Assembly: GCA_037379345.1 (NCBI GenBank)
Contig: CM074516.1
Coordinates: 10,974,001 to 11,038,000 of the forward strand
DNA: 64,000 nt
Direction of reading: 5' to 3'
Source: Perna viridis
Taxonomy: Eukaryota
In this document: piece after piece, positions 1 to 64,000 of the stretch
How positions within the stretch are numbered: position 1 is the first letter of the stretch
Layout: each line of letters begins with the position of its first letter
Made by a program: the position numbers and the translations under genes
Notes under the pieces: generated by a model
What the model was told of the DNA's origin: nothing
The model's input: the letters and a program-made list of their open reading frames with translations, nothing else
Databases searched by the model: none

Positions 1-144
1 CCAACATGGCAACCATGTGCTTTATAGGGATGGTATCTGACCATGACATTACCCAATGCCAAGGGTCTAAAATTAGAAAGAGAACAATGTCAAGAGGTTG
101 TGGAACAATTAAAAATTTAGACCATAAAGTATCATCATCATCAT

Positions 145-292
145 CACGACAGAAGTTTTATGGTCGCCATCATGAAATCGTGGATTGTTAAGTTGTATCC
201 ATTGGTGCCATGAAATTGATTTGTTTAATGTGTCATAGTTTTTACTTTCCTCATTCATCTACCCTGGACATGACTTTTTATGAGCAACTTCA
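145..292 (+). mobile_element. Penelope-like retroelement 3' fragment
   Basis: QKFYGRHHE coding remnant followed by 'ctggacatgactttttatgagcaact'; same family as 22923-24662. Confidence 0.65.
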
Positions 293-1188
293 GTGTCGAC
301 AAATTTCATCACTTCCATCAGAATATTTTTAGCCATTGATAGTTCCAGTCTTACATTCTACATCTATAGGATGTCACAGACACTCCATCCATATCAAATT
401 TTGACACTATCATTTACTTAAAGAGGCTTATTCACAGTAATTGATTTTTATTTTTAATTTTTTAATTTTTTTTTCTTTCTTGTGAAATAAGCCACAAGAA
501 ATCTGTAAATAAAAAGCTCACTAAGTATACCTTCCTTTCCATCACAATATAAGGAAAATTTATGTTTTTTTCAGGAGACAGGAAGTAGATGTCATCCAAG
601 TACAAAAACATATTCCCTGATTGAGTTAACCCATATGAAGCTTTGTATTGAATATCAACAGCCTATAATTTACAGAAGCTGAGAAATTTGTTACTAAACA
701 AATGTGGCGTAGAACATGCACAATGAGAATGACAAACACATGTAAAACAGGATACACCCTCCTATGGAGCGGGAGTATAAAGATAACTTGGTTTACAGTT
801 CACCCAACATTCAACTGCATATGTGGCATCAGACTATTGAATAAAACTCTTTAATGCATATTACTGTTAACATATATTTTGTTCTTGCTAATTTTTGCGG
901 ATTCTGTCAAGTAATCATGATATTTGCAGGTGTCAATTTTTGCAGTTTAAAAAATGATAAGTGTTATATCATGAACTGGTACTTTTTTTTGCGCTTGTCT
1001 ATCCAGTGCAAAAATAAAGAAAAATTAGTACATTTACAGTACTTGCTAAGTGTAACATGCAACTTTCTGAAAATTTGTCAAAATGAAACCGTAAAAAAAC
1101 CATCTTTCTCAAATTTCAAATCATATCACAAAAATATAAATAAAAATCATAATGCACCATAAAAAGTTTGAAAATAATGTAAACCTAC

Positions 1189-1604
1189 CAAGGACCTGAT
1201 TAACAGGGTTGATGACAAACTCCTGCATACACATGCCCAGCTTCGGTAATATATTTTTCACCAGAAAAGCTTCAGTATGGCCAGGTTTAAATACTTTAAT
1301 CCAAGGCTGCAGAATAACTTTGGCAGAACTATCTGATGGATGCCAGTTGGTTAATGCATTAGCAAGCTTATGTCTGATTGGGGGGTAACAGGGCTCCAGT
1401 TTATCTCCCATGAGAGGCAACCAAGGATGAAGCCAGGAATGAAGTGGGACAGGATCAGTGAGGGGGTTCCAGTTTTCTACTTCCTGTAACAGCCGTGGGA
1501 GGACAAGTTGATCAAGGATGTTTTCCATCATCCAATGTGGTAGAATTGGTTTCCATGTCTCTAGAAGTTCAATGGGTGGGTCAAAGTTTCGAGGGTTCCA
1601 TTGT
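1189..1604 (-). CDS. TFIP11: TFIP11 coding exon 11 (GCFC domain)
   Basis: [47 protein letters not shown]; tag/gtagg. Confidence 0.93.
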
Positions 1605-4600
1605 CTACAAGAATGTAAAAGTGTAAGCACAAAGCTAAGCTGTGATAATCCATAGAGTGTAATAATTTTGTCAAATTTGTGATGCCTTTGCCAATGTATA
1701 CCTATAAAATCTTTAGGAATTATGATTAAATGGACAAAAATGCTTCAAAATATTAAGGTATTACATGGGTCTACATTGGTAGAGACATTTGATTTCCCAT
1801 GGAATTGATGATTTACTTCCTGGTTTTGTAAAATTTAAGAAAACCAGTTATTTGATGATGACTGTTATCAAAATGTGAAGAAATAAAGGCAATTCAATTT
1901 TAGGTTTTACACTTTAGTTCAGCAAGTAAAAGTTTTCTGTGATTCAAACATTAATTTTCACAAAAATAAGGGCCACTTTAACCTGTAAATGTACCCCAAC
2001 AACAAACTATATAGGAACTACAAACAATCCACAAACATCTCTTTATACCATATCTCAACAACATTGGAAACTTTTTTGTAAAGTATCTTTTGTGGTTTAT
2101 CTGATCAGTCCGCTTTCACATAATATTATTTTCATGATAGCTTATCTAATCAATTGTAATCTTCGTTTAAAACATATATTCGTGGTAGTTAAATTCTCAT
2201 GAAAATAAAACAACTGTGAAAAGTTCATTGTTTACCGGACACATTTTTTTTAAATTGCTTAACTTCAAAATATTAGTTACATTGTACTTGTAAATGTAAT
2301 CCATTGTGTACATGTAAAAGATTGTATACCAGTACATGTATCATTGAACAAAGAAAGCAAAAAACAAAGAATATTTACAATATAGCTGTCCTAACATAGG
2401 GTAACCATACATCCCACAGGAGCCTCTGAAACACATTCATATTCTGTAGACTTGTATTGTATGTATTATTGTAGTTTTCAAGGATGCACTGCCATTCCTT
2501 TATAGTGTTGACACCAAGTGTGGGGTTCTTCCAGGGGTCCCAATCCTTAAAATGATCCCTTACCTGAGAATGGAATATCAATGATAATTGTTCAAACATA
2601 AGTGATCCATTATGGCTTTACATTTAAAGCACATTTTAAGGAGATAGATCTAGGGTAAGGGACATAACTCTTGCATTCAGTGATATGTTTGTATCATATT
2701 CAATTTCACCACAGCCTATCAAGCTTTCATTTAAAATAGAATGAAATCAGTCAAAGTTACTTTGATGCGTACATGAGATTGACATAAAAAGCTGAATACA
2801 AACGTTCTAATGATTTGCAAGAGTTGTGAGCCTTATCCTAGTCTAACTGTTTAAGCCATTTCAAAGGAAAGTTTGTTTTGATCAGCCAAGATGACTATCT
2901 TGACTTGCACTTCAACAATGTTCAAGCAGAACTTTTGTTTCCATGAAAGCTGTCTTTGTCTTGTTTTGTAGTTTTCTCCTAAATAGGAGCACTTAAAAAT
3001 TTGATACACTTGTATTGTAATGATAACACATGACAAAATACAATATATAATTGCAAATTCCCAAGACACTTTATCATGGCAGCAAATATTTCATATGAAT
3101 TAAAAAAACAGCAAAGTCCAAAAAGTGGAATTTGATATCAGACAGCACCCAAAATTGTCTACAAAGTATGCCCCATCAATATAAAGCCACAAACCAAATT
3201 TGAAATTAATCAATCCATTAACAGCCAAAATTTGGATGGATAGACAGAATTCTAAAATACCACCCACTTATTGATTGGGGGTATAATATAAATGGAGTTT
3301 CAAATTTAAAAAGCTAATTCATAGCCTTAAGTAGAATGAAAATTCTGTAATATGGGAGAGACCCACAAAGAAGGCTACACATTTTTACCTTTGTAATTAT
3401 ATTGTTTTAATGGGATGTATGATGAAATGTATAATTACTCATTCCAATCTGGTGAATCTGCCGGGTCTTGGGAGATAATTCACATAGAAAATCCAATAGT
3501 TTCTATTGTATTTTCATGTCGTTTACAAAGTTATCTCCCTTAACTAAGAATTCTACAATACATTCTATGTAAAATATATCGCTTCAGACAAGGGTTACAT
3601 GGAAAAACATGTACATGTATGTTCATTTCTGTTTACCATAACATTTTAAACAAAAAATGAAAATCAAAAATCAAAAAAAAAAAAAAATGTAGGCTTTCAA
3701 ACCATGCATTACATTATGTATGGTTTTTAGCTGAAGTACTACTTAAACAGTTTTTACAATAATTTGCATGTTTATATTTTAAGTGGCCGTCCATGTCAAA
3801 ATCAGGCAGATCCTATGATTTAGTCGGCACAGGGGAAATTTTATCCCTCTGAATTTTTTGTTTTAATGTAATGTATGTATCTTATGTATGTCCAATAGTA
3901 CAAAGATTTTTCCAAATTTTAAATCAACAATGGATGGGTCAGAAAATTATTTTAAAATTCCCTAAGAAATCAACCAAATTTTGCACAAAATTAATGAGTT
4001 AACTTCCCTTTTCAATGCTTTCTACGTAGTTTATTTCTACTTATATGTTGCAGTAAATTTAAAACCAACATTCACCTTTGAGAAAGGATGCATTTGTGAA
4101 ATAAAATAGATGAAATTTTTTTGAAAACAAAATTTGTCATGTGCAACCCACTGCCTGATTTTTGCGTGAAAGGCCTCTTAATTGTAAATCTTAAATTAGA
4201 TGAACATGAATCTTACCATAGGAAACACTAAAGCTATAGAGAGAGAGGCTAAGTCATACATCTTATATTCCTCATAAAAATCATCCTGAAGACATTTAAA
4301 TATTTTAGCACACTCAGACAGGGACAGGGGGTTCTCAGATCCAGGCTTTGTTCTCTCCTCACATCTGTAACATATGTAATAGTTATTGATATATTAGGTT
4401 AAAGTATGGGTGAAATTTAAAGATCTATCAGCTGGACCAAAAACGGCAAAGATGCATTAGAAGTCTTGGAAGCATGATTCCTATGATAAAAAGACAGTCT
4501 ATTTAAATTTGAAAATATTTTTTTCTAAAGAAGACAAATTTTTGCAGATTATTTTTTGAAGTTGCAGTTAGACAGAACATTGACCTTCAGATTGATTAAT

Positions 4601-7600
4601 CAATTTAAATAATGATTCCATTTTAAAAACTAACTGTACATTCAAATGTTTATCATTGTATTTGTTATAACATTTGACTGATAGGTCTATTGTAGTTTTA
4701 AAGCAGATTTTTCATACATTTCAGGATAAAAACATTTGCCAAGTTTGACAGGGTATGACATTTAAGGCTATCCTATTTCCCTGGACAAGCAATATTGACA
4801 TTCAGACAAATAAAAGTTCAATGATACCTGCCCAAATAACAACTAAATTTCTCTGAATTTTCAACATAAATAGTTAGTAGAGGGCAACTTAACTTTCATA
4901 ATGGGCAAGTGAAATCTACTTCAACTTGCCCAGTATGACTAGGCCCAGTGTTCTCCCCACGCCAATATAGCACTGTTCTTTGCAGTGCTATGATTTCTTA
5001 GTACTGTGCTATCAGTAATTAATTTTAGTTAGAATGTACTATGGGCACTATGCTATAATTTTGGAGGAAGGCTAAAAGAGCTGTGCTATGCCAGTAAGCA
5101 CTGTGCTATTAAAAATTTATGGGGAGAACACTGCTACTAGGCTCTCAAAAATTTAACATCAGTCCCTGCTCAATATAATCAACATACTAGTCTGAAATGC
5201 TAAATTAAGATTTTTATTGTGCTACATGTAGCCTACAGAAGTAACAGCCTGCAGGTAGGCATGTAACCCAGCTTTGTCACATTATTTTGACTTGATGCCA
5301 GTTGTCCTTGGCAAAGAAGCAATGCCTACTAAATTAAAAGTCTTTGGAGTGACTTGGCTGGGGATTGAGTCTATGACCTCTTGCACTCAAAGTGAGGATG
5401 CTACCACAAGACCATCAAGACTATTTCTGATGTTTGAGCTAATACCACCACAAATGTTTTCTAAAGCTTGACACTTAAATCTATCCTTACGTGTCAATAA
5501 TATCCATAATCTTTTTTAACTTTTCCAGTTGTCTCTCTTCCTGGTCACAAATATCATCCAATCTTATTTTCTCATGTCTCATATTTACAATGTGGTCACT
5601 TTCATATCTTAACCTGCAAGAGGATAATAATTACTTTTTGTTTTTTAAGGAGGTAGACCTAAAGTAAGAGACATAACTCTAGAAATCAATGATACATTTG
5701 TACCACATTCAATTTCAACAAACCTATCAAGCTTTCATTAGAAACAGAATGAAACCAGTCTGGGTTACTTTGATGCATACATGAGATTGATGTAAAATGC
5801 TGAATACAAATGTTTGAATGATTTGTAAGTATTGTGTCCCCTCCCCAAGGTCTACCTCCTCAATTCAGTATGTTTTGAAGCAGTCAATACAGCAAATGAA
5901 AAAATGTCAAGTAAAAATATTAACAAAATCAGACTCGGAACCCACTATAAACTGTTTTTTTTTACACAGCAATATCTTTCTTCCCTCTCATTTCTTGACT
6001 ACAAATTAAAAAAACAGGATACTTAATATGAAAATATAATATTTATCAGTCAAAGAGTAATCAAGGGAACCAAGGTTATAGAGGTAATCAAAAGAATGTA
6101 ATCCAGGGACAGAGACCAGACATAGAATACAGACACACACAACAAAGAACATAAAGTAACTAAAAACATACATACAAAGTAACAAAAGCAAATGAGCAAC
6201 TCGGACTCCACAAAAAACTGGGAGCATGGACCAGGTGCACTGGTAGGGTAAGCGTCCTCTGCTTTTCTAGAGACACCCGCCGAGTTGCTCATAAAAAGTC
6301 AAGTCCGGGGTAGACAAACAAGGAAAGGAAAAGTAATGAACTATGAACATAATCAAAATGCAGTTGGACACCCTGTTGTGTTAGGCATACACAATCTGGT
6401 ACAGGAAGTCGAAACTGGATAGCAACCAAAATGGCTAACAATGCATGCCATATCTATATAAACCAACATACCAAATTTGAAATAAATCCATTGAGTGGTG
6501 GCTGAGATTTTTGTGATGAAAGTTTTGATGAACAGAATGACAGAATGATATATGCCCAAGCTGATTCCAATATACCACCTACTCAGTAAGTGGGGGAATA
6601 ATGACATTACATCCATATTTCCTTTTAGTTTATATCTTCATTGTATAGAGAAGGTAATTAAAAAAGTAATCAAGGAAACCAAGATTCCAGCAGAAATCAA
6701 AAGAATGTAATCCAAGGACAAAGACCAGACACAGAAAACAGACAAACACAACAAAGAACATAAAATAACTAAAATAATACATAAAAAGTAACGAAAGTAA
6801 ATGAGCCCCTCAGACACTAACAACTGGGAGCATGGACCAGGTGCACTGGTAGAGTAAGCATCCTCTGGTTATCTAGAAACATCCCCTAAGTTATGAAAGA
6901 CTCAAAGTTTGAAGTGTCACTTTCCCTCAATGGAGAACAGACTGCATACATATACATTATACATATTATGTGAGTAAATAATCAAGTACAGGTAAATTGA
7001 ATTTCTCAAGTGCCTTAAGTAGCAAATAAGTCACACAAAGTTTTGATATGTTTTTTGAATTTATATTGGTTTATAGTAATGAAGAACTTTTCTTCATGAA
7101 AATAGTACTTTTTATACAATCCTTTTCAGAATTTTAGTTTTACTTCCAAAAGCCCTGCTAGGATGTCAACTGGATTTTACTTTTCAATTGGTCCATAAAA
7201 CCATTTCAGATAAGAGTCTACAAATTTTTACAAAATTTAGAACTCACTTTACTCTTTTAACAACTTTCCTCATTCCATATCAGAGAAAAAATATGGCATT
7301 AACGGACCATTAAGTGATACCACACCAAGTAATTAGCATAATGTTCAAAATGGTATAACTTGAAAACCACACTTTGGACTCTGCTGAAATTCAACATAAC
7401 CTGTAGTTAATATATGGTTCTAAACCACTGTGCAAAGTTCCCAAAACATTCATTAATCTGTTTTCAAGTTATCATCTGGAAACCAACAGGGGACAGATGG
7501 AAAATGGAAGGACATGCAACATTTTGGAAGTATCACACAATACCTCGCCACTTTGTGTGGCACGTCATAAAAATAATATATTCTTTTTGATAAAAACATG

Positions 7601-10600
7601 ATCATGTGGTATTCAATCCATTAATGTGCATTACAAAATCAAGAGAGCATTGTGGGCATTAACACAAGACAATACCCAGGGTAATACCCACTTTAGATTT
7701 TTCAACATAAAATGCCTACTTTCTATCATTCATGATAATTTCCTCCTCTGCCATATCTACCAAGATATTCAGATTGTGCATGAGTTCTGGCATGGAAAAC
7801 ACTCTCTTTTTTGTTGGTTCTGGTTGCAATATATCTTCATCTTCCTCAGGCTTATCATGTCTTTGGGATATAGAATGGTACCCTAAAAATATATGATACA
7901 CATGGGAGTATCAAACAAACAGGTTTGGTACCCTACAATTTTATTCACAATTTGAATAGTGGAAATGCTCCTGATATCAAAAACAAACATGAACACTTTA
8001 CAAACTATTAAATTTCACCATAGAAAAATTAAATCAAGGAAAACTTTGATAATATTGAGTTGTATATTGTATTTTGACGTGATAACACAATGTCGACAAA
8101 AAATCAATCTTTGGTAAAATTGAAGTTAAATATACAATCAAACTTGAAAGCTAAGAGTAAAGATCACTAAGTGATACCCCCCTCTAAAAAAATAAACCAT
8201 ATAGGAAACCCCAAAAATTATTCAAACTGAAAAACAAAATAGGAGGTGCACAATAGCATCATGTGAAAGAGAATGTGTGAAAGTTTCATAAACTCCATTC
8301 AGCGGTTTAAGAGGAATTTCATATTATAGGGTTATCCTCCACTGGTTATGAAATGAGTTAGTCAGTGTTTTGGAGTTGTCGAGATTCTTATAATTATGAT
8401 TTGTTGTAATTATCGTGGGAAAATAACGTCCACATTTTTGTACATTCCTATTGTTGACATTGCCATTACAATAATGTCAGCTTAGGTGGAAGTAAGATTG
8501 AGATGGCAATAAACATTTATAGAAGTCATGAGGAGTTTTCAATATTTATTAGATTAGTTCAACAAATTTCCCATAGGATTATGATTTAAATGTCAATGTC
8601 ATATCAGGAATAAACTAAATTGATTTCTGATTTAATTTGAAGAAAGTCATGTCTTTGTCATCGTGGAGAACTTAGCATTTAATGCATACCTGTCATAACC
8701 TTTTGCTCTTTTCCTGTCATGTCTATGACCTTGACCTTTGATGACCTATTGGGGATGACCTTCTTGGTTTTACCTCCAGTTTCTATGAGTTCCTGAGCTG
8801 TTCTGTAGACATATTTTGGTTTCTTTACCGGTTTAGCTTGTCCCTAAAGAATCCATTTACACGTATGAAAAATACAAGTCAAATGTAAGAAATCCTGGCA
8901 TAACAGTTCAACCAATTCGGTTCTTTTTTATACTAAAATCATCAATGTACACGTATCAAATAAGTTAAAGTGAGATTTTTGAAAGGATGTCCATTAAATT
9001 CCTAATTTTCATATTATATATTATGATTACTTAAAAAAAATCCCCTCTAGATTCATACCTGATTTTATGAGGTCAACAAACAAGAGAAAATTGGTAAAAT
9101 CAGAAGTAAATAAACCGTAACTAAGATATAAATTGTGGAAAATGGAGTTACCATGATTTACTTGCAATTCTAATATGACTAGTTTCTTAATATTCTTGAA
9201 TAGAAGCAGTCTACAGTCAAACCTCGGTAGCTCGAACTCCAAGGGACCATTGAAATGTGTTTGAGTTATCAGGAGTTCGAGAAATTGAAGTTTGAATATT
9301 TCCTGATTTTTTTCGTTGCCGGTCCGAGTTCAACTTTATCGTTAGAAATTGCTTACTACTTCCGTAGTTGTGTTAGTTCGTGGATCCTTTTCATTCGCTT
9401 TCAGAAGATTATGTTGATTTGTGGACATTAAAAATGCTGTGTTCACTTTTAAAAACGTTCAGAGTTCGAGTTCCTTGGTCAATAATTTGTTTTTATCTGA
9501 TTTTCTTTCATGCTTTCATCATACCGACTTCGGAAAACATTCTCGAACTTTAATCAGTACTATGTTAAGATCAAAACTACCTAATAAGTGATGACTTAAG
9601 TATTACCTGTAATTAACTAAAATGACACTGGCTAATCATAGGGTTTCAGTTTTTCACACCTTTTATTATCCAAGCTGACACAATGGCAGACGTGTTTGAG
9701 TTAGTGATGGTTATTCTCTAAGATTTACTACTGAACGGACTGACTACTCAGTTCGAGAAATTGATGTTCGAGAAATCCATGGTTATTTATATTTATTATA
9801 TTGGAGAAAATTTTGGTACTTTTGGAAATCCCGGGTGTTCGAGCCATCCAAGTTCGAGCGAGTGAAGTTCAACTGTATATGTTGCACGAAATGTTGATCA
9901 TGTAATTATCACCTTTTTTTTTTTACCATGGCTGTGGTCTAAATAGCTTTGAAGAGCACGTCATATTAGAATTAAAGAATGTCATGGATTTGATTCAGCT
10001 GCATTCCTCTTTAAAGCGAAAAAACACACAAAAAAAAAAAAAAAAACATAAAAAAGAAAGAGTTTTGTCTAATTTACCTCAGATTTTTTCTTCCATTGCT
10101 GCAGTTGATTTTGAAACTGTTTTTCCTCTTCTTCTTCTGAGTCATAAACAGGAAAGTCCTTTAGGGATCTCTCAGTCCTTTCTGATCCATATGCTCCTAC
10201 TGCAGCTCTTCCTTTTCTCAACTTGGCCTCTACAGGTGTGGTTATACCTTGGTTTGTTTTACCTAAACCTTTACCTTGTTCATAACCCATCTAAAAATAT
10301 CATATACGGTGAAACCTGTGTTAACAAACCCCTATTGGACTTTCAAATTGGTTTGGTTTACCAGGGTTCAAAATACATTCAAATTGATGTAAAGGGACTT
10401 ACACAATGAGTGGTTTTGGCAGGTTTTCAGATTATTCAGTGTTTGGTTTAGACAGGTTTCAATGTATTATTGTATTACTGTATGTTATTTAATATGTAAA
10501 ATGCAGATATTTAAGTGTTTAAGTGAAAATGCTGTAAAACTACAGTGTCATATATTAAGTGTAAGTGTTTGTAAGAATCAGGTAAAATGGGAAAAATTAA

Positions 10601-13600
10601 AAATATACATGTCAAAACCCCACCGATCTGACAATGTAATATAACCCAAGGATACTTTATCTATTTGAAAAGACCATTATTTGATCTCTGCATCACTGGT
10701 TTTGCTCAGATATTTTTCAAATAGAATGTTAGAAAAATGAGGTTTTGACAGAGTTATCTGCCCTTGAAATGTTCAATTTGCCAGAATGAGCTGGAAAATA
10801 TTGTCTTTTTTCCTTGATTCTGATGGTGCAAATAGTCAAATTACAGTATCAAAATGTTTGTTTTTTTCATACCATGTTTCACCCACTGCCCGATTCTTAC
10901 AGAGACTGACACTTAACAATGTAAAATTTGGGTAGAATATATATCATGATATTCCTTGGTCTAGTTACATATCTTGGTCCTAAGGGCTTCTATTAAGACA
11001 AGGTGAACAGCCAGGATTTGTCCTTTTATTCAAACTTTAAATGTGGAAGGAAATAAGTATGGCTTTTTTCCCATATCCTTAAATTGCTCATTTTAATGCT
11101 AAAAAATGTTAAAACCAATCCAAATGTCATTCAAGTTGTGTACAGACCCATGTAAAAGAGATGTAGATGGGGATAAACATAATAAAATATGAAACTTTAT
11201 AATGCAGAAATAAACTGAGTTTTACTACCTGAATTTTACATTAATCTGTACAAATAAATCCCTTACCTTCTGCAGGAGCTTCTGTCCAATACCTTTTGTA
11301 TGTCTTTCCCAACCACCAAATTCTCTGTAACCACATAATAACTGATTATATATAATAAGAAAACAAAGATGCACTGGCATTGATACAGAAATTTAAGAAT
11401 GGGGTTCACAGTCAAATGTGCCACAAATGATAAACATATATGTTGCTCAATTCATATGATATTCATATGATAATCATATGATGCAAACCATATGATCTTC
11501 ATGTGTGGCAAATTTGCCTGTGTTCCTGGGAATTATTTGATCAGTTCTGCTAGTATTTTGCACAGTATTAACAAAATTTTCCAACAAAAGGGGGGATCCA
11601 AAATACCTAGACCTCTGGATCTGTCATTGGATTCAATTTTACTGAGATTATCTTGATTTTATTGAATGATCATTTGAATTTAGTCCTTAAAAGATACAGA
11701 AGCCTTAATATACAATGACAAATCATGCTCAGGATCGATTTTTCTAGTCTTCCAAGTAAGCCTTTTGATAATTGGCATATAGGTGGACTTCCTTCAACAT
11801 GATGTGTTGTATACCAGAATGTTTAACCTTTAAACCTTGAGGATAAATTTTGTGGGTTTTCTTTTAATTTTCATGTAATAAATCATTTCTGAGGTGTCAC
11901 ATTTTTTTTGGAGTTTAGGCTTTATATATTGTAGAAGGCATGAGGGGATGACAATCTGAAGATGAAGTGTCATGTATTTTGAGGGTTTTTAACATTTGAC
12001 CTTGAACTTTGAAATTTAAATGTACTATATGTTAGTTTTCCATCAGTCTGCTTAACCATGATTTATTTTCAGTGGTGCTCACAAACATGAACTCCATCTC
12101 ACATTACATATTACATGTATCTTCAACAAGATTTCTGAAGTATTTTTCTCATTTTAAAATAAATGAAATGATAATTATACCTTGACTCAACTGGGGGTAT
12201 AAAGTGAAAGGGCTTCCATCTATTCTTCCTTCCATTGCGCAAAGGGGTAACTATCTTGTACACTACTTGAAACATTCAGGTTTCCAATTTTAGCGTTCGT
12301 GAATCGTTTATCGTGCATTTACACATCGTTTTGCTTTCGTTTAAATGCACGATAGAAGTGTTTGTTTAAATGTACAGAAGGAGTGTTCGTTTAAACTCAC
12401 ACTAGGAGCATTCATTTAAACGTACGATAGAAGCATTTGTTTAAATGCACAGAAGGAGTGTTCGTTTAAACGCACACTAGGAGCATTCGTTTAAACGTAC
12501 GATAGAAGCATTTGTTTAAATGCACAGAAGGAGTGTTCGTTTAAACGTACACTAGCAGCATTCGTTTAAACGTATGATAGAAGCATTTGTTTAAATGTAC
12601 AGAAGGAGTGTTTGTTTAAATGCACACTACGAGCATTCATTTAAACGTACGATAGAAGCATTTGTTTAAACGCATGCTGGGAGCATTCTTTTTAACGCAC
12701 ACTGGGAGTGTTCATTTAAATGCACGATTGGAGCGTTGGTTAAAAAGTACAATACAAGCATTCGTTTAAACGTACAAGAGAAGCGTTTGTCTATAGTGCG
12801 TTTTAACGCACGCTGTGAGCATTCGTTTATCATGCATTTAGTGAGCGTTTAGCGTGTGTTTAGGTATAGTGCATGCGGGAAACCTAAAGTCTCAAGGAGT
12901 ATATCTCTTAGTCCTTCTACACCACTGAATGGAATAAAAGGAAAACTTCTCAGAATTTTTATAACATACTCCCATTGTGCACCTCTCATTTTAGATTTTT
13001 ATCCAAATATATTTTGAGGTATAAAGATGCATGTTATAGAATGGCCAAGTAGGAAATCAAGTTCATGAGCATTGCTTACATATTTTTTAGTTCTATAAGT
13101 GTTTATAATTATGAAGACAACATGTATCTTACTTGGTTGCATCAATGAAACCAGGAAATCCTCCTCTTCCTTTCTGTTTTCTGGATCTTTGGACAGGTAC
13201 ATCATCATCACTATCAGAATCCTGTTAAATGAGAGAGAAAACGTAAGATCACATTTCTGAATTTTAACTAAATTAATATTTTTTGCCCAAACATAAATTC
13301 CTGACAATATGCACATCCCAATATGGTAATCTAACACCCTCTTAAGTATCTTAACAATCCTGCAAGTGGTTGAGGAGGAGTTGCGGACAACACATGAAAC
13401 TAAGTTTTGCTGAAAAATGTTTAAGTCCATCAGTCGTCATTTCTACAATTTTCCCCCAAACATAAATTCCTGACAGTATGTACATGTACATTGGTTTGCA
13501 GTTATTTTACATCCCATAAAGTTTCATAACAATGCTGCAAGCTGCTTAGAAAATAGTTCAGACAGACAAGATTGTTAAAGATCTAACTACTAGTTCATAT

Positions 13601-16600
13601 AAAATTCAGACACTGCCAATAATAAAGTGATTCATGATGTAGAAAAACCCACCGAACAAACAATGCTTATTCAATCTACATATGCTATATATTTACATAA
13701 AAATGTTTATTTCTGTATCAATATCTGCACTTTTGAGAAAATGTTACATTTATCTCCCATTAAAATCAACCAAATCAAACAAAATCAAGAACAATAACTC
13801 TTGCAAAGCACTAATATCATGTACAATCTATATAATTTTTATCTCAAAAGCGCAAACCCCAAATGAAAAACTAAATATTGTTATGTGATCAGTAACTATT
13901 TCTGAACCAGAAATAAAAGTGAATTTGGTGGGTTTTTGACATGCATGAATCACCTTCTGCCTGATTTTTATCAAAACTGCTACTGAAACAGCAATCCTTA
14001 AGGCTTTGGTGCCACAAATATACAAGTATATTAATATTCTTACACCAATCAGAAATAAAATATTTTTATTTTAAACTCAGAACATTCAAGTGCTTCTTGC
14101 AACATAAATGAGTTGAGGAATAATCTAAAATTAACTGTTAAACATAGTAACACCTGAAGTTTAGTTTGGAAAACTTCGTATCGTAAAAAGGGTTATTCAT
14201 GCAAAGGTTAAATTTTGTGAATTTAGAGGTCAAAGCTATTCATTAGTATAATATTTGAGATTTTCTTTACTATGTTTCTATATACAGCTTTAATAATTAT
14301 TTCATATAAGGGATGTTTTTGCCGAATATTTAATGACCACAAATTTAGAGAAATACAAACATTAACTCTTTGCAAAAATTTTCTATTTTACAGTACTTTT
14401 TCAGAAGTTTGTATTGAGGAAGATTGATTGACGGTTTATGCATATATGTCCTATATTTCAGGCATTTCAGGAAGAAAACAATTGAATAATCGAACAATCC
14501 CTGTTTTTTACTTGTCCAAAACACAGAACCAGATATTTATTGTGCTGATGATTGAAGCCACTACCCCTCCCCCACTTGAGGTGAGCCTGCTGCTTTGTGA
14601 CCATTAAGCCAATTTCAACACACAAAAAAAAAATTTTTTTTAGAACTTGAAACATACATATGCTGCAGGCAGCCCTGTGGTGCAAGAGTTTCTTTGTTGC
14701 TCATTGAAAACCCATGAGAGGCCTTAAGCTGACATTTTTCATCCCGGTGGAATTGTTGTCGCTTTGATCTATTCACCATATCCAATCTTGTTATTAATAT
14801 ATGGTTATCTAATCCAATGGGAATTGTATCACACTACATTATAATACATGTGCTGATAAATATAGACATCAATTTTAGTTTCATTTTACTCCTTAATTAC
14901 AGGAACATCACTTCCTCCCATTCTTAGCCAGTCATTTAAAGTGCACGTTCCAAGCAGTCATTAAATTTCTTAGAGAGTTTTCTCGCAATTTTTCATTTTT
15001 AGAGTTTTCTAAAGATTTCATGGGAAAAACGGATTCTTCTTCAGCTTAATTTTGAATCAAATTATTTCTCCACTCTCTATGATAAAATTACCATAAGATT
15101 TTAACATGCTCGCTAAAGCTTTTATGTTGGGAATCTAGATTTTACCATCTTTAGTGAACAAATAATTTAAACTGCTCATTACTGAAAAAAATCTATAAGT
15201 ACAAGTATTTCTACATTTCAATATTACAATGTACATGAGTATTTCTTAACCTTTTTTAATAATCAGTTCTTACCGAGTCCTTCTCACCACTGTCTTTAGT
15301 AATCTTATCTCCCTGTTTTATTCCACCACTGACAAAGCCTATAGGAGCTGTCATATCTTTGGTTTTTCTAGATCTTCCAAAACTGGGCCTTTCATCATCA
15401 CTGTCATTATCAGCCCACATGCCTGTAAATTAAAACATCAAAACCATTGTATGTCAAGTATTTGTTGGATAAAAAAACAAGTAATTTGTAAAATAAAAAG
15501 GTTCATTGTGTAAAATCATAAGATTAGCTGAATTGTTTTGGTAAAAATAGGACATTGATAGAACAAAATGATAACCTGCCACATAATGGGGAAAAAAAAG
15601 AGGGATGAAAAATGTACCAAATAATTAAAAAAGTACATATTTCATTTTGCTTAAAATTTATCCAAACCTGTATTTTATGATACTTAACAACTAGTGATAC
15701 CCTTGTTTTTAATCACGATATAAAGAAAAATTCATGTGTTTTTCTGAAAACAGGAAGTAGATGTCATATGTGTACAAAAACACATCCCACTATGCAACAT
15801 CTCTATAGGAAGCTTCGTACAATATATATTAAAAATCTGTCATTAACAGTAGCTGAAATAAATGTGAAGAAAATTTTGCTTATTACCACCACATAAGGAA
15901 AATTCTTGTTTTTCCCTCAGCAAACACGAAGTATATGTCATAGGAGTATGAAAATGTGCTTTATTTGTATTTTATTTGTATTAAGAAGGTAGACCTAGGG
16001 TAAGGGATACAACTCTTACAAATCATTGAAACATTTGACATCAATCTCATGTAAGCATCGAAGTAACTTGGACTGATTTCATTCTGTTTCAAAAGAAAGT
16101 TTGAGAGACTTTGGTAAAATTGAATATGATACAAACATCATATTCAAGAGTAATGTCCCTTACCCTTGGTCTACCCACTCCTTCCCGTTTAACTTTTAAA
16201 CATGGCTTTTGTTCATTTATTTACTATTCTTAAAGCAGTATTCCCCATTCTCCTATGCAGCAGGGGTATAAAAATACAAACAATGTATGTATAGGTACAT
16301 GTATGGAGCATGTACAATAATCATGATCACAATCATGATACATGTAGTCATACATGTTTGTAGTATGCATATTTACATACATGTATGGTTACCCTACAAT
16401 TCTCTTATGTAAAAATTGGCTTGCTAACATATGTCTTTGTATGATTACTACACATGTGTGGACATGACTTTACGAGGTCTACAAACAAAGCGGAAAATGG
16501 CAAATCAGAAGTAAATTTACAGTAAAAAAAAGAATCGTACGGTAAAATCTGGATTTGAAATAATGGAATTCCACTAAAAAGCGGGAAAAAATCATGTCTG

Positions 16601-17769
16601 CAGTGATCACAATATACATGTTTTATGATAATCATAACTAAATTATAACAAATGTTAATCATTTAACACTTAATTCATTGAATAATCATACATGTTGCAC
16701 TTCATCTGATACTCCTGTGTAGCTGTTTAGCATGTGTACCCCCAACCATGATCACAGTAATCATATGGTCAAAATACACTTCTGTCAACCAAAATTTTAA
16801 TGTCCACACTATTCACAGTAGAGTCACTCATGTTCTCCACTGTGACTCCACCAAAGTAAAAACTGAGATAAAATTGCTCCATTTCAATAGTTTTCAATTT
16901 TTTTCTGTCCTTTGCTAAAATGTTATTAAACTGCTAGAACCATTTAATATAAATTGGTATAAAGACAACAGAAGTTAATTACAGACAATTTTTAAAATGG
17001 TGACTCTAGAGACACTGTGACTCCACTTAAAATATCTCCACTGTGTAGAGCGGAGAAATTAATATTTGTGTTGACAGTAGTGTATCTGTTCTGAGTTGAA
17101 AATAGCTGGATTCAAATTAGGCCAAAACAAAAAAATATGTGTGTTTCTTGGTAATACCTATCTTTTTTTGTGCCCAACTAAAATATTATGTAGCCATTTT
17201 GGCTCAAGCACAGTAAAAGTCCAGATTGTTTTCCCATTCACACAATATAAAATGTTTTAGAAAAATGAAATGATTTCCCTACCTCCCTATCCTATTTTTG
17301 TCTTGATGGTAGCATGAAAACAAGACTTTCATGTTTTTTTTGGGGCTTGCAGTACATTTTTTTTATTTTTTTTTAATAATAAGAAATTTACAAATGTACA
17401 TGTATTGCAACAATAAGATAAAAAATTTGTTTTATCATTAAAACTTTGATTATCAGCATGAAGAATGATGATTTTTAATGTGAATTTGCATTTATAAAAC
17501 AAAGCTTGAAACTGTTCATTAAATAAACAGTGGAAAAAAACAGATAAAGTGAAATGTAACAAATTCTCCAGCCTATAACTTAATACAAAACAGTAAATAC
17601 TTCCACAGGTCATCTGACATAAGATGCAATGCTAATGTATAAACTCATATAAATTCAATATACCATATATAGCCTGATTTTTTGTCTGTCGTCTCCCTGC
17701 CCTGGGGTAGAATTCATTGGCAAGATCCTCCTCTGTCACCTCAAACCTCTCAACCTCTGGGGAAGACAT
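1189..17769 (-). CDS. TFIP11: Tuftelin-interacting protein 11 (G-patch spliceosome disassembly factor); 11 coding exons in window, 3' part continues left of position 1
   Basis: Exons 17769-17664, 15422-15274, 13221-13133, 11324-11267, 10290-10078, 8843-8690, 7882-7720, 5613-5491, 4364-4217, 2563-2379, 1604-1189. All are GT-AG and the phases chain without a break (1804 nt, ~601 aa). Peptides: N-term [29 protein letters not shown]; G-patch [26 protein letters not shown]; KVKVIDMTG; PELMHNL; GCFC region [33 protein letters not shown]. Confidence 0.95.
2379..2563 (-). CDS. TFIP11: TFIP11 coding exon 10
   Basis: [35 protein letters not shown]. Confidence 0.92.
2640..2850. mobile_element. TTAA-flanked MITE (Kolobok-like); further copies at 5649-5859 and ~15985-16180
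   Basis: TIR ggaggtagacctagggtaagggacataactc with its reverse complement ~210 bp away; TTAA flanks; three similar copies in the window. Confidence 0.65.
4217..4364 (-). CDS. TFIP11: TFIP11 coding exon 9
   Basis: [49 protein letters not shown]; cag/gtaag. Confidence 0.92.
4946..5133. mobile_element. Small MITE (hAT-like CAG termini) nested in an older TIR element (~4749-5168)
   Basis: Perfect 14-bp TIR cagtgttctcccca / tggggagaacactg. Confidence 0.65.
5265..5420 (-). mobile_element. Degenerate tRNA-derived SINE
   Basis: Minus-strand head 'ggtcttgtggtagcatcctcactttgagtgcaagaggtcatagactcaatcccc' has tRNA-like A/B-box spacing. Confidence 0.45.
5491..5613 (-). CDS. TFIP11: TFIP11 coding exon 8
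   Basis: [40 protein letters not shown]; cag/gtaag. Confidence 0.9.
6050..6345 (-). mobile_element. Penelope-like element 3' tail (second partial copy at ~6660-6890)
   Basis: Near-identical to 22960-23250. Confidence 0.75.
7720..7882 (-). CDS. TFIP11: TFIP11 coding exon 7
   Basis: [36 protein letters not shown]. Confidence 0.92.
8690..8843 (-). CDS. TFIP11: TFIP11 coding exon 6
   Basis: [30 protein letters not shown]; tag/gtatg. Confidence 0.92.
9214..9875. mobile_element. Tc1/mariner-pogo-type MITE
   Basis: ta|cagtcaaacctcg...aagttcaactg|ta; TA duplications; subterminal gttcgag repeats. Confidence 0.65.
10078..10290 (-). CDS. TFIP11: TFIP11 coding exon 5 (G-patch)
   Basis: [49 protein letters not shown]. 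Confidence 0.93.
10307..10464. mobile_element. Short TA-flanked MITE
   Basis: ta|cggtgaaacctgt..aaacc ... ggtttagacaggtttcaatg|ta. Confidence 0.6.
11267..11324 (-). CDS. TFIP11: TFIP11 coding exon 4 (G-patch start)
   Basis: [19 protein letters not shown]; cag/gtaag. Confidence 0.92.
12275..12889. repeat. 25-bp minisatellite with 75-bp higher-order periodicity between short inverted ends
   Basis: Monomers built on (c)gtttaaa(c/t)g cycling gatagaa/agaagga/actagga; ends ttcaggtttcc / ggaaacctaaa. Confidence 0.85.
13133..13221 (-). CDS. TFIP11: TFIP11 coding exon 3
   Basis: [30 protein letters not shown]; cag/gtaag; phases 0/2 fit the neighbouring exons. Confidence 0.8.
15274..15422 (-). CDS. 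TFIP11: TFIP11 coding exon 2
   Basis: [33 protein letters not shown]; cag/gtaag boundaries. Confidence 0.9.
16777..17082. mobile_element. TA-flanked MITE
   Basis: ta|cacttctgtcaac...gttgacagtagtg|ta. Confidence 0.55.
17664..17769 (-). CDS. TFIP11: TFIP11 first coding exon
   Basis: ATG at 17769, [38 protein letters not shown] donor at 17663; an acceptor AG at 17790-17789 implies an upstream UTR exon. Confidence 0.88.
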
Positions 17770-19446
17770 GGTTTTGTCTCTTTTCTACCTACATGTAGTT
17801 AGAGAAAATACAGTAACATATTTGAAATCAAGACAGTGGCCTTTTCTTATAAAGCCTGTGTAATTTGCTACATGCATCATGTTGTGTCAAAAATGTTATG
17901 AGAAAGGCTGCTTGTCACATTTAAATGCTTGAATAAAAAACTTCTTTATCCTAAACTTAAAAACTCTCATTAGGCCAAACATAAAAAAATGTGTGGTTCC
18001 AGTCATCAGACCCACCCACTGCCCCATCCTTTTTTTTTTGCAAAAATGTGAAAATAAAATAAAAACTGACCAACCCCATTAACTTAGGGTAATCTAGATT
18101 GCTTAACTTCTCAAAACCAGACTATTTACAGTAGTAAACAATATTGTTAAACAGGATAAACTCTGCTTCAATTGTTTAGGTAAGCACTTTCTTAGAGACT
18201 GCAAGTCAAAGCATAAATGCAGAAATTGTGACAAGGGACATCACACCAGTCTATGCAATGGAAAACAAGGTTCTAACCCACAAAGAGAAGACTAAATGGA
18301 ATCAACCAAATCAGGACCAGATGTTTTGTTGAAGACTGCTATTCAGCTATACATGAAGCTTATTGTAGGTTAATAAAAATCATATTTCTTGACATTCGCT
18401 AACCTTTTAAAAAGTGCAATTGTTTTATTTATCTGTTATGTAAGAGATAAAATGCATTTTTATTTTCATGTGTAAAGTTCAAATGAAGTCAAACCCGAAA
18501 CAGTTCTTCTGGTAATTTTACAAATATTTGGAATTCCCTTTGATGTCTCTCACTTACAAATGTATTACTAATGACAAATTCCTAGACAAACTTGGCAAAA
18601 TGATAAATGGCATTAAGTCTAATTTGTTGAAATGGGAACCTGATACTTTTGCTTTGGACTTGGCTCCATCTAAAGGCCATTGCCTATCTCATATTATTCT
18701 ATTGTATCCTATATTAGAATAAACCACTTATTATAACTGGGTTAGAGCAACTAACCAATTGTTTTTGTCATCTTAGTATTTGGTTTCACCTATTTCATAT
18801 TAAATTCAGACACTATGAAAATTTGTTATTTAGTTTAGTTATTAGTTTTTCATACAAAAATATACTGCTGTACCCTCTTTCCGATGTATACCTAGTTCCG
18901 ATGTAATATTAATATCCCTTTTTGTACAGAACTGATTGCACATGCTTGGGTCAGCGCTCAGAGGTTGCTGACACTGAACCCGGCCTGTTTCACGAAAACA
19001 ACAACAAAAGATCAGATTGCCTGTATTCCAGGTAATTTTCAAGTTTCAAGCTCAACATGGAGTATTTCCCACTTTTCCAAAACCTCTGTATGCCATATTA
19101 TTTAATCCCTTTTAGAAATGTAGAAAATATACATGAAACCAATCAATGAATATTGATTTATTGTCTGCCATTTGCAAAGCTTCCCAAACAACAATCACGT
19201 GACCAAAATACGTCATGTGTCATACAAATTAACTTTGGAAAGCCAGATTAACAAATAATGAACATTTTCTGAGGATTTGACAAATTAAAATATTGAACAT
19301 ATTTTCCCTCATCTTAAAAGCATTCTGCTTGGAAAAATTCAATGGAAATTAGTAGTTAAGCAAATTTAACACTAGAAAATTTTAACAATGAACAAATTTA
19401 TGCTAATTTGGGATATTTTTTTTTTTACTTACAGATATATAAAAAA

Positions 19447-19510
19447 ATGAAGACAAAACGGTATCACCCTGATGCTTAGAAATCTGCCTTCAATGCAGTA
19501 CAGAATGGAT
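19447..19510 (+). pseudogene. Possible HTH-psq (pogo-type transposase N-terminus) remnant
   Basis: MKTKRYHPDA*KSAFNAVQNG just after a strong acceptor (t12-acttacag); resembles the psq helix 1 pattern Y...L..A..AV..G. Confidence 0.3.
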
Positions 19511-20899
19511 ATTTTTTGTTTTACATTTTTTTTCTTGTTTTGCTGCTGTTGATTTTATTAAAGTTGTTCAAATGTATAAATGATTTAATTTTCTAAGTTA
19601 GAATTAATTCAAATGAAAAATAAGTTGCACAAAAATGGTATATGAAATACTTATATTAGAATATTTAAATGTTTATCCAATAAAAATTAGCAAGTTTAAA
19701 TAATCCAATGATTGACATCACCTAGTATATCAATTTCAAGTAATCTAAAGTATTCTAAATGATTTCAATTCTTAATCAATTTCAATCAAATGATTATTTG
19801 AATAGGAATTGAAATAAGATAAACATTATTTTGAAATAATTTGCCTTAAAAAATGAAGTGTTTAAATTCTCACATAGAGAAATTTCTCTTAAAATAGACT
19901 GAAAAATAGATTCTATAAAGTTATTTTTGTTCAGTACTATATTTTTTCAATAAATTGAATACTAGCATATTTCTATTTATTTAGTGAAAATGTATTGTAT
20001 CCCATATGGCTCCCCATACTTGTTTAATCTCTGTACTGGAAATGCATGGATTTGGGGTATGACAACAATAATGGCGGATGATTGACATTTGATTTTCAGT
20101 CACTGGTGAAATAATTAAATAAAGATGCACCTAACATAATTTACAGAAAGGGAAAGTAGAATGTCCGAATTTTATTTCTATAAATTATAAATAATATTAG
20201 CTTCGTCTGGTCAAATCGGTAACTCGATCGGAAAAATATTATTTTGACCAACGGAATGGGGGTACCCCTTTATACTAAAAAAAAAAAAAAAAAACACCTT
20301 TTCCTTTAATTGTGGTCCAAATATGGAGGACACTGAACATGTCATGTGCCTGTGAAAACGAAGCCCTACGTCTACCAGTTTCTAAACATACATGTACAAT
20401 ACAATACAAAAGCTTTAATCAAAACAATTACAACAGCCAACATAACTTAAGCACTCCTAGGAGCTTTTAAAATCGACATATATACCTAGCTTGGTGTAAT
20501 GTAACACTAATCAAATATAATTGCGTCGTGTAAATTGTGAAATGCTCTGTGTTAATTTTGGATATATCTACTCTTTCATATTTATAAAAAAATGTTCAGT
20601 TTTTCTGTGGTGCCAAAACGTTTTATCGATGTTACTTTGAATTACTGCCAAGATTTTAATGTTCGTATTCACTAAAGCGCACTCTCGACTAAGTATATAG
20701 TACTGTCCATCTAATCAACTTAATCGTACCTAGACAATTTTCGTCCCATAGTTAAAAGCGTATTCTGTAAAAATTGGAGTAAACCTGGTATAGTTATTAA
20801 AATTCACCAACATTATCCCCATTGTTATAAGGTCTTGTGATTAGCATACTTGTACGAATCACATTTTCTGGCTAGAATAAAAAACGAACCTTCCAAACA

Positions 20900-21800
20900 G
20901 ACAGAGAAATCAAGGCACCCACGTGCACGATTCTAGCGGAAATCGAAAGAATGGAACCCAGCAAGAAAGACCAGGCTTGAAAAAACAGACACACACACAA
21001 CAACGTATATGTTATAACCAAAATTAAAACAAACAAAGTAAAAAAAGTAAATGAGCAACTCGGACTCGGACTCCACTAAAAACTGCCGGTAGGATAAGTG
21101 TCCTCTGCTTTTCCTTTTCTAGTAACACCCACCGGGTTGCTCACAAAAAGTCAAGACCAGGGCAGACGAAAGAGGAAATGAAAACTGTGACAAGTTGAAC
21201 AAATTTTTCAAAGTGCCGATGACCATACCGTAACGATCTACGAGTTCATGATGACGACCTTAAAACTTCTGTACTGATGACTTGTAGCACCATAACCCTG
21301 TTCCAGAAGCCTAATTGTAACAGAATTCTAGTGCGAATCAAAAAGTCTGCGTAGTTACGGAAAACTCTGGTATAACGTATGAGTTATAATAAATGAAAAC
21401 TCTACGCAGGTGCTGAAAGAACGTTGCCAAAGATGAAAGGAAAGTTGACAATACGGAATGAAAAGTCATCGCATTTGTCGTATAGTATGGTCAATAAGTT
21501 TTCTTTACCATCGATCTCTAAGTGTAGGTCAAGATATATGGCTGACTTAATAGTGTCAGTAGTATCCTTTTTAGTTAAAGGGGAAGATGCGATGTATCAA
21601 ATACCCGAAACTAGAATTGTTTAACGATGATACTTTTATCTATATAGCGGAAACATAGATTAAATGATCTGGCTAAATGATGTTCCCACTTTTGGATCAG
21701 ATCAACTATAAAATCAGCCTCACAAGAGTAAAGGAATAGGTTAGCAAGTAGAGGCGCACAATTTGTTCCATTGGAATGCCGACCGTTTGTTAAAAAACAC
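20900..21800 (-). mobile_element. Degenerate Penelope-like RT copy
   Basis: GTNCAPLLANLFLYSCEADF..FRYID; collinear with 22960-23880 with deletions. Confidence 0.8.
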
Positions 21801-22127
21801 AAGATATTTGTTTGTTTGTAATCCCCTTCCTGCTAAACACAAAGACGTAAAGGCTTATTTATAACATTCTGAGGTTAGAAGACTTGTTATTACATGCATA
21901 TGCAATACAATTAATTTTTTGACTTTTGAGAGCGTGTCCATGCAAATACCAGACAGTTGGTTGCACATTACAGATTTTGATTCCAAATGTTATCATGTTG
22001 AATATTGGTTTTTTGATTAATTGCAACGATTAAAGAAAAAATAAAGTATGTGGAAAGCATTGAAATTCGTTGGAGAAAGGGAGATAAATCCTTAATTTGA
22101 GCAAAATTCGGTTCCTTTGTTTGGGAA

Positions 22128-22518
22128 TTTTAAAATCATTTTCACAGCCATCCACTGTCGATTCAAAATAAACTTTATGATATTTGACATACATATGATA
22201 AATCAATCACATTGGAACAAAAACAATCAGTGGGATAAAGTTTACCATGTTTCACCCATATTAAAGGATCTGCCTGTTATTTAAATGGAGAGCCTCTTAA
22301 TACATATGCATGCTGTTGATATGAAGAAAAAAAAATTCCTAGGGCGACTGAGAGCAACATTTTATCTTCTGATATGATTTCTCTATTCGAAAAGACAATT
22401 TTAAAATCATTTTCACAGCCATCCATTGTCGATTCAAAATAAACTTTATGATATTTGACATACATATGATAAATCAATCACATTGGAACAAAAACAATCA
22501 GTGGGATAAAGTTTACCA
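22128..22518. repeat. ~120-bp direct duplication (22128-22247 / 22398-22518)
   Basis: attttaaaatcattttcacagccatcc...gtgggataaagtttacca occurs twice. Confidence 0.8.
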
Positions 22519-22922
22519 AGAAATAGAAAGTTTTTGACAGAGTTATTTGCCGTTGAAATGTTCCGATTCTGATGGTGCAAATAGTCAAATTAGACTTTTA
22601 CAATGATGAGTTTTTTCATACCATGTCTCACCCACTGCCTAATTCTTACAGAGACCGACACTTGATTTCTTATCCAACAATATGTAAATATGTGAACACA
22701 GGAGAGTTATAATGCATACATCAGTTCTGCTTTTCAATTGCTATCGACACATATTTATGTTTTTTCTTTTTGTTTTGCTTTTTATGGTTTGTTATTATTT
22801 GTTTTCTTTTTTGTGTTTTTTTTTCTTTTTTGTTTCCTGTGAAAATTAAAACCAATAACGACACTTAACCCTTAAAAAATCAGGACCACATAAAGTTCTA
22901 TGATAACACGAGTAACATATTT

Positions 22923-24662
22923 TCAAAGAGTAATCAAGGGAACCAGGGTAATAGCGGTAATCAAAGAGTAATCAAGGGAACCAAGGTTATAGCGGTAATC
23001 AAAAGAATGTAATCCAGGGACAAAGACCAGACATGGAAAACAGACATACACAACAAAGAATACAAAGCAACTAAAACTACACATACAAAGTAATAAAAGT
23101 AAATGAGCAACTCGGACTCCACTAAAAACTGGGAGCCTGGACCAGGTGCACCGGTAGGGTAAGCGTCCTCTGCTTTTCTAGAAACACCCGCCGAGTTGCT
23201 CATAAAAAGTCAAGTCCGGGGTAGACAAACGAGGAAAGGAAAACTATGACCCGTTGAATAAATCAGTTTTCATGGTGCTGATGGATACACCATAACGATC
23301 CACGAGTTCATGATGACGATCATAAAATTTCTGTAGTGATGACTTCAATCTTGTAGCAACAAAACCCTGTTCCAGAAGCCTATTTGTTAGAGTTCTAGCG
23401 CGATACAAAAAGTCTGCGTAGTTTCGGCAAGCTCTGGCATAACGTATGAGTTGTGATATGAACAGTCCATATGCAGGAGCCGAAGGGATGTTGCCACAGA
23501 TGAAAGGAAAGTTGACAATTCTGAATGAAAAATCATCACGTTTGTCGTAAAGTTTGGTCAATAGTTTTCCTTTACCATCGATTTGTAAGTGTAGGTCAAG
23601 ATATGAGGCTGACTTCACAGTGTCTCTAGTATCTTTTATCTCAAGTTCTTTTGGGTAGATGCGATGTATCAAATCCCCGAAATTAGGATTGTTTAAAGAT
23701 AACACATCTTCTATATAACGGAAACTGAGATTAAAGGATCTGGCCAATCGATATTCTTTCTTTCGGATCAAATCAGCTATAAAGTCAGCCTCATAAGAGC
23801 GAAGAAATAAGTCAGCAAGTAGAGGAGCACAATTTGTTCCCATTGGAATGCCGACCGTATGTTGAAAAACGCGTCCGCCACACTGGAAAAATATGTTGTC
23901 GATTGAAAATTTCAGCATTTTGTAAACATCTTCTTCTGTATATTTGGAAGATGATTTGGAATTATTTTTCACAAAGTATGAGGAATCTCTACCAGAACTA
24001 TATAATGTAACTAGAGGTACTATATTTTTGAAACAAAAACAACGATGTATAATGTTTTTGAGTCGGGATTTTAACTGAGTATGGGGAATTGAAGTATACA
24101 GTGTTGAAGTGGATTCTTGTGGAGTCTAAGAATCCAGTACATAGACGGTAAATCACAATCATCGTCCTTGATAGAGATACCAAAATAGGATAGCACAGAT
24201 TTATTGTTTTCCACAATCTCTTCTTTGGAGAGGTGGTAGCAGCATAGGTCTTATCACTGTTATTATTTTCGACGTCTACCTCTGATAATGAACATTGGAT
24301 GTAAAACGTTTTGCAGACAAAATAATGTTGTTTTGGGCTTTTTCTGCTGGTACGACAACATATTTGTCATGTATTATAGACAATGTTTTTGCTACATAGG
24401 GGTCTTTGAAAACTGATGTAGCATTGGTATTCACTGACCTACTTAAAACTTTCATTCGTTTCAAAATTAAAGACCTCACGGCCTTCAACCATTCTGACAA
24501 TGTCTTCTATTCTCGTTTTATCCATTTTCTTGCGTAGTCCTCCACGGCATCCATGAGAACTTTAAAGTTATAATTCCAATTTATGGAGCGTGGTTCACGG
24601 TACTTGGGACCTTTAGAAAAGATATTACGCAGAGATTCGTTTTCGATGATGGTTAAATCCCC
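22923..24662 (-). mobile_element. Penelope-like retroelement (RT; no C-terminal GIY-YIG), frameshifted, internally deleted and interrupted at 24663
   Basis: GIPMGTNCAPLLADLFL, FRYIED (degenerate YxDD), SASYLDL, LYDKRDDF, upstream VVVPAEKA (DKG-type motif) and KGPKYREP; 38-bp tandem repeat at the 3' end. Confidence 0.85.
23244..23972 (-). pseudogene. PLE reverse transcriptase C-terminal fragment (242 aa)
   Basis: RT motifs as above; catalytic YIDD reads YIED. Confidence 0.85.
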
Positions 24663-26018
24663 CCCAGACAGCATGCCTCCTTTGGGCCAACGTTGGTTCA
24701 ACGGGAGTCATTTATGTTGGGCCAACGTGGGGTACCCAATTTTGGCCCAACGTTGTAAGTGCAAAGAGAGCCAACGTTGGCCCAACGTAATGCCAACATT
24801 GACCCAACGAATACGAAACGAATACCCAATGTTGGCCCAACATAAGCCCAACGTTTACCCAACCAAGCGGTCTGAGCATGGTATTCATTGAGATATATTA
24901 GAATTAAATTTTATAATTTGTTTAATTGTTACGTTGCAGAGTGCTGATGCTATGTACTATATATCAAAGATAGCACTCAAATTCCCCTCAGTTTATCATA
25001 TATATTCTTGAAAGTTAAAACGAACCAATGACAAGTTGATTGCAGTTGAAAACGTTTAAAACAAAAAAATCTATTATCAAATTAGCAGATATTACAGGCA
25101 TTGGTATAATAGATATTGAAAATTTGCAAATCATTTGCATTTGATAGAAATATGATAATGCTTGTCACTGTTTTGTGTTTAGGTAGAATTTACATTGAAA
25201 ATATGTATACGTTTGTTCAAAATGAAAGACAACTTATGTTTTGAAAAAGGCGTATTAAGATTTCAGTAACAAAATAAGGGGGAGATAATCACGTACATTA
25301 TTGTTATCATAAGTTAGATTTGGTTATTCATAATAAGTTATTATTAAGTACTAAATGATAAACACTCGTTACATAAATATTAAACATACACATAACAGTA
25401 TTTTTGACAAAGCTAACAGAGCTTTTTTTAAAGTAAAAATATATATCATTTAATTTTTTGGGTGTTTCAACGCAGTATCGCAGTTTAGATGCAACACAAT
25501 TTTTCTTCAATATGTCTGGATTTGATTTCTTGTTTCACTTTACTTGAGATCAAAAATAATATGAAGTCTGTTTTAACATGTGTATCACCAAAGTTGTTTT
25601 GACGTTAGTTCAATGTTGGCTCACCGTTGGCTATGGGTTGGACTAATGTAGAAAAAAAACAAATTATGTAAGCATGGTTTTGATTTAAAAATTGAAATTT
25701 AACAATACTCTCAAGTACAAACAGCTTCTAAAAAGAAAAACATTAAATGCAAAAGTTATTCTGAATAGTAGGGCCAACGTAGAACCAACGTTGGGCCAAC
25801 GTAAAACCTTTTTACGACATATCAAAACGGCATGTTTAACCATTGGCTTGACATGTATAAACGATTTTGGTAAAAACAAATCAAGAGGAAATATTTTCCC
25901 AAACCACTCACTGCTACATTGGGCCAACGTTGGGCCAACATAGTATTGCCAACGCCAACTAAAAACAAACGAATCAACCATCAGCCAACGTTGGCCTAAC
26001 GGAGGCATGCTGTCTGGG
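24663..26018. mobile_element. Non-autonomous TIR DNA transposon (CCC termini, EnSpm/CMC-like) inserted in the PLE ORF
   Basis: TIR cccagacagcatgcctcc / ggaggcatgctgtctggg; many subterminal ccaacgttgg palindromes; PLE frame PSGHVVT|GDLTIIEN continues on both sides. Confidence 0.8.
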
Positions 26019-39848: not shown

Positions 39849-40470
39849 GGACAACTCCTGGCTGAGACAAAGGCCTCTTTGATAATAGATGACCCCACGA
39901 TCCATTCTTTCACAGCATTTCCTACAAACCTGATATAGCAATGAGCTAACGTGTTTGCAGGAAAGCATGGGAACATAATTAAAATTAAACTAAGATACGA
40001 TATTTAATGTCTTGTATAACCTTTGCATGTATTGGACCTCAAATGACCAAGGCGCATTTTTTCATCATCCGAAACACCTTCAACTGATAAATTTGTTGCC
40101 GTCCCAACGCAAAATGAATGTGAACTGAACCTGTGCTGTAGAATGCCAAATACACTGAGTGACTTCGTCAATAAAGTCACAAATTGGTTGCGAGACAAAG
40201 GTCTAACATCAAAATGACAAAAACAGTGGACATGAAATCAATTCAATGAAATCCTGAACTAGTCTGACATGGTAAATTGACAATTCATTAGCAGAGTGTA
40301 TAAAAACAGTTGTACCACTGTTTTAGATGTAAGTTTTAGATGATCTGTTTTAGAGGAGATAATATCTATTTAAGGAACTGCCAAAAACTGCAATGTTTGT
40401 ATTCAATAATGTGTGTTTGTGTATGTTATTAGTAACTGTCAACTCTCCAATTCTAAATAAACCATAGTAT
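39345..40470 (-). mobile_element. DIRS/Ngaro-type tyrosine-recombinase retrotransposon relic (YR plus SGNH-hydrolase-like ORF)
   Basis: YYGLFRIGELT (~40469), SKTD, HSFCVGTAT..LGHLRS; downstream WIVGSS..WWHGRSG..HVAGN..LWSQELPR..DDVHFTPLGN. Confidence 0.8.
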
Positions 40471-41056
40471 GATAGGACAGTACTTAGACATTATTGATTA
40501 AATTGTTATTGTTGAGAAAGGGAGCAATGTATAATGACTTTAAGAATTAATATTGTCTATGTTAACTATAAATTGAATTATATGCATGTACGGGTAAACA
40601 TGTACGGGTAAACTGGACACATAGAATGTTTATGTCAAGATTCACATTGATTGATGGATGTGTCTTATATAATTGAATGGTATATATATTTGAACATGTT
40701 GTATATTCGGGGAGCGTAACAAGTAATGAGCAAGTCAAAAGAAATGCAATTATACCTAGAGGTAAAAAAAAATACTTGTACACAAATAATAAATCGGCGG
40801 GTAAACTGGACACATAGAATGTTTATGTCCAGATTCACATTGATTGAATGATGTGTCTTATATAATTGAATAGTATATATATTTGAACGGAGGGCTCGCT
40901 TTTACTCTTGAACATGTTGTATATTCGGAGAGCTCGCTTTTACTCTTGAACATGTTGTATATTCGGAGAGCTCGCTTTTACTCTTGTAATAAACGTTACA
41001 GTCAGTTTTACTTGTCTTGGAATTATTCATCCGTACCAGACTGTACCACATATTTT

Positions 41057-41068
41057 TGGTGCCGTGAC
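41057..41068 (+). promoter_or_regulatory. Primer-binding site complementary to tRNA-His 3' end
   Basis: TGGTGCCGTGAC, 6 nt after the LTR-terminal CA; matches the eukaryotic tRNA-His end ..GUCACGGCACCA. Confidence 0.8.
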
Positions 41069-41126
41069 AGTTCGTTCCTGAAAGTAAGTCGCTTTAATGT
41101 TATGTTAGATTTTGTTTTCTGTTACA

Positions 41127-42087
41127 ATGACTTACCAAAATCCATTTGATGGTTTGACTGCACAATTAGCTAGCTTGTCGAATTCAGTTAATGTACAAAC
41201 AGTTCTTGACCGTATTAAACCTTTTTACGGGGATTCAAAAGATTTTAAAGGTTGGGTTAAGGCTCTAGAAAAACATGCTTTTATCAGTAAGATACCTGCT
41301 ATTGAAATTAAACAATTAGCTTTCTTGACTTCGAAGGGTTATGTAAGTGACACAATTCAACGAAGGCTTACGAATTTTCCAGAAGAAACTTGGGACGGGT
41401 TAAAGAAAGAATTGAATGCTCGTTTAGGTACTTTTCTGATGCTCATTTCGCGGGAACCATGCTAAGAAGAATTAGGCAAAAACATGATGAAAATGTTCAA
41501 TTGTTTTCTGAAAGGTTATTAAATCTGAATGAGGAAGCATATGGTAATCTGCCGGGGGGAATTGATGCTCATGAACTTTAAATTTTGCTGTTAAAAGTGC
41601 CACTAAAGAACAAAATTTAAGGCAACGATTTTCATTAAGAACAGATAGAGTTCATCACTGGTCTCAGTCAAGTGACCCCAATGCTAGGCAATGCTTTGAT
41701 AGGCAGTGTAGGCGTCCCTATAATCACAACGTTGATCATGAAGAATCCTCGCACGAACCCATGGAGGTTGATAGCTTTCAAAGGTGTAATAAGTGTAAAA
41801 AGTTTGGACATAATGTGGAATTTTGTAGATCTTCCTCTAAATTACCTTTAGGGCAACCATATAATTTCAGAAATGGTTATAAACGACAGGGGTATTCACA
41901 GGCTGCACATGTACCTTTACATAATCCAAATTTTTCAGACCACAGATTCAGCAATAGTCCACGTGTTCCTTTATATAATCCACAGGACTCTGCTCAAAGA
42001 TTCCAAAATCGGACTTTGTTAAAATGTTATCGATGTCAGAAACCTGGTCATATTTCCACCCAATTGTCCACTTCCACCACCTCATAG
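41127..42087 (+). pseudogene. Gypsy gag (frameshifted)
   Basis: IKPFYGDSKDFKGW, QKHDENVQLFSERL, EPMEVD, CNKCKKFGHNVEFC, CYRCQKPGH. Confidence 0.85.
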
Positions 42088-42239
42088 AACTCAGTCAAAC
42101 TAAAGCTTTCTCTTTATTCCGGAAGCGATAAGGGGAAGAAAATACGTGTCAAGAAATTAAAAAAATTGAAGGGTCAAAATTTTAAAATTAATTTAGCGGG
42201 TACACCACGTTCCTGTTTATTCGAATTCAAAATCGTTAT

Positions 42240-43900
42240 CTCCGAACTCTTATCGACACAGAAGCAGAAATTAGTATTTTGAATAATAGAATTTTTAATT
42301 CTTTGAGAAATAAACCCCATTTGAAATTTGTTAGGGTGCATGTTCAAGGGGTTGACGGGTCTGCATTACATGTTCAAGGAGTTTGTGAACTTCAGTTTAA
42401 AATTGGCATGGAAATTTTGACACATCAATTTTATGTGGTTAAAAACGTAAATAGGAATATTATTTTAGGCAGGGATTGGCTTTCAAAATATGGGGTGAGG
42501 TTATATTATGATTTGCATTCTTTGAAAATTAATAGTTCATATGTACCTTTAGAGAACGACACGCGTATAGCTTCCATGGTACGATTGTCGGCTAGCACAG
42601 TTTTAAAACCTCAACGAGTTTATGTCTGTCAAGCTAGATTAAAGCATAACCCGAGTTTTAAAAAATGTCAGTTTATTCAAATAGAAGCTGCAGATGCAGG
42701 TTTTCTTGCTTCTCATCCGGGTATTATGTTAGGGAATAGTTTAGTTCAAATACGTCAAAGTAGACGTTTTCCACTCATGATTGCGAACAATACAAATCAA
42801 ACGGTACATCTTAGGCGTGGGTGTTGTTTGGGTTACGTTCATACAATTTCCGAGGAAACTATATCGGAAACGGACATGTCGAATTTTGTATCACGGGGCG
42901 AGCCGGATATAAATATTGAAATCAATGCGATTAGCAAATCTGAATTAGAAAAGCATGTCCAGGTGCCAGATGAATTTGGGGATCAAATTAATGAGTTGAT
43001 TATAGCTAATGAGGGTGTGTTCGCACAAACTGATAGGGATTTAGGTATGACTAAGACTTTGAAAATGTCCATTGATACTGGGGATCACCCACCAATTCGG
43101 CTCCGTCCTTAAAGGGTGCCATTGCATTATCGTCATGAAGTAGATGAGTGTATTGATAAAATGCTTGACGCAAATGTAATCAAAGAATTTGATTCACCAT
43201 GGGCTTTTCCTTTAGTAGTTGTAAAGAAAAAAGATGGGACTTTGAGAATTTGTTGTGATTTTCGGAAATTGAACAAAATTACAAAGACTAAGAGTTGGCC
43301 GTTGCCTTTGATAGACGATATTCTCTCGCTGTTAGGAAATGCAGTATATATGTCTTCTCTTGACGCCAGATCTGCGTATTGGGCAGTTGAATTAGATGAA
43401 GAGGCTAAGCAGAAAGCATCCTTCACATGCCCGCAAGGTGTATTTTCTTTTAACGTCATGCCGTTTGGACTTTGTAATGCTCCTTCTGTTTTTCAGCAGT
43501 TAATGTCTATTGTGTTAAAGGGTTGTCAAAAGTTTGCGATTGCCTATCTTGATGATATTCTAGTATTTTCTAGGTCGGCTGAAGAACACATGCGTCATTT
43601 ACAAATGATTTTTGATCGATTGCGAGAACACAATATTAGGTTGAAATTAAAGAAGTGTTCATTTTTGCAAAAAAGAAACTAATTATTTAGGATTTGTCAT
43701 TACAGAGACCGGTATTAAACTAGATTTACAGAAAGTAAAGGCAATTAGAGAATTTCCACCTCCAAAAACGGTAAAAGAGGTTCGAGCTGCTCTCGGACTT
43801 TTCAATTGGTATAGGCGGTTTTTCAGTGGTTTTTCTGAACTTGCTATTCCTCTTGTTGAACTAACCAAGAAAAACGTTTGTATGGTCTGAAGAACAACAA
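42240..43900 (+). pseudogene. Gypsy pol (protease-RT), truncated
   Basis: ORFs 42279-43112 and 43116-43682; SPWAFP, YLDDILVFS. Confidence 0.9.
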
Positions 43901-43973
43901 AAAGCTTTTGATTTATTAAAGTCCAAGTTATGCGCAGGTCCATTGTTAAATCACCCAGATGTGTCAAAAGATT

Positions 43974-44215
43974 GAATATACAACATGTTCAAATATATAT
44001 ACCATTCAATTATATAAGACACATCCATCAATCAATGTGAATCTTGACATAAACATTCTATGTGTCCAGTTTACCCGTACATGTTTACCCGTACATGCAT
44101 ATAATTCAATTTATAGTTAACATAGACAATATTAATTCTTAAAGTCATTATACATTCCTCCCTTTCTCAACAATAACAATTTAATCAATAATGTCTAAGT
44201 ACTGTCATATCATAA
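43974..44215 (-). repeat. Inverted copy of the LTR 5' part (40468-40708)
   Basis: Reverse complement match of ~240 bp with few mismatches. Confidence 0.9.
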
Positions 44216-44265
44216 TAGTAGGCGAGTGAAAATGCAGCTGTCAACAAGCATAATTCATATTGCAA

Positions 44266-46711
44266 CTTAATAATAATAATAAGAAACACAGTAAAAGCAA
44301 TAAGTCACCGCCACTTCGTGGTCGGCGACTTAATAACAAGTTTATAACATGTGGATGAAATTAACACTGCTTCCCAGAGGGGGCACCTTATTTTGGATGG
44401 CTGTCATTTTGAAAGGCATGCAGCCATCTGTAATGATAAAAATATGAAACTTTTTCGCACTTATATGGTTTTATATCTTTTACGTTTGGTAAAGATATCT
44501 CAAGTCTTTTTTCCTACATAAAGGAAAAAGATCAGAAAAATATAAAAAAAATCATTTTGTTCATTACCATGGCAAAAGATGAAATATCGATTCACTTTTT
44601 TGCATAACATTGTAGAGCTCGCCAAACTCTACCACCACACCAATTTTCAAGTTCCTGGCCACCTAGGTTTCAGTGATATCGCAGAAGAAACGGAGCAAAA
44701 AAGTAAGTCGCAAAACTTCATTTTAGCGACTTAATAAATAGTTATACCGATAATCATTGACATTATTACAAGCTCAACCACGTTAAAACCGTATAGAACT
44801 AAACAGTACATATACACTTTACCAGCAATTCTCAAAACAAAACAAAAGAAAAAAAAAAAAAAACAAATTAAAACAATAACAACCAATTACACGTGTCAGG
44901 TAGGTACGAAAAAAGCTAATGATGACACATTATTATACAGTGGCAAAGATCAAAACATGAGAGGTTTAAATGGAAATAACTTGGCTTACATTTTTTCTCG
45001 GTATTTTTGTTTTGTTGTTTCCTGTTTTTTGTTGCGCGTGTCCTTTTTACCTATACATATTTCATCCCTGGATGCATTCTTTTGATTTTGATTTTTGGAG
45101 TCTTGTTTCACTTGATCACGTTTGATATAAAGTGTATATGATTTCGATAGAAAAAAACTTTGAAAAAATGACAAAACCTCTTTTACATTTTAGACAAATA
45201 GCAAAACATTTTAAGTAACACTCTAGATAACCTCTACATAATCATGTGTTTAACAACTGACAGAAGTCAAATATTGTTACATACAGTAATAACTTTAGGC
45301 AAATTAATCTTGCAACAAAATGTATGCAAAATACAAACTTACAAATGGAATTTTGTGTGAAAAATGCAATGCACGAGTGATTTATCTTTGATTCGATTTT
45401 CATTGCCTCGTGACCACGATGTAAATCGTGAGTCATCTGCTCTATGCATCAATATGTTTCATACTATCAAGGCAAATAGCAACGGGAGAAGCAGATAAAT
45501 TTTCTCTGCTATTTGTTGAAAATAACCATTTATAAATTATTTGTAACAACTGAACAATTTGAAAACTGACAACCAAAATATAGAACTTCAAATACTCGAT
45601 TATATTCAGCACAGAACCATGGACGTCAAAATTGGAACAAACCCAATTTATACAGAGTACGCTTACTCATGGTTTTGGCGCCTTATCCCTACCTCTACAC
45701 AGCGACAACACGTGTTCAGAAACACAATCGATATAGATGTATTACCTTACTTTATCATTTTGCATCTTTTTATAGAAGCCGAGTGAGAGCTAGTTGACTT
45801 TAACTATGCATATCAATCTGATTGATACAACATCGAAAAAACGTGACGTACTAATTAAAAGGAGCTTAAAAATAAAGTTCTGCTTTCGATAAAAAAGAAA
45901 AAAAAACAAACAAACCAACAAACCAAAATAAATAAATTAATAAATAAATAATAAAAAATTAAATAGATAAAACATAAAAAAGTGTTAATTCCGTTTTCCA
46001 TATTTGTATACTTCATCACATTTATTTGTAAACTAGACAAATCTAGTACATGTTAGTGTTCACATGCAGAAAAGGAAAATACACTTACTTTAGTTTCTTT
46101 CTGTTACCTTTCATAGTGATAGGAGTACAGTCTATCATACTGTATTTATTTCTGCCGAACAACCAATCAAAATGTTAAATTTTGTTAAGGTGTTCTTACA
46201 TAATATATTTATTACATGCATGAAAATTATACAACCAAAGTAATGAAGTAAAAGGTCTTTAACAATTGTTAATAATCTCAGTTGGACATACCAAAATTAA
46301 AAATCAGATATAGGTTTGGCGATATTTGGCCACAGCTTTTATCGACAAATACTATATAAATAGTCACACAACATAGATATATGCCTAGATGTACGGTTAA
46401 ACAATGCACCGTGGGATACACAGATGTTTGTTGATTCTATATACCGTGGGTGCAAAGCAGTGAGCCAAACATTTTAATAATTAACTGTAAATGAAACTCA
46501 TCTCAACATATTTTAATCTCATTATGTAGAAAGCCAACTTTGACTTTTCCTATATCATTACCTGCTACATGGAAGATACGAAAATTAGGTCGATCTTCAA
46601 AAGTTCCTCATGAATCTAAGCTATTTTTTCACCTGCCTTATAACCATACCACTTCTTCCGTGCCACCACAAAGAGATATCTAAACAGCCTAATCCTACGT
46701 TTACACCTCCC
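44266..46711 (+). repeat. Segmental direct duplication, copy 2; ends at the Maverick insertion
   Basis: Matches 37141-39848 up to ttacacctccc. Confidence 0.9.
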
Positions 46712-46904
46712 ACTACAAAAGGGGTTGATCGGGGACCCCCCTTTCATATCTATTTATAGATCCAAGGGTAGATCTGAGGAACATAAGGATAATGAAGAGA
46801 TCGAAGATATTAAAATTACTATGCCTGAACAACTGTCAAACTTTATTTCAAACGATCAAACGATGATAGATAAGCGACAAAGTATTGTTAAATGGATAAT
46901 AGGA
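46712..46904 (+). repeat. Maverick left TIR
   Basis: 46776-46904 is the reverse complement of 63872-64000 (4 mismatches in 129 bp); the host duplicate sequence breaks at 46711. Confidence 0.9.
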
Positions 46905-47074
46905 ATGGTATTGTTAGCCATGATTTCAATCACATTAGGCATAACAAATAAAACTGTTTTGAAAGAGGTGGATTTTACATCAGATTGTATCAAAATTGCA
47001 TCTCAAAAGGGATACCAATATATTAATTTCACAAAGTAATCTTATGCATTCAAAAACATTTGAATCAATATCTT

Positions 47075-47209
47075 NNNNNNNNNNNNNNNNNNNNNNNNNN
47101 NNNNNNNNNNNNNNNNNNNNNNNNNNNNNNNNNNNNNNNNNNNNNNNNNNNNNNNNNNNNNNNNNNNNNNNNNNNNNNNNNNNNNNNNNNNNNNNNNNNN
47201 NNNNNNNNN
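47075..47209. other. Assembly gap (135 N)
   Basis: Run of N. Confidence 1.
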
Positions 47210-47224
47210 GTATTTGAGTAGAAC

Positions 47225-47473
47225 ATGAATTCGAACACGGATGAATTGTACAAATGCATCAACATTGATGACAAAGAAAATAAGATCAACTGGACGAACA
47301 TGGATGATACCACCTTTCAAATCTACGAACGTATAGTATCTACAATGTTTAATGACGGAATAATAAACTGGGGGCGAATACTAACCTTGTTTGTTTTTAC
47401 AAGGAAATTATGTCATGAGAATCCTCAATATTCAGAAAGGTTATGGGCTGTGTATTACAGATCAGTAAAATGA
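47225..47473 (+). CDS. Small Bcl-2-family-like protein (BH1 motif), Maverick-encoded
   Basis: IVSTMFNDGIINWGRILTLFVF matches the BH1 consensus (LFxDGxxNWGRIxxxFxF). Confidence 0.7.
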   Translation: MNSNTDELYKCINIDDKENKINWTNMDDTTFQIYERIVSTMFNDGIINWGRILTLFVFTRKLCHENPQYSERLWAVYYRSVK

Positions 47474-47656
47474 TTAAAATAGTATCTTGTAGGAAAAGAC
47501 ATTTTACATCAGTGTAGAAAAAGGGAGACCTTATAACATTTTGTAATTTTATACTTAGTATCCATGATTAGCGATATCGGTACCGTTATATAATATTTAC
47601 CAACCGTGACACTCTTTGGGTATAAATAAGCTTTTGGACAACATTTATCTTTACAA

Positions 47657-48518
47657 ATGGGTTTCGACAGAGAAAAAACAATTTTTAACTGTGGTTGTTA
47701 CTTAGAATACTATTCACACGATTTCTTCAATTATCAAAAGGATCATAGATTTTTCAACGTCTGTGGTAAACATCCTAATCAAAAAGCTGCAATGGAAATT
47801 CAAAAGTCGCCACATGAATTAGGAACCGAACAAAACCGAGCAGCAATGGAAATTCAAAAGTCACCACAGGTATTAGGACCCGACCAAAACGCACCCTTTG
47901 ACAAGTCTGATGACATATTTACATGTTACGATGGAAGATGTTTCATCAATCTACTTGATAATTTATATGTGGTCGCCAAAGAATTCAATAAAAAAAATGC
48001 TAATACACATTAGACACTTTGACGAAACAGGACAGAATAAAATTCCTACAAAAAAAGGGGTAACATTTAATCTATCCAGATGGTTATTATTGGAGAGTAA
48101 AATGGATGACATAAACACCCTGTTTCTGAAATCACTGTCAGGCGATGAGATGGAAACATACCGACTACATTTAGGAGGAGGTGTTCACGTCACAGTTGAT
48201 CCAAAATTTCCAACGGTAGATATACGACACTTTTGGAAACCATCGGACTCAGATAAACCAGTGCCAACAAAAAAAGGAGTGGCTCTCAACAGAAAGAAAT
48301 GGATTCGTTTGTGCGACACAGTACAAGTTATGAGAGAGTTTGTACCTGAACTGAATACAACGGCTGTTTGTTTCGATTCACATCTCAACGATCTTGAAGC
48401 ATTATCATGTAAAGAATGTTTCCCCTTTGAAAAAGAAGAGGAATGGAAAGAACTTTTACCAAATCTAGAAGAAGACGACGCCGACCATACACAACCTTTA
48501 CCAACAGAGGACAAGTAA
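47657..48518 (+). CDS. Tandem PC4-like ssDNA-binding protein with a +1 frameshift in the A8 run at 47990-47997
   Basis: Two repeats: LYVVAKEFNKK/MLIHIRHF..PTKKGVTFNLSRW and VHVTVDPKFPTVDIRHFW..PTKKGVALNRKKW; TATA (tataaataa) at 47621; AATAAA at ~48577. Confidence 0.75.
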
Positions 48519-48729
48519 TAATAATACAAGACGTTGTTCATATATCTGACATTTTAATTTTTATCATTAGTTAGTCAATAAAATAATGTTTCCTATTTTT
48601 TTGTGTTGTTGTTTTTATAATGATAGAGGTAAAAACAAAACAAACCAAAATAAATAAAAGCTCGTGAAAAACCAACAGTTACTCATTTGAACATCCATTG
48701 ACCCAACCGGTACCACAAAAAAAAAATGT

Positions 48730-49944
48730 ATGAAAAATAAAGAAAAATTCAGTTTGAAAAAAAAAAACACCGAGATGACGTATCAGGAGAAACGTAAATA
48801 TGTTCTTAAAATATGGACTGACCCTGCACATCCTGCAACATTTACAGGGCCTGAAAAACTATATACTGTTATACGTAAAGAGGGAAAATACAACATTGGT
48901 TTAGGAACAATTAAGAAAATATTATCTAATAAGGAGTCTTACACTGTGCAGAAACCAGTGCGACGAGCATTTGCACGGAACAGAGTTATTGTCAGTGGTC
49001 TCGATGATCAATGGGACATGGATTTAGCCTCCATGGAAAACGTAGCTCAATACAACGACAACGTTAAATTTTTACTGATAGTCATAGATATTTTTTCAAG
49101 ATATTTAATGGTCAGGCCTTTAAAAAATAAAAAAAGTTCTTCAGTAGCCGATGCCATTAAAAACATTCTAAAAGACCACAAAAACAGGAGACCCCTTGTT
49201 ATACGTGCGGACCAGGGTGGTGAATTCAAATCAGAAGTGAAAAAAATCTTAACAAAACAGCATATTCATATTTTCTACACACATAACTCTACTATAAAGA
49301 GTTCATACGCTGAGCGTGCGATACGTACACTGAAAGGGAAAATTTATTCTTTTTTCATGGAAAAACAAACATATAGATATATAGACGTTCTGCAAAAGAT
49401 CGTTAGTAGCTATAACCACTCCCCTCATCAATCTTTAGGGGGATATACACCATCATCTATTAACAAAACTAACGAAGACGAAATGAGATACGTGCAATAT
49501 ATTGTGCGAATAAAAAAGATGAAAGGAAAACCAACTAACACACCTATAAAACTAAAAGCAAGTACTCAAAAGAAAAAGAAGAAGAAGAAACCGTTTTACA
49601 AATTTAAGCTGGCCGATTTCGTAAGAGTATCACATTTAAAAAGAACATTTGAAAAAGGTTATCAAGAAAAATGGACTATGGAATATTTCAAAATCGTGAA
49701 GAGATTCAAAAGGGGAAACAAAGATATGTACATGATAGCAGACATAGACGGTGACAAAATCAAGGGTACATTCTACAGATACGAATTACAAAAAATAGAT
49801 AAAACCGAAACCGATACCTACAAGATTGAAAAAATAATCAAACGGAAGAAAATAGATGGTACAAAACATGTTTTGGTAAAATGGTTGGGTTGGCCAGTGA
49901 AATTCAACTCATGGGTTCCAGAGGCCGATGTTAAGGATATATAA
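48730..49944 (+). CDS. Retroviral-like (rve) integrase with C-terminal chromodomain
   Basis: WDMDL, IDIFSRY, ADQGGEF, AERAIRTLK (DDE); chromodomain YKIEKII..LVKWLGWPVKFNSWV. Confidence 0.95.
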   Translation: MKNKEKFSLKKKNTEMTYQEKRKYVLKIWTDPAHPATFTGPEKLYTVIRKEGKYNIGLGTIKKILSNKESYTVQKPVRRAFARNRVIVSGLDDQWDMDLASMENVAQYNDNVKFLLIVIDIFSRYLMVRPLKNKKSSSVADAIKNILKDHKNRRPLVIRADQGGEFKSEVKKILTKQHIHIFYTHNSTIKSSYAERAIRTLKGKIYSFFMEKQTYRYIDVLQKIVSSYNHSPHQSLGGYTPSSINKTNEDEMRYVQYIVRIKKMKGKPTNTPIKLKASTQKKKKKKKPFYKFKLADFVRVSHLKRTFEKGYQEKWTMEYFKIVKRFKRGNKDMYMIADIDGDKIKGTFYRYELQKIDKTETDTYKIEKIIKRKKIDGTKHVLVKWLGWPVKFNSWVPEADVKDI

Positions 49945-49983
49945 CATTAATCTAATACTATATTCCATACATTTGAGGCAGAG

Positions 49984-50409
49984 ATGAGCTTGAGAATGGT
50001 ACTATCTTCCGAGGACGGAAAGAGTTTTAATCCTAGTAATACCCCATACGACTTTAGAATTAAACTGAATAGGGCTTTACAGTTTGATGGTTATTGGGAA
50101 GTGGCTTTAACAGAAATTAGAATTTCCCAGGAAGATCAGAAAGAAGACACCGCATTGTTCGTGTGTTCGGATATTTGTCAAGACAGTATTGTCGGAACTT
50201 CAGAACAGCCTTTATTAAGAAGAGTATTTTTTGACGACGTAAATGGAAAAAATGTAGTATATACGCATCCGTATTACGTACCGCTAAAATTGAGAGATGT
50301 TCAACAAATTCGTATCTATATTAAAGAAGGAAGCAGCGCTGATGCTTTATTTTTGAAAAAGAAAGTGACGGTGACACTTCACTTTAAAAAATTCCCCTTT
50401 CTTTCGTAA
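49984..50409 (+). CDS. Minor capsid (penton)-like single jelly-roll protein, compact
   Basis: SS...FNPSNTPYDFRIKL..GYWEVALTEI, FVCSDIC..SIVG...PLLRRV, PYYVPL, VTLHFK: Polinton penton pattern. Confidence 0.75.
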   Translation: MSLRMVLSSEDGKSFNPSNTPYDFRIKLNRALQFDGYWEVALTEIRISQEDQKEDTALFVCSDICQDSIVGTSEQPLLRRVFFDDVNGKNVVYTHPYYVPLKLRDVQQIRIYIKEGSSADALFLKKKVTVTLHFKKFPFLS

Positions 50410-50416
50410 AACAGAA

Positions 50417-50953
50417 ATGTATGGTCAGTCCTACGTGTCAAATCCATCTCTTTGGCAAAACTTCTATAAGAATATGTCGGAAAATAAATTTAATGCATAC
50501 AAATATAGGAAAAATTAAAAAAAAAAACAGACAGGCAGAGGCATGTATGGAAGATACAGAGGGTCCTACATGATTCCAGTCAACCAAAACACAACCTCAG
50601 ACTCTACTCCTGTGGTTAAAACATCCGTGGTTTCGCCTATTGCGGCTGCGGAGAAAAGGGTAGAATCGCAAATGGAAGAAGAAAAGAAATTACAAAAACC
50701 TCGTGTGAAATTAATACAAAAACGTATAAAAAGAAAAAAACAAGACAAACACATCATTAAGAAAAAAGCTGACAAGAGGAGAACATCTTTACGATCTTCA
50801 GCAAAAGTAAATAAAAAGACACAGAGGAAAAAGGTCAATTCTAAGAAAAAACACAAGATATCAAGCTCAAGAAAATCAAAACCTCACAATAAGAAGCTTC
50901 ATTTTTATGATAGTGTTTGGGATCTTCCATTGATCAAGAAGAAAAAGAAATAA
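50417..50953 (+). CDS. Basic DNA-packaging/core-like protein; in-frame TAA at ~50516 between A-runs (ORF track start 50543)
   Basis: ATG 50417 is in frame with 50543; QTGRG adenain-type site; K/R-rich C-terminal half; sits between penton and MCP. Confidence 0.55.
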
Positions 50954-50954
50954 A

Positions 50955-52268
50955 ATGTCATTTTTAAGTGATGAGAATAAGGAAGTCGGCCAACCTATGG
51001 AACTGTCAATTTTCGCCTCTCCTCCGAACCAGGTTGCCATTGATAAAATTAACTACACCGAAGAAAGACCCATTTCTAACTTGTTGAACGATGGAACACC
51101 CGTTGAAATCGTAGTTTCCGGTGCTGGTAGCGATTATATAGATTTAAGAAAGAGTCGATTATATGTCAAACTTCAAATTGTAAAAGGAGATGGTTCCCCT
51201 CTTGTTGCAAAAGAAAAAACAGGTATCATCAATTTACCTTTGCAAAGTATGTTCTCACATATCGATATATACATGAACAACAAACTGGTCTCAGTGAACT
51301 CAAATAATTATCCGTGGAAAGCATATTTGAAGGTGATACTATCATCGGGTAAAGATGAACAGGAGTCGCAACTGCAAAGCCAATTGTTTATGAAAGACGA
51401 TGATCCAATGGACTCCGTCACACTGAATGCAGGGTTTGTTAACAGATACGAATTTACCAAAGAATCCAGAACTTTTGAATTGGAAGGAAATTTGTTAGAA
51501 GACGCCTTGAATTTGGAAGGAAAGTTGTTGATTAACGGTGTGGACATATACATGAAATTATTCAGGTCGAGTAGTCCGTTTTTATTGATCTCAGGGGAGT
51601 CAACACCTAACTACAAAGTTAAAATCCTAGACGTCTATTTTAAAACAGCCAGAGTAAAATTAGACCCTGGTGTCATCTTGAATCACAGAAATCAAATACG
51701 TGAAACTCCAGCAAAGTATGTCATTAACAGAAGCAATGTCATTCAAAACGCCATACCAAAAGGCTCTACCGAATTTTACTGGGACGGAATGTTTCCAAAG
51801 GCCATACCATCCAAGTTAGTTATTGGTCTTCTATCGCAGACGGGTGTTAACGGAGATTACACTAAAAATCCATTTCATTTTCAACATTTTAACATGAAGG
51901 AGGTGTCATTGAAAGTTAATGGGGTAGAAATATACGGAACACCTCTCAAGCTAGATTTTGGAGTCAACAGAAATTACAGTACACCGTATGTGAGACTTTT
52001 TGAAATAAGTGAAAAATGGAATAAAGATACAGGGTTAAACATATCTTATAGTGATTTTGGGGCAGGATATTGCCTGCTGGCTTTTTCTTTGGATCCTAGT
52101 TTAGACTTTCAAGAAGATTTCCTCAATTTAGTTAAACATGGCAACGCTAGATTAGAAATTAGATTTGGTACCGCTACTACTGAGACTATAAATTGTCTGT
52201 GTTACTATCAATCACAAGCCATTTTAACTGTAGACGAGTCCAGAGAAGTAAGGATCATAGAACCATGA
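50955..52268 (+). CDS. Major capsid protein (double jelly-roll, PY)
   Basis: ELSIF..PPNQVAI, YIDLRKSRLYVK, LQSMFS, YPWKAY, LINGVD, NPFHFQHFN, GNARLEIRF: Polinton MCP pattern, 437 aa. Confidence 0.92.
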   Translation: MSFLSDENKEVGQPMELSIFASPPNQVAIDKINYTEERPISNLLNDGTPVEIVVSGAGSDYIDLRKSRLYVKLQIVKGDGSPLVAKEKTGIINLPLQSMFSHIDIYMNNKLVSVNSNNYPWKAYLKVILSSGKDEQESQLQSQLFMKDDDPMDSVTLNAGFVNRYEFTKESRTFELEGNLLEDALNLEGKLLINGVDIYMKLFRSSSPFLLISGESTPNYKVKILDVYFKTARVKLDPGVILNHRNQIRETPAKYVINRSNVIQNAIPKGSTEFYWDGMFPKAIPSKLVIGLLSQTGVNGDYTKNPFHFQHFNMKEVSLKVNGVEIYGTPLKLDFGVNRNYSTPYVRLFEISEKWNKDTGLNISYSDFGAGYCLLAFSLDPSLDFQEDFLNLVKHGNARLEIRFGTATTETINCLCYYQSQAILTVDESREVRIIEP

Positions 52269-52735
52269 ACACAGATCAATTAAAAGGAATGTTAAACAGA
52301 TACAAATGCCTAAGAAACATACTTATTGACATCACAGCAATCAATGTTTTGCCAAAACGCACATCTTCCATTTATCCTCAGTTATATATCATCAATACAG
52401 ATCCTCTACCCAACCCTGGAAAGCACTGGGTGTGTGTGATTTTATACAATTATGGACAGCTCGATTATTTTGACAGTCTTGGAAATCCGGCACAATACTA
52501 CGGCAACGATCTGCATAATTTTTTTAAAAGGAACGGTCAGAAACATAATAATTCTGTGCAAAGACGTATACAATCGCTCTATTCGGATCTATGCGGTCTT
52601 TATGTGGTATATTTTGCAGTGATGAGACTATGTTTACATTTTTCAATCAGAGATATTTATCAGAGTTTCCATATCAATGACTTTAAGCAAAACGATAAGT
52701 TTATTTATATGTATTTTTCACAAGAGTTTTTTTAG
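52265..52735 (+). CDS. Adenain-like cysteine (maturation) protease
   Basis: NTDP...PGKHWV, YFDSLG, IQS..SDLCGLY (H-D-Q-C); ATG 52265 overlaps the MCP stop (ATGA). Confidence 0.92.
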   Translation: MNTDQLKGMLNRYKCLRNILIDITAINVLPKRTSSIYPQLYIINTDPLPNPGKHWVCVILYNYGQLDYFDSLGNPAQYYGNDLHNFFKRNGQKHNNSVQRRIQSLYSDLCGLYVVYFAVMRLCLHFSIRDIYQSFHINDFKQNDKFIYMYFSQEFF

Positions 52736-52795
52736 TAAATAAAATGATAATTCAAAGAATACTGGTTTTATTTTGTAAACAAACATCCCATTGTA

Positions 52796-53449
52796 ATGAC
52801 GTCGAAAAAAACACTCCTGCCGTTTTTCTCTCCAACTACTCTATGCATCGTAGGTCCGACCCAAAGTGGGAAAAGCATGTTCACCAAGAAATTGGTGGAA
52901 AACGCAGTTTCCATGTTTACCCTTCCTCCGGAGAAAATATTGTATGCCTATTCTGAACACCAAAAAATGTTCGACGAAATGCAAAACATACCAAATTTGA
53001 CATTTCATGAGGGGGTGCCGAGTAAACAATGTTTAGAAGAGCTAGCTCAGGATACAAAACACTGTTTAGTTATCCTTGACGACTTAATGTCAAAAATAGT
53101 TCAATCCGAAGAAATTTTACACCTTTTTACAATATCAAGTCATCATAAAGGAATTTCAGTGGCGTACTTAAGTCGGAATCTTTACACGCAGGGCAAATTT
53201 GCAAAGACTATTGCCCTCAATTCGGCAAATTTTGTTTTATTTCGTAATCCTAATATGAGACAAATCTTAACGTTTGCCTCTCAAATACTGCCAGGACAGA
53301 CCCGCTTTTTCTTAGATAGTTTTACAAAAGCTACCAAGGAAATGTATTCTTATCTCATGGTGGATTTGTCGACACATAGTAATAGGGAGTATATGCTCCG
53401 ATCTGGAATTTTTCCGGAAGATACATGTATTGTGTATAAACCTCAATAA
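52796..53449 (+). CDS. Packaging ATPase (FtsK/A32 family)
   Basis: Walker A GPTQSGKS, Walker B VILDDLM, SHHKGIS, LFRNP, YSYLMVD. Confidence 0.93.
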   Translation: MTSKKTLLPFFSPTTLCIVGPTQSGKSMFTKKLVENAVSMFTLPPEKILYAYSEHQKMFDEMQNIPNLTFHEGVPSKQCLEELAQDTKHCLVILDDLMSKIVQSEEILHLFTISSHHKGISVAYLSRNLYTQGKFAKTIALNSANFVLFRNPNMRQILTFASQILPGQTRFFLDSFTKATKEMYSYLMVDLSTHSNREYMLRSGIFPEDTCIVYKPQ

Positions 53450-53487
53450 AAATTATAAAATATCAAAAAACTTGGCATTGTTAAAAT

Positions 53488-53796
53488 ATGAGTCGTCGAA
53501 TGAAGACGCATGCCGCATTTATTAAATTTTTACATAATTCAACTGTGAAACAAAGAAAAGCAATTTTATCCAATCTTACTGACAAGGAAATTAATCTCTT
53601 GTCAGAAATTGCATTAAACATATTCAAGGGAGTATTACCTCACAGAGAAAACTACGTCAAGACATTAAAACCTTACAAATTGATCATTGCACGGCTTGCA
53701 CACAAATCCGAAAGCGGAGCTCAAAAGAAAAAACTCTTACTTCAAAATGTTAAAGTCGTTCCAAAACTTTTGAGACCTGTTCTTAAATACCTATGA
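53488..53796 (+). CDS. Conserved Polinton small basic protein
   Basis: KQRKAIL..INLLSEIALNIFKG..LKPYKLIIARLA..KKKLLLQ pattern; TATAAAA at ~53455. Confidence 0.7.
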   Translation: MSRRMKTHAAFIKFLHNSTVKQRKAILSNLTDKEINLLSEIALNIFKGVLPHRENYVKTLKPYKLIIARLAHKSESGAQKKKLLLQNVKVVPKLLRPVLKYL

Positions 53797-54077
53797 TGGC
53801 AAAAGAACTAGTCCTCATACCCAGAAAGAAGTACGAAGAACTGTGCAATCATGACAAAAAAAGTGACATTAATAAAAACACGGAACCGACAGAAAATTTT
53901 AAAAATTCTCAATCTGAGGATGTTGATAAAAAACCGGAACCGATAAATGATTCAGATGATCGTACTACTGTGCAGTCGGGGGAAGGGTTCGTCGTGAAAC
54001 AACGATCTATAGGCAGACTTCTAGGAATCTCCAACAGGGTATTAAAAAAGACAAATATACAATGGCTAAAATTTTAA
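53793..54077 (+). CDS. Maverick hypothetical protein (94 aa)
   Basis: MAKELVLIPRKKYEEL N-terminus, QSGEG motif, terminal WLKF; ATGA overlap with the upstream gene; AATAAA at the stop. Confidence 0.6.
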   Translation: MMAKELVLIPRKKYEELCNHDKKSDINKNTEPTENFKNSQSEDVDKKPEPINDSDDRTTVQSGEGFVVKQRSIGRLLGISNRVLKKTNIQWLKF

Positions 54078-54135
54078 TAAATATGTATATTTTTGTACAA
54101 ATAAAACAAAAGTTTGAGAATGTTACAGTTTTGTC

Positions 54136-56159
54136 TTATTTTGTGCAATATCCATAAGGTAAAGTTGAGAGGTTGCTTAGTAGACGTCTCTTAGTGTAGA
54201 CCATTCTGAAATCTTGTGCTCGATTCTGTTGTATAGTTTTCTTTTTAGCGCTAAGCGAGAAATTTTCCGAGGATTTGTTACTGTAATACAATGTTTGGTC
54301 TTTGCTACGACAATTTCTTTCATGGTTGAAAAGTTTATCAGGTCAGAGTTCGTCTTACTTTCCAAAGAAAAACCTCTGACCTTGCAAACTTGTCGCTGTG
54401 ATTTAGTTAAAAATGCATACGATTTAGGACCACTGGAAACAAATTTCGTGATGTGCCCATCCTCTGGGACTATTTCGTTTGTCAATTCGCCCAAATAATT
54501 ACCGATGGGTAATGTGTTTGTTATTGTTCGATCATTATCCACAAAAATGATTGAATCTGTATCCACGTACAGTGCTCTGTCTTGAGTCACTTCTAACAAT
54601 TCGTAAAGTCGTAATCTTGCCATACAGGTTGTGAAACTGGCCAAGAACACATTTGTTTTAAAATCTACTGGCAAGAAAGACGAATCGTCGGCATATTCCA
54701 GATGAATCATGTCATCACTAATGATGTGAAAATCAGAAACTTCTTTTGTAGAGTCACAAAGTAATTGGAAGAATTTATCCGCTTCAGTATCGTAAAAAAA
54801 CTTTGTTTGACTCATGTTCAAGCGCTGTCCAAACTTTCCCCAAAAACTGTTTAAACAAATTTTGGCCAAAGTACGTAATCCGGGATTCTTTTTTATCTGC
54901 TCATATTCAAGTTGGATTTTTTCCTTTTCCGCATATTTTGCAATATAATCTAATTTCTCTACTTCAGTTTTACATTCGCTAGGAAATCCCGATGCCTCTT
55001 GTTTTATTTTCAAAAACATATTCACATATCCGGCAAACAAACCTCCAGACGCTGTTTTTCGGTCGTATTCGCTTGTGTTCTTAAAATGATAGACTTCATA
55101 GAATTTCAATATTTTGTAACCTTTTGACACGGCCAATTCCAATTCAGGAGTACACCATGTTCCAATAATAGCTCTGTCGTTGTCAGGACATGTACACCTA
55201 TCTTGAAATTCTATTTCTGCACATCGTTTGCAAAGCGGAAATTTGAGTTTTCCGTCTGTTGTCGTATACGGTAAAACAGGGTGAAACAAATTTTTCGGAG
55301 GTAACACTTTCACCTTGGCCAACCCAAAATATTGTGACAGGTCTGCAAAATTGGAGGTGATGATTTCAGGATGTCCACATACATATTTTGCGTACTTGTT
55401 TACACTAGGGTACAAACTACAAAGAAAGAAAAAAATTAAATAGCCATTACAATTTTAATCTGAATGAATTTATAACACAGTAAAGTCCCGTTCCCATGAA
55501 CAGATTTAAGTAGGGATAAAAACTTTGCACATATGCAAATTTCCACCCAGGGGTATTTTTTATTCAAATTTGCTCCATGTGACAGTACCTAGTCCCTAGT
55601 CAGACCAGATGATGCAAGTTCATATTTGCACATGAGTAAATTTACTCCTAGGGTATATTTGGTAATGTGAACGGATAGTAAAACTTGCACCCTATCTTAA
55701 TGAAAAAATCACTGTGATATCAAGCTTTTATACCAAGTTAAGACTAAACACCCCTGAATAAATTTGTTCAAGGGAACGGGGCTTAAGTCTCAGTTTTAAT
55801 CAAATTAAAAGAACGTATTTACCTGGTGTAATCGAAATACTCAATGGTCTCTCCGGGTTTTTCTACCTCATGGTACAACTTTATGGCATTGGTCCGTCCT
55901 CCAAAAAAACTCTCTCTGGGATGTAGACGTTCTACAATGTCCAAGGTTCCAACAAATTCAGCCATTTCCTCATCCTGTTTGATATTTTTAAGATATTCGT
56001 GCTCCCAAATACATACGTATTTGTATCCTATGCGTTTTAGGTACATCTCCTTTCTTTTCGTTGCATAATATAACTCGTTCATTGTATGTTTTGTTAAAGG
56101 ATTTTTCGTTGTAGTCCTGTTTTCAGGGAAACAATGTTGGCATCCATGAACAACACACC
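54136..56159 (-). CDS. Protein-primed family B DNA polymerase, spliced (exons 56159-55823 and 55416-54136), 5' exons not found, 1-nt frameshift at ~54211
   Basis: GCVVHGCQHC and YVCIWEHE (Vsr-like insert), FFGGRT, YFDYTS|LYP, KICLNSFWGKFGQ, YVDTDS, GPKSY, KVRGF; true C-terminus YTKRRLLSNLSTLPYGY lies in the shifted frame. Confidence 0.9.
55417..55822 (-). other. GT-AG intron in pPolB motif A
   Basis: ..TAC ACC AG|gtaaat ... tttttttctttctttgtag|T TTG TAC CCT; removal restores DYTSLYP in frame. Confidence 0.9.
55484..55783. mobile_element. PIF/Harbinger-type MITE inside the pPolB intron
   Basis: TIR agtcccgttcccatgaacagattta / taaatttgttcaagggaacggggct; TAA on both sides (55481-83, 55784-86). 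Confidence 0.8.
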
Positions 56160-56638
56160 CTGAAATTGAAGTGAATACTTTTAATTGTGGTTATCCTACT
56201 TTTGCGCCTTTGCCGCGTCAGCTCATGCAATTTTACACACTTAGACCGTCCGCTTCTCGAATACCGCGCCGCGTCTCGAATGTCGCACCTCTCCCCCATC
56301 GCCGCCGTCGCCGCCGCCGTCCCTTCTTTTTTTCAAAATATGCAGACAGAGTCCTGGGAACATATGAAGAGACAGCCTCCATGATAAATATGGTCAATTT
56401 CGGTACAGAGGATAAGCAAAGCTGTTTATGAAAATAAATCTGTACGCATATGTTTATTGACTAAAAAAAGACTCCTATTATTTATTTTTGAAAAATCCAT
56501 CCATAAAAACATATCAGCAAGTCCATATTTTTTTCTATAACAGTTTTTAAAATGTGGAGAAGAAAAAAAAACACCTTATATAATATAAAAAAAACTATAA
56601 ATCTTATTGTCTCTGGTTGGTTTCACTTCATAGTTTCA

Positions 56639-56830
56639 TTATCCTGTCTCTTCTTTCAGCCAGATAATTGTTGAAGACAGTATCAATATACATCTCCTCC
56701 TCTGTCTTATGTAAAAGTTCAGTTTGTTTTGTGCATTTATGATCTTTTTATTGATTATTGTAATGGTTCCGGTTATGTTTTGAAGTTCAGCTTCATTAAG
56801 TGAGACCTTCTTTACCCACCGAAACCAACA
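56639..56830 (-). pseudogene. Diverged paralogue of the orphan gene's terminal exon
   Basis: VKKVSLNEAELQNITGTITIINKKIINAQNKLNF versus IKKVSLEEAEIQNLTGTITIINKKIINAHTKMNY; the shifted frame continues DTVFNNYLAERRDRIMK. Confidence 0.6.
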
Positions 56831-57128
56831 TTTCAAACCAGAGGACCAAACCCAAAAAATACAATAGACGGCTTCTCTAGAGATATCCGTCAAGGTGACT
56901 ATTATGGTCAATAGAGCAAAATTTGTTTTATGGAAACTAATTTGTATGCATCTGTGACACAGATACTTCCTAACAGGAAAAAAAAAGAAATCTGGTTTAC
57001 TATACCATTTATTTTAAAAACCCTACCCTATATATACATAAGTTGAATATATCCCACAATTTTTAATACAAAAATGTACAATAAATCCATTTCTATTCTA
57101 AGTTCATATTGATGGCTCCCTATATGTC

Positions 57129-59498
57129 TCATTTGTTTATTTTCATCAACAGCTTTTCTCTTCTTTCTGCAATAAAGTTATTGAAGAGCGTGTTTTCATA
57201 GATGTCCTCTTTTGTTGTTTTCAATAGCTCTTTTAAGTAATTCATTTTTGTATGAGCATTTATTATTTTTTTGTTAATTATAGTAATTGTCCCTGTTAAA
57301 TTCTGAATTTCTGCTTCCTCCAGGGATACCTTTTTTATCCTGCAAAAAAAAAGATACATATTTCAGTACGGTGAGTGATTTCGGCTCCTTGGAGCCTCTT
57401 GTTTTCAAATACAATAAATTTACCAAAGAGCGGTTTATTTTTTATAACAGCTCTAGTACCTGACAAATGCCATACTTTTCTGTCGTGCATAAGTATACGA
57501 AGGTTTAAAGGTAAAGCCTTGATCTATTTCAAAATAACATATGTGATTCAGTTTGAAATATTTCTTTAGCTATTATACTTTTCCATCTATTTATTGACAT
57601 AGTTGACATAGTTGAAAAATCTTTTAAAAAACCGGCAAAGAAAAGGGAATGACTCCCATATCATTTCAAATCTGATTTTGAAAGTTTAATTTTACTTGCG
57701 AGCTACATGATTTAATTATTAATAACAAAGTATAATTTGTTATCATAAATTTCATAAAATACTTTTGTTGCTGGTAAAACCCAGTTTACAAAATTATAAA
57801 TTTCATAAAATTATATTATAACGCTATTTTTCATAAAATACAATAAACTTACTTTACATGTATCATCTGAGGTCTCTCTGTTTCTTTCTCTGTCTCATGT
57901 TTCATCCGGGGTCTCTCTGTTTCTTTCTCTGTCTCATAGGGTTCTCCTTGTCTTTTGCGTTTACTGAGAAAAAAATAGTTGTATGTTTTACATCTTTTTT
58001 TAACTAAAAATTATTCAATCGTGTGAATTTGAAACAGATCGCATTTGAGTTTTTTTTCTAGTTAACCTTTCCCTCTTCTCCCCTTTAAAAAAATATCACT
58101 TTGTATGTCGCAATAGTCTTTCTTGTTCCAGGCTTTTTTGTCTACTGCGAGGTTGTATATCCATATACATTTTTTAAGAGTATGTGAAAAAAAAAATAGC
58201 TGTATGTTTTACATCTTTTTTTTAACTAAAAATTATTCAATCGTGTGAATTTGAAACAGATCACATTTGTGTTTTTTTTTCTAGTTAACCCTCCTCTCCC
58301 CCTTTAAAAAAAAATACATCACTTTGTTTGTCTCAATAGTCTTTCTTCTTCCAGGCTTTTTCGTGTACTACGAGGTTGTATGTCCTTATACTTTAGAGTA
58401 CGTGAATTTAAATGTGATTTTTAAACATATTGTATTTGAGTTATTTCCCCTTCCAAGTTGATACATAGATTATTAGAAGTTCTTACGGTGTTTTGTGAAA
58501 ATCTGTAGTGTCTTGCATCGTTGTTTCTCTATAAAATAATAATTGAATATCACTTTCATGACTTTGTATAGACATTTAAATATACAAGATTGCTACAGTA
58601 GCCGTATGCGCAATGTCATGCAAAAAAAGAAGAAAAAAAAAACATCCATAGTGGCTGACTTTTGAACTTGTCCCCATACAGTATAAATTTGGCTTTTTCA
58701 ATAATGTTGGTAGAGCGCCACTGATAAGTCTTGCATAGACGAAACGCGTGTCAGGCGTAGCAAATTTTAAAGCCTAGAACTTTGTTGTAGTTTTTTGTTT
58801 CAAACTTCCGTGTCGGTTAGCTCTGCTGGTGGTGTTTCAATTCCCCGACGAGGTTAGCCCACTCCGGCATCAAAACACTTTTGTGTTTACGAACGCATCA
58901 AAGCTTTGAAATTATCTGTTTAAATTTCAAAATTGAGACATAGGTTGATCTTAGGCCTAATTAGTGTTTGGCTTTTTGGAATTTTGTTGTATGCTTTGTT
59001 TCGATCAAACCCCCATAGAGAATAATATGTAAGTGCTCACGAAATGTAAAATACCAAATATTTTAATGTGGGATATTATTGAAGTATTTAATAAAATTTG
59101 TTCACGTCTCCTTGTCTTAATATCTGACTAACGTTTTTTTTGTTTCATACAAGTACAACAGTATCATTAGTTGAAATTTATATAAAAAAAATGAAATAAA
59201 GTATTCAATAGCCTTACAGTGTCTGTTCAAAATCCTTTAATGTGTCATCTCCTTTCATAGAAGCTTCCCTATAAAAAAAAATTCGTATAATTGCATTTAC
59301 ACGAAATTGATAAAATTTATTTTAGGCGACACCAAATCACTTTAAATTAAAGTAGGATTGCGATTTTTAGCAAAAAAAATTCTCATCAACTATTCCTTCT
59401 CTTACATAAAAATCATCACATACTTCTAGGTAAAAAAATAAAAGTGAAACAAATAATAAAATAAAGTTAACTTACAGTTGGATCATTCTCTGTGCCAT
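57129..59498 (-). CDS. Five-exon orphan gene inside the Maverick (145 aa)
   Basis: Exons 59498-59476, 59268-59218, 58528-58487, 57963-57853, 57339-57129; every donor is gtaag, every acceptor is a T-tract plus AG, all phase 2; 438 nt open. Confidence 0.7.
58713..58760 (+). ncRNA. Degenerate type-I hammerhead ribozyme (Penelope pLTR relic, ~58680-58900)
   Basis: cgcc-a-CTGATAA-gtct tgcat agac-GAAA-cgcgtgTC-a-ggcg; stems I and II pair; core CUGAUGA reads CUGAUAA. Confidence 0.65.
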
Positions 59499-62400
59499 TT
59501 TCAACAGTGTTGTTCTTGATTATTTTAAAAGCAGTCCTTTTATAGCACTGAAAAATACCACCCTGAATATATTTCTGATAATTTATATATCTTATCTCAC
59601 TAAAGTGGTAACCATAGAGTCTTCAAAAATCTGTTTATGTCTGTTAATGACCCTCCTCATTGGTTTTATTTCTACTTTATTATTTTGTCTTTAAATAGTA
59701 ATTTTTTTTGGTTTTTTTTTTTGTTTTTGTTTTGCATCAAAAGTTTGTTTTTCAATTGTTTTTTACCTATCTGTAAACGCCCTATAATAATTTAAGTATA
59801 TTATCACTCCAAAGTTGTAATGAGCGATTTCTGATTCAAACATTTGTAATTCTGTTAAGTTTTTTTATGGCTTTTGATCTTAATTTATTCAAAATACAAA
59901 AACGATGATCAATACTATTATTGTAGCAGCATAAACAGTTATCTAATTATTTAACGACTAACGCTTTTCTGTTCGTAATGTGTAAAGTGATCGACCTTGG
60001 GGGTAAACCTTTGATTTCTATAATACTCCCTAGAACTTTTGAATATCGTGAGAAGTTAGTAACAACTATTTCATATATGACAGTATGAAGAATTTTAGTA
60101 AATTTTGATATTTTATACAAAATCTTAAATATTTTTCTTTTTTTTTTTAAGATTAGTATTATCTAATGCTATGAAAGTTGTAATAAAATCAAACAACACA
60201 GATATAAAATATTTAATATAAAAAAAACTACTTTAAACACGAAATTTCATTAGATGACATCTAGTGGCGAGGTACTCTTGGGGCGATTAATACCACATAT
60301 AAAATGAGAACCGAAAGGTTGCTGTAACTCGATAACATTAAAAAATATATGTAGAAGAAGATTAGACTTATTTTCGTTCCATCTATTTTGGTACTTAAAT
60401 GTTGATTTTCTTCATTAAGTAAGGAAAAAAAATGTCAGAAATGTTTAAATTGTAACTTATTACACTTTTATAATTGGTGATTTAGATTAAGGCCTTATTT
60501 TTTTTTGGAAAAAAAAGGTAATTTTTATAAGAATTTTCTCGCAACTGTTGATCAGTGACTTGAAATTTTGTTGAAGATTAGATTTATTTTCGTTCCATCT
60601 ATTTTGGTACTTAAATGTTGATTTTCTTCATTAAGTAAGGAAAAAAAATGCCAGAAATTTTTAAATTGTAACTTATTACACTTTTATAATTGGTGATTTA
60701 GATTAAGGTCTTATATTTTTTTGGAGAAAAAAGGTATTTTTTTTTAAATTTAATTAAATTACCACTATGGGCAGGTATTAAAAAATTGTGTTAGGTTAAT
60801 GAAAATAATGTTTGTTTAAACATTAAATTCTATTGGGTTATTCCCATTTCACAGAAGTGCCTTTTATTTTGTTTGTTGATGTAATATTACCTTTGTTTAT
60901 TTTTTTTAAATTGTTTATTGCATTTGTCAAATACTCAAGTATTGAGTTTGATATTGATATAGAGAAATTATTTCATGTTTTTTTTTCACATTAGGTAGGT
61001 GCTTAAATGTTTAATAGTTAGATTTCTTTTTTTTTTGTTGGTGCAATATTACCTGCATGTATGTTTTAAATTTTTAAATGTTAATTGCATTTGTTATAAG
61101 ATATTGATTTTATAATTGTTGTACATATTTGTTTTTTGTTTTAAATAAAAAAAGAAGAGAGTGAAAAAAAAACAAAAAAAACAGGGGGTATCTTTATGCT
61201 CAAGTTGTGAATATTACAGATTTGACATTTAGATGCCTCCATGTGGATTTTGTTAAATATCAACTTTTAGGCCTAATTAGTGTTTGGCTTTTTGGAATTT
61301 TGTTGTATGCTTTGTTTCGATCAAACCCCCATAGAGAATAATATGTAAGTGCTCACGAAATGTAAAATACCAAATATTTTAATGTGGGATATTATTGAAG
61401 TATTTAATAAAATTTGTTCACGTCTCCTTGTCTTAATATCTGACTAACGTTTTTTTTGTTTCATACAAGTACAACAGTATCATTAGTTGAAATTTATATA
61501 AAAAAAATGAAATAAAGTATTCAATAGCCTTACAGTGTCTGTTCAAAATCCTTTAATGTGTCATCTCCTTTCATAGAAGCTTCCCTATAAAAAAAAATTC
61601 GTATAATTGCATTTACACGAAATTGATAAAATTTATTTTAGGCGACACCAAATCACTTTAAATTAAAGTAGGATTGCGATTTTTAGCAAAAAAAATTCTC
61701 ATCAACTATTCCTTCTCTTACATAAAAATCATCACATACTTCTAGGTAAAAAAATAAAAGTGAAACAAATAATAAAATAAAGTTAACTTACAGTTGGATC
61801 ATTCTCTGTGCCATTTTCAACAGTGTTGTTCTTGATTATTTTAAAAGCAGTCCTTTTATAGCACTGAAAAATACCACCCTGAATATATTTCTGATAATTT
61901 ATATATCTTATCTCACTAAAGTGGTAACCATAGAGTCTTCAAAAATCTGTTTATGTCTGTTAATGACCCTCCTCATTGGTTTTATTTCTACTTTATTATT
62001 TTGTCTTTAAATAGTAATTTTTTTTGGTTTTTTTTTTTGTTTTTGTTTTGCATCAAAAGTTTGTTTTTCAATTGTTTTTTACCTATCTGTAAACGCCCTA
62101 TAATAATTTAAGTATATTATCACTCCAAAGTTGTAATGAGCGATTTCTGATTCAAACATTTGTAATTCTGTTAAGTTTTTTTATGGCTTTTGATCTTAAT
62201 TTATTCAAAATACAAAAACGATGATCAATACTATTATTGTAGCAGCATAAACAGTTATCTAATTATTTAACGACTAACGCTTTTCTGTTCGTAATGTGTA
62301 AAGTGATCGACCTTGGGGGTAAACCTTTGATTTCTATAATACTCCCTAGAACTTTTGAATATCGTGAGAAGTTAGTAACAACTATTTCATATATGACAGT

Positions 62401-63587
62401 ATGAAGAATTTTAGTAAATTTTGATATTTTATACAAAATCTTAAATATTTTTCTTTTTTTTTTTAAGATTAGTATTATCTAATGCTATGAAAGTTGTAAT
62501 AAAATCAAACAACACAGATATAAAATATTTAATATAAAAAAAACTACTTTAAACACGAAATTTCATTAGATGACATCTAGTGGCGAGGTACTCTTGGGGC
62601 GATTAATACCACATATAAAATGAGAACCGAAAGGTTGCTGTAACTCGATAACATTAAAAAATATATGTAGAAGAAGATTAGACTTATTTTCGTTCCATCT
62701 ATTTTGGTACTTAAATGTTGATTTTCTTCATTAAGTAAGGAAAAAAAAATGTCAGAAATGTTTAAATTGTAACTTATTACACTTTTATAATTGGTGATTT
62801 AGATTAAGGCCTTATTTTTTTTTGGAAAAAAAAGGTAATTTTTATAAGAATTTTCTCGCAACTGTTGATCAGTGACTTGAAATTTTGTTGAAGATTAGAT
62901 TTATTTTCGTTCCATCTATTTTGGTACTTAAATGTTGATTTTCTTCATTAAGTAAGGAAAAAAAATGCCAGAAATTTTTAAATTGTAACTTATTACACTT
63001 TTATAATTGGTGATTTAGATTAAGGTCTTATATTTTTTTGGAGAAAAAAGGTATTTTTTTTTAAATTTAATTAAATTACCACTATGGGCAGGTATTAAAA
63101 AATTGTGTTAGGTTAATGAAAATAATGTTTGTTTAAACATTAAATTCTATTGGGTTATTCCCATTTCACAGAAGTGCCTTTTATTTTGTTTGTTGATGTA
63201 ATATTACCTTTGTTTATTTTTTTTAAATTGTTTATTGCATTTGTCAAATACTCAAGTATTGAGTTTGATATTGATATAGAGAAATTATTTCATGTTTTTT
63301 TTTCACATTAGGTAGGTGCTTAAATGTTTAATAGTTAGATTTCTTTTTTTTTTGTTGGTGCAATATTACCTGCATGTATGTTTTAAATTTTTAAATGTTA
63401 ATTGCATTTGTTATAAGATATTGATTTTATAATTGTTGTACATATTTGTTTTTTGTTTTAAATAAAAAAAGAAGAGAGTGAAAAAAAAACAAAAAAAACA
63501 GGGGGTATCTTTATGCTCAAGTTGTGAATATTACAGATTTGACATTTAGATGCCTCCATGTGGATTTTGTTAAATATCAACTTTTAG
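58951..63587 (+). repeat. Near-identical 2.3-kb tandem duplication (58951-61270 / 61267-63587)
   Basis: Offset 2316-2317 bp; 'ttag' microhomology at the junction; each unit has an internal ~160-bp repeat at ~220-bp spacing. Confidence 0.95.
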
Positions 63588-63871
63588 ATGTATAAAGACT
63601 TTTCTCTATGTGATGACAACATGTTTGAAAACAAAGGGTGTTTAATTATTCATGCATGATGGATGTTTTTAAATGTATTTAATATGTCAAGTAGGTAGGC
63701 CATAAAATTAACATTGTTTATTTTATATAGTTAAACAAACCATTGAGTGGCATCTTTATGTTCAGGTTGTCAAGATTGCAGATTTGACATTTAGATGTTC
63801 TCATGTACATTAACATATTAAATGTTGGTTTCTGTCATAAATAAAATGTGTTAAAGTAATACTTGAAGTAC

Positions 63872-64000
63872 TCCTATTAACCATTTAACAATACTTTGTC
63901 GCTTATCTATCATCCTTTGATCGTTTGAAATAAAGTTGGACAGTTGTTCAGGCATAGTAATTTTATTATCTTCGATCTCTTCATTATCCTTATGTTCCTC
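63872..64000 (-). repeat. Maverick right TIR (partial, runs off the window)
   Basis: Reverse complement of 46776-46904. Confidence 0.9.

Follow-up and report, generated by a model that had tools for sequence, protein, structure and literature searches.

Polintons, or Mavericks, of vertebrates carry genes for the DNA polymerase pPolB, an integrase, a major capsid protein (MCP), a minor capsid protein, a protease and an ATPase in two converging modules with accessory arms over about 17 kb (accessible text of PMC8097293), and 96% of their copies are defective (Barreat and Katzourakis 2021, PMC8097293, same text). The locus described here shares this gene set and layout. It differs from intact vertebrate Mavericks, as that text presents them, in that those are intronless whereas its pPolB has two introns, in that their ATPase lies on the pPolB strand and here on the capsid strand, and in that they have 6-bp end motifs, of which none was seen here (motifs at Maverick ends are such as (AGT)2, (AG)3 or (AC)3A). 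The mollusc and marine-nematode pPolB2 Polintons with VSR (Jeong et al. 2023, PMC10748475) have in common with it a PF03175 polymerase, a VSR-like segment before motif A and mollusc hosts; the two mentions of ‘intron’ in the accessible part of that paper do not describe spliceosomal introns, whereas pPolB here has GT–AG introns. Alpha PolB adintoviruses (Starrett et al. 2021, PMC8502044, accessible part) share a PF03175-type PolB, an rve integrase, hexon and penton, a protease, an FtsK-like ATPase and, in some, Bcl-2. Their PolB has an N-terminal OTU domain, while the corresponding exon is missing here, and neither ‘PC4’ nor ‘splic’ occurs in the accessible main text. Introners are reported in Polinton-like elements of dinoflagellates (PMC11957031, accessible part). 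We found no description of inherited spliceosomal introns in an animal Polinton pPolB in the literature covered; Repbase, the supplementary gene maps of Starrett et al. and subscription papers lay outside it and may already show them.

Mytilus Polinton models (VDI57140.1, XP_071138573.1 and XP_076079967.1, with ‘F54H12.2-like’ MCPs) have both pPolB intron positions in common with our locus; they are full length and, by identity, a distinct family, whereas our pPolB is truncated. We analysed a 64-kb stretch of Perna viridis DNA (the window, 64,000 nucleotides), in which a bivalve Polinton from a clade with inherited spliceosomal introns in pPolB is very likely present as an integrated, defective copy. 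The Polinton probably belongs to the mussel-family type. Gene content, gene order, lesions and intron positions were established directly.

Boundaries and state of the element

The left end of the element (46712–46904, plus strand) interrupts a host repeat at 46712, and comparison of 46776–46904 with 63872–64000 gives an inverted repeat identical at 125 of 129 positions, bearing out the four differences that an earlier note on this DNA had counted. The inverted repeat is demonstrable only for 46776–46904 on the left, and the right arm (63872–64000, minus strand) is cut off at the window edge. No published Maverick end motif begins at 46712, where the sequence starts ACTACA, and none of six hexamers screened lies within 44000–46900; either loss of the outer repeat or a variant motif may account for this. 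In both DNA-type read runs compared (2/2), sequence of the right arm is joined at 46904 to the repeat, with its orientation inverted. An open frame of 90 codons with a hydrophobic stretch (46767–47039, plus strand) starts within the repeat, extends beyond its inner edge and has no Pfam match at cutoff. Further in, the sequence has an assembly gap of 135 N (47075–47209), bridged by no contig among those listed from the read runs.

A tandem duplication (58951–63587, plus strand; period 2316 bp, 99.96% identical), which copies exons 1–2 of the orphan gene described below, accounts for 2316 bp of the element's 17,289 bp. Depth over it was not doubled in two runs, and assembly error may account for the duplication alone. 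The element family occurs at high identity in 10 runs from 3 studies, with no RNA run among those listed.

The virion genes lie on the plus strand, and the integrase, penton-like, MCP, protease and ATPase ORFs are all open, co-oriented and converging on pPolB, as had been proposed. The integrase (48730–49944) has an rve core and a C-terminal chromodomain, both above Pfam cutoffs. The penton-like minor capsid candidate (49984–50409, 141 aa) has no Pfam match and is 46–48% identical to the same-position ORF of two metagenomic relatives, L001 and L002. A basic core-protein-like gene (50417–50953) is interrupted by an in-frame stop (50516–50518); its counterparts in L001 and L002 are 180–181 aa long. 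The MCP (50955–52268) is a double jelly roll, and its model (pLDDT 78) matches the mavirus, PBCV-1 and Sputnik MCPs best (E 5e-15), which supports the identification as an endogenous polintovirus with a virion module. The cysteine protease (52265–52735) has His/Asp/Gln/Cys motifs and a weak profile match to the ASFV S273R protease (E 0.04). The A32-like packaging ATPase (52796–53449) has Walker motifs and matches Pox_A32 at E 3e-4, below the Pfam cutoff; it differs from both L001 and L002 at two motif positions. Two small conserved ORFs of 102 and 94 aa (53488–54077) are syntenic in L001, L002 and a third relative, L003.

The earlier note had called this element near-complete, a description that does not hold: pPolB has lost the first ~930 of ~1,470 residues, pPolB and PC4 are frameshifted, the core protein has a stop, and 2.3 kb is a duplication. 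We also dropped the 17.3-kb length as a sign of completeness; it includes the duplication, and pPolB is missing ~2.8 kb. The copy is unable to encode a working polymerase and has at least four coding lesions; thus, despite the high-identity family in the 10 runs, a ‘fairly recent’ insertion was an overstatement. With the polymerase 5′ exon lost and these further lesions, the copy cannot replicate itself, and in itself it is an ordinary decayed insertion.

A truncated polymerase gene with inherited introns

pPolB, on the minus strand, matches PF03175 (E 3e-15) and has 1329 long homologs. Homology begins at residue ~930 of 1468, and only the C-terminal ~540 residues are left. The upstream part, ~2.8 kb of coding sequence, was found nowhere in the window, either by tblastn with 120 homologs or by a profile covering the 650 upstream residues, which recovered 5 of 5 held-out homologs. 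The last exon (54145–55416) has a frame change within 54213–54255. Intron 2 (55417–55822; 406 nt, GT–AG, phase 2) splits catalytic motif A and contains a ~300-bp element with 26-nt inverted ends at about 55483–55784, most of which is skipped by a joint in one read run. The middle exon (55823–56159, 337 nt) reaches from the C-terminal half of the VSR-like domain to motif A. It is preceded by the 3′ end of intron 1 (56160–56330), which has its acceptor at the same codon and phase as in L001 and L002, where the intron is GT–AG, phase 1 and 120 and 140 nt long. The intron 1 donor and the upstream exon are absent from the window, and no contig among those listed joins the 56.2–57.1-kb segment to the middle exon. 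A GC-rich GGCGGCG motif occurs in the intron 1 remnant and also in the L001 and L002 introns. The VSR-like segment has lost its N-terminal half; it retains GCxxHGC and weakly matches REase_MTES_1575 (E 0.07), and one pPolB homolog carries the JGI name very-short-patch-repair endonuclease.

The gene has two GT–AG introns, the first in the VSR-like domain and the second dividing motif A. A Mytilus relative at 66% identity has both at the same codons, and oyster-type relatives (~60%) share the first. Because the positions recur in relatives, the sequence comparison indicates that the introns are inherited and are not damage after insertion. Unspliced gene calls in the Mytilus cluster stop at site 1 in 2 of 7 cases and at site 2 in 1 of 7, and one resumes just before site 2; none of the seven reads through the intron sites, four long NCBI models align continuously, and NCBI gene models already bridge both introns. 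Intron 2 as a disabling insertion was ruled out, as the Mytilus calls break at the same site. Three ENA proteins belonging to this pPolB clade continue across both sites; intron presence is thus patchy, and intron 1 could stem from two gains at a single position. No real intron-type ORF end was found in 61 unspliced-source members of seven other clusters or sets; a regex match in P0462 was rejected, as it ends in read-through sequence. In the RNA run, of which 19% was read and whose individual may differ, depth on the core genes was near zero save for poly-A artefacts, and no spliced joint on the element was among the joints listed for the RNA run X21 and for X18, which is guessed to be RNA. 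The claim of intron-containing genes was right, and since the introns lie in the polymerase itself they matter more than had been held.

Accessory genes and relatives

Three accessory genes had been singled out by the earlier note. Its Bcl-2-like ORF (47225–47473, plus strand, 82 aa, BH1-type core) is confirmed by a PF00452 match (E 1e-9). The BH1-type match is clear, but the protein is short, with four helices, and its fold matches, though all to Bcl-2 proteins, reach E 0.2 at best; an 88-aa homolog with 85% identity suggests that shortness is typical of the family. The tandem-PC4 gene (47657–48518, plus strand) does have two PC4 stretches (PF02229), but it is frameshifted, being split over two frames near 47996–48002. 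Its product is likely ssDNA-binding; several relatives have an N-terminal CARD that the window copy does not. For the spliced orphan gene (57129–59498, minus strand), a five-exon structure is plausible (59498–59476, 59268–59218, 58528–58487, 57963–57853 and 57339–57129). An automatic exon scan recovered 2 of its 3 internal exons and gave three candidates on the minus strand and none on the plus strand, compared with 0.46 in shuffles and 1.1–1.35 in an equal length of host flank, a modest support for the gene. The last exon has no atlas match at 0.9 and no match in Pfam or in 10 relative loci. A degenerate copy of this exon, at 67% identity, lies at 56647–56817.

The first two of these genes are not as unusual as had been thought. 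Tandem PC4 has 947 relatives at E ≤ 0.001 and keeps its position in both relatives whose sequences extend far enough (2 of 2), and Bcl-2 homologs are reported for some adintoviruses (accessible part of PMC8502044); the accessory set is thus no lineage marker. Tandem PC4 as a lineage-specific gene was ruled out by the gene order, which, PC4 included, is identical in L001 and L002. The suggestion of an undescribed lineage stands in so far as no near-identical named record was found (the nearest are MCP at 78% and pPolB at 66% identity, both Mytilus, with Repbase outside the comparison). In a quick tree, the window, Mytilus and L001/L002 polymerases form one 7-row clade (SH-aLRT 99); the tree has no published pPolB2 reference, and subgroup placement is by motif only. 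Searches of IMG/VR with the MCP, an MCP alignment and the Mytilus pPolB gave no relative, and a GTDB search gave only two short contigs, in gill-symbiont assemblies.

Origin of the defective copy

One possible history, which we put forward tentatively, is that the clade kept the polymerase intron since before the mussel-/oyster-type split and gained the motif A intron in the mussel branch, and that this copy might have arisen as a polymerase-less form propagated in trans. Improbable in our judgement is a full non-autonomous family, with the polymerase-less form copied in trans by intact helpers and with virion genes and length kept for packaging. The main contig of run X1 over 54080–54551 (depth 305) has no gap relative to the window, and the C-terminal frameshift may therefore be common to several copies; moreover, the duplication (2.3 kb) and the intron insert (0.3 kb) nearly balance the lost ~2.8 kb, giving 17.3 kb where intact vertebrate Mavericks average 16.9 kb. 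However, the segment that replaces the 5′ exon has a contig depth below its neighbours in both runs (82.7 versus 215–343 and 8.0 versus 13–22), as for one locus, and depth shows no sign of the duplication; contig depth does not equal copy number, though, and the window itself may derive from X1. The core-protein stop and the ATPase departures speak against selection on the virion module.

A larger intact element, with an intron 1 of many kb, the 129-bp repeat internal and the pPolB 5′ exon beyond 64000, is very improbable. The window does end within the repeat, the left end is without a canonical motif, and the lone acceptor must once have had a donor; yet intron 1 is only 120–140 nt in relatives, the accessory arm of at least 3.3 kb upstream of the pPolB start in L001 fits the layout in the window, and the remaining lesions hold whether or not the element extends to the right. 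That the breaks and the duplication are assembly errors in an intact locus is hardly credible: the PC4 and core-gene breaks fall in A-runs, an X4 contig over 47725–48233 has one gap relative to the window and the near-perfect duplication is unseen in depth, but X1 agrees gap-free with the window over the C-terminal pPolB stretch, runs from two studies contain the 56.2–57.1-kb segment with a single difference, and no such error can account for a 2.8-kb exon that is missing and has other, read-supported sequence in its place.

Intact members and significance

For working members of the clade, we take the functional steps from established Polinton and adenovirus biology, and from this we infer splicing, every biochemical role and the particles. 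Host RNA polymerase II would transcribe the genes and the spliceosome would take out the pPolB introns. pPolB would then replicate the linear DNA by protein priming at the inverted ends, with the displaced single strands coated by the tandem-PC4 protein, and the chromodomain integrase would insert new copies. MCP, penton, core protein, ATPase and protease would build the particle, and the short Bcl-2-like protein probably dampens apoptosis.

Surveys accept a Maverick as intact only if no core ORF is interrupted; one large survey states, in its accessible part, that introns were ignored (10.1101/2025.04.19.649669). The content of such viral regions is highest in bivalves. Counts of active elements would be too low for a clade whose polymerase introns are inherited, and such a clade would also give a dated example of a viral replication gene gaining an intron. 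If the intron history put forward above is true, replication of these viruses would depend on host splicing, and intron-blind screens would score an active clade as dead.

Layout and ends of the element

The Polinton/Maverick element starts at 46712, where it breaks a host repeat whose other copy goes on differently, and its right end is cut by the window end at 64000. Genes on the + strand (47225–54077) are a Bcl-2-like ORF, the tandem-PC4 gene, integrase, a penton-like ORF, a basic ORF, MCP, protease, ATPase, and two small ORFs; on the opposite (−) strand the pieces of pPolB run toward them. The MCP model (pLDDT 78) matched capsid proteins with a double jelly roll, those of mavirus, PBCV-1, and Sputnik. 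The inverted repeat (46776–46904 and 63872–64000, the window end cutting the right arm) has 4 mismatches in 129, the value claimed beforehand. The sequence starting at 46712 opens with none of the end motifs that PMC8097293 lists for vertebrate Mavericks. Among named records, Mytilus gene models come closest (MCP 78%, pPolB 66%), which makes a bivalve of the mussel family the probable host. The same PC4-to-pPolB order is found in two metagenomic contigs, L001 and L002 (MCP 55%). Short contigs in assemblies of Solemya gill symbionts (L009, L010) also bear Polinton capsid modules, probably as host contamination.

The Polinton junction lies in the second of two host segments, 93–95% identical (37317–39848 and 44341–46711), that flank a Gypsy-type LTR retrotransposon (40465–44217) with gag-pol remnants and a tRNA-type primer site near 41056. 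This retrotransposon breaks off after RT, and where a direct LTR would stand it has 244 nt of its own 5′ end repeated in inverted orientation (99% identity). A second, GC-richer Gypsy element (30683–34633, − strand) has integrase, RNase H, and protease frames, and 20903–27481 contains several fragments of a Penelope/LINE-like reverse-transcriptase repeat, a piece of which is fused into the Pinctada pPolB gene model P0090. At 1121–1744 (− strand) lies a putative host exon whose product may resemble proteins of the tuftelin-interacting/splicing-factor type.

Lesions and support from sequencing reads

The earlier note described a near-complete polintovirus of ~17.3 kb, which the genes do not bear out. 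The alignment to full-length pPolB homologs begins only at their residue ~930 (of 1468). Of 120 homologs, none matches 56300–64000 at E<0.01, and no frame of the 64-kb window scores against a profile built from the 650 residues upstream, a profile that recovers five of five held-out homologs. The exonuclease and priming regions of such polymerases are in this upstream part, which is therefore gone. What remains of pPolB changes frame within 54213–54255. The 118-aa and 202-aa ORFs are a single PC4 gene, broken near 47996–48002, with the upstream frame matched by 14 of 150 homologs (five of them at E<0.001). A stop at 50516–50518 interrupts the core-protein gene, which in relatives reads 180–181 aa; the ATPase is open, with two motif positions differing from both L001 and L002. 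A 2316-bp duplication (99.96% identity) is counted within the 17,289 bp, inflating the length and roughly masking the lost pPolB exon in the total.

The most likely reading of this copy is a fossil. Among the rival readings, spread in trans of a polymerase-less form is improbable, a larger intact element is more doubtful still, and assembly error is barely credible.

At least half of the sampled words were present in ten runs from three studies, and two of these, the DNA-type runs X1 and X4, covered all 30 bins of 46000–61260. Each has a contig linking right-arm sequence to the repeat at 46904 in inverted orientation; the AT-rich right arm is therefore part of the element. The depth of the duplicated stretch is not doubled in X1 or X4. 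Contig depth is no measure of how many copies exist, and the window itself may derive from X1. The 56.2–57.1-kb segment is present in both runs with one difference, at a depth below that of the adjoining sequence, which would fit other copies having something different at this place. A mis-join at the N gap (47075–47209, 135 N) had been named as a possible refutation; no piece bridges it among the matches listed, and the similar depth on either side, together with the repeat arm to its left, favours a correct join. The RNA run gave almost no signal on core genes.

Introns in pPolB

The pPolB homology begins abruptly at the acceptor 56160 (site 1, VSR-like domain), and L001 and L002 have GT-AG introns of 120 and 140 nt at the identical codon and phase. 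In all three, intron 1 (L001 9843–9962, L002 9170–9309, window 56160–56330) contains a hairpin-like, GC-rich stretch with GGCGGCG, which is unusual for AT-rich introns and may be a conserved signal. Intron 2 (GT-AG, 406 nt, 55822–55417) splits motif A and contains a ~300-bp element with inverted ends; an X1 joint skips 359 nt of it, and L001 and L002 are without it. A pyrimidine-rich acceptor immediately before the L001 pPolB start codon (~12926) hints at a further 5′ intron there.

Unspliced gene calls in the Mytilus cluster stop at both sites and restart before site 2, exactly the pattern of the window's frames, and the NCBI models read through; public gene models already splice these introns. 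The window, Mytilus, and L001/L002 polymerases form one clade (SH-aLRT 99; quick tree, 62 rows). Both sites are read through, though, in three ENA proteins of this clade and in members of the other clusters examined. Intron 1 was therefore either present early and then lost from one branch, or gained on two occasions. In this sample only the mussel branch has intron 2.

PMC8097293 describes intact vertebrate Mavericks as lacking introns, whereas pPolB here has two. Introners are reported in dinoflagellate Polinton-like elements (PMC11957031), and cryptophyte Polinton-like elements are reported to carry group I introns (PMC12220804). The articles covered by our literature search include no description of spliceosomal introns inherited in the pPolB of animal Polintons.

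Accessory and orphan genes

The accessory genes, previously called unusual, are ordinary for the group: the gene order from PC4 to pPolB is shared with L001 and L002, tandem PC4 has 947 relatives at E≤0.001, and Bcl-2 and IAP homologs are reported from adintoviruses (PMC8502044). Several tandem-PC4 relatives have an N-terminal CARD (L001 1551–2627; P0243, P0244), a death-fold domain joined to a probable viral ssDNA-binding protein. The Bcl-2-like ORF gives a four-helix model with a weak match to Bcl-2 proteins, and none of the 10 related loci has a Bcl-2 match. It is only 82 aa long, which an 88-aa homolog (85%) suggests is its natural size.

In the predicted five-exon orphan gene the donors are GTAAG, the acceptors are rich in pyrimidines, and the internal exons measure 51, 42, and 111 nt; the model was chosen by eye, and an automatic control gives it modest support. 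No homolog was found, nor supporting RNA in the reads examined. Its last intron includes a 35-nt piece (57370–57404) of a very high-copy host repeat.

Proposed working of intact members

Beside the anatomy, lesions, and intron positions observed in this copy, we propose that in working members the host would transcribe the genes and splice the transcripts, and that replication would proceed by protein priming with the PC4 protein as single-strand binder. Such members would integrate through the chromodomain integrase and may form particles, and the Bcl-2-like protein, plus CARD in relatives, would probably act on cell-death signalling.

Follow-up and report, generated by a model that had tools for sequence, protein, structure and literature searches.

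The window analysed here is a 64,000-nucleotide stretch of Perna viridis DNA (contig CM074516.1), and the polymerase gene under study lies in a Polinton of ~17.35 kb that extends from 46712 to 64 bases past the window end. Its ends are those of a Polinton/Maverick: terminal inverted repeats (TIRs) of ~193 bp, with 4 mismatches between them, are flanked on both sides by the 6-bp target-site duplication CCTCCC. The left TIR (46712..46904, forward strand) is preceded by the left duplication at 46706..46711; the right TIR (63872..64000, reverse strand) continues for 64 bases past the window, and the identical six bases follow its end just outside (L031:65-70).

The integrase (PF00665), protein-primed family B polymerase (PF03175) and packaging ATPase by which Polintons/Mavericks are recognized are all present. 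The integrase is of retroviral type with a chromodomain, in an unbroken ORF at 48691..49944 (forward strand, as are the genes that follow) with PF00665 and PF00385 matches above cut-off. The ATPase (52751..53449) has a Walker A motif and weak matches to Pox_A32, FtsK and IVa2, all below cut-off. An unbroken ORF at 50955..52268 scores 0.99 in the Atlas against a cluster in which PF21738 (double-jelly-roll-like) occurs in 30% of members, at a recognition value slightly under the tool threshold; it has 7468 relatives and, judged by these Atlas sequence features, would encode the double-jelly-roll major capsid protein expected of such an element. The ORF at 49951..50409 is likely a minor capsid protein from its size and position, the latter kept in other families, and gave no Pfam or PHROG match. 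Likewise, the ORF at 52184..52735 is conserved in other families, and library searches, Pfam and PHROG included, returned no significant match for it; we take it to be an adenain-type maturation protease from its position and its His/Asp/Cys-like motifs. Core genes free of introns are a usual, though not strictly defining, Polinton trait that this element lacks, in that its polymerase has two introns. Intron-sized gaps were also looked for in the other core genes seen in this element and in the related families of this genome, and none were present.

A PC4-domain ORF lies at 47877..48518 (PF02229, E 1e-13), and a Bcl-2-like accessory ORF fragment adjoining masked N at 47222..47473 (PF00452, E 1e-9) is possible anti-apoptotic cargo of the Polinton. 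On the reverse strand, two paralogous coiled-coil-like exons (57114-57362 and 56639-57013) are 67% alike, and both lie behind polypyrimidine acceptors. The right arm contains a near 100% identical tandem duplication with a period of 2316 bp (58951-63165), which is absent from the sister copies on contigs C5 and C11. Outside the Polinton, a Gypsy-like element with gag, protease and reverse transcriptase (40465-44217) has 244-nt terminal repeats that are 99% identical and in inverted orientation, and it sits between two copies of a duplication spaced 7.3 kb apart. A scan of viral contigs found no relative, and hence no free-virus form was seen; the closest named relatives of the polymerase come from Mytilus, consistent with a mussel host.

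Anatomy of the polymerase gene

The polymerase gene is of the pPolB2 type and is read on the reverse strand. Exon 2 (55823..56159, 337 nt) runs from the C-terminal half of a Vsr-like insert to the D-x-T of catalytic motif A and is 59% identical to residues 930-1048 of the homologue P0001 from Mytilus; it gave no significant PDB or PHROG match. The Vsr-like insert is suggested by a CxxHGC motif and a weak restriction-endonuclease-like match (PF18741, E 0.06), and two homologues carry the source name very-short-patch repair endonuclease. Exon 3 (54145..55416) supplies the remainder of motif A and motifs B and C (PF03175, E 2e-13; 66% to P0001 residues 1037-1442). Its last codons are frameshifted: the open frame stops at 54177, and the tail runs in another frame.

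Between the two exons lies intron 2 (55417..55822, 406 nt), a GT-AG intron that interrupts, in phase 2, the Ser codon within motif A (here D-x-T-S-L-Y-P). Exon 2 ends ...GAT TAC ACC AG at 55823, the intron opens with GTAAAT at 55822 and closes with a 15-nt pyrimidine-rich tract and TAG at 55417, and exon 3 starts at 55416. The AG/GTAAAT donor (the slash marks the junction), pyrimidine tract and YAG acceptor are those of a U2-type intron, and the pattern repeats in other families. Reading through the donor meets a stop at the very first codon beyond it. Unspliced RNA would thus stop ahead of motifs B and C, which would make splicing obligatory. Upstream, the acceptor AG of intron 1 is present at 56160..56161, in phase 1 within the Gly of EF[LH]G-CxxHGC, so that exon 2 covers 56159-55823 and opens in the Gly codon ahead of CxxHGC; the donor and exon 1 are absent from the window copy. 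The initial annotation had placed the end of exon 2, the intron and the upstream acceptor at exactly these positions, and all were recovered here.

A MITE-like insert within intron 2

Nested in intron 2 is a MITE-like insert of 300 nt (55484..55783) with 33-nt arms that are 82% complementary and TTA on both sides. MITEs of the PIF/Harbinger type are characterized by TIRs with a 3-bp TTA/TAA duplication and by dispersed copies. Sequences related to the arms (3 mismatches) occur at three other places that do not match Polintons, two of them preceded by TTA; a full second copy of the insert was sought in the genome, and none was found. The 331 nt of intron 2 that match elsewhere do so only in sister copies of the same element. 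The whole 406 nt were considered as a MITE and rejected, since the insert spans 300 nt only and dispersed full copies were not found. An introner, that is, an intron-generating transposon, was likewise rejected, since the matches to intron 2 are confined to sister copies and intron-2 sequences of different families are unrelated.

The insert and its TTA flanks, together with the defective state of this copy, could suggest that the 406 nt are simply a transposon insertion in a dead copy, with splice-like ends by coincidence. However, donor, pyrimidine tract and acceptor all fall in the ~103 nt outside the insert, which remain when the insert is removed and are of a size found for intron 2 in another family.

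State of the window copy

Exon 1 encodes ~930 residues. It was sought with two homologues across the window and 10 kb beyond it, and nothing was found; when the closest relative, P0202, was searched against the genome, exon-1 matches did not exceed 66% identity and all lay outside the window. With exon 1 lost and the tail frameshifted, the window copy makes no replicase. It is a defective derivative whose splice sites nonetheless seem functional. The proposal in the initial annotation that this lineage expresses its replicase through host splicing is supported for the lineage, though not for the window copy itself.

Further copies of the family are also rearranged. The sister copies on C5 (L032/L033) and C11 (L034/L035) are deletion derivatives in which the polymerase is reduced to exon 2, and both join the equivalent of window position 57110 to ~55700; the C5 copy is a large palindrome made of two right arms. 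In another family copy (L062, on C10), a deletion fuses the protease gene to the final bases of intron 2 and exon 3.

Probable transcript evidence at the motif A junction

Splicing of intron 2 is expected to produce transcripts that join 55823 to 55416 and restore the reading frame. Four sequencing runs (X1, X2, X6 and X7) were aligned over 47400-57500; X1 and X2 are RNA by guess only, no run containing the stretch being listed as RNA on record. A 249-nt Logan contig from X2 joins 55416 to 55823 and skips exactly the 406 nt, with CT..AC ends, and its 161 and 88 letters on either side of the joint match the window with 0 mismatches. This is a single contig at depth 3.6, from a run that is probably RNA, and it is the one case of exact intron 2 removal with the frame restored; the spliced sequence reads DYTSLYP in frame, precisely as had been predicted from the letters alone. 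In X1, a contig ceases to match at 55418 and continues with 13 loose letters, which is compatible with the same joint. In the raw RNA runs X6 and X7, of which 19% and 24% were read, depth over the polymerase exons does not exceed 0.12 and the joint is absent; this near-zero depth suggests that polymerase expression is low or sporadic.

The joined contig could instead represent DNA from a family copy that had lost the intron precisely. X2 is only guessed to be RNA, the runs compared were all RNA runs or guessed to be such, and precise intron loss may have happened in the intron-1-only copies (L004-L006) described below. Against this, all three exon-2 copies of the window family in the assembly retain the donor, and the contig is 100% identical to the window exons. 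In addition, X2 contigs amount to 96 million letters, compared with 658-934 million for X3-X5, and depth within intron 2 is zero, both of which fit a transcriptome. We therefore regard a DNA origin of the contig as very unlikely. Removal of intron 1 is likely, judging from its conserved GT-AG ends and from public gene models.

An accessory gene is likely spliced too. An X1 contig matches the reverse-strand exon at 57114..57339, which lies behind a polypyrimidine-CAG acceptor, starting exactly from 57339 and with 123 loose letters before that point. Most RNA reads on the element fall on a small fragment of a highly abundant host repeat (57370-57407) and do not reflect Polinton expression.

Intron states across the genome

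A genuine intron is expected to recur at one position in diverged copies while its sequence changes. With exon 2 as query, 31 genome matches were obtained, and the 30 loci fetched comprised 27 distinct ones. Motif A is interrupted by AG/GT after the Thr codon in 9 of these, by AG/AT in 1 and with only the acceptor seen in 1, and is uninterrupted in 12; the remaining 4 comprise 1 unrelated insertion a few codons downstream and 3 unscored loci. Both ends of intron 2 are exact in five loci, with lengths of 406, 195, 199, 105 and 181 nt, and across families the length ranges from 102 to 406 nt. The position is common to diverged families, and the intron sequences are alignable only inside families, as anticipated by the initial annotation for an intron. 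Its converse case, in which sister copies would be uninterrupted and the 406 nt a plain insertion with no spliced product, did not occur: the donor is retained in the family sisters, and one spliced contig was found.

The Vsr site was scored in 20 longer loci. Of these, 8 carry a GT..AG intron, 114-352 nt long, that interrupts the Gly codon in phase 1, and 2 have an altered donor; of the other 10, 5 are uninterrupted and 5 are without one side. Complete intron 1 is thus seen in copies that retain exon 1. Three states coexist in this one genome: some copies are uninterrupted, some (L004-L006) have intron 1 alone, and others have the two introns together.

These copies also bear on the idea of a chance insertion. 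In other families, and in other species, the interruption falls at that very base but consists of unrelated sequence, and the exact joint is present in the X2 contig. A true later insertion, at L014, looks different: it lies at another base, has a duplication and has no GT-AG ends. Taken together with the splice signals outside the nested insert, these observations make a coincidental insertion extremely improbable, and an intron the reading to be carried forward.

Homologues in other species

Whether polymerase genes of other species are broken at the same points was judged from the ORF ends of database proteins, taking the calls of ENA, Logan and JGI to be unspliced. In the Mytilus cluster of the best long homologue, ENA/Logan ORFs of 1187, 81 and 441 aa break at both intron points. 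Two RefSeq Mytilus models in that cluster are 1521 aa long, and the one inspected is joined across both breaks; the joining of these exons by RefSeq models is thus already on record, without comment. Among 23 short exon-2 homologues, which were chosen by a length window that favours interrupted genes, 17, one of them from the window itself, carry Arg in place of Ser behind D-x-x, the residue that an AG/GT donor yields; 3 are contiguous and 3 are broken otherwise. Motif A is contiguous by pattern in 99 of 120 long homologues, some of which are spliced gene models, and 19 were unscored. The expectation of the initial annotation that ORF-based searches would call such genes broken fits both the fragmented ENA/Logan calls and a published ORF filter of 900 aa (PMC10748475).

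In the sister clades, many ORFs (P0169, P0172-P0177, P0180, P0182, P0186, P0168) start just after the Vsr CxxHGC, and P0186 begins with an acceptor-like stretch without the Gly. These starts hint at an intron close to where intron 1 lies, perhaps offset from it by a single base. Animal Polinton polymerases, some with spliceosomal introns, are also found in metagenome contigs (L059-L061, P0005, P0029, P0050). Proteins related to these bear the names of bacterial symbionts, which likely reflects host DNA in symbiont assemblies.

Annotation of the Mytilus copies as ordinary genes in RefSeq raises the possibility that the intron-bearing polymerase was domesticated by the host and acquired its introns once captured. 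Bivalves offer a precedent in the intron-bearing Tc1-like TLEWI elements (10.1101/656579). Nevertheless, the TIRs of the window element are 98% identical, its 6-bp target duplication is intact, and intron-bearing copies lie on several contigs, many of them degraded and several beside integrase and capsid genes. Domestication is therefore highly improbable.

Age and origin of the introns

Intron-bearing families differ from each other by a pS of 0.74-0.89 and a pN of 0.14-0.33. Synonymous sites are thus saturated while the protein is conserved, which indicates that purifying selection acted throughout the divergence and that the introns resided in working polymerases. Exon-3 trees were built with 127 and 131 rows, plus a 33-row tree, and L014 (147 residues) was left out. 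The intron-bearing copies of the window's group and the intron-1-only copies form one clade (support 100/100) that is nested among uninterrupted relatives. For the order in which the two introns were gained, the AU test is compatible with either (p 0.47).

On two metagenome contigs, L059 and L060, the identical motif A base is interrupted by a GT..AG intron of 197 and 152 nt, respectively, and L060 is without intron 1. Together with P0201 they form a separate clade adjoining the uninterrupted P0050 and L061. Uniting the two intron clades is rejected by AU tests (p 4e-8, or p 1.5e-4 with the intron-1-only copies included) run under LG+G4 with no mixture model, on groups chosen after the first tree had been viewed. 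Parallel gain at the same base in two clades is likely as the simplest reading of these trees, and recombination between Polintons could transfer an intron.

A different history is that the motif A intron is ancestral and was often lost through reverse-transcribed copies, or was moved by recombination, without having been gained twice. The identical base in two distant clades is consistent with this, the intron-1-only subclade may itself be a loss, as the same AU value would allow, and change counts on unrooted trees do not tell gain from loss. On the other side, many uninterrupted lineages lie between the clades, as the contiguous long homologues illustrate, and the L060 clade is without intron 1. 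An ancestral intron thus has some real chance of being correct, and separate gain is preferred.

Both introns interrupt invariant Gly and Ser codons, at G/G or AG/Y junctions, and uninterrupted relatives have the same AG/T at motif A. Conserved codons keep proto-splice sites available, and the invariance of these two would be a plain reason for introns inside catalytic motifs. It is also conceivable that introns were gained repeatedly and independently at the same motif A base and kept by selection as a splicing gate on the replicase, with a whole class of such elements hidden from ORF-based surveys; this more ambitious reading is doubtful. If it were true, the element would replicate only in cells or states that splice polymerase RNA.

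By the plainer reading, separate gain at available sites, the integrated element would be transcribed in the nucleus, and the host major spliceosome would remove intron 1 from the Vsr insert and intron 2 from motif A, so that in complete copies three exons would give a protein of ~1,500 aa. The introns would have been gained in an active lineage at AG/N proto-splice sites and then inherited through many rounds of replication, with the intron at the same base in the distant clade arising separately. The window copy is a derivative that has lost exon 1, carries the tail frameshift and has the MITE-like insert in intron 2. Our confidence is high that these 406 nt represent a GT-AG intron within the motif A Ser codon of a Polinton polymerase, one of two shared by a bivalve clade, and that this polymerase likely needs host splicing.

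Comparison with known systems

The closest described systems are the Vsr-type pPolB2 Polintons of marine molluscs and nematodes reported by Jeong et al. 2023 (PMC10748475), who restricted their set to pPolB ORFs of 900 aa or longer. Those elements share with the window element the protein-primed family B polymerase with its Vsr-like insert, the integrase, ATPase and capsid genes, the TIRs and the 6-bp duplication; the polymerase here differs in having two spliceosomal introns, and the passages of that paper on introns and splicing mention none within the genes of Polintons. The Mavericks of vertebrates and nematodes likewise have the same core gene set and end structure. In the relevant passages, intact vertebrate elements are described as having no introns in their genes (Barreat and Katzourakis 2021, PMC8097293), and nematode elements as having intronless core genes, with introns only in host-derived cargo genes (Widen et al., 10.1101/2022.07.12.499685). 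Endogenous viruses are assumed to be intron-free in the passage seen of another study (PMC10120064). In the papers and abstracts searched, no description of spliceosomal introns in an animal Polinton polymerase was found; the words 'intron', 'splic' and 'exon' are absent from the text of the coral polintovirus paper, and the passages found of the adintovirus paper, Buck et al. and a bivalve transposon survey contain nothing relevant to spliced Polinton genes.

Introns have been reported in other elements. According to the parts of the sources concerned, dinoflagellate eupolintoviruses contain introners, ~25% of them in coding regions (PMC12166617), and cryptophyte PLVs contain group I introns (PMC12220804). 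The eupolintovirus introns resemble those described here in being of spliceosomal type and within Polinton-like elements. However, introners are young, repeated, intron-generating transposons, as that account describes them, whereas the introns of the window clade are old, unrelated between families, fixed in position and seen, among core genes, only in the polymerase. TLEWI, as presented in part of its report (10.1101/656579), are Tc1-like elements of pteriomorph bivalves with spliceosomal introns in the enzyme gene; they are without TIRs, low in copy number and domesticated-looking, in contrast to the window-clade Polintons, which keep TIRs, target duplications and capsid genes.

Adenoviruses may provide a parallel, by analogy only. 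The related protein-primed polymerase of adenovirus E2B is made from spliced nuclear RNA; there, leader exons are joined to a long unbroken coding exon, and splicing is not known to split catalytic motifs.

Thus, the replicase of a bivalve Polinton clade, seen here in a defective copy, very probably contains two introns that are real, old and spliced. To the existing record the present analysis adds an observed splice joint, three intron states in a single genome and likely parallel gain at one base. A gene that was ancestrally free of introns and occurs, within the same genome, in families with none, one or two of them is a rare, clean system for the study of intron gain, and replicase expression in this clade would be nuclear and splicing-dependent. 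Among Polintons, an old bivalve clade with a three-exon replicase breaks the intron-free rule, and its copies would be scored as broken by the long-ORF filters of surveys.
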